From contig JAMDHS010000029.1 in NCBI GenBank assembly GCA_029717555.1, positions 62,001-126,000 on the forward strand: a DNA stretch of 64,000 nt, written 5' to 3'. A program made the position numbers and the translations under genes. The DNA comes from Peribolospora baueri (taxonomy: Eukaryota). The notes under the pieces were generated by a model. That model searched no databases. It saw only the letters and a list, made by a program, of their open reading frames with translations, and was not told the origin of the DNA. This document shows positions 1 to 64,000 of the stretch, piece after piece (positions within the stretch are counted from its first letter, which is position 1; every line of letters starts with the position of its first letter).

Positions 1-363
1 GGCTTTATAAATCTCCCAGAGCTTTCCCTGAAAATCGTCCACTTTGCTGACACTACCCCCAATTACGCTCTCCAGAAACTCCTCATCGGAGGCCACGCGT
101 GCGTAGAGTTCGTTGTATAGCGGTTGGAGCTTGTTGGCAAGCTGGAAGAGATAGAAGGGGTAGGGCGTTGGAAAGAGGGCGAACGGCGCGTGGATGACGC
201 TGCCGGGGTCGGGAGGAGAGGAAGCGGAAGCGGGAAGCGGACGATAGACGAGCCCGTGCGAGAGCGCCCAGTCAGTTTCGTTTTGAGCGAGTGAAGCGAG
301 CTGCGCGGACGTCAGGGTGGGAGGCCATGGCGGGAGCTCGCGAGTAGAGATTTGAGAGGACAT
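1..363 (-). CDS. GSH2: Glutathione synthetase (eukaryotic type), 5' part; gene continues beyond the window's left edge
   Basis: Manual minus-strand translation from ATG at 363: MSSQISTRELPPWPPTLTSAQLASLAQNETDWALSHGLVYRP...SVIHAPFALFPTPYPFYLFQLANKLQPLYNELYARVASDEEFLESVIGGSVSKVDDFQGKLWEIYKA. The WPP, DWAxxHG, HAPFxLxPxPF/YP, QPxYNELYA and VDDFxxxLW motifs are typical of the N-terminus of fungal glutathione synthetases. The frame is open to position 1 with no in-window stop, so it is not in the ORF track. Confidence 0.88.
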   Translation of the reverse strand, partial: MSSQISTRELPPWPPTLTSAQLASLAQNETDWALSHGLVYRPLPASASSPPDPGSVIHAPFALFPTPYPFYLFQLANKLQPLYNELYARVASDEEFLESVIGGSVSKVDDFQGKLWEIYKA

Positions 364-548
364 TGTGAAACTGGTTGGGAGGGAAACGAGGTAGTGTAAG
401 AAAGGACGGCGCCGTCGTTGCTGGTGGTGAGCACACGACGCCCAGGGCAGCTCCCTCTCTCACTTTCAGCGTGGCGAGGTCGGAGACACAGGAAGGTTTA
501 CCTTGTCGCACCGCTCTTGGCCTGCCTGTCTGCTCTTCGTGCAAATAG

Positions 549-579
549 CGTCGTTGTCGTTGTCGTTGTCGTTGTCGTC
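549..579. repeat. (GTCGTT)n hexanucleotide microsatellite in the GSH2/cysteine synthase intergenic region
   Basis: gtcgttgtcgttgtcgttgtcgttgtcgtc read directly. Confidence 0.9.
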
Positions 580-678
580 CGGCGTCGTCGGCTGGCCGTC
601 GTGCTCGCCATTCTCCGTTCCACCATCGTCCTCCCCCTCTCGATCATTTTCTTCCGCAAGTCCGAGTTATCTCCGTGA

Positions 679-686
679 TATATAAA
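679..686 (+). promoter_or_regulatory. Putative TATA box of the cysteine synthase gene
   Basis: TATATAAA about 105 nt upstream of ATG 790, followed by a pyrimidine-rich tract, in otherwise GC-rich DNA. Confidence 0.5.
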
Positions 687-789
687 TGTGATCTTCGTTC
701 CGTCCGTCCGGTTCTTCCCTTCTTCATCCACCCTTCCTCGCCTCCTCATCACCGACACCAAGCCGGTGCTGAGATTTTTCTCGCTCACC

Positions 790-2437
790 ATGGCGTCCGC
801 GTTCCGTGCTTTCACCACCTCTGCCCTCCGCAAAGCGCAGTTGGGCTCCGTCGCCGCCGCTCATGCCAAGCCCGTGAACGGTTTCGTCGGCGCCGTGGGC
901 AACACTCCTTTGGTGAGTTGAAGCTTTCTTCATTCTATCCATGTTGCACGGAAACACGATGCTCAATTCGGCGACTGTAACCGCCACTACGCTTTCAGGT
1001 TCGTCTCAAGAAGCTCTCTGAGGAAACCGGCAGCCAAATTCTCGCCAAGGCAGAATGGATGAACCCGGGTGGGAGCGTCAAGGACCGGGCCGCGCTGTAC
1101 ATCGTTAAGGACGCCGAGGAAAAAGGTGAGCTCACGTTGCTTTGCCGTATAATTATGGGTTGGACATTCCGTCGCCAACTTCCGCTGATTGTTCGGTTTG
1201 TCTCTCTGCTCCGACGCCTCTCCTTCTGTGCCCCGTCTCACCGCCCGGCCACGCCACTCCTCACAGGCCTCATCATGCCCGGCGGCACGGTGGTCGAAGG
1301 CACGGCTGGCAATACGGGTATCGGCCTCGCGCATGTTTGTCGCTCAAAGGGTTACAAGTGCGTCATTTACATGCCCAACACGCAGTCTCAGGAAAAGATC
1401 GATTTGCTCCGCATGCTAGGCGCCGAGGTGTACCCAGTTCCTGGTGAGTGAGCCAAGCGCGGGATGAGCCAGCGAGAAATTCCCGTGTGAATTTGTGTTC
1501 TCACTCGCGCACCCAACGCCTTCTGTCCTTCCCGTCCCTCCCCTTCTCTCGTCACCCTGATTCGCAGCCGTGGCGTTCGACAACCCCCAGAACTACAACC
1601 ATCAAGCTCGACGACACGCTGAGTCCCTTCCGAACGCCGTGTGGACGAACCAGTTTGACAACACCGCCAACCGACGCGCGCACATCGAGACGACCGGTCC
1701 CGAAATTTGGGAGCAGACAGGTGGCAAGGTCGACGGTTTCATTTGCGCGACGGGAACGGGAGGTAGTTTGGCGGGAACTTCGAGGTTTTTGAAGGAGAAG
1801 AGCGATGGCAGGGTGCAGGCTTGGCTTGCCGACCCGCCGGGGAGCGTTCTGCATAGCTACCTGCAGAGCGGAGGCAAGTTGATGGAGAGGAGTGGAGGCA
1901 GCATCACGGAAGGTGAGTTGTCATTGAGGCCGCGAAGGTCCGGCTTGCCTCGTCGTTCTCCCAGTATTGACCCGTCCGTTCTTGGCTCACCTAGGCATCG
2001 GTCAGGGTCGTGTCACGGACAACCTCAAGCCGGACATCAGCATCCTCGATTCGTCGCTGAGCATTCCGGATGAAAAGTCGATCGAGATGGTGTTCCGCCT
2101 CCTCGATGAGGAAGGGCTGTACGTCGGCGCTAGCTCCGCGCTCAACGCCGTCGCCGCGTATGAGATGGCCAAGGCGATGGGTCCGGGGAAGACGATCGTC
2201 ACTTTGCTCTGCGATGGAGCCTACCGGTGGGTCGATGGCTGCAAGGTGTTAGCCAGGCGGCCTTTGTTTACCGAGTTTGATCCGCTCACTTTGCTCCTCT
2301 CTGTTCGTCTCCTCCATGCGCCGTCGGACGTCGACTACAGGTACCAGAACAGGCTCTTCTCGCGCAAGTGGCTTGAGAGCAAGGGCCTCGAAAAGGCCAT
2401 CCCACCGCACTTGCAAAAGTACATCGTTCTCGACTGA
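790..2437 (+). CDS. Cysteine synthase (O-acetylserine sulfhydrylase, CysB/Cys11-like), multi-exon, with probable mitochondrial targeting peptide
   Basis: Exons give [25 protein letters not shown] (PLP lysine motif), [75 protein letters not shown]. Introns are GT-AG. N-terminus [15 protein letters not shown] resembles a transit peptide. Confidence 0.95.
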
Positions 2438-2760
2438 TCGGATCGTCTTCGCGCTCCTCTCCCTGCATGAAACCTACCTTGTCTCCTCTCCGCCGTTCTC
2501 GTCTATCCGTTCTCCTACATCACTAGATAGTTACTGGGACTTGTTCGGCAGACTTCGGCTAGGCAATGGAAGAAAACCGTTCGGGGATAACCCTAACTTG
2601 TTGCGCCGATCGGGTGTTCGCCTTCGGGTACTCGGCTCTGGCGATGTGACTGTGGGGCGGAAGAAGATTCGAGTCGATACCTTCATCCGCATTGACTTGC
2701 GAGGAGACGACGACGAACGACGACGTCTCGTCATTACCTTCACAACCTTCTTCTTCAACG

Positions 2761-5493
2761 ATGCCGACGACCACCACCACCTTTGTTCAAGCGGACGTCG
2801 GCACACCCGTGCCCTTCGTGCCGCACGCTGTCTCCGTGTCTCTGCCCACTTGGAAGGACAATGTCGACTACGAGGAGGGTGCACCGAGGATCACAGAGCT
2901 TATGCAGAACGGGTATCCCAGGTTCTTCATTCATAAGAAGATACAGGAGGTGAGCGGTCCCCTTTCGGAGCTCACGGTGTTTGGCGCGAGGTGGGAACTG
3001 CATATAAGAGGACCGCAAGCGAGACGCCTCCGAGTCAGCTCGGCCTGAGCTGGGAGTTCCGTTTTGTGTGGTTGGTAGGCAGGCAGGCTTCTGAACAAAA
3101 GCTAAACGCATTTTCGCGTCCCTTTCGGCCTCCTCTATTGACCACACGCAGCTCGCCGCCGTCTGCGAAGCCAAGTTCGCCTCACCATCCGAGAAGTGTT
3201 TGCTCGTACCTACGTCCCGCATCGCCGAACGATGTCGCGACTTCATCCGCGCACAGAGCGCCGAGCCGCTCAACGTCTCTATCGTTCACTTCCGCATTCT
3301 CACGAACAATATCTCTGATGCCCCGTCTAGGACGTCCCCTAAGACCTCGCCAGATCCATCTTGTACCTCCGCGCCTTTGTCCAGAGAAACGAGCGGTGGA
3401 GGCGCACCCGCCTCTTCCTCCTCGACGTCTACGACCCGTCCCTCCTCCACCGTCTCTCTCCACATCGTTCTCTTTCCCTCTCACGCCTTTCCCCTTGCCA
3501 AAGCTTTCTGGCAACACACCGGAGATGGCATCAGTAGTCGCATGGCGGAGCGCTGTCTCGAGCTTCTCAAGGCGGCCGAACGAGAGGAGCAAGGGAGGCA
3601 GAGTGCCAACGGAACCCATTCGGTGGCATCCAGTTTGAACGGTTCGGGTATTGGGGCGAATGGGAATGATGTTGGCGGTATGGGCGACACGGACGTAGCG
3701 GCGACGAGTCGAGCGAGAAACTATTCGCGGAACCGACATTATTCGAAGAAGGGCTTCCAAGTGCCTGGCCCGGGCAAGGACGCTTTTCCAGCGCTCGTCG
3801 CTTCGCCCTCTCTCCCCTCCTCTCGGCGCGGCTTTTCCGCTAGTCATCCTACCTTGACCATGTCCGATGACGACGACCTGGACGAAGGCAAAGAGGCGGC
3901 CGATGACACTTTCACGTCGGACCATTCCGTCTACGTCGAGGAACGGTACGGCCGCAACCTCCCGCTGAGCTCCGCTCCGCTCGCCAAGCGCGCCCTCCGT
4001 CGGCGGATCGCCGGCGTTCTCGCCGCGGACGCGTTTTCGAGCGGCTCCGCGTCCACACATGCTCCTGAAGCGTCGCTCGATTGCATGGCGACTACGAAGG
4101 AGAGCGCGAGGGGCGTGGCGGAGGTGACAGAGGAAGACGTATTCTTGTTCCCGACCGGCATGAACTCCATCTGGCATGCCCATAGGGTGGCTAGGATGGT
4201 TGGCGGCGAGGACGTAAAAAGCATATGTTTCGGGTGAGGAGTCCGGCCATGGCCCTTGGATGTGAACGCTCCAGCTCTACACAAGCACACGAATTCAGCA
4301 TTGACGCCGTGCGCCTTTCTGGTCCCCTTCAGCTTCCCCTACACCGACACACTCAAGGTCCTTCAAAAATGGGGCGCTGGATGCGTCCACTACGGGCACG
4401 GCCTCGACGCAGACCTGGACGACCTGGAGGCCTACCTGTCCATCACACCGCGCCATGCGGACTCCAAAGCGCCGGCGCCGTTCCTCGCGCTCTTCTGCGA
4501 GTTCCCCTCGAACCCGCTCTTACGGTCGCCCAACCTCCGACGCATAAGGGCGCTCGCGGACAAGTACGGTTTCATCATCGTTGTCGACGAGACGGTGGGG
4601 AACATGGTCAACGTCGAGGTGCTCCCTTGGGCGGACATTGTCGTTTCGAGCTTGACCAAAGTGTTCTCCGGCGACACCAATGTCATGGGCGGCAGGTAAG
4701 GCGGATGACTGCACGTTCTGTTTTCGCCCGAGGGCCTCGCCTCGCGTCCTAGAATGACGTCCAGCTCGCGCTCACACCTATCTTTCTTTTGCATACCAAC
4801 GACCGATCGGTATTCGTTCTTGCGCACGATCGTACAAAAAGCATGGTCCTCAACCCGCGCTCGTCGCACTACGCCTCGCTACGGACGGCCATGGCGAAGC
4901 ACTACGAGGACGCGTACTGGCCCGAGGACGCGATCTACATGGAGCGCAACAGCCGGGACTTTGTGGGCCGCGTCCAGCGCATCAACGCTAACACTGAGGC
5001 GCTCTGCGATCGGTTGAAGGCCGCTGGCGGCGAACGCGGGCCGACGGTGATCAAGGCGGTGTACTATCCCAAGTACGAAACGCCAGAGCACTATGACGCC
5101 TGCCGACGCCGTCCCGCCAGCTCGGCTTCGGCTTTGTCGTCGTCGTCGTCGTCTTCTTCTCCTCTGGCAGACCAGGCGGCCGTTTGCCCTTCTTCAGGAG
5201 GCTACGGCGGCCTTTTCAGCGTCACCTTCGTCTCCTCCGCCGCGTCCGAAGCGTTCTTTGACGCCCTGGACGTCTACAAAGGCCCGTCCCTGGGCACCAA
5301 CTTCACCCTCGCCTCCCCCTACACCATCCTCGCTCACTACGCCGAGCTCGACTGGGCCGCCGGCTTTGGCGTCGAGAGGAACCTTGTGCGGGTCAGCGTG
5401 GGCATGGAGGACAAGGAGTGGCTCTTCTCGACGTTTGATAGGGCCGTCGAGGCGGCGCAGAGGGCGCATTCGCGCCGTCTGTCGGACGCCTGA
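2761..5493 (+). CDS. STR2: Cystathionine gamma-synthase (Str2/MetB-like, PLP-dependent), multi-exon
   Basis: [99 protein letters not shown] (PLP lysine), [24 protein letters not shown]. Confidence 0.93.
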
Positions 5494-5628
5494 CGCCTGA
5501 CAGGATGGGCGCTTACACCGTCGTGCATGAATGAATGTTTGAATGAACAGGTCAGTGTGTCCCGGTCCGCGCGTGCATACGATCGTTTCGAACGAGAAAG
5601 ACGGAAAGTGTCCGCGACGTGAAATCGA

Positions 5629-5670
5629 CGCGACTGCGTGCGACTGCGACTGCGACTGCGACTGCGACTG
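5629..5670. repeat. (GCGACT)n microsatellite between the convergent CGS and NAS genes
   Basis: cgactgcgactgcgactgcgactgcgactg read directly. Confidence 0.9.
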
Positions 5671-5938
5671 CCTGCCGTTCTAATAAACTCGGTATCCAAT
5701 GCTCGGTATAGGACAGTTGTGAGGCTCGAACATGCGGAATCAAAGACGGAGGGAGGGACGGAAAGGAAGCCAAGCCAGCCTACGCGGGGAGAGGGTGGCA
5801 GGCGGGAGGAGGGAGAGGAGAGATATGTGTCTGCGGCGCGGCTCTTGGGTGGGTGTGTATGTGTATGTGTGTGGTGTGTGAGAGGGGCAGCGACCGGACC
5901 GGTGACTAAAGATGGGAGGCCGTCGCGCCGCCATCTCG

Positions 5939-7605
5939 TCAAATGCGCCGGGCGACGATGCAGCTGTTGATGACCTGTCGTCGGGTCGGGGGATACGGAG
6001 CGAGGGTCAGCACATCGGCGAGTCAAGACGCGACGAGATGCGACAAGACGAGAGGAGACGAGACGAGATGAGACGAGACGATGGGGACGGATCCTCGCTT
6101 TCACCTCGTTCCGCGGATGCAGAGTCGCTTCTACGACAAGCCTGCCTTCACCTGCACTTGCGACGGCCGTCTCGCGTACGCGCGGGTAGATAAGCGATTT
6201 TGGACCGTCGGCAGAGCTGTCAAGCCGCAGAAGAGGGGCTAGGGTTTAGTAGAAACCCCAACATCTCCCCCCCCCCCTTCCCCCCCTCTGCTCACCGAAT
6301 TAGCAGCATAGCCCCAGGAGACATATGCGTGGCGACATGGCGTACACACTCGTCCTTCTCCTCAGCACGGAGGCCGACGAGCGCGGCTAGGAAGATGGTG
6401 TCGGCGCGAGCGATCATCGAAGGGTCCAGCGCGGCGGCCGCCGAGGTATGGAAGGAGAACGGCGCCGGGCTTTTCTGGCTCTGGCTGGGGACGAGCTCGG
6501 GCGCCACGCGTTCAGTGAGCGCTCTGGATAGGGAGAGCGCTTTGAGGTCCATGTCGACGTTTGTGACGGACCACGCGGGGCGAGAGGATGGGGCCGGGAA
6601 TGGCAAGGACGGCTCGTCGTCGCCCGCGTCGCCCGCGTCTTCGACGTCGTCGTGCCCGTCAAAAGGCACGAACGCGGCGGCGCCGGCAGGCAAACCATCT
6701 CCGACCTCTGCCTCCGCGCACCCCCACCTGGGCGCGATATGATCGGTGGCGAGGATCAAGCTGGTGAGAGGGAGCGGGCCACTGCCAAGGAAGAGGACAT
6801 GGCGGGGGTCGGCGCCTAGACCGCGAAGGAGGTGGTACTCTAGGCGGGTGAGCTGAACGTAGTTGGAAAAGTAGGGGAACGAGGCCACCGGGGTCTCGGC
6901 GAGGGGGACGGACGTCGACGACGGCGGAGGAGGGGAGGCGTCCTGAATGACACGGAGCGCCCACCACCTTTCGAGGCGCGACTCTGCCTCGGCACAGAGA
7001 GAAGGAAGCTCCCTCACGGCGGCTTCGAAAGCTGTTCGATCTCGGTCCGTTGTCGTCGTCGTGGGAAATCGCCCGTGGGCCATCTCTATCGTCTGTGCCG
7101 CCATCTCAGCGTCGCCTTGGCCGTCGGCGTCGGCGTCGGGTCTGGTGACGAGAGCGACGAGGGCGGAGAAGAGCGCGTTCGTCTCCGGTCCAGGGTCCAA
7201 GCTGGGCAGGGCGAGGATGAGGTGATGAAGGCGGACCAGCGCCTGGCGCAAGTCTGACCGTCCGTCCTGGTCTTCAGCCGTCGGTCCGGTCGTACGACCG
7301 TAGCCGGAGCGCGGCTGTCCATGCGCACGTACCGGGTGCTCTCGTGATCGCCGACCGTCCATGCCTCGGTCGTCGTCGATCGCATCAAGATGGGTGGGCT
7401 CGCTGGGCGGCGTCGGAAGCTGGACGTTGCGTTCGTCGGCGTAGTCGTCGTCGTCGTCGTCGTCGTCGTCCGCCTCGGCGCCCAACACGACCAAGCTTCG
7501 GTCGCAGTCGAGGTCGAAGCCGGACGGGGGCGGCGGCTTGACCTGGCTGGCGGCGACGGCGAGACAGGCGTTGGCGTTACGGGAGCGTGGGAGAGAGGAG
7601 ACCAT
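5939..7605 (-). CDS. Nicotianamine synthase (NAS family); 3 exons 7605-6296, 6216-6105, 5974-5939, about 485 aa
   Basis: LPSLxPxxxxNALFSxLV, AESRLERWWA, FPYFSNYVQLTRLE, FLGSGPLPLTS, NVDMD and FLAALVG...EKD. After hand-splicing: LLIRSADGPKSLIYP and HPRNE|VINSCIVARRI*. These match NAS family motifs (FPYxxNY, GSGPLP, FLAALVG, RSAHGxRxxLYP, HPxxEVINSVxVAR). Both introns are GT-AG and keep the frame. Confidence 0.92.
6025..6080. repeat. Imperfect (GAGAC)n pentanucleotide repeat in NAS intron 2
   Basis: agacgcgacgagatgcgacaagacgagaggagacgagacgagatgagacgagacg; a similar array lies at about 10700-10730 in a GPI10 intron. Confidence 0.75.
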
Positions 7606-8525
7606 TTGGAATGAGGGGAGGTCAGACTACGGGCGAGCTCCTGTCTTTCTTTCGCTGCGGAGACGAGGGAGGGAGGGAGAGGCGAAACGGGACGGGGCTT
7701 GGTGGTGATATAGTTAGTTCAATGGAGGTATCGGCCGATGTGCATCGAGCGAGCTGGCCGAGTGGAAGGGGGTGAAGAGGGGTCGGCCGGCTTAAAGAGC
7801 TGCGTTGTGGCGGGTCGGAAGGGAGCCGAGGGAAGGAGGAGGAAGGAGGAGGAGGCAAGAGGGGCGGCAATGAAGGGGCGAGACGAGGCGATACGGGAAA
7901 TTCACATTTTCCACCGAGCTGAGCCGTTTTTGGTGGCGGAAGCCTATTGTGCAGAGGAGACGGCACCTGAGCGTTCACCAACCCGAGGGGGGGGGGCGCG
8001 AGCGGAGAGGAGGGTGAGCGATTTACGAAGTGCGATTGCGTTTCCGTCCGTCTGTCTGTCCGTCTTTCTTTATTCTTCCTTCACCGGAAGGCGGATGCGA
8101 GTGGGAGAATCCGGCGAGGACGAGGAAGGGAGCGTGTGTGGATTTCAAATCGGCCGGGTGGAGGTGGGAAGGCGAAAGAAACGATAAGCGACGATGATTA
8201 GATGACGATCGCATTGTTGCCGCAGCACCAGCCGCAGCCGCAGCAGTCGCTCGAGCGCCCGCTCCTTGCCGAGTGAGTACCTCGGCGGTGACGATCACCG
8301 CGACGGTCGTCCTCCGCTGGAGAAGACGGACGGAGACTCACGATCGAACTCGCACAACGCTCGCACTCACTCCCACCCTCGCACATCGTTGTTTCGTACA
8401 CATATCTTCTCCACCCGCTCGCCAATGATAATCCCGGATCCTGTCGCCATCGCCCGCGCCCGCGCTCGCGCCCACATGGGCATTCGTCCGTCATCGTCCT
8501 TCGCTCACCCACTCTAATAACTGAT

Positions 8526-11236
8526 CTAATATTCTACATCCATCCCTTCGCCACGCCCACGCGGCCCGCCTCCTCGCCAAGCCAGGACGACCACGTCGCC
8601 CCTCCTCCGCTCGTCCTCGTGGAAATGAGTGTTCCACACTCGCAGACGCTCCTCGTAGCCTCGAGAACGGAGGAGAGAACCCACCGTCTCCGTCTCCGTC
8701 TCCGCGTCCGCGTCCGCGCCCGCGCCCATGCCCATGCCCATGCCCGTAGCGCGTCCTTTTCGCCGAGTCACGTCCAACAGCGTCTCGAACACGACCAGGT
8801 GGGACGGCCACGTATGTCGCCAACCGAGGTCGTCCTCGTCCTCGTCCTCGTCGTCTTCGTCTTCGTCTTCGTCTGCCGTCGTCGTCGCCCTCTTTCCTGT
8901 CGACGCGCCGACGACGACGGCGGGCGATGGCGGGAAGGTGGCATCGACAGAGGCGGGAAAGCGCTCGATGATATAAGCGTATGGATCTGCGTAGAAATAA
9001 TCAGACTGGTCTTTGTAGCTAGGAGAGTCGCCGCTGTCGCGTCGCATCGCAAGGACGACGAGGAGAACAGAGAACGGGAACGGGAACGCCGTCGAGTGTG
9101 AGCCGATCAGTGCTCGCGTCCAGCGGCCAAGGACCAACAAGGTCGAATCATTCGCCCCCCTGGATCTCACACTCACCTTAAACGCGGCTCGCACCCAATC
9201 TTCCACAGCCGCCCGCCCTCGCCGCTACCTCCCGTCCTCTCACTCCACCCCACTTCCCCCTCCCGCACCTCCAGCTCTGGCCAGTGCAGATGGCTCTGCC
9301 ATGGTGTGCTGTGACACGGCATCAGGAAGCCTACGCTCCGCACCTCGCCCCAGCCTGACCCTGACCGTGACCTTGAGCTGGCGCTCTCCGTGCCGGAAGG
9401 GCGGAGAGAGCGAAGGGCGTAGAGCACCTCCACTTGCCCGCGCTGGTGCTTTCCAACGAGGTACCATGCCGGCGGGAGGGTGGTGAGAAGCAGAGCGACC
9501 AAGTGGCTCTTCTTCAGCTGGATCCCCATCCCCATCCCACTCCGCCCCCGCCCCCGCCCCTTCCCATCCCTTTCCACCAGATGACCGCCCGCGCGAGCGG
9601 CCAAGATGGAGAAGACCGGCACGAGCGGCTGGAGGAAGCGAAACTCTTTGTGAGAGAGCAAGCTGTAGCAGAATACCGTCCAGAGGCAGAGCTGTGCGAG
9701 CGTGCGCAGGCCTTTGTCATCAGCAACCCTTCCCTCTTCATTTTCACCGCCGCCCTCTTTTGCTCCTCCCGGTAGCCCCCTTCCCGTTGCTCTCAACGCC
9801 AAACCCGCTCCGAGCGCGACGAGCGGCAGCTGCGTCCAACAGAGCACGGGTACGCCTTGACTGAGGTACCAGTGCCATGGATTGGCACCGTAGAAGACAG
9901 AGACAGAGTGCAGGACGTTTTGAAGGAGGAACGGTAGCGGCGTGAACGTTGGGATCAGGCGGAGATGGGTGAAAGGGGACGGGGATGGGGAGGAGGAAAG
10001 GGAGAAGAAAAGGGTGTCGAGGACGAAGGTGAAGGCGGCGGAAAGCGCGCTTCGATGGGGTTGGACGTGGTAGAAAAGGACCAAGGCAGGGGTACACAGA
10101 ACTAGGGTGAGCAGACGCTCCCGGGCCATGCAATGCAACCTACGCTGTGCTCACCCGACGAGGACGACGACGGTCAATGCTCGTACGACCGCTCTCCACG
10201 TTTGCTTCGCCCATCGCGTCCAGAGGAGTTTGATGCCGAGGAAAACCCACAGCAGAGCGTTGGTAGGCCGCATGAGGCAAGCCAGCGAGGCGAGGCAGAG
10301 CGACGTGATGAGCGAGTCGGCACGCCAACAACGTCTCCCGCCATCGTCGCCGTGTCCTCCTTCGATCTCCTCGAAAGGCCAGTAATAGAGTGCCATGACG
10401 GTGAGCACGGCTTCGGCGTTGTTTGAGAAAGTGCGCGTGGCCGTGTATAGACCGTACAAGGACGAGTGAGCGAGGACGAGCTGTGAGCGAGGGGGGAAGG
10501 CCTTAATGTCAAACTACGTGGCCGGGGCAGACGGAACGGAAGAAGGACGACGAAGGATGATGAGCCAGGACGCTCACAGCTGTCAACGCTCCCTCGCGTC
10601 CGCCCAAAAGTCGAGCGGCCAGCTTGTAGGTGTACAGGTCACCGACGGCGGCGAGGACGGCTTGGACGAGCCGAGGGACGAGGACCTTTGTCAGGGAGCG
10701 CGACGAGACGAGACGAGACGAGATGAGAGACGGGGAATGGGGGGAAGAAGCGAAGGTGCTAGGTCAGAGGACGTTCGGTCAAGCTGAGGTTCCCCCGATC
10801 GTAAAGGGCCGTCGCTCACGAGCAAAGGCGTTTGATCCAGTCCGAGAACGTGGAGCGCCCAATATCCCGGCACGAACAGGACAGGCCAGGCGGGACTCCT
10901 GATGGGCCCGCCCTTCAACAACGTCGCCCACTGCTGCCCTCCTCCGTCTTGTCCCGTGGCCCTGCCATCGCGCCACTCCCAAGTGCGATAGCCGTATCCG
11001 AACACGATCCTGTGCGCCACTTCGAGCGATTGGAAATACTCGTCCGGCTGAAAGAAGGTGCGCGTGAGGAAGGCAAGGAGGAGGCGTAGAAGGAGCGTGG
11101 GGAGGAAGACGGTGCGGAGGAGGGATGGGGCAGACCTGTTGGCGGACACCGGCGGCGAAGAAGAGGAAGAAGAAGAAGGTGCGCCTGTTCGGTCGCGCAG
11201 AGCGGCAGCGGCGGCAGCAACGGGGCGCTTCCTCAT
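8526..11236 (-). CDS. GPI10: GPI mannosyltransferase 3 (PIG-B/Gpi10), multi-exon
   Basis: TRTFFQPDEYFQSLEVAHRIVFGYGYRTWEW, PIRS, TRTFSN..E, RPTNALLW, SVFYGANPWHWYLSQG, HKEFRFLQP, GFLMPCHSTPWQSH, CEP, YKDQSDYFYADP, WPSHLVVF, HFHEDERRRGDV. Confidence 0.93.
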
Positions 11237-11954
11237 TGCATCGTCCCCGCGGTCTGGTCCGAGAGGGAGAGGAATGGAAGGCGAAGGAGAGGTGCCTGTC
11301 TCTGCTGAGCGTCGTGCTGAGAGTGGTGCTGGAAGGAAGAACGCAAGCCAAGCCCACCAAGTGGGGGACGACTTTTGCTCGATCATTTGTTCATTCGCCA
11401 TCCTCACTCGCGGCAAGGGGAGAGAGCGTCAAGCTGCGTGTTGTATGTACATCAACCCGTTCTCGCCATCCTTCGAGTCGGATATAATAAAGACAGGCAT
11501 GGACGACGACGGCGTTCGATATCGTCGATGAGACGTCGATCCTGCTCTGGCCGTCTTCCGCTCGAGTCGCGCATTGATTATGCAAACAGACTCGCACAAG
11601 CAATTCCACCTCCCCTTCACCTTATTACCACCATCGCCATACACACCGCGTTCGCCACGACGCCCACCACCACGGCTTACGACACAGAACAAGCCCTTCG
11701 GCACCGCTCCTTTCAACCCGCTTTCCTCCAAACCACTTCCAAGGCCGCAACGGCGCCTCGTCGGGCGTCAGCGTCAGGGCCAAGCAAGAGGCCGGCAAGC
11801 AGGCACGGATCGCTCACGCCTGGCTTCCAGCCCGACCTCTTGTCGCCCTCGTCAACTGTCTTTGCCAGTTTCGCACTTGGCCGTCGTCATCGCCGACGAC
11901 GTCGCTTCCTTCCGTCTTGAACCATTCTCTCCGCTCCACACCTCTGCAGCCTCC

Positions 11955-14760
11955 ATGAGCCCCTCATCTGCCGCCGCGCCTATTACGGCCACTCCTCCCC
12001 AACCTGACACCTCGTTCCTCGTCGACGGTAAGCTCATCGACGTCTCCGACGTCTCTTTCTCTTTGCGACTGGCCACCACTAACGCTGTCGCCGTTGCCGC
12101 CGTCAAACTCCTCCGACAGACGCATCTCCTCCCCCTCTGCAACGACCGCTCAGGAGCGACGGCCTCAGCGTCTCGAGCGTCGCAGGCCAGCCTGCCGTTC
12201 CCTCCAGGCCCGGAAGCGCGCAGAGCGTTCGGATCAGAGTGGAAAGGCCCGGCCTGCCTGCTGGCTCCGATGGGGACAACAATGGGAGTGCAAACGGCAG
12301 GGCGACGGGCATAAGCGCTCCTGGGGTGGCGTCGGCGGCGACGGGCACACGTAGGATGGAGAGTAGCACGACCTACGCCAAGAGGACGGGCGGGAGCATC
12401 GAAGGTGGACTTTCTTTGTGTCACCCGCTACGGTTGCCCGTGCTACGCTGCTGTTCGACCAAACTCGTTTTCACTGATTGGTTTCCCTCGTCCCTCTTCG
12501 TTTTTTCGCTCCCACGCGCGCACACAGACGCCGAGCGCTCCCCACTCATCGCTAACGTCTTCTCCCCTCGCCCGACGCGGTACACCGAGCCGACGCTCTT
12601 CTCCCGCCTACGACTGGAAATCTCCCAGCTCATCGCCAACGCCATCTCCTCCTCCTTCCTCATCCTCGTCGTCGTCTGGGCCCTCACCGTCCGAGCTCTC
12701 GCCGCCGTCCCGGCTTCCTTTGTCCCCCGCATCGTTCAAGAGAGGGACTGGGACGACCGAACAAGGTGGAAGAAAGAGGCGCTGGTCAAGGACGTCAGGT
12801 ATTACGCCACCAGCTGCGGGTTCGAGATCGTCAATGAGACGGTGGAGACCGAGGACGGGTACCTCTTGCGCGTCAATAGAGTCGTCTGTCCCGGGCACAA
12901 GATCCGGGCCGACAGGAGGGGTGAGTGTGTGATCGAGTGCTAGCTCTGTCGGGTTGGCGTCCTTTCTCTTTAATAATCTCTTTTCACATACTTCTCTTCT
13001 CGCCTTTCCTTCATTCCTATCCTTTTAGGAGGCTACCCCGTCCTGATAATGCACGGACTCTTCCAGTCCTCGGGTTCGTTCGTCACCTCCGAGGACCGTT
13101 CCCTGGCCTTTTGGCTTGCCAGGCACGGCGGTTACCAAGTCTTCCTCGGAAATAACCGTGGCGTGTTCGACATGGGCCATAAGCGGTACTCGAGGAACGA
13201 CCCGAGGTTTTGGGGTGAGCGCTGGCGTCTTTTTGTTCGAGAGCGCCAGTGTGGGACGCGCGCAGTCTGACCGTTTCTTTCCGTTTCATCGGTCATCAGA
13301 CTACGACATCCGAGAGCTAGCAAAGTATGATCTCCGCGCCCTGGTCGAGTACGTCTGCAAAACGACGGGCTACGATAAGGTGAGATGCGACGGCGCGGGT
13401 CATCAGCCGACCGGAATGTGACGCACCGTCTTCTCCCCGCGTACCTGACGACCGCCCTTGACTCGTCTTCTAGATCGCTTTCATAGGCCACTCTCAAGGC
13501 AACGCCACTGCCTTTGTCGCTCTCTCCCGTGGAATGGTTCCCGAATTGGGCGAAAAGCTCTCCATTTTTGTCGCCCTAGCACCTGCCGTCTACGCCGGAC
13601 CCCTGACGAGCTGCTTCCCTTTCACTGCCTTGAGGAGACTGGATTGGAAGAGATGGAAGCGCATCTTCGGTGGGTTATCCCTCCCATTTGCCTGTATTTG
13701 CGCATGGAGAAAGGAATGGATCGCCTCCCCATCAAAATCACTCACTTCCACCCGTCTCCCATCTCCGCTCGTCCTTCATCCATTTCGTAGGCGTCCTCGA
13801 CTTTATCCCGCTCATGCGTGTCTCCTACGATTGGACCCCGGCGCTGCCGTATGCTTTGTTGGGCTACCAGATGTTTGCATTCCTCTTTGCCTGGACAGAC
13901 GCTAACTGGTGAGCCGGGGCCCATCTCTCTGTGTTTCGACAGGTCGGTTGACGGCCTGATCCATTTGTCCCGGTCTCTTGGGTCGTTCCGTTCGACTTGA
14001 TTCTGCGCTTTCCCCCGCCCCCCCACGTCCCTTCCGCCAGGCTGCCCCGTCGCAAAGCCAAGATGTTCCGCTTCACGCCCCAACCCGTATCCTCCGCCTC
14101 CATCTTCTGGTGGGCAGGCAAGAGGGGCTTCGCCTCTCGTGGCTGCATCCTCGATCCGGACGAGGACAGGTGGTTCGATCGACGCTTCCCCCCACTGGCG
14201 CTCTACTCTGGCGGGATGGACTTTTTGGTCCTCACCGAGCCGCTGTTGAAGAGGTTGGAGGAGAGGGAGAAGGACGTCAGGTTGGTGAGGGCTGTCCGGC
14301 AGGAGACCGCCGAGGTGAGTGTACGATGCCCGTGGCACCGTTAGGTGATGACGGAAGGAGAGAAGCACGATTCCTCCGGAGAGGAGCCACATTGCTTCCC
14401 ACCGTTCGGGTTCGGGGAAGAGCTCGTTGCGACGCAAAAATTTCGACATGTCTGATGGTTGAATCATTCCAAGCTCACTTTCATGCACCTCCTTCCTCGC
14501 CCCCGTCGCCGCCTAACGCCAGCACTGTGACCACTTCTGGGCAGCAGACTCTGTCGAGTGGTGCTTCCACACCATTTTGGGTGAGTTGCAGTACCATACC
14601 TCTTCATCCATTTCTGCGGACTCTGCTCACTTCTGCCTCCCATCTCCGCACCTTTCCCCCTCTTCGTCCTTTCCTTCCCACAGAGGACATTGAGAACACC
14701 CGTCCTCGCTTTCCGGAAGAGGAAGAAGCGAGCAGGATCGAGCCCGCAAGAGTGGCATGA
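11955..14760 (+). CDS. Alpha/beta-hydrolase lipase / sterol esterase (Tgl1/Yeh-like), multi-exon
   Basis: VETEDGYLLRVNR, PVLIMHGLFQSSGSF, SLAFWLA..GYQVFLGNNRG, DYDIRELAKYDL, nucleophile motif IGHSQG (about 13484-13501), FVALAPA, GGMDFLV, HCDHFWAAD. Confidence 0.88.
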
Positions 14761-15371
14761 CGGGACGATACCGACTTGACATGGCACGATCTTGACGGCA
14801 GCTAGAAGCTGTCGGACGCGCACGACACGCACAGGTCAGAGTTGGCCTTTATGGCACGAACGTCAAGCCAGGGCCTCTCTATACCAATCTTATCACACTG
14901 ATCGGATCGTTCACCGGGACCACCGATTTCTTTCTCTTCTGGCGATCGTTTACCATGCCATGCCCCACGCTTGGATTCTATCTTTCTTACCCTTCGCTTT
15001 CGTCCGTCTCACATCGGCACACATAACCCATTTTCGACATGGATCTAATCTCGGGTAGAAAAAGAAGAATGGACCGTCCGTTGCTGGAGGTCGCACCGAT
15101 CGGATTGTGTGAGGAAAATGGACAGCGACGAAGCGCGTTGACGGGGAAGAAATTATTAAAGCTACGGAGTAAGTCGTACATCGAGAGCGGGACTTGGGGG
15201 ATGGTGGGAAGTCGTAGGTTGCCATCGGCAGGGAGGCCAAGGTTTGATAGGGGGAGAGCGTTTCTCGAAACTGCATTAAAAGACCTACATGGAGGGGGGC
15301 CAGGGGGGGGGCGGTCCCAAAACCAACCGAACCCTCCCTGTGAGACTATGGAACGAGCTGGGCCGACCAAA

Positions 15372-17141
15372 CTATTCGTCATCGAGCAGCTTGGGGACCA
15401 TTTCATCCCTTACCCACTCCCGCCAGGAGCGACGGTATTGGACGTTCTGCCAGGCCACCATGCGTGTGTGAGAGAGAGAGAGAAGAAAGGAAGGTAAAAA
15501 GTGTCAGGGAAGACGTGTTAGCTTTCGCTTCCCATTCACGCTCATCCTTTTGAGCGATCTGATGCACAGTCGTTAGCAGAGGGGAAGGCTGGCCGTGACC
15601 AGCTGGGAGGCTCACCTTGAACTCCGGGGAAGGAAGGGGTCTCTTAGCATCGACGGAGTGATAGAGGGCATACCTGATGTACATGTCAAATCAAGAACCC
15701 AGAGTTTCGGGGCAGGGAGACGGGGATGGAAGGGGAGGCGACATCCAGTCCGGTGAGGGCGCTGAAGGAACTTCGCAGAGATAGACAGCTGTTCGAAGCA
15801 CTTGCTAAACTCACATCACAGCATTCAAGCCGCCCGGATCGTGTCCGGCGCGAAGAATGAGCTTCCTCTCCTTGCCTTCCCTTCCCTCCTCCGCGTCCAC
15901 CTTCCTCACCTCCTCCACCACAATCTCAGCAAGCTGGCGCACTGTGAGGACCTCAGAGGCGAAGTGGGCCTCGTACCATTTCGCACCCGGCTCCTTCGGC
16001 GATGTCCACACGGTCGTCGTTGGCTGAGGCACGAACATGGGGGCGTCTTGTAGGTTCGGGTAGAAATAGGAATTCTGGCAAGCCGTGGCTGCCTGTCCCC
16101 AGTCTTCTTGGGTGTTTAGCAGAGGGACTGAAGAGAAGATGGATTTCGATTCGAATAGACAAAATTCAAGGTGAGCGTCACACTGGCATCGCACAAACCA
16201 TCAGTCCGCCCAGATGAGCCGGCGCAGGAAGGACAGATGGCTGACGGTACTCACGAGGTGTGTCCTCCTTACACAATGGTACGTCAACGACCACGTCACC
16301 GTTGTCATCTAAGCTGAACAATTCCAGCCCCAGAAAGCTTTCCCAGGGGACCTCGGGGCAGATGAACATTCCTTTGTAGTTGTTTGAGATGAGGTACTCG
16401 GCAACCTTAGGAAGTGAAGCGGGGCGAGGCGGAAGGGAAGGGGGTTGAGAAAAGCAGGCATATGCAAGCCGAGGACGGGCAAATGACTTGTGCACCTGCT
16501 GAACGTGAAGTAAAAGGGAAAGCGCGAAATGGACTCACGTCCAAGTGATATCCAGGGACAGTTGTGACGCCCGTCTCCCTCTGAGCCTGAAGTCCATCCT
16601 TGGACCAGATGGCCCACACAGCAAAAGGTATTTTCGCCCGCTCCAGCTCTCCTGCGATCACTTTGGCCCAGCGAAAGTACTCGTCGCCGTCGGGTAGGCC
16701 GGCGAGGTAAGCACATTGGACGGCGTCAGCGCCGTCAAAAGCCTTGCGCACCGACTCTGGGTTGCCCAAGTCGGCGTGGTCAAAGGTCACGTTTGGCAAA
16801 CCTGAGAGCTGGTGGTTGCCTCTCTTGAGCGCCAAAGCGGGGATCAGAGCTCGTACACGGTAGAGACCAGACTTGGCAAGGGCGATGGTGCAAAAGAAGC
16901 CTGGAAGGGGAGGGAAGAGGATATGCAGTTAGGATAGGACAAGGTCCGGAGGGCGAGACTTCTTCGAGACTGCACTGAATGACCGCGCCTTCGGTGAAGG
17001 CGGAAGAAGGACGATTCTTTCCCTCCGCTCACCTCCCAAACGCCCCAAAGCGTCAACAACGACCACGAGGGGCTTGTCCCCCGGGGCCTTTCCCGTCGCC
17101 TGCAATCCGGTGTTAGTGTTGGTAGTCGTAGTGTCCGTCAT
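15372..17141 (-). CDS. NmrA-like / NAD(P)-binding Rossmann-fold protein, multi-exon
   Basis: KPLVVVVDALGRLG, ADLGNPESVRKAFDGADAV, CFYQN-like ACQNSYFYPN, WTSPKEPG, SEVLTVRQLAE, C-terminal RSWREWVRDEMVPKLLDDE*; GT-AG introns. Exon structure only partly resolved. Confidence 0.65.
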
Positions 17142-18732
17142 GTTACGCGGTGCAGCACGTTTCCGAAGGGAGAGAGAGGCTGGGCGCGGTTTGTTTGGAC
17201 GCTCTTTCCCTTCCTTCCTCCTGCGTCCGTGTATAGATAGATGGCTTGTTTCGCAGAGCGATAGGACGAGGTTGCCCACCTTGTGAAGCGGATGATGGAC
17301 GGAGAAGACGAGAGAGGCGGTACCACGAGTTGCAGACTTGAATTCGGAAGGAGCACGGATGTGCGTCTAGGCGTACTTTAAAGAGCAGGGCAAGAGAAGG
17401 GGCCGGGGGGGGATAATACGGGAGAGCCGAGTTGGTTTGACGAGCATGCCCAGGAGGGAGTGCTTTTAAGCCACATCCGAGAGCGAATATTCGCTGTTCC
17501 ATTGCCTTCCTTCCCCACATCATCTTGTTCGAGCTGTGGGCGGCAAGTGACAGCGAGGGAAGCGTTCTGTTTCGTCCTGCCAATCCATGCAGCGTATGAG
17601 GTCTCATTGTTCCGTCTGACCGACCGGGATCAGATGGATCGGCAAGACCCGCGGCAATGGTACGTGGTCTGCTTGGTCGCCATCGTCCGCGTCTGGACGC
17701 TGCGCCGACGCTTGCAAGCGGCGTCAAGGGCCTGGCTAGTTACTGTTGAATACGCAGTTTGTCTGCTGCTCGTAGCATCGTAGTTACGGGTCCGGCGGCC
17801 AGCCGGACACAATTAGCTGCTCGTGCTTGCCCATCGCACGGCACAGGCGAGTCGTTCGAGAAGAACCGCCGAGGGCGTCTCCCTGGGCATTCTCGAATTC
17901 TCCACCTCGCACAGGTGCGAAGAATGGCTCCCCGCGCCTGCGGAGGGATATGGATGGAGACGGCCGTCGTCGAGCCGTCGACGTCCGCCCACTCAGTCTG
18001 TCTCCAAACAAGCATCCCCGCCAGCCGTGCACGATTCGACAACAGGCGATCCCGCCGCCTGCACTCACTCTTTTTCCAGCCGGATCCCGTTACGCTCGAT
18101 GTACAGCACAGATGTACAGCACTGTGCTTTAGCCTGGATGTGCATCGGCACGGACGGCGGCAGACTGTCACGTGTGCCGAGCCCATATATCGAGGCACAT
18201 GGCTCGACGTTTCTGGACTATGAAATCTCCACCGTACTTGGTTCTAGAGAAGGTGTTATCGATTGGAAGAAAGGTCACGTCGAAATTCCCGAGAGAGGCA
18301 CAGCTACCGTCTCTCCAGATGCGGTGCGTGTCGCTTGCCTCGCAAGCCAAGCCGACCACGTCCCCGTGTGACCTCGGATATCCCGGGCGTCGCATGCCAG
18401 CTTCGACGAGGATGCGCTCGTTGACGCCGGACGTCAACTATCTCTGTCCATCATCATCAATCAGACTCGAGCAGCGACCGCGCTGACCACTGCACTCTGC
18501 CCTCGGCCCGGGCCGGTCTGTGCGAGGGTCGTACGGGCCCCACTGACGCCATCGGACCGGCGAGGTTGCCGCAGCAGTCGGCCCCTCCCGGCCCGTTTTC
18601 GCGTGCTGCCGGCAAACTTGGGTGATCACCATCGTCACCTTCCTCCTCTTCATCTCCGTCCCCCGACCTTCTTCTCCCCCTCACCTACCCTCTTCGTCGT
18701 GCTTGCACGTAAAAAAACGACAGACAACCGTA

Positions 18733-20531
18733 ATGTTTGCCCGCGCCGCCCTTCGCTCCGCTGCTCCCGCCCTCCGCCAGGGCGCTGGCCTCCGCGCCTT
18801 CTCCACCTCCCAGGTCCAGAACAAGAAGGTGAGCTGGAAAAGACACGCAGATCGGCTACGCCCTCTCCATCCAGGCGTCTCTCGAGACCTATGGCGACTC
18901 GTACTGACTTCCTATCATCGCCCTTCGTGTCTGCGTATTCCACCAGGTCGCCGTGCTCGGTGCCGGCGGTGGCATCGGTCAGCCCCTCTCGCTCCTCCTC
19001 AAGCAGAACAGGCTCGTCACCGAGTGAGTGCGGACGCAATGGACGACCGTAACCCGTGTATCATTTCGACTCATTCCACCTGCTTGCTATACTTTCTTTT
19101 TTTTCATCCCTCCCGCCTCGCATCACAGCCTTGCTCTCTTCGACATCCGTGGCGCCCCCGGTGTTGGTGCTGACATCAGCCACGTCAACTCACCCGCCAA
19201 GGTGAGCAATGTCTACTGTGGACAACGGGCTCAGGCCATTGGCCTTCGTGCCATAGACGAGCGGGGACAGGACGTTCTTCATAGCACCCTTCCTGTTTCG
19301 GCTTTTACGTGCCGGTTCGTGTACCAAATGGCGTCGATGCTCATCTGATCTTTTCGCTTCCTCCACCTTCTTCGCCTCGCAGGCCGTCGGATACGCTCCC
19401 GAGAACGATGGCCTTACCAAGGCCCTCGAGGGTGCCGAGATCATTCTCATTCCTGCCGGCGTTCCCCGCAAGCCCGGTATGACCCGTGACGACCTCTTCA
19501 ACGTGAGCTCGCCTTCTTCACCAACGCTCGAAATCGCTCGCAGCAGACTAGCTCTCGTTTCAGACCCGCTCACCCTCTTCTTCGTCATTCATTTCGCCCG
19601 CCCGCAGACCAACGCCTCGATCGTCCGCGACCTCGCCAAGGCGGCCGCCAAGGTGGCTCCTAAGGCCCACATGCTCATCATTTCCAACCCCGTCAACTCT
19701 ACCGTGCCGATCGTCGCCGAGGTGTACAAGGAGGCCGGCGTGTACGACCCCAAGCGCCTTTTCGGTGTTACCACGCTCGACGTCGTGCGCTCCTCCACCT
19801 TCCTGTCCGGCATCGCTGGCTCGGACCCCAAGGACACCGTCGTTCCCGTCGTGGGTGGCCACTCTGGCGTGACCATCGTCCCCCTCCTCAGCCAGGCCGC
19901 GCAGGGTTCGTCGGTGCAGAAGGGTGAGCAGTACGACGCCCTCGTCCACCGCATCCAGTTCGGCGGTGACGAGGTCGTCAAGGCCAAGGACGGCGCCGGC
20001 TCGGCCACCCTCTCCATGGCCTACGCCGCTTCCGTTTTCGCCAACTCTCTCCTCAAGGCCTTGGGCGGCGAGAAGGGCGTTGTCGAGCCCACCTTCGTCG
20101 ATAGCCCCTTGTACAAGGACCAGGGTGTTGACTTCTTCAGCTCCAGGGTCGAGCTCGGCGTGAGTGTTCCTTCGATCCGAACCTCGATCATCGAGTTTGC
20201 GTTTCCAACTCTTTTCATGAAGACTGATGAGTTGTCTTCGACCCGGTCCCCACTCGCTTGATGCTGCATCCGTAGCCTGAGGGTGTCGCCAAGATTCACC
20301 CCGTCGGCCAGGTCACCCCTGAGGAGCAGAAGCTCATCGACGCTTGCCTGCCCGAGCTCAAGAAGAGTGCGTACGCCGTTTCCCTTCTTTCTTCCTTGCG
20401 TTTGCGGCTTCGTCCCTCTGTGCGAGCCGCCTCGATGGGAAGGAAGGCTTTAGCTCACCTGGTGGCTTTCCTTTTGCACCTCCTCTTTCATAGACATCGC
20501 TAAGGGTGTCTCCTTCGTCAAGGGCGCCTAA
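18733..20531 (+). CDS. MDH1: Malate dehydrogenase, mitochondrial, multi-exon
   Basis: Transit peptide [111 protein letters not shown]. Confidence 0.97.
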
Positions 20532-20970
20532 ATTCGCGGTTTGACATCGGCAACCCTCTTCCTTTTCCAGTCTACTCCTCTGGAATAGACGCGAAGGGCC
20601 CTTGCGCTCTTTCCTTACACCCCAGTCTGCGTTCCCGTCGTCGGTCCACGTCGGAGCGCTTTGGGATGGGTTCGGAATCCGAGAGGACGAGAGGAGACTA
20701 GTAGAGAAAGAGAAAAGAGTGATGTGGAGAAACGTGCAATGGATTTGTTCAAGTGCGCTTCGTTTGCACGTACATATAGTCTGCTAGCTCGACCTGCTCT
20801 AAAGTCTGTCCGCACGCGAGCCAGGTCCGTCTCCCACAGTCAGTCGATCGGAGACGCAAGATCGTGAACGACGTGCGTGCAGAGTGGGCGATGGCGGCGG
20901 TCGGACAAATCTGATATCGCGCCCGATCGGGCGAGCATTCCTTCTTCCCTCACCTCTTCTCTCCCCCACC

Positions 20971-22200
20971 ATGTCCGTCCCCGCGCCGCTCGCCGGTCCT
21001 TCCGCTCGCGCCATCCTCGCCTCGCTCCCCTTCCCCCATCGCCCCGCCCGTCCGCGCGTACCCTTTTTCCGCCTCCCGGCGCACAGAATTCCGACGCTTT
21101 GGTCGCTCTACCGCCCTTTGCTACGTACCGCGCCTGAAGAGCTACCAGAGGTTAGGGAGAGGATTAGGGAGGAGTTTAGGGCGAAGAGGCACTCTACGAG
21201 TCCACGGGAGACGAAGGACGCTTTGGTGAAGGGCTATCGGGTGCGTTTTTGGCTTTGTTCAACGAGGGACGACCTATTTAGAGCAAAGGTTCTGGATGTG
21301 ACGCTTAGGGACTCGCCCGTTCGTCTTATTTCGTCGACACTCTTTCCCGTATTCAGTTTCTTGAGCTCCTCCAAAAAGCGACAGATGGACATCAGGATGC
21401 TTCTCAGATAGTCGCTCGCATCGCCAAGAAGCAGCGTCGAAGGCGAAAGCAAGCGGTGTGGAAGGAGACGTACGAGCGATTCCTCGAGCCGGTGAGTTCA
21501 TCGCCCACCGGGGGTGCTGATATGATGCCCTGTACGCCTGTGTGGTTTCGGTGTTCTCACTCACCGTCTTTCCCTCGCATCCTATTGTGTTCTCCATTCG
21601 ACTTGCCCATCCACCCAACCCCCCGCCCCTTTGACTCGCATATCAGACTCCACCCGAGCCACGCTTGTCAGGCTCTCTTATCCGCCCGACGTTTGCCAAC
21701 CCTCCGATGCCACGCTTACGGACAGTGCAGCCGGAATCGACGTCGATGATGATCAAGCGGAGGCGAGAGTCGCGGATACGGAGGCGAGAGAGGGTTATAG
21801 CGATCAAGGATATGTTGGACGATGTGAGGAGGGAGGCAGACTTTGAGAGACGAGCGCTTGGAGGTGCGGATAGGCAAGGTGGGGTGAAGAAGATGGAGGT
21901 GGGCGAGAGAGTGTGGAAGAATGTGGCAGACTGGGGTGAGTGTTGGAACGACCTGCCGTCTCTCAGGTCTAGTCTACCGCACTTCTCAGCCGTCTTCTGA
22001 CCCTGGCAATCCTTTCTTCTTTTCTTCTTCTTCTTCGCCGCCGCCGCCCTGCTGCTGTCGACACCGCAGAACGTCCCTTCCGGGAAGAACGAAGAGCAAT
22101 CCAAGCAAAGTACGACGCCGACGAGGCTCGCGCCAACATGGTGTTCAGCCCCAAGGTGCTGGAAAGGGCTAAGAGAGCGAGGAGGCGCAAATTGGAGTGA
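20971..22200 (+). CDS. LYR-motif (Complex1_LYR-like) protein, probably mitochondrial, multi-exon
   Basis: WSLYRPLLR...IREEFRAKRHSTS (LYR + F motif), followed by GSLIRPTFANPPMPRL..QP...SMMIKRRR; GT-AG introns. Confidence 0.65.
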
Positions 22201-23363
22201 GTGCATTGGCGGAAAGCGGGGGATCCTTTCATCTCTTCGTCTTCCGGCTTCCACCTCATTTTACCATACTGTTTTGGCCGATGGGACGGCTGGTTTTACA
22301 ACGCCGCCTTGCGTCTTTTCTTCGCTCCCGTCCTTTTCTGCGCCTCGACGCACTTTTTTTCTGACATCCTCTTTCCTCCCATACGTCCTCGACGCGTCCA
22401 CAAAGATACTTCACCGCCAGGGCCCGAAGACGGCGACTGGGCGAAGTACCCAACTAAACCTGGTATCGCAGTCAGGAAACCCGTCGCAAGGAGGGACCCG
22501 AAAGCGAGACGACGCGGAGGCGCCCCGAGGACGCGACGGGCCGTCCCTACTCAAGCGGTCACGAACTTCCCTTGTCGCCTCTGCCCGCGTCTGGAGTATA
22601 CGGCGGCAGATGTCGATCATCACGTCGATGCCGTCGCCGGCCACTCTCATCAAGCTATCGAGCAACGAGACCCTGGTGTTCTCCTACAACTGACCGAAGA
22701 GATCGAAGACGAGGCGAGCCCAGGAGGCATCGGTGATGGGTCCGACGGCCTGAGGGGAGTGCTAACGAATCTGACCCACGCGTACGCACGCTTCCTCGAG
22801 AGCCCACGGACTGGTTGGGACGACTCGTCTGAATCGCTTGTCCTCAGGCCGTCTTCTTCGTCCTAGGGCACGAAAGAGCTCGGACGACGATGTCGCAAGC
22901 GTTCGTCTTCGACCCACGCCAAATAGTTAATAGTAGATTTGGTAACCAGCAGGGGTATCTATTACACCTGAATATAGACACGCGACCCGGATGGAGAAGC
23001 GGCGGGAGTGTCAGATGGGGGGAACAGAAAAGAATGGAAGGGGAAAGGGAAGAGGGGGGGGGGGGGATTGTCCGGGCGCGTCGCAATACTTACAGGGACC
23101 AGCGAAAGGAGACGACGAGGACGCCTCGGTGACGGCGGGTAGGATCGGTATACAGAACCGACGGTTAGGGTGGAAAGAAAAAGAAGACCAAGAAGGCGGC
23201 GGTGGATCGGTTGGTTGGTTGGCCTGTGCGCGCCGGAGAGGGGAGGTGAAACGCCAAAAAAGGGCGGCGAACCGAAGAAAGACGGGATGGGCGGTGAAAA
23301 GAGGCGGCTGAACGAGAAGAGAAGTGTGTGTGTTCGTCGGCGCCACCTTTCCCCTTTTTATTT

Positions 23364-26300
23364 TCACTCGTCGGCCCTGATCCCTATTCGACACCTAAAC
23401 ATGTCTTCCTTCAGTTTCACCACCTCCAACCAGCACTTTTCTTCCCAGCTCAACCCGAGCTCCTTATGTCCCGCCCCAGGCGCCGTCGCGGTCGCGCTCT
23501 TGCTGCTCGACGACGACGAGAGAATGAGACCGGGAAGGGGGAGAGAGGAGCGTGGACCGCTTGGCGGCTTTGCTGGGATGCCCGGGCCGGCGGTTCCCGA
23601 AGGGGGAGCGGTGGTGGGGTTGGGGTTAGGGTTCGGGTTGGGCGTGTTGCTGAGAGGCGAGTCGGCGGGGGCCGCTGGAGGGCGGCGGCGCGGGTTCCGC
23701 GGAGGGAGAGCAGGAGCGACGTTGCCCGTCGGCGTCTTCCTATCCGACTCCGTCGCCGTCGACGTGTCTATCGACTCGGAAGAGGGCGTAGCGATCGTGG
23801 TCGTCACCGTAGGTCCCGCCTCGGTCGAGGAGGAAATCTCGAGCGCGCCGGCGGGCCCTTCCGCCGCTGGTTCCTGAGCCGTGGCGGTGGCGGTGGCGGT
23901 GGCGGTAGCAGTGGCAGTGGTCGTAGTTTCCACCTCGGGAAGAGCGGCGGAAGAAGAGGAAGGGGAAGCCTCAGCAGAAGCAAACATTGCGTCTTTGTCT
24001 TGCTCGTCCTCACTGCCATCCACCACGTTCGGCTCTTCTTCCTTTGCGGACGCGGACAAGGTTTTAACGTCATCTTCTTCAACGTCTCCTTCGTCGCGGC
24101 TGCCGTTGCCGTTGCTGCGGCCGTCGACTTCACCGTTGCCCGCCGCGCCGTTTGCCTCGGCGGGGGCGGCGGGGGCGGCGGGAGTAGTGGAGCAGGGAGG
24201 CGGAGCGCTAGATGGACCAGCGTCGGACGGGGACGGTTGGCTCGGAGCCGTCGCCGATGTCGACGTCGATCCAGCCCCAGCCCGTTGTTCCTCGTCCCAA
24301 GGCCCTCTCCCACTCTCCCCGTCTCGATTTCCAAAAGCCCACTTGCCCTCCAAAACGATCCCTCGTTCAAGAACCCTCACATATCCCCAAAACTCGCACA
24401 CGCTTCGCAATCGACGTAAGCAGTGGTGCGGGCAAAGGAGGTACCTGTTGGTGGACGATTCGGTGATGCGGAAGATGTGTGTAGGTATCGGGTGGTGGGG
24501 CGGCGGTGGGTTTGGGGAGGTTGGAGAGAGGGCGGGAGAGGAGAGATCTGCGTCGTTGTTGTCTGCCAAGGAGGATACGGGGAGGAGGGAGGGTGCGGAG
24601 GACGAGTGGGAGGAGGAGGCGACGGGGTCCGACGATTTCCGGCCGTGGAAAGGATTGATGGTGCTGGAGAAGGAGGGAGTCGAAGGGGATGATCCGCTGC
24701 CACCGCCGCTGCCGTTGCCGCCGACGCCGAGCTTGAAAGACGAGAAAGAGGAAATCAAATTGCTCCTCATCTTGCTTCCCGTTCCAAAGCCGAGCGTGGA
24801 AGAGCCGGCGGAGGTGGGCTCATTGGAAGAGGAGAGGTCGGTGGTCGAGCCAGGGGCGGAAGTGGGATGGAGAACAGTAGAGTGGGAGAGCTGGGCGTTG
24901 GCGACGGGTACGTTGAGTACGGATGTGCCGCAAAGAGCACAAGCGGCGGCGGGCAAGGCGGCGGCGGCACGGAGGAGGTCTTCCTCCTTCATGCCCGGCG
25001 CGGCAGGCTCGACGACCAACGTTCCATCGAGAATAGCGCTGTTCACCTGTCTCCTCGTGAGCCAGTTGAGGCCGGGTGCTACGTCGAGGCGAAGAGTGGG
25101 TTCGGTATCCTCCTCGACGGCTCGCTTGATGAAAGGGAGTGAGGACTGAGACGAGAGCTGGACGAGCTGCTCGGCGTTCGGAGGCAAATGCTGAGTGGGC
25201 GAAGGCGGCGCGGAGTCGAACGACGGCCGCGCATCGTTTGCCCCGATCCGATAGGAAGAGGTGGGCACGGCGACGTAAAACGGGGCGAGCTGACCTCTGA
25301 GTTTCTTTAAGTGAGCGAGGAAGGAGACAAACTCTCGAAAGGGGACGATGTTGATCATCAACCCTTGATACGGATCGCCCACGTCGCGGTACAGGTAGAA
25401 GCCGCCGGTGCCGGCTCGAGACTGAGGACCAGAGAGGGTGGAAAAGGCGCTTGCAGAGCCGGGAAGACCAGGAGAACCGGGAAGCGATCCGGCTCGCAAA
25501 GCAGAGCGGAGCAGGAGGGCAGAGAAGCGGCGTTTGGGTGGTGGAGCGGCGGCGTCAGCGCCGTCGCCGTCGCCGGCTGGCTGTTCGGCGTCGGTTGGAT
25601 CGAGAAGGGCGTCTTCCATGGTTCTCATATCCTGCTCAGCCGCCTCAAGGCGCTCCTTGAGCTCCTGCATGGTCCTCTGCTGTTCCCTAATGAGGCTCTC
25701 GGTGTCCCTCAAGCGCTCCTGCATCTCCCTGCTCTTCTCCTCCGCCCTGTTCTTCTCCAAACGAGCGGCGGCGACCATGTTGTTGGCCTCGGAGAACAGG
25801 TTGGCGCTCAGGTCGTCGAGCTCCTTCTCGATCGACGCTTTGTCTGCCTCGGCCTTTCCTCTCTGCGCCGTTTCCTCCACGAGTCGCTCCATCATGCGCT
25901 GCATCTCCGCGGACACGTGGGCCTTTTCGACGAGCAGGCCGGTATTGAGGGCGGCAACATGCTCTTTTCGCTCCGTCTCCAGGGCCGCAATCCTGGTTCG
26001 ACTGGCGTGAAGCTGGGTGACGGAATCGGATACGTCGTCCTCGAGATCGGAGACACGCTCGAAGGAGCGCACAAGCTTGGCATTGAGGCCCGTCACCTGG
26101 GCCGTCAGATCCGCGACTTGGCCTCTCAACGATTCGACCTCGACCTCTGCTTGGGCGGCAGCCGAAGGGGGTTCGGGTTCGGAGGACGACGGGTGGGGGT
26201 CGTGCGGCGGTGATGGCCGGTCGTCGTCGTCGTCGTCGTCCCCTTGGCCGGCCCCCTCGGCGCCGGTGGCCGGTGAAGAAGCGGCGGTATGGCCATCGCC

Positions 26301-26456
26301 GGGCGAAGCAGACTCGGCGACGCCGTTGGCCATCGCTGGAGACCCGGTGGCCGCGGCGACGGTCTCGTCCGTCGCCCCGTCTGTAGAGACCTCTGGGAGA
26401 GCCGCCGGGGACGCCGTGCCTGGTGCGGGGGCGGTAATTTGAGTGGGATCGGCCAT
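23364..26456 (-). CDS. SEC2: Rab guanine nucleotide exchange factor Sec2
   Basis: Single 1030-aa ORF with coiled coil and IEKELDDLSANLFSEANNMVAAAR (Sec2p domain), EEDTEPTLRLD.APGLNWL.RR, CALCG, LC..CL.RLRSVCEFW.Y, W.EV..LKE.MF..RIG. Confidence 0.93.
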   Translation of the reverse strand: MADPTQITAPAPGTASPAALPEVSTDGATDETVAAATGSPAMANGVAESASPGDGHTAASSPATGAEGAGQGDDDDDDDRPSPPHDPHPSSSEPEPPSAAAQAEVEVESLRGQVADLTAQVTGLNAKLVRSFERVSDLEDDVSDSVTQLHASRTRIAALETERKEHVAALNTGLLVEKAHVSAEMQRMMERLVEETAQRGKAEADKASIEKELDDLSANLFSEANNMVAAARLEKNRAEEKSREMQERLRDTESLIREQQRTMQELKERLEAAEQDMRTMEDALLDPTDAEQPAGDGDGADAAAPPPKRRFSALLLRSALRAGSLPGSPGLPGSASAFSTLSGPQSRAGTGGFYLYRDVGDPYQGLMINIVPFREFVSFLAHLKKLRGQLAPFYVAVPTSSYRIGANDARPSFDSAPPSPTQHLPPNAEQLVQLSSQSSLPFIKRAVEEDTEPTLRLDVAPGLNWLTRRQVNSAILDGTLVVEPAAPGMKEEDLLRAAAALPAAACALCGTSVLNVPVANAQLSHSTVLHPTSAPGSTTDLSSSNEPTSAGSSTLGFGTGSKMRSNLISSFSSFKLGVGGNGSGGGSGSSPSTPSFSSTINPFHGRKSSDPVASSSHSSSAPSLLPVSSLADNNDADLSSPALSPTSPNPPPPHHPIPTHIFRITESSTNRYLLCPHHCLRRLRSVCEFWGYVRVLERGIVLEGKWAFGNRDGESGRGPWDEEQRAGAGSTSTSATAPSQPSPSDAGPSSAPPPCSTTPAAPAAPAEANGAAGNGEVDGRSNGNGSRDEGDVEEDDVKTLSASAKEEEPNVVDGSEDEQDKDAMFASAEASPSSSSAALPEVETTTTATATATATATATAQEPAAEGPAGALEISSSTEAGPTVTTTIATPSSESIDTSTATESDRKTPTGNVAPALPPRNPRRRPPAAPADSPLSNTPNPNPNPNPTTAPPSGTAGPGIPAKPPSGPRSSLPLPGLILSSSSSSKSATATAPGAGHKELGLSWEEKCWLEVVKLKEDMFRCRIGIRADE

Positions 26457-27312
26457 GCGGTAGCCGAGGGAGAAAGGGGCGTACGACGGCGCAGCAGAGG
26501 TGGCGGTGGACTAGCAGAGCAAAGGGAGGCGAGCGTGAGAGGAGGGCAAGCGACGAGCTGAGATGAGAAGGTTGGAGGGTGCGACCTGGTCTGACCAGGT
26601 AGGTCGTTCGTTTCGCGAAGAACGAACGCCCAACGGAGCCTCGCTCAAGGTCGCACATGGGTGAGCCCAACTCGTGCTGCGGCAGCTGGGACGCTAACGC
26701 CGCGTTTCTCCGCGTTCGGCGTCTGCGTCGGCTGGGCGAGTCAGTTGGCCGGCGACGAACAGAAGGCAATGGACGAGGTGGAGGACGACGACGAAGACGG
26801 CGACAGCGAAGGCGACGACGACGACGACGACCACCACCACCACGAAGACAGCGGCGCCGGCGGCGGTGGACTGACACCCCCGAGTCGATGGCCGTCCGCC
26901 CTGTCGGTGGTACTCTATTCTACGATCTCGCAGCCGGCTCACACCGACCGACCGACCCACGCGCTCACGAGTCGCCTCCGGCGCGGCGGGCGCGGCCACT
27001 CGACGCCTCCATCATCGCACGGACGCTATCCCTTCTTGCGTGGCTAGAGTTAAACGGACGGAAGCAGCGACTGACGGAGGCTATCTATCCAGCGCTCCGA
27101 GCCTGTCCAGTGCCAGTGCGTTGGACAGGCGAAGGCGGAGGCAGACACGGCGAGGGCGGAGAGAAGGGAAAAGCGGAGGAAAGAAGGAAAACCGACGTCG
27201 TCGTCGTCCAGCGCTCGGTCACGAGCTACACGACGACTCACGTACATTGCAATTGCAATTACAATTGCATTCCTCTAATCGCCTCCTCCTTCTTCCCACC
27301 ACCATCGACGAC

Positions 27313-30300
27313 ATGGCCGCACCGGCCTCCAGACCCCCCCCTCCTCCTCACCGGGCCTCCTCCGCCTCCGCCTCCTCCTCCTCCACCCTCCTCCCCTCCC
27401 CTTCCTCGCCCTCCACCCCCACCCTCATCGCGCCCCCGCCACCAGCCTTTGCGCGCCCCATCCCACCTCGCATCTTCACCTCCGGTTTTTACCCTCCTCT
27501 CTCCCAGCCGAATACCAACGGCGACGTCTTCTCCTCTCCCGACGCCACTTCCCACGCTAACGCCACTCAGCTCCATGCATCCTTCAAGACAGCCGACGTG
27601 GGCGTGAAGGGGACCGAGCGCTTCGCTGTGGATGCCATGGCCACCGGCGCCCCCGCCCCGGCGAGCAATTTGGCAGTCTCGTCCTCGTCTGGCTCTCACC
27701 CATCGCCCGACCACCGTCGTCCTTCCCATCGTCCTGCCCGCGAACCCCATCCCGCTCTGCCCCTCTCGCGTTCTGGCTCGGCCGCGGGCAGTGGGCGCCT
27801 GACGCCGATGAGCTCAAGAAGCAGTATCCGAAGCCAGAGGAGCTGGTCCGTGAGTGTCTCGCCCTGTCACGCACTGGCTTGCCCCCCCCTTCATCTGTCT
27901 TTTTCGCTCACCGGATGCTCCTCTCGCTCGTCGTCTCTTTGTCGCGATTCGACGTGCAGGAGTTTGAGGCTTCCTCGATCAGCCCCCTTCCCTCTCCCCT
28001 TATCGGCGATGAGGAATACGACAGGGATCACCTCTTTCCTGCGACCGGTCGGAGCAGCTGGGAATCAAAGCAGAGCCACGACGAGGAGAGACCATCTGCG
28101 ACGATGCCCTCCTCTCGCACCAGCGCCTTCTTCAACGCCTCCTCCTCTGCCGTTCGACCTCCACTCACCCTCGCCTCCGTCTCCTCCGACGTCTCCTCCC
28201 CTGCCTCCGCCTCGACGTCTTCCTTGAATTCCGCCTCGTTGCCCTTCTTCTCAAGTCCCCTCGAAGGCCTCCCCACGCCCTCCGGCGATGCGCATGCGCC
28301 CTGGTCCTTTCGCATGCCTTCCACTTTTTCTCCGGCCGCCAGCAGCGCCACGCGTATCGCCCTTGCCGTCGCTGCCGGTATGATGCGACAGCCTAGCGAG
28401 CCTTCCTCACCGGCTCTTGTCGTCCCGGCGTTGTCTTCGAGGCACGCGCGTTATGCTAGCGACGGCGACACCTCGAAAATGAAACTTGGTTCGGACGCGG
28501 TCGAAGCGGAAGCGGATGCCGCGCTTGCAGCAAACTCGCCTGCGCGAGACCTCCTTTCCTCCTCGCCATCGTCAGTGATGACGGGCAAAAAGACACGCGA
28601 TTTCTTCTCCACCGACTATTCTCCCTCTTCGCCCTCTTTACCTCGTCCGCCTCCCGCCGTTCCTCTGTCGTCATCGCCACCATCAAGGCAGCACTCCGGG
28701 CGCAGAGATGTGTCTCCCTCTCGAGGAGGCGGTCTCTCTTCCTCTCCCTCGTCTCTCCGTTCCAGCTCGCTCCCGTCGTTGAGACCGTCTTTCGACCGAA
28801 GGTGGACGACCGCGTCCGAAAAGCTCGATTTACCCTCGCCCGTCCCCGAGGAGAATGGTTTGCCCACCTCTGGACCTCCGAGCGCAACGCCGACGCTAAC
28901 GGCCGACGAGAGGGAAGAGAAGTGGCCATTTTCAATTTCGACGACCGACAAAGCGGCCTCGCCCGTTGTTGTCGCCGCCGCCGCTTCTACATCATCCTCT
29001 TCTCCCGCTACCACCACGCGCCCGGTGCTCTCCGTCACTACCACCTCCCTTTCCCAACGTCCTCTTCCAGCCCCAGTGCCTTTCCCCACGCCTTCCGCCG
29101 CTCCGTCCTTATTCCAGTCTCAGGCCGCGGTCGCCTCGGTGTCGAAGACCCCCTCTGACTCCGCTTCCGGTGGCGCTCCCGCACGGTCGTCTTCGTCTTC
29201 GCCTTTGACTTCCGCCGCCTCTGCCACCACTGTCGGCACCGTCGAGACGCTGGGCAGTGGCACGGCCAGTACCGGCACGGGCATTTCTGCCAGTACGTCC
29301 AACACGCTCGAGAGGGCCACGTCTCGGTCTTCTTCTCTCGCTGAAGTCGATGGGGACGTCAAAGCGGATCGAGTCAAGAGGAGAGAAGATGGACGGGTCA
29401 AGGACAAGAAGGTCGGAAGTGCGTTTGCGGGCGTCCACGACAACGTCAGAGACGAACCCAGAGAGGACGACGAAGAACGAGAACAGGGAACGGGCTCAAA
29501 AGACACAGCAGGGTTGAGCCGAGTCGGCGCTTACCGCATCGTTCGCGCCCTCGGCGTCGGCGCGTTCAGTCGCGTCGTTCTGGCGCGACTGGAGGGGGAG
29601 GGGACGTCGTCGAGGAATGGGGAAGACGTAGGAACACGGACGGTGGCGCTCAAGATGATCGATAGGGCGCCTTGTGAGAAGCACGAGAGGATCAAGGTCG
29701 CGTGGGTGAGGGAAGTCGAGGTCTTGAGGGTGAGTGGGCTGAGCATTCGAAATGTTCTACGGACATGCCGACGACGCTGATCATGGTCGGTCGGTCTGCT
29801 CAACAGCACCTCGCCCACCCCAACCTCACTCCCCTGCTCGACCACTTCTCCACCCCTTCCTATCACGTCCTCGCTCTCGAACACGTCGCCGGCGGAGAAC
29901 TGTTCGACCTTTTGGAAACGTCTCATGACAAGCTCTGTTGCCATCCTTGGCTCGTCCGACGCATGTTCGGAGAGCTTGCCGGGGTCATAGGCTGGCTCCA
30001 TCATGTCGGCGTCGTGCACAGGGATGTGAAGCTCGAGAGTGAGTGCATCACGCATTTGCTTGTACCGCCACCCGCCTCCAACAAATTGATACGATTTCCT
30101 TTTTCTTCGCGTTTCGTTTCGCCCCTATAGACATCCTCCTCTCCCACAACCCGTTCTCTGGCGACGACGATCCCACGCCAGCGACCGTCCGCTCGCCGCT
30201 CATCAAGCTCACCGATTTCGGTCTCTCCCGGTTCATCGACTTTTCCTCGCCTCTCCTCGAAACGCGGTGCGGCTCGGAGGAATACGCGGCGCCAGAGTTG

Positions 30301-31092
30301 ATCATGGGCAAGCGGTACGATGGGCGAAAGACGGATGTGTGGGCTCTCGGCTGCGTTCTCTATGCGCTTTTAACGAGGGCCTTGCCGTTTTTGGATGACG
30401 GGAAGGGTGTAGGCCGGGAACATCCTGCCGTCCTCGGCGGCGTCAGTAAGGGTTCGCAAGGCGGAGGCGTCGTCGGCGCCGGCGTCGCGGAGAAGGACCC
30501 GCGAGAGAGAAAGAAGCACCTCCTCCGCATCGCCAAGGCCGAGCTCACGTGGCCCAAGGCTTCTGACGTCGCAGGTCTCGAGGGCTTTGCAGCTATGCGA
30601 ACCAACGCCAGCGCCGCCTCCACCTCCTCCTTCACGTCGTCCTCTTGGACAAATCCCGGTCGAAGCGGGTCTGAGAGCGACACGGTCGCGACAGTCTCTT
30701 CGCCACTGTCGCCCATCTCGCCCAATCCTTTGTTCTCTTCGTCGCCTACTAACATTGTCGCACCGGTCACCCTCGGCCTCGGCGTTGGCGGTGGCAGCAC
30801 ATCCTCTCTCCTTCCTGCCGCCGCGAGTGCCAACGCGGCTGCCTCGCTCCTCTCGTCCGCCTACCCGCTCATCACGTCCTCCTCCAAAGCGCTCGTCTCG
30901 CGTCTGTTGCGCCGCGATCCGACAAAGCGGATCGACGCGTGGAACGTGTGGGACGAGGAGTGGATGAAGGAAGACGGCGGGGAAGGCGCGCCGGTCGATC
31001 CGAGGAGCGCTGATGGAAAGGCTTGGCTGAAGAGCGAAGGAGCGATGGCCAGGATTGGCGGAGCTGTCGCGGAGGTGGCCAAGATGGGATGA
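27313..31092 (+). CDS. Ser/Thr protein kinase (CAMK-like; Prr1/Nnk1-like) with long S/P-rich N-terminus, multi-exon
   Basis: LGVGAFSRV, VALKMI, REVEVL, GGELFD, HRDVKLE|NILL, KLTDFGLSRF, TRCGSEEYAAPE, TDVWALG, RLL.RDP.KR. The start codon is inferred. Confidence 0.88.
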
Positions 31093-31558
31093 AGGCGGCA
31101 TAGGGAGGCACAAAATACGCGTCCTTCCTCTTCGCCGCTCCTTTCCCTAATTTTTTTTTAATTCTTTCCCTTCCTCATCTGTGCCTTGTTTAGTCCGCGT
31201 CCGTCTCTGATTGTCCTAGAAGGCAGAGAGAGAGGCTCTGGGACGCTCTTTCCTTCCCTTCTCAGGTGCCGACTTCCTTTATCTCTTTCAAAACTATTCA
31301 CTTTGCCTCCATTCCTGCCTTTTAATTCCCTTTCTTCCATCCCCTTTCCTCCTCAAACCAAACCAGTCTTGTGCTCTTTAATCGCTCTCCGCTCTAAAAT
31401 ATTAGAAGCTAGACCGCGCATGGCAAATCTGTACTCTAGCCTCTTCTAATGTCACCAAAATTTTTGCTTGTTCGTCGTTCCTCGCGACTAGTCCGAAGCA
31501 AGTAGCCCACCCGGGGGACGACGGGAAGAAGCGCCATACATGACCCATCCTTGCCTAT

Positions 31559-34074
31559 TCATATCCTTCTTCGAACGACCTCCACAACCCTGTCCAACTC
31601 TTCCCACATTTGCCTCCTCTTTCTCGGCTCGACATAACGGAGCAAGCACCGGTCCGCCCGTGCCTCCCCCTCCTCCTCTTCTTCCCCAGAGACGACGCTC
31701 TCGATGTCCAAGAGAGCGAGCGAAGGCCAGTCGGAGAGCGACAACGTCGTGTCCGGATCGACGACGCTGTCGACGGCGACGAGCGGACGGATGGCGTCGA
31801 GGTGGGAAGGAAGGCGAGTGAGCAGCCAGGGTAGGGAGGGGTCGAGCGTATTGGAGAGGGTGTGGAAGATGACCTAAATAGGGTAGGAAGCGGAGAAGGC
31901 AGGACGCATAGTGAGGCATGTTTTCCACTGCGAGGTAGTCCCTGATGCTGGACGGCACACAAGACCCCAGCTACATTGGCAGCCGGAATGCTGACGCAGA
32001 CTCGCTCGCCACTCACCCGCACGTCGTGCAAGCCGAAGAGAAACCTGCCCAAGTTCATCGTTCGCTCGCACAGCTTTCGGTCATCTTTTTTTGAGCCAGT
32101 AAATGGTAAGAGCGGGGAAAGGATGAAAATGGGAGATATGGGTCGCAAAAAGTTGAGTGCAAGGATAATATGTTGCCGAGGAGATGCAAGAGAAGATGCA
32201 AGAAACCCTTGACCGACGCACCCAATTCCAATCCCACGAGCGCAGCCTTCCACCACCCCAACCCCGCCTGGACCTCATGTCGGGCTCGAATGTTTCGATC
32301 GACGAGATCGTCACTGCACCATGCCGACACGAGCGGGCCGCCACCATAGCAGGAAGAGAATAGGAGGTCCGAGGAGGTGAGGAGTGTCGGGGCTGAGAGC
32401 CAGGGTGTTGAGAGCGCGTCGTAAACCTGAGTGACAGTAGCGCACGCAACGGCGATCAATGAACTTCCTCTTTGGTCTTCGACCAGATCCTCAAGCCTTT
32501 GCTTGGATATCCAGGAGAGCATCCTTGACGCACGGCCCTCCATCTCGGGAAGGTAACCGCAGCTCACCTTGGCCATGCACTCCAACGCCTGCACCCCATC
32601 TAACATCGTCCTGAGCCGCACTTCCTCCGCCGTCGAGTCCTGTCCCACCCTGTCTAATGTTGAATTGGCCAGGCAGTAAAGACCTAAGGCCAGTCGGTAC
32701 TCGACGGCAACATCAGGTACTGCATCGACCTCATCTTCGTCCGAGTCAGTCTCCGATGATGGCACGAGAACCCGAACGCCTCGAGGGGACCCTTGTGCGA
32801 GACGACCAGCAAACTCGCATAGGACGGAAGGAAGGTCGAGATTGAGGTCTTTACGGGCTTGAAAGGGAGGTTGTGCGGGTTTTTGCACAGCAGAGGCGGC
32901 GTTCGCTGAGGATTTGCCGAGGAGGTTGTCACAGAGAGAAATGAGACGAGTGAGGGGGAGGGGATGCGAGTGCTATGTGCGTGCCCGTTTGATTTAGAGG
33001 GAATGGGGCAATGGCAAAAGGGCACTGGTCAATATCATATGAAACAACTGGAGGTCGTAGAGTTGCGAGATATCAAAGCTCACCTCCACGATCTCATCAC
33101 ACAAGGACGCCATCGACAGCCCCCATCTGTCCTGTACCGCCGCAGAAACCGCCTCCAGCGCCGCTCCTACATTACCGTCCCTCCAACACGACCGGGAGCC
33201 ATTTCGAAGCTCCCCACTTGGCTTTTCTAAAGAGACGGGCGACAATTGAGAGAAAGGCGGTATGAGGAGCAACCGTCCAAGCGCCAACCTGGAAAGATAA
33301 AGAGTCTTCGCCAGCTGGGCCGCTGACGGCGCACTTGCCCCGGCAGTGCTCGTGCCTCTGGTGGCCTGAACTTCGTCGTCCAAAAGGGAGGCTTGTACGC
33401 GCTCTATGAGCAATCGTAACGAACAAGCAGTGTTCTCTGCGCTTCGATGTTTCCAAAAGACTGTCATAGACGACGAGGCAGGTGAGGAAAACGTGACCGA
33501 GCTGGAAGCGATCGGGTCGACTCTGACGACAGAAGGAAGCTCACCCTGGGCTAGGGTCCAAAGGGATGAGATATAAACCGTTTGTCCAGCGTTGTTGTCA
33601 ACCTCTATGGCAGCTAGGCGTCGGTTGGCCTCTGTTGATAGTTGATGAGAAATTTAAAAAAAAAATAGAAAAATAAAGAAAGGGAGGTCGAATGGTGCCA
33701 AAATGAGGCCAAGCGAACGTTTCACATGCTTATTGACCCTCGTCCTCGTAGCTTCCATCTGCTCACCGGCGAGCTCAGGATCCACACGCTCCCCCCCGCC
33801 TCCCAGGATCCTTCCTTCATGCGGCCTAGAAGATTTGCCCTTTGACCTCGGAGAATCATTTCTCGCTTTGGACTTGGGTTTGAGGGAAGGCGAGCCAGGC
33901 GCCGGCGACGGGGCCGGCAGGGAAAAAGGCTCGACGCGGGAAGGCTGTCCAAAGACTGGAAAGGTGGCAGTCCAGGTAAGCGCGAGCGCTATTCTCAGGG
34001 CCTCCAACGGTCATGGTGATGCACTCACTCTGTACGTCCCAGCCGGACGTGCTCGCCAGTGGACGTCTCGACAT
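31559..34074 (-). CDS. Hypothetical protein (predicted helical), multi-exon
   Basis: Chain of coding-like minus-strand segments joined by GT-AG introns (MSRRPLASTSGWDVQ|..FGQPSRVEPF.., LRLLIERVQASL, YRLALGLYCLANST, MWEELDRVVEVVRRRI*). No family recognised. Confidence 0.55.
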
Positions 34075-34249
34075 CGTTCATCCTTCTCGTCCACCGTCGC
34101 GCACGGTTCACAAAGTCGACCCTCGCCCAGTCACCCGCCCATCTCCGTCTTTCCCCGCGCCCCTCCCCCGCCAGCCGATCAAAGGCCTAGCTGGAGGTCG
34201 AAAGAAGACATCTCATAACCAGCCCGGGCCACCCTTGGTTCAGCAAAAC

Positions 34250-35486
34250 ATGTCCGGCTCGAACTCGGCAGGAGCCTCGTCGTCGGCGATGGCAGCAGCG
34301 AGCCCCAAGGGGGCTCAAGTTGAGACCAATCCTCGCGGTATACCCCAGGCGCCCTTTGTCGTGAGTCTCGGTCCCGTCTTCTCTTCCTCTGGGCTCTTGC
34401 AGTCTCTCTTCTTCTCTCGCTCTGATTCTGATTCCATTTCGTCTTTGACAGAGCAATGTTGAGGAGCACATCGGCGGTCCGGACGCTGAGGTGGACAGCA
34501 CGCTCCGAAGCTTCCAAGAGGCCGTCTCGTGCGTTAACTTTTCCCGCCCTCTCGCTGTTCTCTTTGAAAGGTCGTCATGCCAAACTCTTTTCCTCTCCTG
34601 CCTTTCTTTCTCGCACGACGCCATATCTTCGTCTCGCAGGAAATACAAATTCATGGAGATGAACCAGGCCCAAAGGCGGCGAGGGTTGCTGGAGAAGATT
34701 CCGGAGATCAGAAGCACGCTCAAAATGGTCGAGTTCTTGAATGAGAAGAAGGTATGTTGGTGGCAGCTCGTTGACTGGCTTGGGCGGAAGGATGAGTCTG
34801 GATGCGGTGGATGTCATTCTGATAACGGTGCAATCCGGCTCTTATCCGCCCCATTCCCTCATCGGCGCTTGGGCTCGATTCGCTCATGTGCAGGAGGCAG
34901 ACGACAAGGTGAAGACGACCTTCGAACTCAACGATACTCTCTACGCCCACGCCGAAGTGGACAACCTGGACATGGTGTACCTGTGGCTTGGAGTGAGTAG
35001 ACTGCGAGCTTGTTCCTCTCTGTCCAGGGCAGCTGAACCACTAGGGACTCACACCTCATCGACTTCTCCCACCTCTCCTTGCACAGGCAAACGTGATGCT
35101 CTCCTACCCCATCCCCGAAGCTCTCGACCTCCTCCGCTCCAAGCTCGCTTCCGCGGAAAAGTCGCTTAAGGAAGTGGAGGAAGATCTCGACTTTCTCAGG
35201 GAGCAGACAACCGTCATGGAGGTCAATACGGCGAGGGTTCATAACTGGGACGTTAAGAGGAGGAGGGAGCGGTGAGTATTCGCCAAAAGACGAGGAGGGC
35301 AGGCTGTTACGCCCCCCGTGCCCCTCTCCCCCTTCCGCAAAAGCGGGTGCAGCAAGCGGCGGTGAGAGCACATGTTCGTCCTCATGTTCTCATGCACGTG
35401 CCCCTTTTTCCTCTTTTTTTTTCCTCAACAGGAGATTACGCGGCGAAGCCGAGCCGGAAAAAGAGGAGGAAAAGGACAAGGATTGA
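34250..35486 (+). CDS. PAC10: Prefoldin subunit 3 (Pac10/VBP1), multi-exon
   Basis: TNPRGIPQAPFV, FQEAVS|KYKFME, KIPEIRSTL.MV, TTFELNDTLYAHA, VYLWLGANVMLSYP, DLDFLREQTTVMEVNTARVHNWDVKRRR. Confidence 0.95.
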
Positions 35487-35782
35487 AAGAGCCCCTCTTC
35501 CTTTCTTCCTTCACGGCTCCTCTGTCGTGTCGAGCCTCGCCCATTTCCGGCGGCCCGCTTCAGCATGTAGAATTACGCTGAAAGAAATCATCTCGGCGAC
35601 GTTTCGATGCGCACCGCCCTTATCTTCGGCTCATCTGAACGTAATTATCCGTGTCATCACCATGATCCGGACGATGGGCCCAAATCATCAAGTTTCGCAA
35701 AGGGAGAAGATAATAGCATCGAAGCAGACAGCCGGCGTAACCACAAAGAAATGTTCGGACAAACGCATCCCGCGAAGAGCGC

Positions 35783-37231
35783 TCAAAACCGCTGCCTCTG
35801 TCTAGCAGCCACCGTCTTGAGACCGGCGTAGACCTTGCCGGGCGGAGAGCCGAGGATGAGGGAGACGATGGCGTCCCGGGCGATCTTGATGTTTTGGAAA
35901 GAGCCTAGGATGTGGATCTTACTGCTCGTTACATCACCGAATGCATGGGCGTCGTCAAGGCGCGGTGGGAGCGAGGAATAGGACGGCATGGGTTTACGCT
36001 CAAAACGCCGTTGGACGGTACGTCTACGCCGCGCCTTTGAAAGGGAGGGAGAAAACTTACGTATCGGCCAACACGATCCTTGTCCGGCTTGCGTTCTCGA
36101 TCGCAAATCTAGTCTTCCCTCCCTGACCAGCGATGCGCCCTAACAGGCCGAAGTGGAAAAAGCGCCATGCCGCGCGGATGTCAGCCGAGTGGGTTGGCGA
36201 CAACATGAACCGCGCATCGGTAGCTCGGAGAGAAAGTACGCACCAATAGCGCGAGAAAGATGGTCGCCGTGCAAAGTCTTGACGTCCTTGATCTCAAAAG
36301 TGTCGATGAACAAGTCATCCATACGCAGTAGTGCAATGGCGTCCTGATAAACGTGAAGAGAAACGAAAAGAGATTAGAAGTTGGTCGGGACCTCCATCGA
36401 AGACAGAAAATGACAAAGGTGCATCTGTTAAGCGTCCCTAAAGGGCACTCACATCGGCCTCGAAGCCGAGGGCATAAGCCTTTACAAAGTCAGCTCCTTT
36501 TTGAAGAGCTCCGACATCTTCAGTGTGCTTTGACGACTGCCGGCCGCGACGCAGAGGGACGAGAAAGGATATGAAATTAAGACGTCAGTCATTCGTCTTC
36601 ACTTACAGGCCGCATCTGAACAGGGCCAAGTGGAGCCTCCCTTCGATCGTCAGCTTACCCGAATTTCCACAGCCCTCTTCATAACGTTCATCCTGACCTG
36701 CAACCCAGTCATCTCGACCAAGGGTCCGTAAATCTTGATCCAGTCCCTCTTCAGCGGGGTCATCCTGTGCGGGGGGATGGCCACCTTCCGTACCTGGGCC
36801 TTGGATCCTCCCGCGCCGGCTCCCTTCGTTCGGGCCTCCTCAATCTGCTTGGCAGTTAGTGGGGCGAAGTTGGGTCGCATGGAGGGGTCCAGTTCCATTT
36901 TCGCGTCACCGTCATCTCCTCGCGGAGGCGCTGGAGAGCGGTTCTTTCCCGGGCTGGCGTTGGATGATGAGGAGGCTTGGTGCGAAGAGGAAGAGGCGGT
37001 GAAAGCGGAAGGGTCGATGACAACGTCCTCGTCGGCGGACATGTAATCGCTCGCCACATCGTCGTCCTCCTCGTCAAGCCCCAATCGCTCATCTGCCACG
37101 TCTTCCCCCGCCGAATCCCATCCTGGCGTCTTGTGGGGCGAAGTAGCGACGGTGGAATGCCTGGTGGAGGCGGAGGTGGAGGACTTGCCCTTGCCTTTGG
37201 TGTCGGTGGTCGATTTGCTTATGGGCGCCAT
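35783..37231 (-). CDS. PNO1: Pre-rRNA-processing KH-domain protein Pno1/Dim2, multi-exon
   Basis: [82 protein letters not shown]. Confidence 0.96.
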
Positions 37232-37578
37232 GTGGGACGGTCGAAACGAGAATGGGGAGAGGAACCGGGAAGATATAAAATCAAGAGGCCAGGATTATCA
37301 GAAGCGGAGTGTGGTGTTGGCCTTCGCACTTGTCCCAAACGCTCCTCGTCGTCGAAGGTGATTGCAGAAACTATGCAACACATCGCCGCCCATTTTCCTG
37401 CCGTTCGTGTTCTCTCGCTGACCGCAGCCGCGAAATACTGCGGCAAATGATGTGAAGGAGGGTGATGCTAATAAAACGTACCAAAGTCGCCATGGAGCTG
37501 TAGATTGTCAACAGTATTCCATCTAGATTACAATTCACGAGCATTCATTGCGCCGGGTTCTCTACCCCCATGCTCCGC

Positions 37579-39694
37579 TCATGACCTCGTCTGCGCGTCC
37601 TCTTCCATCTGAGCCCTCCCAAGCTCTTCCAACTCCTCGAGGGCCCAGCCCACGCTGGCTTTGTCCATCTCTACAGACCTCAATTCGGACGCTAACGAAA
37701 GAAGGATCTCGTTGCTGTGATGGGGAGGAGGAAATCAAAGGGTGAGATGGGGTGGATTTAAGACTGAGGCGAAAGCTGCAAAAGGGAGCACCCACCGTCC
37801 TTGACGCTGGATCCAGACGATGAGGTCGTCCACCCAGATTCTCGCGTACACCCAGTACGCCTCGCTCAGGTCCAGTAACCGTTTGGTGCATAGGAGAGCC
37901 TTGACGACCGCCCTTATGCCTCCCTCGCACACGTCCGCCACATCCTGCCTGACTCGCTCACAGAGTCCCCAATGTCGGTAAAGAGGAAAGGCCAAAGCAC
38001 GACGATAGCTCGCTCGTAGCGTGCTCCTGACATCGTTCACAGACACCGGCGCGTCGGGATGGGGAGGCGCGGAAGAGGGAGAGACAGAGCAAGGAGGGGA
38101 AAGGGCAGCAAAAAGACGAGTGAGCTTGGAGACCGTCCAGGCTGACTCGACAGTCGGGTCTCCTAGCGTTGTTCGCGCGTCGTAGAGAGTAGAAAATAGG
38201 ATGGAGACGAGGGTCAGGTAGAGTGCTCGTTGATCTGTGATGAGGTCTGTGAAAACGAATGCAGAAAGAGGTCAGAGTTCAACGTCCAGCAAGAGGACTT
38301 GCTGAAGCGGCGTTACAGCGTCGGGCTCACGTTCTGTCCTAGGAAGCTTCAGCAGCGTCTCCTTCTCCGAGTCTGTAAAGTCCAGCTCGGGCGGTAAATT
38401 GCCGCTGGCCGACGACTCGGCGATCTCCTTGCCTTTCCCTTTGAAATGGTTATAAGGGCTCGTCCAAGAGAGTAGAGGCTGGATCTCCTCATCGTTGAAG
38501 GTATTATCCCTAATTGAGACGCGTCGAAGCGATGGAGCACATATTAGTGCAAACAAACGGGGCAGTGTGCTAGCTAAAGGTGCGCAGAACAGGCCTAGCC
38601 CATTGCTCACAGGTAGTACTCCTCATCCCACTTCTCGTCCTCCGCCTCCTCTGCCCTCCTCTCCCTCTCCTCCCACCCCATCTTCTCCGGCTCTTCCAGC
38701 TCGTTAATCTCGTTGCCCCTCTCTCCCTGCTGGAGGTACTGGAAATACCCGCTATGAGATGCGTTGAATCCGTAAGGGATCGAAGTGGAAAGGGATATGG
38801 ATGGACTGGGTGTCGATGGACGTTGAATGGAATCGGAGGGTTCGAGAGTTGCGTTGGAAGGCATGGTTTGCGGTAGTTGCCAATCAAGGGCTTCGGCTGA
38901 ATTGCGGAGGGAGGACCGCAGACCAAGTGCCTCGAGTGTCAGCATTCAGCTAGAATGCTAATGCGGATGCTCTCATCGACCGCCAGCGAACAAACATTCA
39001 CCTTGTTCGAACTCGTTCATACGTCCTTCCCCAGCCTGACCTCCCTCACCCGGTGCTCTCTCTTCGCCGATCACTTCAATGACCGGTTTTCTTAACGGCC
39101 GCTCCTCTGAACCATCATGGCCGGCTGGGCTGCCTTGCAAAGGCTCAGACGCTTTTCGAGGGGCAAGAAGCTTGGAAAGCAAGTCGAGATCTTCAAAGTG
39201 CTGGCCAGGGTTGGCCTTGGTGAGCTTGACGGTCATGAGGCCGCTGGCAATGTCATAATGAGCCGAAGAGGTCTCATCCTCAACGAGTGGATGGGGGAAC
39301 GTAAGCCTGCATGGACATGACGGAGAGAGGTTCAGCGATCAGTCATCTAGTCACCGTCAAGACGAGTTGGTCTGAGCCCTGACCTTAGGAAGTAGGGCGT
39401 GAGGTAAAAATTGAACAGTGTCCCGTCCACAAAAATTTCCACATCTTGCGCCTGTTGTTGAGCAGCAACGTGGACGGAAGGGCGAATGAGGGCGAGTGAA
39501 AGTGAAAGAAGAACAGACGACGACGAAAGCCACAGCTATAACTTTTGGTCAGCTAGGCCTCGCGGGAGCGTGCTGGCCTCAAAGTCGCCTGCACCGCAGA
39601 AAAGAAAAGACTCACCCACCCTGACGTAAGGACATCGGATGACGATGTGGACGTGAGTCTCGTCCTGGGTTGTCGTGAAGGCAGGCGTGATCAT
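37579..39694 (-). CDS. SHQ1: H/ACA snoRNP assembly factor Shq1, multi-exon
   Basis: MITPAFTTTQDETHVHIVIRCPYVR, F.FYLTPYFL, GQHFEDLDLLSKLL, YGFN, EDEKWDEEYYL, TVESAWT, YRRALAFPLYRHWGL, WVDDLIVWIQ. Confidence 0.9.
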
Positions 39695-40273
39695 CAGCGG
39701 GCGTCGTTCGTTTCGTTGGCCTGCAGAGAACAGCCGTCTCCGAGGTCTGGAAGTGTTCCTTCCCAATCGAGAGCTGCGGCGGATGTGTGTGATCGAACCC
39801 ACCTCGTTTGCAAGCGTCCGCACGACGGGAGGTGCGCTTCTTTAAGACTTTGGCCCACGATTTATTACTGTCCACTTCCCATCTGCAGACTGCCCAGCTC
39901 TCCTCGGGCTTACATTAACGACGTGAGAGCGAGCTTCGGAGGAGGACCAAATATAATGGCGTCAAAGTCCGTCTAGCCGTGTACATTCGCGAGCAGATGG
40001 GGCTCTGGCAGTTACGGATGGGAGGACGTGCGCCAGAGAGCGCGTGGTTAAGATAAAAGAAACAGTGCGACCATATGGAGGCCAATGGCATGCAGGTGCG
40101 GAGGTATGCCAAAATAAGGAAGCGAAAATGCGGATAACATAACGAGAAAAAAAGTGTTCAAGGAGAAGAAACGGCGGGAACATGCATGCGCGAAGAGAAG
40201 ACCGGAGACGAAAACGAATAACATGCCGAGAGTAAGGCTAAAAGAACACTTGCAAAACCGGTCTGGTCCATAT

Positions 40274-43200
40274 TTATCGATCGCGCACATGGTCGAATGC
40301 ACAATTGTCCTGAGGCGGAGCGAGGAAAAGGTAGAGGGAAAGGATCGAGTCAGCGTACAGTCCGCTATGCAACAGAACCGTCGAAAGCCTCGCACTCACC
40401 CCCTTCCAGCAGCTATGAGAGGGAAATACACGGGATAGGAAAGAAGGGCGGACGCGGTGAGCAAAGATCGCACGCGACACGGTGCCCTAACGGCGCGCGA
40501 GCCGAACCAGGCTGTAAGAAAGAGCGAGGCTAAGCTTACCCATCCGGGCCATTGTAAAACTTGCAAGGTATCCTCCCTCTCCCACCAGACCTTCCTCCGC
40601 CCCACCCTGTAGGGCCCCTCCGTTCCAAAGGAACGTCTTTCCCGTTCATGCCGCTTCCGCCGCGTGCACCCCGCCCCGCCCGACCGTGCCCTCCTTCTGC
40701 CCGGTCCGGCCCACCACCGTACCCATGTCCGTATCCTCCGCCGTCCACGCCATAGCCTCTGAGACCAGCGTCTGCGCTTGTCCAAGGTTCTCGAGAGGAA
40801 GAAGAAGCGGTCAAGTCAACCGGTTTCGGAAAGGCAGGTGTCCCCGGGGTCCCATAGGGCAGGTTCTCGCGGACGGCGGCTCCATTGTATGAGTTCGAAC
40901 TCGCTTGCGGGTGTCTCCACGCTGGCGGCTGCTGCAGCGCGTCGACTTCCCAAGCCGGCGCAGGCGCAGGCGCCGAAGCAGGGGCTTGCACACTCGCTCC
41001 GCCGTTCGCGACCAAAAGGCCCTGGATGGAGGCAAAGTCGATGCCGAGGCTCTCGAGCGTCTGCCGCTGTTGCTGCTGTTGCTGTTGCTGCAGTAAAGCG
41101 GAAGCTCCTAGAGTATGTAAAATCTGCACAGCATTCTCGTCCGGGAAGGGCTCGACCTGCGATCCGAGGGTCATGATCTTGCACTCCTCGGGCAAATCAC
41201 GACTCGCTGTCTGGTCCTGCGCCGCCTTGATGGTCAACTCGGCGGGCGAGTCTGGCATTTGCGTGCTGTCGAAGTAAGTCGCACCCAAGGAGGTGCGCTC
41301 GCGCTCTTCCTGCGCTTTCGCCTCGGGAGTGATGACCGGCGCATGCTCGAGCAAGGGGGCGCCGGAAGCTGACGCACGGAAAATCATGCCAAGACAAATA
41401 TTGCGGGACGGATTAACGTGCACGAAGCGAGCAAGCGAAAGGTAAACTTGGCCGCCATATGCGAACTCACCTACGGGCAGTGGCTCGTACCAGTCGATCT
41501 GCTCGAAGAGTCTGTCGGCGTTGAAGCCTTTGTGGGCCAGCGCTTCGTTCCTGTCCAATTGGTCAAGCGAAGCCAAGTGCTACACATGAAGAAGGAAAAG
41601 TGACAAACGCGTGGCGTGGCGTATCTTAAGCATAACACGTCAAGAGTGCAAAGTAGGCACGAAGGGTTGATGGGAAGACGATCACTCACATCGACCTCTT
41701 CTTCCGGAACATGGTGGATGAGCCGCACCGAAACGAGCTCGTCGTCTGGCTTCCACTGGATGGATTTTTTCACTTTCCCCTTCCCCTTGTCTTTGTCCGT
41801 TGCAGCCTCCAAAGTCGGCGCGCCGGGCGTTGATGTAGATGAGGCAGCGGTGGCGGCAAAGCGCTTCTCGTCGAGGTTTCCGTACGTGCCTTTCCGTATA
41901 CTCTTCATCGCCTCTTTGAAGGGATCAAAGGATGAGGCCGCAGAGGCGGTGCCAACAGGGGGTGCTGACGACGTCGGCGATTTCTTTGCGGTTGATGGCG
42001 CCCGAGAGCTGGAAGAGCTCAAGGGTTTACGAGTCACCGACAACGAGGAAGGCTCGCTACGCCCGCTGTTACTGAAGAAGGGGCTGCTGGAGGAGGAAGT
42101 GGGTGACAAAATTGGCTTTTGTGTCGTTGACTTGACTTTGGGTATCGGGGGTAGGGAGCGTAGTGTGGCGGCGGTGGTGGAGGATGGAAGGAACGGTGAG
42201 CGCGCCTTCTGCTTTTCTGTGGTGTCTTCGCCAACCTTTCGACGCTTTGCCCCCGCCACTGGATCTAGTGACCAGAAGAGGCATCAGACAGGGAAACAGA
42301 ATATAAGCGTTAGGTCAGACATGTCCGCTTTCTGCTCGCTTTACAAGATCGACAGCGTCCGCTGTGCCCACCATTTTCCCTCGTAGCTTGTTTCTCCGCC
42401 TTTGCTTTTTGCTTGGCCGCCAGATTCGATCTGGAAGGCTGAGAGACGGACGGAGGGGCGGACGGAGGGGCGGATAGAGGGGCGAAAGAAGGGGCGGAAG
42501 GAGAGGCGGAAGAAGGGGCGGAAGAAGGGACTGAAGAACGGACGGAGGGAGGGGCAGAAGGAGAGGCGTTCAAGAAAATGACCTCGTCCTCTCCTTCAGC
42601 ATCTTCCGACGAGTCCGAAGGCGGCGTCGGCATGGGCCTCTTGGCCTTCTTCGCGATCGTGATAGCGGGCCCTCCTGAGGCGTCTCGGTGCTCGGCTATC
42701 GATGCGCTCCTCTTCCTCGCCATCTGCGGAGGTTTGTTGAGGTTAGCCAGACGGGCGAGTGGGCTGTCGGACAGCGCTGGGACCGGCGCGGAGTCGAAGC
42801 CCGTTCTGGATGTCTTCGAGATGTTCTTGGGCGGACCCGGGGAAGGCTCAGGCTCATGGCCGGCTGTAGAGGGGCACATGAGGTATGTAGAGGATAGGAA
42901 AAGAGAGGCGGCAGATAGTCAGCCATCATCACTAGCTTTGACGAACTTCGTGAGCCCATCGTCGACACCGCCTAGTTGATTTTCTTCGCCTTGGCCTCGT
43001 CGAAGGACGTCTTCGTTGGAGCAAGGCTGACCGAGGCGAGGCGCAAGGCAAACGACGCGGGTGCTTCCCTGCCATATCTCGTGGCGCATATACTCACCAC
43101 CTTCGACCTTGATCTCGCCTTTCTTCTGGACCACAGCGGGCACAAAGTGCGCCTGACCATGTCCAGACTTCATGTTCTGGCCGTCGGCGCCCAAACTGCA

Positions 43201-43311
43201 CGCCTCGGAGCCAATCTGAAGGGCGGCAAGCGTCGCGTCGACGGCGACGCCATTGGGGTCTGAGGACCCTCGCGAAGACGACGCTGAGCCGGATGACATC
43301 GCCATGCTCAT
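40274..43311 (-). CDS. PNUTS/Ppn1-like PP1-targeting protein with C-terminal CCCH zinc finger, multi-exon
   Basis: KVKKSIQWKPDDELVSVRLI (RVxF/W-type PP1 motif plus downstream hydrophobic motif), EQIDWYEP, EAKAQEERERTSLGATYF...PDSPAE, G/R-rich tail, spliced CKFYNGPDGCWKGDNCAFDH (C-x8-C-x5-C-x3-H). The 5' end is uncertain. Confidence 0.7.
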
Positions 43312-44475
43312 CGCGGGGACGATCTGCGCGGCCAAGGCGATGTTCGCTCGAGCGCTGTATGCGGGTATGTAGGGGGGGCGCAGGTAGGTACAGGAAGACG
43401 GAATACAGGGCAAGGGGCCGTGGAGAGGGTGGACGATATCAGGATATGACCTCAACTTCGGTGCGCCAGAGGGTGCCTGACTCGCTCTCTCGATCAAGCG
43501 AAGGCAGGTGTGGTCTTTTCTCTCAGTTTTTTTTCTGATGCCCGACAAAAGGAAAGCCGTTGGCGCGTGGAAATGGATCGATGGCGGATGGACGAGCGGT
43601 CGCGATGGATGTCTGGGGGGTGAGTGTCGATACTTCGGGTGGTGGCGCCGCATCCACCCATCCATCCATCCAAGTCCTCGCTCGGCCGGGACGGCGGGGG
43701 CTGTCTAGCGGTGATGCAAGACGGAAAGCGAGAGATCTACGTCGAGAGAGGTCGGCGATGACGACGGCGACGTACAGTGCAGCGCGGTGAGAGGGGATGA
43801 TGATGGTGGTGGAGACGACGCAAGCCGGGTCGGCAATGCGAGCCGGGCGGGGCAGAGAAGACGGGGACGAGGCAAGGCGACAAGGACGGAAGGGCGTCGG
43901 GCGGAGATGTGCGGCGTTTAGGAGCACGTGACGTGCGCGAGCCGCCGTGTTTAGGCTCCTGTGGATCCGTTCCAACTGACCGCCGCCCGTTCGCCCGTCC
44001 GTCGTGTGCCCGTCTCGTCCTGCCTCCGCCCACGCCAGCCAGCCCAGCTTGCCAGCTTGCCAGCCAGCCAGCCAGCCCCTTCGCCTGTGCGTCGTCCATC
44101 GCCGTCTCTCCATCCCTCAACGCACACATCCGACCACTTCCACGTCGTCGGCCTGCACACACGGGATCGGCCTCAAGAGGCGGCATCGCACACGGCGTCG
44201 TGTATCGTACCCACAACCGGGACGCATATACACTGCTCGGCTAGGCGACGACGGACGGGTGCCATCGTTCTACGCTCCAAGCCGTCGACGGTCGGCTCAG
44301 TTGCAGCGTGTCGGTGCGGGCGGAGGCCATTCGCACGGTCCATCCATCCCGCTCTCCCTTTCTCCACCGCTTTTGCTGGAGCTCTTGACCTGTTGGTCGC
44401 TCGGCTGACCTTCTCGTCCACCTGCTTCAAGTTCCGGATAGGAGTCCGCGTCTTTAAGAACGGGCAGTCACGACT

Positions 44476-47400
44476 ATGGCAATGACGGCCTCCGTCTCTT
44501 CCATGTCGTCGGCCGGCTCGGCTTCCGTCGTCGACACCTTCCTTCGCGGAGGAGGAGTGGACCGCTCGGGGCAGAGCACCTCCGGAGTCGGCGGGTCTCT
44601 GTCCGTCTCGTCGACGGCGGGCGTGTCCGTTTCCAAGGCGCCGTCCAAGGTCGAACCTCTTTTGGGGCCCATCCCCTTTTCGGACCGACTTCGTTTTGCT
44701 GTCTTTCCTCAGCCTTCTCCCCGACCTTCTAATCTCAACGCTTCCTCGCGTGGCAAATCCACGTCGAAGTCGGCGGGTAAGCCCGAGAGGCGCACGGTTT
44801 CAACGGTTCGACAACCGAAGAAGGATGTCACGTCCGCAGAGCGCACAGACGGTGGGGACGTCGCCGAACCGGAGAAGCTGTTCTGGTTCACCGTCGACGA
44901 GGACCTGGTGTACCTCAGCTTCTTCGGTGACTGGGGACCGTTGAACTGCGCTCAGTTCTACAGGTTCTGCATACACGTCCATCAAATGTTGATGGTGGGT
45001 GGCGCAGGTTATCGTCATCACCGGACCATGCATTCGACCTTTGTCGACAATGGGTTTCGGTCGCTTGTCACCGCCACTGTTGTTACTGGGACTGACATGC
45101 GGACCGTTCCATTTTATATGTTCTCTGCCCCTGCATTCATTGTCTCCGACCCCACACCCTAGGACGACTCGCTCCAAGAGCACGTTCTTGTCCTTTACAC
45201 CGAGGATGACCCGGCCAAGAAGGCCAACGCTGCGCTTCTCATAGCTCTCTATGTTGTGCGTATGCGAGTTTTCTAGCAGTCTACGTCCAACCTACTGATT
45301 CCAACGACACCCGTGTTGGCGTGCTTCATCTTTTGCAGATGATCATCGACAAGAAGAGCCCCGCAGACGCCTTCCAGCCGCTTGCCGAGGTAAGCCTTGA
45401 TGCGCCTGTGCTGTCGAACTCGTGCACATGACCAGACCACTCATTCTATGTGATTTGCATCGTTCCTTTGGCCTTAATAGATTGAGTTCGTCCCATTCCG
45501 AGACGCCGGTTACGGGGTGGCGTCGTACCATTTGTCCATCCAGGTGCGTCCGGGGAGACCACTCGACCCTGTGTTGCCCTGTCGGAGGCTCACAGGCTTC
45601 TTTTTCATCTAGGATATTCTCTACGGCATGCACCGAGCCATCTCCCTGTCCCTGCTCGACCTCTCCACGTTTGACCTGGACGAGTACGAATACTTCGAGC
45701 AGGTCGCCAATGGTGACTGGAACTGGATTACCCCAAACTTCATTGCCTTTGCCTCTCCCTCAGACCGAAACTGGTTGCTCAGCCAGCGGGCGGGGGAGGC
45801 CGGCAAGAAGGCCGGAGGGACGTCTGGTGCCCTGGACAGGCCCCTGCCTATCACGTTCCAGAACACGGTTAGCTGTTTCAAGGAGCGAGGCGTGAAGATG
45901 GTCGTCCGTCTCAACAATCCCCTGTACGACCGAACTGTGTTCGAAGCTGCCGGCATAGAGCACCTGGTAAGTTGCGCAAAGCTTTTTAGCGGACCTCCTT
46001 CGTCTAGTCCGGCAACTGATATCACGCTTCATTGAACGTTCTGAACGTTCATTCGACTGTTAGGACATGTACTTTGACGACGGGAGCAACCCCAGCGAAC
46101 ACATCGTACGCGAGTTCATTCGACGCGTTGACGACGTCGTGGAAAGTGGCGGTGAGCGAGGCCTTCTGCATGGGGCCGCTCGTCCCATGATCCTGAGTGT
46201 CTCGTGCTTCACTACCTAGGACACTGACGCTTTATGCTCATCTGACGTGTCTTGCCTGCTTACAGGCGTTATCGCCGTACACTGCAAGGCCGGTCTTGGT
46301 CGAACCGGTGTGCTGATCGGGGCCTATCTTATCTGGAAGCATGGCTTCACAGCCTCGGAGGTCATCGGCTTTATGCGAATCATGCGACCAGGCTGCGTCG
46401 TCGGCCCTCAGCAGCACTTCATGTATCAGAGCATGGTGAGTGGACATGGGAGTCGGACTACATGTGCTCTCACTTAAACCATTTCACCCTCTTCCTCTCT
46501 TTCCCTTCGTCTTCACACAGATGACATGGGTGCAGTGGGGTGCTGAGCACCGCGCTATGAAGGCTGCAAAGGAGGCGGCGGCGGCAGCGGCCGTCGCAGC
46601 ATCCGTGTCTTCGCCTTTGGCTCCTCGGTCCAAGCGGCCAATCACGCCGCCGGATGAGGAGAACACGCCAGCGATGCTCCCGGTAACTCCACCGAGGGAA
46701 ACAAAGGTGCCGCGGGCGGGATCTCGCGAACCAGCTTCGTTCACGGCGGCCACCCCTCCTGCTGTCAAGCCGACGCCGGTGGTCGGTCAGCCGAGGAAGA
46801 GCCCGAGCCCGAACCCGGCGCGAAGGATGGCGTTGGCGGAGGCCAAGCTCGGCAATCTGTCTAACATGGGCACCATGACAGTGGATCGGTCGCACCTTCG
46901 TCACCAGAGGATGAAGAGCGCTCACGTCCTGATCAGCGGTCCCAAGGGTTTTCCTTCCACCGGTGCGCCGACCGCATCCGATCGCCTCCTGGTCGAGGAA
47001 CAGGAGGAGGAGGACAGCGATTTCGAAGGCTTCATGGACGTCGACCTTGAGCGCGTCCCGATGTCGACTACTCCCACCAACCTGCCCACCAGTGTGCGAA
47101 GGTTTGATCTGCGACGAGCAGCTTCGCCATCGGACTCTGCGGAAGCGAACAAAAGCGACGACAGCATCGACGAGCTGGCAATGGACCGCCAAGAGATGCC
47201 GCTCTCCGCTTCACCCGTCCGGCGTCAGGGTCGGGTGCCCTCCAATGGCAGCACAAGCCGACTGCCCACCCTCGTGAGAGCTGACACCGGCAAGCGCGCC
47301 GAGGATACTCCTTCACCGAAACCGGACGATGATGTGGACGTCAAATCGTCTTCCGTGCGGCGGCCGACGTCGCGCACCACGGCTCCTGCTCTGGCACACG

Positions 47401-47804
47401 CTCGGTCTCTACTGAACCGCACGGCCAAAGTGGGCGCCGGCGATGCGAGAGGCAGCGTCGGTGCCATTCGGTCCTCCAGCCGAATCGCTGCCGCCTCCGC
47501 TTCTTCAACCCTGTCGGCCGCCGGTCTGAGTCGCACGAGAGGCGCGGCCAACCCAGGCGTGTCGTCGGTGGTGAGGGCTTCTCGCGCGACCGGAGCGCGG
47601 CCTGTGAGCATGGTGCGTGAGTCGAAGGAGGTGATTGAGGACAAGGGCAAGGATGCCAGAACGGTGCCGAGGTCGCTGCTCCGACCAGCCGCCGTCGGCA
47701 GCCGGGGACGAGCCGTGCCGGCATCAGCAGTAGATGGTCGTGGACCGCGCAGGACTTTGAGGCGACGAAGGAGTAGCCTAGGCGAGGCGGACGTCTGCGT
47801 TTGA
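44476..47804 (+). CDS. CDC14: Dual-specificity protein phosphatase Cdc14, multi-exon
   Basis: [86 protein letters not shown], active site [24 protein letters not shown]. Confidence 0.96.
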
Positions 47805-48869
47805 TGGTCCGTCTCTCCCCCGCCCACCCCAGCCTCGTTTCAACATCCTTGTCCGCCATCGCCCTGCGTCCGATCGCTCTGGCGCATTGCTCGCGATACC
47901 CGCGATATCCTTTCCATTTTCCGCACTTCTTCCGTTTAGTCCTTTGAACTGCGTTTTCTTTCTCGCTCTACGCATCGCTCTATCGCTTTGCCTCTTATCC
48001 GATTCCATTTATCAGTTTTTGACGCAGAAGCTGCAGGCGCCCATCGCATCTTGCCTTGCAGCGGACGTCCCAGCACACTCCCTAACCAGAAAAAAAGTTT
48101 CTTTTTCATTTTTCGGCTTTGTTCTCTCTCATCCCTGCTTCTTTTTTTTCCCTCTCCCCTTTCGAGCTTTGTCGACGGGCCATTTACCCTTCAAGACAGA
48201 CGGAGGCGGCCCGGAGACGGGGCGACATAGTTATTTTTCTCTTCCCCATATGGCATTCCCCGACCCGCTTCTTTTCATCCTCTTTTTTTTTTTCCCTTTC
48301 TCTTGCGCTCTGATCGTGGTTCGTCGCTACTGTTCCGTCGATCGGACCGTGATCATTGTCTGATGACAAGCATGAACACATATGTCGTGGCTGCGGGCAT
48401 ATCGCGCGTGCGCCGAGCGTGAAGGACCGGTTATGGAGGCCCGCTCTTGCGAGGCAGTTCCAGGACCCTACACCACTGCGAGTAAGCTAGAGGACGTTGA
48501 CGATCATTTCTTCATCCGGCCCGAAACGCTTTAAGCCACCGACGGGTATCTAAACCTCGGGAGAGTGGAGCCCTATTCTACACCATTAGGTTTATTGATG
48601 AGGGATACGAAAAGATACACCCTGGGAGTGTCGACCACGCAAGACAAGCTTAGGGCTGAAAGGGGACGGACGATCTGTATGCTCACACCAGTTCTCGCTC
48701 TCCCAGCCAGACTCGGACCTCGCGGCTCGACCACCTCCGCGAGCTACGAATCATGTCACACAGGGCGACGAGCACGGGTGGCGGCGGAGCTGGAACCGAG
48801 GTTCGAGGAGACGGCAGGACCGGAGCGGCGGAAACGGAACGAGTGACACCAGTCGGCCCTGCAACAGCG

Positions 48870-50513
48870 GTCATTGGTCGGTTGGAGGAGTGGCTCGTGC
48901 GCGGGGCCTGCACGACTTTGTCGGCGACGTGGGGATCGAGCCTGTGAAGAGAGGAGAATGGGGGCGACTAGGCTTGCCGGGAAGCATCATCCCGACATCG
49001 GATGGAAGATCATCTCCATGCGCATCGGTTCGGCCTTCGCCATCCCCCTCTACCTGGGTCCTCCACGCCTCGAGCGCCTTCATGTCCACGCCCTCGAACC
49101 TCACTTCCTCCCACATATGGACTGCCGTTCGGTCGCCGTCCTCGCCCTCATCCGTGCTCCCTCCTTCGGGCCTCATTTCCAGAGAATGTGCGTCCAGGAG
49201 GAGCTCGATCACGTTCCGCAGTTCGGCTGCACACGTCGACCCTTTGTTTCCTCGATTCGGGTTTGGGCGAGCGCGACTCGAAAAATGGCAGACAAGAAAG
49301 ATCGAGCGTGAGGCGCTTGACGAGTGCGGATGCAGGAATGGTGGCAGACTCAGCGCGACAGCGGCCGAACTGGGTGGTCACACAACGCGCCCAGGCATAC
49401 GAGCAAGATGCGAAGGAGTTGGGACTGAGTGCCACTTGGAGGAAGGTCGATACGCTTTTCCATGCGCCGAGCGAGAGGTGAACTCAAGTCGAGAATCCAG
49501 GGAAAGAGGCGCTGACGGAGAAGGGTTCACCTGCGCTCTGTCACACGCAGCGGCGGAGGCCCATGTGTGTCGAAGGACAAGGTGAGCGGAGAGAAGATTG
49601 GACTGAACCAACCTGGCGGCGAACAAACCATCCGAGCGCGCCGCACAAGTGCCCTTCGGAGGCTTGCGTTCGATGGCCAGTCTCAACGGCGCCGTGCGAA
49701 TGCGCCGTGGGACGAACTGGTAGCTTGTCGCTCCCCAGCCATAGTTGGGGAAGCCATATGGTGGAAAGGTTGTGTTGAAGAGGCGGCCGTCCAACCAGGG
49801 GAAGAGCTCTGCGGGCTCGAATTCCTTGTCGTTGTTCACCTTGGACGATGAGGACAAGGGGGAAAAGCGGATGGAGTCGAGGTAGCGGAAGAGGAGGAGG
49901 AGCAGACGGAGCTTGATTTAATCGGTACGATCAAGGAGGGTGCAGACGGGAAAAGAAAGGAGTTCATCAGTGGAACGTTTCTCTGCGGAACCCCGTTGTG
50001 ATTGTACCCTACCTTTTCTGGCTCCCAGTCCTTGTACCGAACCTTCAACTCAGTTCTGTACCGTCCCAGCCGCGCGATGACATCCAGATCAGCGTCGACG
50101 GAGAAGTGCACGGCGTCGTCCAATGGCATCTCGGGCCAGTCAAAGTAGAGAGGTAGGCGCCAAGCTTGAGGCTCAAACGGCTATAGAGAATGGGGGCGCA
50201 GGTTTCGTACCTAGTTGAGAATTAGATGGTGGCGGACGAACGACGACGTGATTTGGATCAGCGCACCGTACAGAGTTCCATGGAGCAACGGTCCAGCTGC
50301 TTACCGGTCACGGCACACGCTCATCACCTTGACCGCGTCCGTCCACTTGTTCCTTCGGACGCCCAGCCCTTCGGTACCAAACGACATCGAAGATCTCGCC
50401 TCAACAACGATGTGTTCAACGACATACCGAAGGACCTTTACCGGCAAGCGATGCGAAGGGGATGCTGTCTGGCAGGCAGTGGGCATGGAATCGGTGTTCG
50501 GTGGGCTTGGCAT
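48870..50513 (-). pseudogene. Probable degenerate gene with F-box-like N-terminus
   Basis: RLPVKVLRYVVEHIV...AVKVMSVCRDR*AAGPLL (F-box-like pattern with in-frame TAA at about 50301), followed by coding-like fragments PFEPQAWRLPLYFDWPEMPLDD.., FEPAELFPWLDG.., WEEVRFEGVD.. with interruptions. Confidence 0.35.
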
Positions 50514-51295
50514 CAGGCTTGGCTTGCGAAGCGCCTACTCTGCTGTGAACAGAGGTTAAAAAACAAAGGGAAAGCAGATCCTCGTCGCTGTCTTGCCCAA
50601 CAGGAAGGTTGGATCCAAGGCAGATAAACGAAGAGGTGGGGCAAACGTGGAAGAGGAGACCTGGAGAGCAATAGTCAGATACCTCGCCTTGCTCTCGTGT
50701 GGCCAGGAGAAAACCCCAATGCTCGAGTGATAAACAACTCGAATGTTGCCTATATCAAGGCCGTTCGTGATCGGCAAAATAGGGATGGGCGTTCCAGTGG
50801 CGGTGTCGGAGACGTCGGCGAGGGCGGCTGGCGCCTCAATGCTCACGATACACCGATCTGAACGCCTTAGCGTCCTCCATGGTCTCGTCGGCGACGAAGT
50901 CGGCGCCATTTGCATCGCCCCCGAGTACTTGCATGTTCGCCAGTTCGCTACGTTGGTGAAGGATGCATTCGCCGCACCGTCCGCTGTGGAGAGCATTTAC
51001 CTTAGTTCCATACTGAGGGCAATGAACCGGCAAGCATTTCCACATGGTTTCCGACGGGACCTACCGGACGTATGCTCAGCTCAGTCCTGTTCAATGCAGC
51101 GTTTCTGGCCATGACGAGTCCCTACGAGCGCGTCCACTCACGAGTCGTGAGGCAGAGGAGACATGGCAGCCCGTTGTGCTGGCTGGCCGCTGAGCTGTCT
51201 TCAAATCCGTATCTGGCGCCCAGGTCTCAATGCCACTAGGGGCTCGAATGCGAGGAGAATCTCAATAGCCCAAGTTCGTCGCCGGCCAGAAGCGA

Positions 51296-51999
51296 CTAGC
51301 CATGTACTATATATATTGTATGGGGGTCCCTGTTCGCACCGGTGTAACGGATGAAGCTGCCGACGAGAGATCCAGAGGTCGACCTATGTCAGTCATCGGG
51401 CGACGTGCAAAGGAGACATTTGCCTCGTCGCCGGCTATGTTACACTCACTAGTATTGACCGGAGGGGCCAACCGTGGGGTTGATATAGTAGCTTGCAGAC
51501 GAGGTCGACGGGTTGACGTTGGTGGCCAGGTTCTGCAGCCAAGTCTGCGCGTTGTGGCCGCCCGTGTAGAGGTCAATGGAGAAGGGGCCAAAGGCAGACA
51601 TGAGCGGGGCCTGGTTGTCCTCGTGCCACGAGACCTGGAGTTTATGGCCGCCTTGGGCGATGGACATGCTGTGACGGAACGAGAAAGCGAGACGGCAGGG
51701 TCAGCGGCCATTCGATGCGCGGGAAGGCTCACGGAACGCTCATCATAACAGACGCGTCCTTCGCTCGTCCCCCGATTTCCGCGCTTGCCCTTCTCTTCTC
51801 CGCGACGCATCTTCCCTTCCTCCCCTTCCCAAAGGCGATGTCGCACAGTCAAAGCGATGGGCGACAAAGACCGCATGCGGGGCTGCTAAGGTCACACTCA
51901 CTCGACGGGGTTCGTGGACGAGATGGTGGCCTGGGACGGGCTGGCGACGATGAGGCCGGCGAGGGCGAGGGCAGAGAGACCGGCAAAGGAGGAGCGCAT
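51296..51999 (-). CDS. Small secreted Kre9/Knh1-like N-terminal (Ser-Thr-rich GPI family) Ig-like domain protein, 3 exons, possibly 3'-truncated
   Basis: Signal peptide MRSSFAGLSALALAGLIVASPSQA, then TISSTNPV|..GGHKLQVSWHEDNQAP.MSAFGPFSIDLYTG...QTWLQNLATNV...INPTVGPSGQY|YFIRY; GT-AG introns. Confidence 0.7.
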
Positions 52000-52564
52000 C
52001 TTGATGAGTGTAGACTGGCTGGTGAGTGATAGATGGGTGAGGGTAAAGGACGAGATGGACGAGGGACGAGGAAGGAGGAAGGAGGCTGGTGTAAAGAGCG
52101 TAAGTGCTTGAGAGAGAGCGTGGAGCGAGTCGACAGTGAGTGGGACTGGTCTGAGAGGAGCGGGTGAGGAAGGAAGGGGAGGATGCCTGAGCAGACGGGA
52201 GGAAAAACAACCGCTTAAAGAGATCAAGGCGAAAGCGCTCAAGGGCGTGTGACGATGTCGTCAAAAATGAGCCAGAAAGAGAGCGTCCTCAAGGTGGAAT
52301 GTGCAACCATCGACTGCTCGCGCGTCCGCGCCGCCGGGCCGTGGCTTCTTTCCTTATAGGTAGGTGGCATCCTCCCACTAAGATGGTTCGAGCGGGAGGC
52401 CGTCGTCGTTGCGGCCGTTCGATTGGCGGCATCAGCCTGGTGCAAGGCGGCCGCGAATCCATATTGTTTTGAGGTATCGGTGTAAATGTGGAACAAGCGC
52501 ATTGCCCCCAATGCGAACCCAACCGTTCTTCCCACCATCATCGTCCTTACGGCCCTGCTTTCTC

Positions 52565-53050
52565 GCGTTCGAACAGCTCAAGACTATTCTTACGTCCGAA
52601 CCTACGCTCGCGCACCCCGACTTCACCCGCCGCCGACCCCCTCGCCGAACGACCGGTTCTCTACATTAGCCGCCGCCTCAACAAGAGCAATGAGCTTGAA
52701 ATCGCTTATCTCAGCCGAACGTAGGCAGCGACGGCGTGGGCGAGTTGGGGAAAGATGAATCCACGATGGACGGTATTGAAGGTTTCATGAATACCGAGAT
52801 GAGCGAGATCGTCATGACAAAGTTTGAGCACGTCCTTGCGGGCGACACGGGGAGCGCAGAGACGGGGATATCCGTCATTAGGGTCGCGAAAGTAAAGAAG
52901 GCCGTTACAGAGGACGTAGTGATTATGCTCGATAGATGTTGCGGGAGGGGAGAGAGTAGAGAGACGACGCTTGAGTTCCTCGTAGACTGTGCGGTAGGTT
53001 TTGTCGGAAGGAAGAGCATCAATATAGTGGTACGCAGGGGGGAAGAAGGG
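52565..53050. mobile_element. Ty3/Gypsy LTR-retrotransposon pol relic: RT-RNaseH linker and RNase H fragments on +, integrase zinc-binding region on -
   Basis: Plus strand: AFEQLKTILTSEPTLAHPDFTR and RPVLYISRRLNKSNELE. Minus strand: HYVLCNGLLYFRD...RLCAP...RKDVLKLCHDDLAHLGIHETFNTVHRGFIFPQLAHAVAAYVR. Confidence 0.88.
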
Positions 53051-55145
53051 GCAGGAAGACGGACACGAAGGCGATCGCATTTATGCTGGAGGAAAGCTTC
53101 AATAAGGTGGGGGGCAGCGGCGCGAAGATGATCTACACTGACCCCGGGTGTCGGAGGAAGGGTTGTTATCGTAGCGGACAAGGCTTGACAGACAACCCGT
53201 TGCCCGACACGCCCGCTTATATCCGCGCATATCCGAGCAGAAATTGGGGCATAAGCATTTCGCTCTCCTTTAGGTGTGGTTGGCCACCGAGGCATGGCTG
53301 GGCAGGAGAGAAAGCGTCGGCTCACCGATGACCTTGTATTCGATCACTTGATACTCTTGGATGTTTTTTGCATAGCGCTCTCCCTCGTAGCTCTCGTTGG
53401 AGAAGAATGACGGTCTCGTAGTTCTACAGCACCAGGTTATGATAGAAGGTAAAAGGTCAGGATCCCGCCAGACAACTATGTGAGCCTGCCCTCCCCCCTC
53501 CCCCACGAAAAGGCTTTGCAAAGAAAGACGAGGCAGAGGGAAGGAAGGACGGCTGACAAGAAGGGTTGTTCACCTGGCGGCGAAGATGTGCCCTGTAGGT
53601 TGCCATTTTAACTACGAGAGCCGACCAAGGACGACATCACATCAGCCCGACCTCAAGCTTAGAAGAACAGCGCCGGTCTAAGCGGCAAATGATCGAGGCC
53701 AAAGTTAGATCCCTGCCACTCACCGGAAACCCAAATGTATGTGATCATGACGATAAGGATGATCGAAGACACGACCGCTCCAAACCTGCGTGCGCGCAAG
53801 AAGGCGACATGACGGCATCGAGAACATCCCGTTGTTCAGGCGTCCTCACCAAGCCCGACCGCATTCAAAAGGGTGAAGAAATGCCTTGGATGAAGGTCTT
53901 GAGTGGAGAGAGAGAGATTCTCTTAAGCATGGATACTTCGTTGTCAAGGTGAATGCGAAAAAGGGAGGATAATGTCGGGCCTAACGTACTAAGTCTATAC
54001 TTTTTTGCAAAAACCTACCCAGGAGAATATAACAAACGGAATGGGGACGGAGGAAGCGCTGGAGGGCGAGCGCAATTTCTTCAAAAGCCAGGGCCTCTGG
54101 GTTTCTCAAGATATGTCCTTACCTCGAGGACTGATCAACAACCCGCTGGGGTCTGACTAGATGAGCCGGTACCCCGCCTGTCCCATCTCTCAGATCTTTC
54201 ACGCTGTATGAAGTGCCTGTAAGGATTTTGTCACTTAATATCGCATTGGAGAGGGCAGACTGCGAATGGAAGGAAATCATCTCATGTGAGGCATCAACAG
54301 CGGCAGAGCAGACAGATATTCTGTCTTATTTCTGTTCGTCATCTTCTAGGACGTGCAAAACCTCTCCAGTGGTCGCATTACAAGTGAGACAGAATTTGCA
54401 GAGACATCCCTGGCCTTACTCGGTCTGATTGGCGATGCATCTGCTAGTTTTCCTCCCTAGAAGAAGCAAAAAATAAGGAAGCCAAAGCAGAAGAGGACCA
54501 GACTAGGAGTAGAGAACAGTGATATCGCCGACTTTGACCACCCTAAAACCAATGACGAAGTTTCGGACAGTGCACGACCTGACAAGGTGGCTGGTTGGAG
54601 AAATTGCTTCTAGTCCACACTGTCCTCCACCTTTCCGCTCGCTTGCCACCCGGTCTCTGGCCCGAGCTCTGCCCTAATCAATGTTCCGCTTTTTCCTCTC
54701 TGTAGCGGTCTGCAGAGCTGTATGTCGCTAATTGTTCGATTAATTCGTAGCTGCAGAGATTGTCTGGCTCCGACGCATACTGGCATCACATCCAAAAGCC
54801 TTCCCCACCTCGTCACCGCCCTCTGCGTCTGATAGTTAGAAAGAGAGATTCCTTCTTCCCCAAGCGGTTCTCATCGTGCCATTACCAATCTGATCACAGT
54901 CCACGGCAGCTTCTTCGCATCCTCCCTTGCGTCGTCTGACCGGCCCCCCAACCCATCCCTTCAGAAACTTCTTTTTTTTCTGCAGGCACTTTGTTCTGTA
55001 TCACAACGACAAGTCCAAAGAATTCCAAGTCGACGGACCGACAGCCGTGGCTTCCCGCCCAGCCATTGATTCATCAATCAGCATTCGCTGTAGCGCCCGC
55101 CCGCTGTCACTTGCTCCGTCGGCCGATTGTTCCCCTTTAATCGCA

Positions 55146-55972
55146 CGTCAATTCGGACAGCTTCTCCTCTTTAAAATTTCGTCAACTTACCACCACAAAG
55201 ATCCTCCTAATGCCAGTTCGCGCATCTTGAATAGCCAGCAGAGCAGCACGACGCTGAAAAGGCTCCCCTCCGCGCCCGTCTATCCGCGATCGTCGGGTGG
55301 AAGTCGAGAGCATCTGCGAACGAGATCCAACGCATACGGCTCCTCCTCATCGTCACTGGAACAGAACAGCGCCGGTGCTTCCCCAGTGCTCACCAACAAC
55401 GATTACCATTACTTCCCCACTTCCGGCAAGCCTCGTCAGCGGGGCGTTCCTCCCTCAACGATCGAGGTTCCGATGAAATGCCCGGGGCATGCTTAGTGCT
55501 TTGGAAGAGACTTCGGTGGAATCCGAAAAAAGGGCCTATCAGCAATATCAGGAGCAACAACCTCCGACCCTACGCTCCTACCACACGAGCCCAGATCCTC
55601 GCGGGCTCCAGAAGTTGAGACAGTCCGCCAGCTTTACCGCTCTGCACCAACGTATGGAGACGTGGACTGGATTTTCGGGGGCAGAGATCTTGATGTTCCG
55701 AGGCGAACCTAACATGCTATTGACGAAACTGGAGAAGCTGCTCTTCTTGCTTCTTCCGCTGGGCTTCTGAGGGTTCCCCTCATCGGAGGACCTCTTCGTG
55801 GTGGGCTCCCGCTCATTGTCTTTCCGGTTGGGACACGATGTTGGCTATGACAACCAGACCGGTCAATTCACCGGTCTGCCGAAAGAATGGCAGAGGCTGC
55901 CTCAAGCAAGCGGCATTTCGGAGAAAGAGCAGGAGGAGCCAAACGATGGTCGATATCATGAGATTCTACGAA
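55146..55972 (+). pseudogene. STE20: Truncated Ste20/PAK kinase pseudogene (N-terminus + CRIB only; no kinase domain), Eurotiomycete-like, with internal inversion
   Basis: NSDSFSSLKFR/HKDPP..SRIL.SQQS.TTLKR.PSAPVYPRSS.GSREH.RTRSNAYGSSSSSLEQNSAGASPVL; LRQSASFTAL; inverted KKSSFSSFVNSMLGSPRNIKISAPENPVHV; VGYDNQTGQFTGLPKEWQRL...GISEKEQEE/TMVDIMRFYE. Multiple frameshifts and no intact start codon. Confidence 0.85.
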
Positions 55973-56562
55973 CCGGGTGATCGTCACAAGTTTTTGAATA
56001 AGTATTTAACCGCTGGCAATGATGTCACCCCATAATTTAGTGGATCCGCTGCCTCCCGAGGTTCCGTCCTTCCGACTGCCGATGCCCTTTCTTTTCATGT
56101 GTCAATCACAAAACACTACAGAACATGGGTAGAAAGGTAAAGTCCAGGCTGAAGGAGTCTTGCATCAGGTAGACTCGACCACCTCTCACAAAATCTAAAA
56201 TTTGGATACGAGAAATCGTCGCTCCACTGTGTGTTGATCGGTAACAGTTATGCGGCTTGTGGATGTATCTCCACAATGTTGGGTTACCGCAGGGAGGATG
56301 TGTTAATCCTCATGATAATCTCTGAAAACGATTTCGTTTTCCAATGCCAGAAACAAACCCCTTTTCAATTCCTTGGAATGTTGTTTCCTTGCAAGTTCAA
56401 GGGAAGAATGTTGATCTAATTGATTCAGGCGCATTGTATCAATCTGGTCTCTAATTGGTAGTAATCTCTCGGTCGCAATGTGCCGTGCCGTGTGCAGGGA
56501 AGATCAACAACACCAACACCTTGACCTTCATTCGATCTTATCACGTCTACAATGCAGCAATC

Positions 56563-57998
56563 ATGGCCTCTCTAGATCAACTCCCGTGGGCACTCATCGA
56601 GGAAATAATTCAACACCTTGATCTCAACTCTATCAAGCAGCTCCGTCTGACTAGCAAGGCCCTCAGCGCGCAATGTTTGGGCCCGCGCTTCTTGCACTTC
56701 TACAACCACCAGTCAACCGATTTGACCCAAGAGAGCCTCCAATCCCTTCATGCCCTAGCATAACATCCCCACCTGGCTCCTGCAGTCCAACATGTGATGG
56801 TACTCGCAACAACCTACGACCCATCACCCTTGAAAGGAATCCTGTCGAGTCTTGAGACCTCTTCAGCCGACGATTCTGAACAAGAAGAGTCGCCAGATAT
56901 GGTGCCCATCCCGCCTGAGTATGAAACCGCCGAGGAGAAGCTGCGTTTCGTTCAATCCGAGCTGGCATGGCTAGTGGATGAACAAAAGAAGCAAGAGGAA
57001 TCATTTTCCGATGAGCACATCGTCGATTCTGTGGCTTCAGCGCTGAAACCGCTCCGGAGGCTTGAAAGTATCTAGCTCGAAGCGACGGTGGTCCGAGCAC
57101 ACCATGTTCAGCTGTCGAGCAGAGAAGGGCCATGGAAAGCAGTCTGGCGCAGGGCCTCGCAGGTCTACGGCGTGACCATGTCCGCGGTCGCCAGAAGCGG
57201 CGTCGCATTGAAGACACTGACCGTTTACCGCGATTCACAGCGCTGCAGTGTTCCTTCCGACGACATCATATCCCGCCTCCCAGCCAACGGTCTGCATCAT
57301 CTGAAGACTACTGGCGCATCGTGAGCATGTCAATGAAGGTCGACACTAGCCCCCAGGAGAGTTCCCCAGTCCGCAGACCACCCTGGGAAGCACAGGCACA
57401 ACTCCAGGCCAGCGATCCCGCCGCAATGGCAGAAGGCAACTTTACCGGAGTTGCTCGCTTGCTAAGCTGCATGCCGAACCTCGAAAGGCTCGACCTTCAC
57501 CTCTACCGAACCTTAAGAGGAGACTTCGATGCCTACGACCAGATCTTCAAACGCATAGCGCAAGAAATCCACTTCCCCTCTCTGCAACAATGCTCCCTTC
57601 GCGGTCTCTACGCCACCGAAGAGTCAGTCATCAAGTTCCTCAAAAACCATGACCACCTCAAATCCATTGATATCGCGTACATCCATCTAACGGAGGGAAC
57701 ATGGAAGCCCATCTACGACGTCTTGAGCACGGAAATGCCTTACCTCAAACGCTTGTGTCTTTCAAGTCTATGGGGTGAAAGATTGGAAGGGCTAAGTCCC
57801 ATCTGGGATGATGATGATCGATCTGGCCAGTTCTACCTTCCATTCCGCGGCGGCAAGAAGGCTTATGCCCGTGAATTCGACGGAGAGGACATCAAAAAAG
57901 GCTTGAAGTTCCGCCCATCGCCGTCGGGCCCGATGCTAGGGTCACCGCAGGCCGCCCGCTGGAGGGTGTCAAATCGACAAGAGTTCGGGCCCCCGTGA
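56563..57998 (+). pseudogene. Intronless F-box domain (LRR-like C-terminus) pseudogene
   Basis: MASLDQLPWALIEEIIQHLDLNSIKQLRLTSKALSAQC (F-box). One frame continues through TAA at 56761 and TAG at 57073, then shifts frame near 57320 into ..VARLLSCMPNLERLDLH..FPSLQQCSLRGL..FLKNHDHLKSIDI.. Confidence 0.8.
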
Positions 57999-59241
57999 GG
58001 GTTTGACAATCACACCCATCTAATTCGTTAATCCGTGACTGGTTAGAGATCTACATTGAAGGAGATGAAGGAACCAATGGTGACTTGAAATCCGAACAAT
58101 ATTGTTGGCGTGGCTATCCGATCACTGGTTTAGTTCTGCGGCCAACACAAATCAGTGACAAAGAACGAAAGTATTTCGAGGCGCATTTCTTGCTACTCCT
58201 TTCTAAAGAGGCTACTTGGGTCGCGGTTTCAGCCAGGTGATATTGATTCAAGCTGTGAGATTTTCCAGCCACCCAATTTCGGTCAATGCGCCAACAAACA
58301 TTCTGTTTGACGCACTGTTATTGGTCTTGATTCGTTTGACTTTTCTCTAGTGATTCTTGTACTATTATGGCAGAGCCCGTTCCCGAGACACACTGGACGT
58401 CATCCTTTCCGCACCCCGCGAGTGGAAAAAGCGCGCTGTGCCAGAATTTCGTCGTCAAACATGGAATAGATCATCATGTTTGGGACTTAACTGTGTAACA
58501 TGGTTCGGACGCACCAAGAGAAGTTACAGTAAGACTACCTCCTTGTATCCCATGATCCATCGACCTGGAAAAGCGCTACCCCCGCAATGATAGACAAAGA
58601 GGATTCGATTGACCGAAATTGGAGACAAAGATCACCTTGAGACCTCCCGACAACTATTTTCAAACTTAGGAAACATGCATCGACAGATCACAATTGGCAC
58701 CAAAAAGGGGCACTATCTACACGAACCTCGGTTCATCTTGAAGGATGGCGTGGTTTAAGAAGAACGGTTCCTGGACAGACAATTAATAATCTCGGCGCAG
58801 AAAACCCTTTTGTTATTGTTCATCGACCTGTGTGCAATCTTAACGCCACCATAGCGAGGGCAGTGCTTGCGCCGCACATCATGTTGGTTTCGATTCTCAC
58901 TTCTTCTCCAAATGGGGGGAATTCTCGGAACGGCTGCGGCGGACAGTCCGGCTGCGGCGGCGACGACGACGAGGTTGCACAAGCGGGTCGCAATCCAGGG
59001 CATCAAACAACAAAATGTTGACTGCGGCAAAGATCGAGCAGAAGGTCGGCCGACCCGGTCGCACATCGTCCTCCATCCCGTCGCTTCTCCACTATCGTCG
59101 ATTCGCCCCTTTTTTAAGACTTTCGTCTCGTCGTGCTCAAAAGCGCCTTCCGACTTGCTTGGAGGACGGACTTTCGTCAGCGGCCGTATACCTTTGTTGT
59201 CGCCACCACCCTTGACCGCCTGCCACGCAGCGATTGTGACC

Positions 59242-60802
59242 ATGAAGACCGATGAGGCTATGAAGATCGACGCGCGCTCGCCCTCTCCCTCTTCGCGCCC
59301 CATCGCCCCCCTCCCTTCCTCCTCCTCGTCCGACCCATCTACTTCTTCCGCCGCTCGTGTACACCCCACCAAGCGCCAAAAGACCGATCCCTCCCTTGTG
59401 CCCCAAGCACCCAAGATCCCCAAAACGCTTGCTGAAAAGGAAGCGACCTCCCGTCTCATCGTCGTCCTCGAACAGGCCTGTCTCGAGACCTACAAGATTT
59501 CCTCTGGCAGCGCAACCCGCGGAGGCGGTGGAAAAGACTCAGGCAAGGATGCCAAATATGCGCTACTCAACTGCGATGATCATCAGCGCATCCTGGCCAA
59601 GATGGGGAGGGATATCGCGGATGCCAGACCGGATATCACTCATCAGGTGAGGGCAAGGGCTGCGAAAGAGACGTTTATGGAGGGAGTCGGCGTATGCCGA
59701 ACAAATATTTGCCGATATGACTGATGTCATTGCGTCTTCATCAACCCTTCTCCCCAGTGCCTACTCACCCTCCTCGACTCGCCTCTAAACAAAGCCGGCC
59801 TACTACAGGTCTATATCCACACTGCCCGCGGCGTGCTTATTGAGGTCAATCCGCACGTGCGCATTCCGAGGACGTTTAAGAGATTTTCTGGACTTATGGG
59901 TGCGTTTTTTTCATCTTCCCGGCTTTGGTTTGTTCGCCGTGCAATACCGAATACTGGGAGTGTAAAAGGGACAAATAGTAGAAGCGACCGAATCGGTCGC
60001 GGGGGGGGGGGGAGAGAGCGTCGACAAGCTATGTTTTGCGGAGACGGTAATCCGTGCTCTGTTTGGGTGGGAATGCTGATTTGTACGTCTCCTGTCGCCC
60101 TTTCCTCTCCTAGTCCAACTCTTGCACCGACTAAGTATTCGAAGCGTCAAAGGATCGGAGAAGTTGCTCAAAGTCGTAAAGGTGAGCTTTTCGTTTAAGT
60201 ATACCTTCACGTGGGCAGAACTTATGTTACGGACTTTTTGACCTCTTCCGTCCCGGTTTACAACTTTTTTTGATTTGTGATTTCCCTGTACCATTTGCCC
60301 GTTGGACCCCCAGAACCCCATCACTGATCATCTTCCTACGAATACGCGTAAAATAAGTAAGGCTTCTTTCCGCTCACTTTCTTGATTGGCCTCTCGAGAT
60401 GTGGTTCGCCGTTAAAGCCGCTCATCCATTCTTCCTTCCGCGTCGGTCTGTCCCTGGCTCCCGCTTGTCCTCCAGCTCTCTCCTTCGACGCCCCAGTCCA
60501 GCGGCTCTCCACTTACCTCGAAACTGTGCCAAAGGACCACAGCATCTGTGTCTTTGTGGGCGCCATGGCCCACGGCCCGGACAACTTCGCCGACCAGTGG
60601 GTCGACGAGAAGATCTCCGTCAGCCAGTACCCGCTCAGCGCTAGCGTCGCTTGTGGAAAGGTGAGTCGTCGGGATGTCCTGGCATAGCTGGGTTTCGATG
60701 TGGCAAAATGCTTGCTGCTGTGATCTGACGCATGTTGTCTGGTTGTTTTCTTTTCCTATTTAGTTCTGCTGCGCACTCGAAGATCTGTGGGGAGTCCTTT
60801 AA
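59242..60802 (+). CDS. EMG1: rRNA small subunit methyltransferase Nep1/Emg1, multi-exon
   Basis: [110 protein letters not shown]. Confidence 0.96.
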
Positions 60803-61304
60803 AACTGGAGCGAAGAGTGCTCTTGCCCGCCCTTGTGTGCCATTGCTGGCGAGCTGGCGTGAACAGCATCTTGCTCTACCCCATATGGCGCCTCAACTGC
60901 GTTGTTCCTCCTCATCCCTGCTTCCAGTTCCGAGTAGTTCCCTTGTCTCGCTCCCCTCCTCGCCCCACCCGACCCCCACCCGCCCGGCTAGTCGTACTCA
61001 ACTCATCATCAGACGCATGTTCAACCCATGTATCATTAGACCCGTACCCTCTTGTTGCTGGCTTTTATTCTGTCCATCCGAAGTCATCGATTTGAATTCA
61101 GGAAATATCATTTCAGGCGAATCTGTGGATAATCACACCTCCGACTTGCGACACGTGAGCTGATCACAGTAAATTGGCGAGTCGCGCGTAAATTGGGCGG
61201 ACGCCTTTCCTCCCACGACCACCCGTCTCCATGGCCACATTCGTCCCTGCGCCCATTTCTTTCAAGCGCACCTGAATCGCCCTAACGAGCGCCGGCAGAG
61301 AGGC

Positions 61305-64000
61305 ATGGTCCGGGCCGCGAAGCGCCAAAAGACGACCAGGTCTCTGGCCTCTGGCACCACCACCCCTGCTTCATCCTCATCCGCTGCGTCGCCCAACGGC
61401 GCAAGCTCTGGAGCGAGCGGAAATGCGGGCCTAGGTCAAGCTTCTCTGCTTCGCTTCTTTGCTTCCCCTTCCAAATCCGCTCCTGCCGACCTCGGAGGTT
61501 TGTCTCCCTCACGGCCAGTATACTCAAATTCTGATGAAGAGGTCCGACAGGGCAGTTCCAGATCCGGGCGACGATCGGCCATCGGTGGCGAGGGCGAGGG
61601 CGAGGCGTCACAACGAGGTGGCGTTGGGGGAAGGTCGGCGGTGACGTCGAGGGACGAGCAGGCGCAGGTGGACGAGGCAATCAGGTTGAGTTTGGCAGAG
61701 GAGGAGGAGAGGCCGTTGAGGAACGATGTGACCGCGGCGGACGGCGGCGTGCTGTGCGCGGGGCCGGAAGGGGGTAGGCCAGTAGGCGATTTTCCGTGCA
61801 AGGCAGCAGATTTGGAGGGCCTTTCTAAGGAGTTCTTCTTGGATCACGAGATGCACGAGACCGCCGTCGATGTTGGCGCAGGGCCGGTGAGCTCAGTGTC
61901 AGGGGTGGGACAAGGCGTCGTGGGAAACACGACGGTAGCAGGCGAGCGAGGGGATGAGACAGAGTGTCCGGTATGTGGTATGTTGGTTAAACAAAAGGTG
62001 AATTGACGGTCGCATGACTGGTATCAATGAGGAGCGAGCGTATATCAGGTCATGCTCATGTATGTGCTTGTCTTTCCCTCCTTCCACACGCTGGTTTATT
62101 ATGCAGGCCATTCAAACTCACGTCAATCGATGTCTGGACGGAGTACGACCCAGGCAGCCAACGTCCTCGCTGCCACCTGATGATGAACCTGCACCGGCGT
62201 CGGATCCTTCTGCTTCTCATCGATGCGCGCCGTTGGCGCCTTCCTCCAACGGTCCGGCGATTGCGTCTCGTAAGCTCACTCGAATGGCTGTTATGCCCAA
62301 TTTCCTAGCCTGGCCGTCATCTCAAGGAGCTATGCCTTCTGTTTCCAATGACCGGGCCAACGCATCGTCGCTGCCGTTGAAAGTCGAGCCACGGCGTGGT
62401 CCTTCGTCCCCGTCTCTCGATGGGCTCCCTTCGGGCAACGGCAACGCCGCCTCCAAACGTCCAATTGGTCGCCCAGACGCCTTTTCCCTCCTTATGTCTT
62501 CCCACATTGAAGACAAGGCCTGGGCGGAGAGCGACCAAATTGAATCGGACCGGCGGTCTGGAAAGGGACCGAGGATCACTACCAACAATCCCGGCAAACC
62601 TGCGCCGTTTTACAAAATTTTGCAGGGCATGCCGCTCGCTGTAGATGCGTTCCGGTTTGGAAGGATCGAGGGCATTAAAGGATATTTCCTGACGTAAGCT
62701 TCAGCGTTTCGTTCTCTTTCTTACCAGCGAGGACATGAGGAGGGCCGATAATGGCTGACGTATCTTTCGCCTTGGGCGCGCCCTTGTCGCGGATCGCAGG
62801 CATTTCCATTCCGATCATTTCGGAGGGCTTACCTCTGCCTGGACTGCTGGGCCGATTTACTGTTCCGAGGTGAGCGCTGACGTAGTTACTCTCACTTCTC
62901 TGCCGGCTTGTAAGACCGTTCGTGTTGATCTTCCATTGCTGCTACATCGCGCCCCGCAGACAACCGCCAACCTTGTACGCCTTTCCCTCCGTGTACCGGA
63001 GCACTACATTCATCCTCTGCCAATGGAGACGCCGGTGATGATACAAGGCGTGGAGGTGACGCTGATAGAGGCCAATCACTGTCCTGGCTCGGTTATCTTC
63101 CTCTTTGAGGGCCCGCAAACGATCAATATTGGACCTGGGTTTGCCAGCCCGCACGTGGGCACTGGGAGAGTATTCCGGTATTTGCATTGTGGCGACTTCA
63201 GAGCGAGGTAGGCGGTGGTTTTTATTTGTGCTTGTTCGATTCTGCAAAGGCGGCTGACCATGCACGTAAACATGGTCACAGCCCACAGCACGTCAACCAC
63301 CCAGCAGTGAGACGGAAGAAACTTGACATCATCTATCTCGAGTGCGTCGTCCTGGCCTCTTCAATGCGATACAGTGACAGATCGGGCTCACTAGTTTGAC
63401 GGGTTTCGGTGTCCAGCACCACCTATCTTAACCCCCGATACTGCTTTCCAGCACAAGATCAAGTCGTGCAGGCATGTGCGGACCTCGTCCTTCACCGGAT
63501 CGCGACAAGTTCAGTGGACTTTGTCTCGGGGGGTCACATCAAACCCGATCTTTCGAAGTTCTCTTTCACCTTCCACACGCGAGCCGTTTCTTCTTCCGCT
63601 GCCCAAGCCAATCCTTTGAGTCCTGATGCGAATTCAGGCAAGACAGACGCGGAGGAGAGCAAGGAAGAAGTAGAGGTTTTCTTGCAAGGCATGCAAGGCG
63701 ATAGCCGCCAAGGTGCCACCCTTAAGGGCTGGCTCAGACGTGGGGCTGCCGAGCCGGACACCGAACGTGTATCGACGGCGGACATGCAGACGGAGGCGGA
63801 AGATCTAGTCGACGTCCGCGTGAAGGAAGGGCGAGCAGACGATTGCTCTCCTACGGAGACTCCCAGCTTCGACGACCTCGACGTCAGCATGCCGGAGGAG
63901 GCGGCAGAGCCTTATGCAGAAGATATGGAGGAGGAGCTTGGGGGATTTGAAGAGGAGGAAGATCCTATCCGGCCGGAGGACAAAACTGAGGCACTAGTTG
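61305..64000 (+). CDS. PSO2: DNA interstrand cross-link repair nuclease Pso2/Snm1 (beta-CASP metallo-beta-lactamase), multi-exon, runs off the window's right edge
   Basis: UBZ-like CPVCG...HVNRCLD, PFYKILQGMPLAVDAFRFG, YFLT|HFHSDHFGGL, IYCSE|TTANL, EANHCPGS, YLHCGDFRA, IYL(D)TTYLNPRYCFP.Q. Confidence 0.92.

Follow-up and report, generated by a model that had tools for sequence, protein, structure and literature searches.

Adjacent genes for glutathione synthetase, cysteine synthase, cystathionine gamma-synthase and nicotianamine synthase in Peribolospora baueri

At the left edge of the window, by which we mean the whole stretch of 64,000 nucleotides that was analysed, four genes follow directly on one another in hand-spliced GT-AG gene models: glutathione synthetase (GSH2), cysteine synthase, cystathionine gamma-synthase (CGS) and nicotianamine synthase (NAS). 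Judged from their sequences, all four are canonical orthologues, without specialised paralogues among them. The most likely reading, which we hold with modest confidence, is a derived juxtaposition of four housekeeping genes for which no co-regulation is shown. The first-pass annotation had read the locus as a co-regulated metal-chelator cluster; the adjacency that it described is confirmed, and the linkage is absent in the related species compared.

The models are all in frame, and their introns all have GT..AG boundaries. GSH2 lies on the minus strand, where its first 121 codons occupy 1..363 (start codon 361-363) and the gene then runs off the left window edge. By direct reading, the divergent intergenic region between the start codons of GSH2 and cysteine synthase is 426 bp long (364-789), and it contains a TATA-like ‘TATATAAA’ near 680. 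Cysteine synthase (790-2437, plus strand) has six exons encoding 366 aa, and its stop codon is separated by a same-strand spacer of 323 bp (2438-2760) from the start of a Str2-type CGS (2761-5493, plus strand) with four exons and 761 aa. A convergent 3′ spacer of 445 bp (5494-5938), which holds a (CGACTG)n-like repeat near 5640-5670, then lies between the stop codons of CGS and NAS. NAS (7605-5939, minus strand) has three exons and a length of 485 aa if its start is at 7605. The side-by-side placement of the four genes and the three spacer lengths are thus as the first-pass annotation gave them, and the identities and orientations that it assigned are borne out by gene models, Pfam and orthology. 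GSH2 is three genes away from NAS. On its 5′ side NAS is bordered by ∼1.1 kb of non-coding DNA and then by the 3′ end of GPI10, which is on the same strand as NAS, and the ORFs of 7625-9224 gave no Pfam family apart from this next gene. Between the four genes no other feature was detected, and neither tRNA genes nor Rfam families were found in 1-12000. By ORFs and Pfam, the other 56 kb of the window consist of unrelated housekeeping genes (GPI10, lipase, malate dehydrogenase, LYR protein, Sec2, kinase, PNO1, SHQ1, CDC14-like phosphatase and EMG1), with no further sulfur or metal gene to the right of NAS within the window.

The GSH2 fragment matches PF03917 (1.1e-26, 93.9 bits against a cut-off of 25) at profile positions 2-96 of 363, among PDB chains it matches yeast GSH2 best (1m0t, 1.6e-11), and it is 48-62% identical to full-length proteins named glutathione synthetase from Cryptococcus, Malassezia, Pseudozyma flocculosa and Microbotryum. 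On these matches we assign it as a canonical basidiomycete glutathione synthetase, a member of the ATP-grasp superfamily, of which the N-terminus alone lies within the window. In Atlas this query, a short fragment of 121 aa, returned only sub-threshold phage-like matches (0.84), which for a query of this length carry no information.

For cysteine synthase (exons 790-912, 999-1125, 1267-1443, 1568-1912, 1995-2226 and 2341-2437), PF00291 was found on exons 2-5, the four of the six exons that were scanned, and covers profile positions 11-295 of 295. Among the matches listed, 120 fungal cysteine synthases have 78-85% identity to exon 4, and the full model is 80-84% identical, with only one or two gap openings, to four Ustilaginomycotina proteins (from Violaceomyces, Tilletiaria, Pseudozyma and Meira) and 77% identical to the Penicillium protein. 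The best PDB chains are the cysteine synthases 5i7w and 5jis, with CBS weaker, and exon 2 contains ‘GGSVKDR’, in which we take ‘SVKDR’ to be the PLP-binding lysine motif. Hence the gene is assigned as an ortholog of fungal ‘cysteine synthase 1’ and not of CBS or another PALP enzyme, and O-acetylserine sulfhydrylase is its predicted activity. It has the PALP fold and the ‘SVKDR’ motif in common with ‘cysteine synthase 1’ of the Neurospora/Aspergillus type and with the bacterial enzymes 5i7w and 5jis; fungal proteins named cysteine synthase 1 are 77-84% identical to it, and beyond five introns and a putative mitochondrial presequence nothing notable sets it apart from known cysteine synthases. 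The enzyme is probably mitochondrial, because its N-terminus is basic and acid-free.

CGS (exons 2761-2949, 3152-4233, 4333-4695 and 4842-5493) carries a long low-complexity linker in exon 2. When the exons were scanned separately, PF01053 was found on exon 3 with 40.7 bits (cut-off 27) and on exon 4 with 24 bits, which is below the cut-off by itself. Basidiomycete proteins that bear the name cystathionine gamma-synthase or ‘probable STR2’ match exon 4 at 48-58% identity, and residues 2-757 are colinear at 47-50% identity with four Ustilaginomycotina orthologues of 698-790 aa, the N-terminal non-PLP region included. The model shows what we take to be the conserved N-terminal region and the ‘SLTK’ lysine motif. 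These comparisons point to a Str2-type housekeeping orthologue, with gamma-replacement of O-acylhomoserine by cysteine as the predicted reaction.

The NAS model consists of exons 7605-6296, 6216-6105 and 5974-5939; its introns begin with GTGAGC and GTGAAA and end in AG. Exon 1 matches PF03059 (9.3e-35, 120.7 bits, cut-off 27.1), and in an alignment of 13 plant, fungal and bacterial NAS sequences it keeps all 28 invariant columns and all eight nearly invariant ones, among the former E208, E212, F243-P244-Y245, N248, Y249, G274, G276, L278-P279-L280, D351, L406-G411 and K417. In residues 120-485 the protein shares 36% identity with Acaromyces ingoldii NAS, and the first three feature matches listed for it in Atlas are NAS clusters (scores 0.92-0.93); a sequence search of exon 1 against solved structures, archaeal NAS included, gave no match. 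We assign the gene as a nicotianamine synthase, and nicotianamine production is predicted.

If the enzymes act as predicted, cysteine synthase would form Cys from O-acetylserine and sulfide, GSH2 would join Gly to gamma-Glu-Cys, the Str2-type CGS would combine Cys with O-acylhomoserine to give cystathionine, towards Met and SAM, and NAS would trimerise the aminocarboxypropyl groups of three SAM into nicotianamine. The pathway logic proposed earlier, from Cys to GSH and from Cys through CGS to the Met and SAM that NAS consumes, is right. A more specialised chemistry would make the two PLP enzymes neofunctionalised paralogues, which with NAS and a GSH2-like ATP-grasp ligase would produce a chelator of nicotianamine-like or aminocarboxylate type. 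The C-terminal exon of CGS does find its best PDB match in CndF (8zif, 6e-32), a secondary-metabolism gamma-substitution enzyme, and by established chemistry the transfer of an aminocarboxypropyl unit is common to NAS and gamma-replacement enzymes. However, CndF leads a list of five PDB matches in which no chain is named cystathionine gamma-synthase, both PLP enzymes are housekeeping orthologues at full-length identities of 80-84% and 47-50%, the GSH2 fragment matches true glutathione synthetases, and among the ORFs of 7625-9224 there is no ligase gene head-to-head with NAS, so that we consider a metallophore cluster of this kind very improbable. CndF shares the Cys/Met-metabolism PLP fold (PF01053) with Str2/Met7-type fungal CGS and with the CGS of the locus, but it is a secondary-metabolism relative of 568 aa, compared with 761 aa for the locus enzyme, which like its counterparts in other Ustilaginomycotina has a long low-complexity linker and in which nothing suggests C-C bond-forming chemistry. 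On the orthology of cysteine synthase and CGS we reject CndF-like or SbnA-like metallophore chemistry.

Because these genes are dispersed in related fungi, we treat a dedicated metal-chelator cluster as no more than a possible reading. We compared the locations of three of the four genes, GSH2, cysteine synthase and CGS, in relatives other than the closest ones, using contig sizes and locus tags as a proxy for placement on different contigs. Cysteine synthase and CGS are on different contigs in all four checkable Ustilaginomycotina: Violaceomyces palustris (contigs of 61,748 and 51,108, respectively), Tilletiaria anomala (57,865 and 242,168), Pseudozyma flocculosa (959,883, PFL1_03002, and 1,484,245, PFL1_00893) and Sporisorium graminicola (821,971, EX895_004726, and 753,310, EX895_001489). 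In P. flocculosa GSH2 is on a third contig (657,210, PFL1_05149), and in Tilletia maclaganii GSH2 (2,352,128, V8E36_000701) is apart from CGS (2,309,548, V8E36_001427), so that the genes are on different contigs in five of five related species with a checkable pair. Pseudozyma hubeiensis was left out of the contig comparison, because its rows for cysteine synthase (strain SY62) and CGS may come from different assemblies. Moreover, 80 metagenome loci with cysteine synthase as the anchor were searched for GSH2, CGS and NAS, and not one had any of them at E ≤ 1e-5; in the seven loci that are eukaryote-like no credible GSH2, CGS or NAS appeared even at E ≤ 5; the Pfam neighbours there were condensin, NUDIX, P450, Rad23/Arf-like, LepA, RWD, mitochondrial carrier and citrate synthase. 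Thus, for the pairs and loci compared, the linkage is not conserved beyond background synteny, and the tests run leave the proposed co-regulated metal-chelator cluster unsupported.

Only a sister organism, here organism B, which is ∼98% identical, retains the four-gene order. Its cysteine synthase, its CGS and the 3′ end of its NAS are on one contig, and the contig with the GSH2 start shares only 15 bases with that contig; these contigs support the same order, which is however trivial at ∼2% divergence. The adjacency would therefore be derived and restricted to the lineage of P. baueri and its sister, with orthologues dispersed in other Ustilaginomycotina, and the neighbourhood would not be a dedicated co-regulated chelator pathway. 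No support was found for a joining of the genes by misassembly. Against it, a Logan contig from what is probably the source run, although not independent, spans 1-7430 with no difference, and in organism B, a different organism, a single contig runs colinearly through 558-6079 with 102 substitutions. We regard an assembly artefact as scarcely credible. At ≥85% likeness, positions ∼6080-9071 (the greater part of NAS, with its upstream region) are uncovered by organism B contigs and the flanks are covered; such a gap in cover is no evidence on the presence or the divergence of NAS in organism B.

To look for common control, the upstream regions of the locus were scanned with sites of ascomycete regulators, which may not apply to the host fungus, so that the scan is a weak one. 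The CYS3-type site ATGRYRYCAT, with one mismatch allowed, has 15 matches in the window compared with 12.4 expected, and none of these is in the three upstream regions of the locus. In the same three regions, fourteen further motifs (Cbf1, Met31/32, Gcn4, Yap1, CRE, Zap1 ZRE, GATA, CCAAT, MRE, Mac1 and Aft1-like sites) are absent or at background, and 7- to 10-mers that the regions have in common are at shuffle level. Specifically, none of these sulfur, metal or stress regulator sites is found in the 426-bp divergent region, and no regulator motif in the 323-bp spacer between cysteine synthase and CGS. The 426-bp divergent promoter and the 323-bp tandem spacer might give, at most, the ordinary co-expression of neighbouring genes. 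Tight spacing, including the common divergent promoter, counts against a mere juxtaposition, and the lack of conservation is still compatible with a cluster that was assembled recently and selected.

This last account supposes a lineage-specific cluster of primary metabolism, like yeast DAL, in which relocation put the four genes under common chromatin or promoter control; it would join the Cys node with its two main sinks, GSH2 and CGS, and with the heavy SAM consumer NAS, so that thiol and nicotianamine chelators could be raised together under metal or sulfur stress. To estimate how often such a run arises in random gene order, we simulated 100,000 genomes of 7,500 or 6,500 genes, with 30-80 of them linked to Cys, Met, GSH or SAM (assumed numbers). 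A run of four linked genes appeared in 0 to 9 of the 100,000 genomes, corresponding to a probability of 2e-6 to 1e-4 per genome, and a run of three in about 40-900; the run-of-four estimate holds per single genome and is uncorrected for the many pathways and genomes that were looked at. The four-gene arrangement is hence unusual for one genome, and because such a run is rare in random order pure chance is uncomfortable, unless the look-elsewhere effect is large. For this reason we keep the lineage-specific selected cluster as a tentative alternative, less probable than the juxtaposition of housekeeping genes. It is also favoured by the tight spacing, with intervals of 426, 323 and 445 bp of which the first is a divergent promoter, by the pathway connection known from established biochemistry, by the order matched in organism B, trivial as this match is, and by the dispersal of the genes in five other species, which points to a derived arrangement that would need more than one relocation of related genes. 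Against it, the three upstream regions have no common motif, on the right side of the locus within the window neither a transporter or regulator nor gamma-GCS or SAM synthetase is present, a role in metal tolerance is wholly inferred, and the polarity of derived versus ancestral order is unrooted in these data. It is less likely than not that the locus is a recently assembled, co-regulated sulfur-amino-acid counterpart of DAL, tying the supply of thiol and nicotianamine chelators to sulfur or metal status. Co-transcription of adjoining genes is reported in other basidiomycetes, and within the selected-cluster reading cysteine synthase and CGS might be co-transcribed.

Primary-metabolism clusters of fungi include DAL, GAL and nitrate assimilation. 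The present locus resembles these in that adjacent genes belong to one metabolic network and the arrangement is restricted to a lineage, and it differs in that neither co-regulation nor conservation is shown here. By term search, two reviews of such clusters do not contain the words methionine, cysteine or glutathione (PMC10218983, PMC4256263), and thus the make-up of this locus is not among the clusters discussed there. A search of the literature on nicotianamine, its synthase and fungal metabolic clustering found no paper describing such a cluster; the accessible part of one article describes NAS as patchy among fungi and gives no fungal neighbourhood (PMC12454661), and those of two Sporisorium papers mention only nicotianamine transporters. 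If the adjacency is a local accident, this is an ordinary region with four well-known enzymes, which are routine new members of their families. A selected cluster, in contrast, would be an uncommon case of primary sulfur metabolism physically organised in a eukaryote, it would link nicotianamine, whose role is little studied in fungi, to the supply of cysteine and glutathione, and it would offer a simple genetic handle on the way in which a basidiomycete yeast apportions sulfur flux to thiol and to aminocarboxylate metal ligands; a co-regulated cluster would moreover be the first described in fungi with such a make-up, as far as the literature was searched.

In common with fungal NAS (Neurospora crassa, and the ‘core’ NAS of fungi, mosses and plants) the NAS of the locus has PF03059, the conserved blocks EAE..LE, FPY..NY, GSGPLPL and LAALVG, and, encoded by two small 3′ exons, the ...HPxxxVINS..VAR C-terminal ending of known NAS. 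It is 28-36% identical to three homologues in comparisons of the full model, and it differs from known NAS by an N-terminal extension of ∼118 aa with a poly-Asp run and by an acidic insert of ∼45 aa inside the SAM-binding domain, which is absent in 10 of the 12 aligned homologues. The other two have shorter, unrelated inserts at this site.

Gene models were made by hand from the sequence and then checked by script. Glutathione synthetase (GSH2) starts at 363 on the minus strand and leaves the window at the left edge, with 121 codons in view, and is followed by cysteine synthase (790-2437, plus strand, six exons, 366 aa), a Str2-type cystathionine gamma-synthase (CGS; 2761-5493, plus strand, four exons, 761 aa) and nicotianamine synthase (NAS; 7605-5939, minus strand, three exons, 485 aa). 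All introns of these models are GT..AG and all models are in frame; G+C content is ~60% across the first 12 kb of the window, and the genes there are intron-bearing. The presence and adjacency of the four genes, as proposed in the first-pass annotation, are thus borne out by in-frame models and Pfam families, and its spacers between the consecutive genes hold exactly at 426, 323 and 445 bp. These intervals contained no tRNA gene, no Rfam family and no further Pfam-bearing ORF, and the next gene rightward of NAS is GPI10 (9176-11428, minus strand, PF03901). Short tandem or low-complexity repeats of the (GTC)n-like, (CGACTG)n, (GAGACGA)n-like and (GTC/GAC)n types lie at 545-600, 5640-5670, 5844-5888, 6030-6085, 7431-7482 and 8830-8886, in intergenic sequence, introns and coding acidic runs, and contigs of both sequencing runs fit several places at these repeats and break there.

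NAS matches PF03059 with 120.7 bits and diverges much faster than the other three genes. The best relatives of its exon 1 in a homologue search were proteins of Phenoliferia and Acaromyces ingoldii, at only 32% identity, and the full model is 36% identical to the A. ingoldii protein, with which it also has local features in common. When 13 NAS sequences from plants, fungi and bacteria are aligned, 28 exon-1 columns are invariant and 8 nearly invariant, and exon 1 retains all of them. Exons 2 and 3 are small and code for a typical NAS-family C-terminus, so the long ORF at 6292-7626 alone would end the protein prematurely. An N-terminal extension of ~118 aa, which includes nine consecutive Asp, is present at 7252-7605 (minus strand), and the real start could be the in-frame Met at codon 81. 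Exon 1 also carries an acidic insert of ~45 aa in the SAM-binding domain (~6560-6700, minus strand), which is missing in 10 of 12 aligned homologues.

The other three genes were assigned with more similar homologues. The GSH2 fragment matches PF03917 (93.9 bits) and shares 48-62% identity with full-length proteins from Cryptococcus, Malassezia, Pseudozyma flocculosa and Microbotryum that carry the name glutathione synthetase; yeast GSH2 is among its solved-structure matches. Cysteine synthase carries PF00291 on four exons, and its exon 4 shares 78-85% identity with the 120 matches listed, mostly named 'cysteine synthase (1)', from basidiomycetes and ascomycetes; over its entire length the model is 80-84% identical to proteins of Violaceomyces, Tilletiaria, P. 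flocculosa and Meira. CGS carries PF01053 on two exons and is colinear, at 47-50% identity, with Ustilaginomycotina proteins of 698-790 aa, some of them named 'probable STR2 - cystathionine gamma-synthase'. Judged by sequence similarity, all four genes are canonical enzymes of a member of Ustilaginomycotina. Cysteine-synthase-like and CGS-like enzymes do occur in fungal secondary metabolism, and a specialised metallophore pathway, in which the two PLP enzymes would be neofunctionalised paralogues building a chelator with NAS, could draw on the best solved-structure match of the CGS C-terminal exon, namely CndF, a PLP enzyme of secondary metabolism related to CGS (PDB 8zif). However, the homologue searches settle this question in favour of housekeeping enzymes: both are orthologous to housekeeping cysteine synthase and CGS, and because of this orthology such a pathway is essentially excluded and in our view highly improbable.

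We used contig sizes from protein tables, and sometimes locus tags, as a proxy for shared versus different contigs in related species. Cysteine synthase and CGS were on different contigs in all four checkable species: Violaceomyces palustris (contig sizes 61,748 and 51,108, respectively), Tilletiaria anomala (57,865 and 242,168), P. flocculosa (959,883, PFL1_03002; 1,484,245, PFL1_00893) and Sporisorium graminicola (821,971, EX895_004726; 753,310, EX895_001489). GSH2 of P. flocculosa lies on a third contig (657,210, PFL1_05149), and in Tilletia maclaganii CGS (2,309,548, V8E36_001427) and GSH2 (2,352,128, V8E36_000701) are apart. P. hubeiensis was left out, as its two rows are possibly from different assemblies. 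Of 80 loci from a metagenome scan that used cysteine synthase as its anchor, none had GSH2, CGS or NAS at E<=1e-5; the seven eukaryote-like loci, with cysteine synthase matches of 59-79% identity and 4 to 10 kb of flank on at least one side, gave no credible match to these three even at E<=5. Linkage in related species, which had been set as one half of the test of a proposed co-regulated sulfur-amino-acid and metal-chelator cluster at 1..7605, was absent from all five species in which a pair among GSH2, cysteine synthase and CGS could be compared, and from all 80 metagenome loci; the gene identities and pathway logic of that proposal stand, but a conserved cluster does not.

Neighbours in the eukaryote-like loci were condensin, NUDIX, P450, Rad23/Arf-like, LepA, RWD, mitochondrial carrier and citrate synthase genes. 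Two of the eukaryote-like loci, the marine or environmental contigs L001 and L002, agree in their surroundings: both carry an intronless cysteine synthase with a Cnd3 condensin gene lying upstream of it on the other strand, which shows a different, locally conserved cysteine synthase context in another fungal lineage. In a sister organism ~98% identical to that of the window, one contig runs colinearly from 558 to 6079 with 102 substitutions, and a second takes in 1-572; therefore GSH2, cysteine synthase, CGS and the 3' end of NAS stand in the same order at ~2% divergence, as is expected at this distance whatever the cause. A contig from the probable source run of the window itself measures 29,807 bases, shares 7,469 of them with the window and reaches ~22 kb further to the left.

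The available text of PMC12454661 describes NAS in fungi as widespread but patchy. Searches of the literature on nicotianamine or its synthase with fungi, Ustilago, basidiomycetes or sulfur enzymes turned up no such cluster, nor did searches on fungal metabolic clustering, and by term search the words methionine, cysteine and glutathione are absent from two overviews of the latter (PMC10218983 and PMC4256263).

Random gene orders were simulated with assumed numbers of 6,500-7,500 genes, 30-80 of them linked to Cys, Met, GSH or SAM. A run of four occurred in 0 to 9 per 100,000 simulated genomes (analytic expectation 2e-6 to 1e-4) and a run of three in ~0.04-0.9%. The four-gene run is striking for one genome, the figure being per genome and uncorrected for the number of pathways or genomes scanned. 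It is mainly this low random-order probability, together with the tight spacing, that keeps alive a primary-metabolism cluster recently assembled and selected, but the linkage is not conserved and we consider such a cluster rather doubtful. We favour, with moderate confidence, a lineage-restricted juxtaposition of ordinary housekeeping genes.

We also scanned the upstream regions 364-789, 2438-2760 and 7606-8400. Known motifs of sulfur, general-control, oxidative-stress, zinc, iron and copper regulators were not above background in any of the three, which is a weak negative, the motifs being those of distantly related fungi; no 8- to 10-mer was common to the three regions, and three shared 7-mers were within shuffle range. 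Cysteine synthase and CGS lie in tandem on the plus strand (790-5493), 323 bp apart (2438-2760), and polycistronic transcripts are reported as widespread in basidiomycetes in the available part of PMC4503453, thus co-transcription of these two genes is worth considering.

The rest of the window, which has unrelated housekeeping genes plus a single integrase fragment of a retroelement, contains no transporter, regulator, gamma-glutamylcysteine ligase or SAM synthetase gene. Three open frames, at 27561-29777 (plus), 46440-47801 (plus) and 25690-26919 (minus), of 739, 454 and 410 aa, gave no Pfam match at cut-offs of 1e-4 or 1e-5; some may be spurious in G+C-rich DNA and others may be lineage-specific genes. 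The integrase fragment, an ORF at 52709-53080 (minus) with a zinc-binding domain (PF17921, 9e-09), is probably a retrotransposon remnant; no other trace of a mobile element was seen in the window.

Follow-up and report, generated by a model that had tools for sequence, protein, structure and literature searches.

This locus raises the question of whether a stretch of mould DNA has become part of a chromosome belonging to another fungal phylum, or whether its foreign appearance has some other cause. The window (the whole stretch of 64,000 nucleotides that was analysed) comes from organism A, and is compared with organism B, a sister organism. The first-pass annotation had proposed an island of Aspergillus- or Penicillium-like DNA with two broken genes at 53600 to 58850, captured across phyla and since decayed. 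We find that the segment from 53953 to about 58972 very probably derives from the nuclear genome of an Aspergillaceae mould and has become part of a chromosome of the Ustilaginomycotina. The features on which this reading is based are collected in Table 1.

Table 1. Features of the patch and its right flank (window coordinates)
Feature	Position	Strand	Evidence
Block in organism A, absent at the orthologous site of organism B, 7,648 bp	51325..58972		empty-site contigs
Kre9/KNH-like small secreted protein gene, host-type, two exons, apparently intact	51449..52000	-	ORFs; PF10342 E 8.8e-07, 30 bits (cut-off 24.6)
Scrambled LTR-retroelement pol scraps	52356..53343		PF17921 E 9e-09
Host repeat pieces, last host-like DNA before the foreign part	53565..53952		40-41 differences from other A and B contigs over 53565-53828; loose ends at 53827 and 53952
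Non-coding foreign DNA preceding the Ste20 remnant	53953..55146	+	no cover in organism B; low GC
Ste20/PakA remnant (first 300 or so of about 830 codons)	55147..56032	+	tblastn with Aspergillus Ste20 proteins; frames; homologues; trees
In-place inversion inside the Ste20 remnant, 171 bp	55656..55826	-	minus-strand match, 42/58 identical
CRIB/PBD (p21-Rho-binding) domain, second half	55840..55938	+	PF00786 E 2.2e-11, 44.3 bits (cut-off 21.3)
AT-rich spacer (GC about 0.45-0.47) from truncated Ste20 to F-box gene	56033..56562		3 ORFs without Pfam match
F-box pseudogene, full-length, intronless, about 478 codons	56563..57998	+	PF00646 E 8.1e-06, 26 bits (cut-off 20.5)
AT-rich foreign non-coding DNA (GC about 0.45-0.50)	57999..58850		composition
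GC-rich, trinucleotide-repeat-like right end of block (host filler or donor)	58851..58972		another A contig matches around 58940-58954, with small indels
EMG1/NEP1 first exon, host right flank	59243..59650	+	PF03587 E 3.7e-13

The identity of the host chromosome can be read from the MDH gene at 19-20 kb, whose best matches are in Jaminaea, Parajaminaea and Sympodiomycopsis (82-84% identity). Its identity to Microstromatales and other Ustilaginomycotina (82-84%) exceeds that to Aspergillus and Penicillium (75-76%), which bears out the earlier description of the chromosome as basidiomycete-like. Judged by these identities, the window is a chromosome of a yeast-like fungus of the Ustilaginomycotina. 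Against this background the island is AT-richer than its flanks, as had been claimed, with a GC content of 0.510 at 53951-58850 compared with 0.594 at 1-51324 and 0.561 at 58973-64000; in 2-kb windows the values are 0.515-0.525 from 53001 to 60000 and 0.545-0.658 elsewhere in the window. The sliding-window analysis suggested at that stage gives the same picture for tetranucleotides, with seven 2.5-kb windows (starts 54001-57501) lying at distances of 0.0269-0.0323 from the host profile (z up to 4.7), further than any of the 104 host windows, which reach 0.0262 at most, and the make-up of 53953-58972 is the most deviant anywhere in the window. The contrast in GC3 is modest (0.62-0.63 vs 0.58-0.84). 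The reported lack of microsatellites is real and a weak point, since all 95 Tandem Repeats Finder rows fall outside 53505 to 59292 and the host stretch 46818-51721 is equally empty. We observed no signature of RIP, taken as a raised TpA/ApT with a lowered (CpA+TpG)/(ApC+GpT), in the foreign part (0.54 and 1.31; the left host flank has 0.57 and 1.03).

The phylogenetic signal comes from the remnant of a Ste20/PakA gene. All of the peptides that the first-pass annotation had quoted are present in it, one piece being read from the minus strand because of the inversion, and the likeness to Eurotiomycete Ste20/PakA that it had proposed is upheld by searches and trees. A search with the N-terminal part returned 76 matches; all 58 that carry an organism name are Eurotiomycetes, and the best are from Aspergillus (74-84% identity). 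In an IQ-TREE phylogeny of 41 rows the remnant falls within a 31-row Aspergillaceae clade (100/99) but in no sampled genus, since the clade of Penicillium (100/100) and that of the sampled Aspergillus (84/93) both exclude it; a quick tree of 77 rows agrees. The best identity in the 41-row comparison is 72% over 259 columns, to A. clavatus, and the end branch of the remnant measures 0.36, compared with 0.42 for Monascus. Tree position and likeness together show that the Ste20 piece is of Aspergillaceae origin (order Eurotiales, Ascomycota).

Up to about residue 300, the remnant is collinear with the Ste20/PakA p21-activated kinases of Aspergillaceae (for example A. clavatus P0005 and A. ibericus P0001). 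It shares their conserved N-terminal peptides as well as a CRIB/PBD domain, the feature of Ste20/PAK membership that is present; the protein kinase domain expected at the C-terminus is missing, and so is an open reading frame. It is a gene fragment and not a kinase: the initiator position reads GTC, so that the start codon is lost, there are at least four frameshifts (near 55185, 55430, 55475 and 55938), and six Ste20 proteins of Aspergillus and Penicillium match in tblastn over residues 1 to about 327 only. The kinase domains of these queries match just an unrelated host kinase at 30.2 kb. The inverted piece corresponds to A. clavatus Ste20 residues 181-238, carries the first half of the CRIB motif and sits exactly between plus-strand matches to residues 124-175 and 239-272; its breakpoints carry no inverted repeats. 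Upstream of the remnant, none of 13 scanned ORFs matches a Pfam family below E 0.1.

Downstream, weak Ste20 similarity runs into the spacer and is gone by 56080, and the spacer is a probable junction of two donor fragments. The F-box gene that follows is interrupted by an in-frame TAA (56761-56763), an in-frame TAG (57073-57075) and a frameshift at about 57321, which leave no intact frame, and it is collinear in tblastn with P0077, P0201 and P0205. A phmmer search found 435 relatives. Of the 20 best representatives looked up, eight carry an organism name; together with Letrouitia these are Pezizomycotina in nine of nine cases, with no basidiomycete among them. The three best-scoring of these (Blastomyces silverae, Thermoascus crustaceus and A. 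ochraceoroseus) are all Eurotiomycetes, the class of the closest named relatives (44-51% identity), and in the tree comparison T. crustaceus has the highest identity, 48% over 422 columns. This intronless gene, to which the first-pass annotation had ascribed an ascomycete look, only leans towards Eurotiomycetes. Since 16 of the 32 inner branches of the F-box tree are open, this tree does not establish a single Eurotiales donor for both fragments. In four of four species ste20 is no neighbour of the nearest F-box relative, the two being on separate contigs or 609 accession numbers apart, and on this basis the foreign DNA appears to be a mosaic that combines two or more donor fragments. The non-coding DNA beyond the F-box gene (57999..58850) yielded seven ORFs, none with a Pfam family below E 0.1. 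With the Ste20 gene lacking its start and kinase domain, frameshifted and partly inverted, and the F-box gene interrupted by two stops and a frameshift, no component of the foreign part can still function; it is the fossil of a transfer and not a working system.

The mould DNA is physically integrated in the host chromosome. In each of two sequencing runs of organism A (X1 and X2), a contig of 15,809 nt covers 53336-64000 with 0 differences, passing from host repeat DNA (53336-53952) through the foreign DNA into EMG1 and more than 5 kb of the host right flank. The damage to the two genes is accordingly real, as the first reading had held. The left block edge is crossed by another organism A contig (48528-51544). 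Contig depths are even (114.9, 117.9, 108 and 111.7 in X1; 91.9, 89.7, 89.2 and 89.5 in X2), and the foreign-bearing contig has about the depth of neighbouring host contigs (111.7 vs 114.9 in X1; 89.5 vs 91.9 in X2), so that, at the level of contigs, the proposed check of junctions and coverage came out in favour of linkage. This evidence consists of Logan contigs, which are read-derived and broken in host repeats at 51544/51545 and 53336-53350, so that the three pieces of the patch are ordered here according to the window assembly. The two runs belong to one study, possibly the source of that assembly, and thus do not represent independent strains.

A further line of evidence is provided by the orthologous site in organism B, which is empty. 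One 41-kb contig in each of its runs X3 and X4 connects 51324 to 58973 and skips 7648 letters, with three letters fitting either side; the triplet GGT stands at both block edges (51325-51327 and 58973-58975). From 58973 onwards, through the EMG1/NEP1 exon, the contig is collinear with organism A, and across the flanks 312 of 11,274 letters differ (2.8%). The start codon of EMG1/NEP1 lies 270 bp from the block edge, which places the patch upstream of the gene. The comparison of presence and absence that had been called for thus gives an exact empty site, in both runs of the one relative compared. The location given at first was correct and its edges, described as approximate, can be refined: the foreign DNA extends from 53953 to about 58850-58972, and the insertion-deletion relative to the sister from 51325 to 58972, which contains a host-type gene and retroelement scraps in addition to the foreign DNA. 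The host-type gene, Kre9-like, has a signal-peptide-like first exon to about 51898, an intron and a second exon at 51449-51700, with a host-like GC3 of 0.81, and is about 84-91% identical to a paralogue elsewhere in A and B. The pol scraps include RNase H pieces on both strands and an integrase zinc-binding part on the minus strand (52706-53080); the RT_RNaseH_2 matches are weak (E 0.0017 on the plus and 0.046 on the minus strand, both below cut-off). No LTRs or other bounding repeats were found around the scraps, which have no match of at least 80% in organism B and lie on a contig (51545-53350) of single-copy depth (108).

Could the foreign DNA be an artefact, with reads of an Aspergillus-like contaminant threaded wrongly into a host contig? 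At the right edge there is a low-complexity GCG/ACG stretch of the type where graph assemblers can mis-join, and the window assembly may itself have been built from X1 and X2, but in each run a single contig bridges host repeat, foreign DNA and host right flank at the depth of its neighbours, the empty-site join occurs in no organism A contig, and no low-complexity stretch that could be shared lies left of 58973 in organism B. The genes are also broken in a way unlike those of a living contaminant, an argument already made by the first-pass annotation, and we regard such a chimera as very improbable. Even less credible is vertical descent, in which both genes would be decayed host paralogues that resemble ascomycete genes in looks only. 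Their chromosomal position would fit it, as would the fast evolution of the F-box family and its half-open tree; against it stand the nesting of the Ste20 remnant inside the Aspergillaceae, with 72% identity to A. clavatus over a normally variable N-terminus, the absence of basidiomycetes from the 58 named Ste20 and nine named F-box matches, the foreign composition, and organism B, which has no likeness of at least 80% over 54511-58948 and yet joins across. These same points (an Aspergillaceae-nested gene, a basidiomycete host, a bridging contig and an empty site in the sister) support a cross-phylum capture followed by decay.

Within the preferred reading, the timing of the capture is more evenly balanced. 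A single recent step is a serious contender that we rate somewhat below even chances: once A and B had separated, lineage A would have suffered a chromosome break upstream of EMG1 and repaired it by end-joining, capturing retroelement cDNA, a host gene fragment and mould DNA, with some of the damage (truncation, inversion) made at that moment. This would suit the exact empty site with its 3-bp microhomology, the un-ameliorated GC of 0.51, the end branch of the remnant, which at a length not above those of living lineages such as Monascus implies little extra substitutional decay, and the LTR-less scraps adjoining the foreign DNA, with small inversions in both. It accords poorly with the Kre9-like gene, which keeps its intron, has no near-identical source copy and is 9-16% off its paralogue in A and B, far above the A/B divergence of 2.8%, and with a retroelement scrap that is single-copy in A and without a match of 80% or more in B. 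It would also need at least five frameshifts and two stops within about 1.4% of lineage divergence, and four or more frameshifts within 0.9 kb of Ste20 is a high number for an insertion after the split. We consider it slightly likelier that the patch is older than the A/B split and was deleted in B, as suggested by the divergence of the Kre9-like copy and the single-copy state of 51545-53350. A second-hand arrival is improbable; in this case a third, related basidiomycete would first have captured the mould DNA and then passed on the whole 7.6-kb patch, with its host-like left part, by introgression; the host-like part is as similar to its A and B counterpart as the orthologue of a more distant relative might be, but no such relative is known here, the sampled words are held by organisms A and B only, and an old paralogue accounts for the same identities.

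As to how the mould DNA arrived, one donor fragment would have supplied the upstream region and the first ~300 codons of ste20/pakA, and another the whole F-box gene with its flanks. Both may have been taken up as naked DNA or DNA of lysed cells and then joined by end-joining, a process also suggested by the 3-bp microhomology that bounds the whole patch. Starships and other giant cargo elements of the Pezizomycotina are known carriers of Aspergillus and Penicillium DNA across species, and their cargo can be broken. The block differs from a Starship in that no tyrosine-recombinase (DUF3435) ORF was found in it and in that it lacks terminal repeats and long ORFs of every kind. Neither the block nor its foreign part is flanked by an LTR or TIR pair, the edges of the block show only the 3-bp repeat, no recombinase family turned up among the ORFs scanned, and no vector context was found. 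No donor genome with near-identical DNA came to light, the best identities among the protein matches being 72% for Ste20 and 48% for the F-box gene, and metagenome scans gave nothing close.

The repair of chromosome breaks in yeast captures filler such as retroelement cDNA and mitochondrial DNA, and NUMT-like insertions are also known. The patch is similar to these in its unrelated fragments, LTR-less retroelement scraps, short edge microhomology and lack of transposon ends, but part of it is nuclear DNA of another phylum, and it holds an intron-containing host-type gene that did not arise by recent copying, which one-step capture explains poorly. Transfers of working genes between fungi are reported, for example, for the FSY1 fructose transporter (PMC3688497) and for Pezizomycotina-derived genes in Wickerhamiella/Starmerella yeasts (PMC13376923). 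As reported, these cases share with the block a gene nested in a distant donor clade, linkage to host genes and patchy presence among relatives. The block differs from them by being nonfunctional and not plausibly selected, consisting of half a gene and a dead gene with non-coding flanks; it differs also in its donor (Aspergillaceae), its recipient (Ustilaginomycotina) and the exact empty site in a sister.

The block is thus an unusually clean new example of a known process, the transfer of DNA between fungal phyla. One possibility, less likely than not, is that random pieces of naked genomic DNA from a neighbouring Aspergillaceae mould were end-joined together with retroelement scraps into a chromosome break without any selection, the small inversions and truncations being scars of joining. 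If this were true, it would imply that DNA moves across fungal phyla often enough for neutral junk, in addition to useful genes, to be observed ahead of its deletion.

The first-pass annotation had described the chromosome as basidiomycete-like, and the malate dehydrogenase (MDH) exon at 19-20 kb confirms this: it is closest to Ustilaginomycotina, with identities of 84% to Jaminaea rosea, 83% to Parajaminaea, 82% to Sympodiomycopsis, Violaceomyces and Microstroma and 80% to Malassezia, and of only 75-76% to the MDH of Aspergillus and Penicillium. An ESM Atlas search with the same protein returned broad families only, without taxonomic resolution. Domains found in the window's remaining long ORFs are ordinary eukaryotic ones (Sec2p, nicotianamine synthase and Alg9-like, among others). 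Against this host background, GC content drops to 0.515-0.525 in 2-kb windows over 53001-60000 (0.545-0.658 in the rest of the window), in agreement with the lower-GC island proposed at first sight; at the refined limits, the values are 0.510 for 53951-58850, 0.594 for 1-51324 and 0.561 for 58973-64000. Seven 2.5-kb windows (starts 54001-57501) lie 0.0269-0.0323 from the host tetranucleotide profile, and all 104 host windows lie closer to it (maximum 0.0262). The reported lack of microsatellites holds as an observation (0 of 95 Tandem Repeats Finder rows fall in 53505-59292), but it is a weak point because host DNA is similarly empty at 46818-51721. GC3 divides foreign from host genes only modestly (0.62-0.63 in the foreign genes, 0.67-0.84 in most host genes and 0.58 in EMG1 exon 1). 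RIP was rejected, the indices being normal in the foreign part, and the ORFs of the foreign non-coding parts match no Pfam family at E < 0.1.

Features of the window, with Ste20 pieces numbered by residue of the A. clavatus protein
Feature	Position	Strand or frame	Remarks
Nicotianamine synthase-like ORF	6292-7626	minus	PF03059, E 2.9e-35; host part of the window
Host protein-kinase gene	29816-30399	plus	Pkinase, E 3.2e-21; not a PAK by present evidence
Kre9/KNH-like secreted-protein gene	51449-52000	minus	Apparently intact, two exons; in block
Retroelement pol scraps, scrambled			Integrase E 9e-09; RNase H weak, both strands; in block
Ste20 residues 9-96	55164-55424	+3	72% identity
Ste20 residues 124-175	55477-55656	+1	
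Ste20 residues 181-238	55826 down to 55656	minus	42/58 identical
Ste20 residues 239-272	up to 55938	+1	
Ste20 residues ~275-300	55940-56032	+2	
F-box pseudogene	56563-57998		
EMG1/NEP1	start 59243		Host right flank

The first of the two foreign genes is a remnant of a Ste20/PakA kinase, which six Aspergillus/Penicillium Ste20 proteins match over their first ~327 residues only. Aligned piece by piece to the 827-aa A. clavatus protein, the minus-strand piece falls exactly at its expected place in the Ste20 order and therefore represents a 171-bp in-place inversion, at whose breakpoints inverted repeats were sought and none are present. The initiator position (55147) reads GTC, and frameshifts near 55185, 55430, 55475 and 55938 spread the gene over three frames. 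A CRIB/PBD domain is still recognised (E 2.2e-11). The kinase domain is absent: Aspergillus kinase domains match a single place in the window, at 30.2 kb, where an unrelated host kinase is encoded (38% identity).

A homologue search with residues 98-200 of ORF 54894-55496, against longer proteins, gave 76 matches, and all 58 with an organism name are Eurotiomycetes (Aspergillus, Penicillium, Penicilliopsis, Monascus, Talaromyces, Rasamsonia, Thermoascus and Paecilomyces, with Onygenales scoring lower); the top matches are 74-84% identical. For phylogeny, the translated pieces were joined with an X at each break, and a quick tree of 77 rows was concordant with a careful one of 41 rows, for which 39 of the 58 named matches and 2 of the 18 without a name were picked to span the clades. 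In the careful tree the remnant groups within a 31-row Aspergillaceae clade (ultrafast bootstrap 100, SH-aLRT 99), which bears out the resemblance to Eurotiomycete Ste20/PakA noticed earlier. The clade that unites Thermoascus, Paecilomyces, Talaromyces, Rasamsonia and Onygenales does not include the remnant, which branches from a basal polytomy, outside both Penicillium (100/100) and the sampled Aspergillus (84/93). Living lineages have end branches of similar length (Penicilliopsis 0.25, Monascus 0.42), and that of the remnant, 0.36, falls between them; an unsampled donor lineage can therefore account for the amino-acid distance, with no need for long decay. A metagenome scan for a close donor of the N-terminal part yielded at best three loci (L001-L003) of only 48% identity.

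The second foreign gene begins with an F-box domain (E 8.1e-06) and is collinear with its relatives along its entire length, with no introns. It is broken by a TAA at 56761, where the relatives carry S or R, by a TAG at 57073 and by a frameshift at ~57321. A word-based search found only three relatives, and a full phmmer search 435 at E <= 0.001, the best 45-51% identical. Among the top 20 representatives, eight have an organism name (Blastomyces silverae, Thermoascus crustaceus, A. ochraceoroseus, A. wentii, two lichen-fungus MAGs, Lojkania and Colletotrichum); together with Letrouitia, the named relatives are 9/9 Pezizomycotina, four of which are Eurotiomycetes, and basidiomycetes are absent. 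A quick tree of 35 rows has T. crustaceus as the nearest sequence (48% over 422 columns), and in it the pseudogene falls outside a clade of lichen fungi, Dothideomycetes and Sordariomycetes (SH-aLRT 90), its own place being an open polytomy. These data thus agree with a Eurotiomycete origin of the gene without proving it. A metagenome scan for a close donor of the F-box gene found no relative.

To assess physical linkage, we used four public runs from one study, which share 0.99 (organism A, the source of the window; runs X1 and X2) and 0.11 (organism B, its sister; runs X3 and X4) of sampled words with 51001-61000. The assembly may itself have been built from X1 and X2. Logan contigs of all four runs were placed on 45001-64000. 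Those of organism A cover 45001-48193, 48528-51544, 51545-53350 and 53336-64000 with 0 differences from the window and at even depth (in order, 114.9/117.9/108/111.7 in X1 and 91.9/89.7/89.2/89.5 in X2), and the breaks at 51544/5 and 53336-50 lie inside host repeats. The last contig runs unbroken from 617 bases of host repeat DNA through all of the foreign DNA into the right flank of the host, which makes a mis-join or contaminant very unlikely. The identity of these contigs to the window also bears out the frameshifts, stops and inversion, and the frameshifts cannot be long-read errors. At 48201-48557, a 354-nt contig has ~3.5 times the neighbouring depth (396 against 115 in X1, 321 against 92 in X2); this short element is multi-copy in organism A, and the organism B contig passes through this place at normal depth.

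Between A and B, 312 of 11,274 flank letters differ (2.8%). Each of the two runs of organism B has one ~41-kb contig that reaches 51324 and resumes at 58973, skipping 7,648 bases, with three letters (GGT) that fit either side. The sister thus has an exact empty site, and the lineage-specific block, 51325-58972, is wider than the island first placed at approximately 53600-58850. Organism B stretches away from the join, e.g. 52609-53242, give no match at >= 80%. The left third of the block is host-like and contains the Kre9/KNH-like gene, the retroelement scraps and, as far as 53952, repeat pieces; beyond that point other contigs of A and B no longer match. A and B thus differ by one member of the Kre9/KNH-like gene family. 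In the RNase H region (52356-52630), the plus strand carries profile positions 7-29 and the minus strand, further left, positions 29-76, each match scoring under the Pfam cut-off; with neighbouring parts on opposite strands, the retroelement scrap has been rearranged internally. A search for vector signatures gave no LTR, TIR or long target duplication at the edges of the block. At 49676-50370, a stretch overlapped by coding-looking minus-strand ORFs, the organism B contig has 50061-50358 ahead of an inverted 49736-50054 and lacks 49676-49735. This small complex rearrangement, the 171-bp Ste20 inversion and the scrambled RNase H suggest that small inversions are common in the lineage. Ordinary indels also occur (B has 33 additional letters at 61797/61798 and lacks 14 at 45106).

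The empty site by itself is compatible with both a gain in A and a loss in B. We lean slightly towards a block that predates the split and was later deleted in B, because the Kre9-like copy retains its intron and is only 84-91% identical to its paralogue in A and B, a divergence far above that between A and B, because this copy and the retroelement scrap are both single-copy in A, and because a lineage divergence of ~1.4% leaves little room for at least five frameshifts and two stops. A recent gain in A, to which we give a little below an even chance, is favoured by the un-ameliorated composition, by a Ste20 branch length that is not in excess and by the patchwork appearance with microhomology.

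The number of donor fragments can be approached from the gene order. Ste20 ends at about codon 300 and is followed by an AT-rich spacer and then an unrelated complete gene. None of the four species identified with both ste20 and the nearest F-box relative (F-box proteins that are only 44-51% relatives) supports one contiguous donor fragment that lost an internal part, as the two genes are non-adjacent in 4/4: they are 609 accessions apart on one 2.8-Mb scaffold in A. wentii, and T. crustaceus, A. ochraceoroseus and B. silverae have them on contigs of different length. It thus seems that at least two fragments were joined in the foreign DNA, a reading tempered by the distance of the F-box relatives. 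Such multi-fragment joins are expected of end-joined loose DNA, and filler DNA is captured at repaired breaks.

As far as can be judged from the sequence, the foreign part has no function and is a fossil. The only effects it or the block could have at present would be through the EMG1 promoter (the EMG1 start codon lies 270 bp from the block) or through the host-type Kre9-like gene that is present or absent with the block. Claims of inter-phylum transfer in fungi are usually built on odd gene trees of working genes, and are open to dispute over contamination, gene loss and selection. Working genes are documented to have moved between fungi, among them genes passed from Pezizomycotina to yeasts (PMC3688497, PMC13376923), and a literature search over titles and abstract openings gave no precedent for Eurotiales DNA in Ustilaginomycotina. 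The kind of event is already known, and what is distinctive here is that the DNA is non-functional, includes non-coding flanks and has an exact empty site in the sister. Useless to the host and bracketed by host DNA in read-derived contigs, the locus is free of those complications and therefore records the raw material of transfer, not a selected outcome. It offers a concrete place to estimate the frequency and repair route by which foreign DNA enters basidiomycete genomes, and for genome annotators it indicates that an Aspergillus-like match in a basidiomycete assembly need not be a contaminant to filter out.
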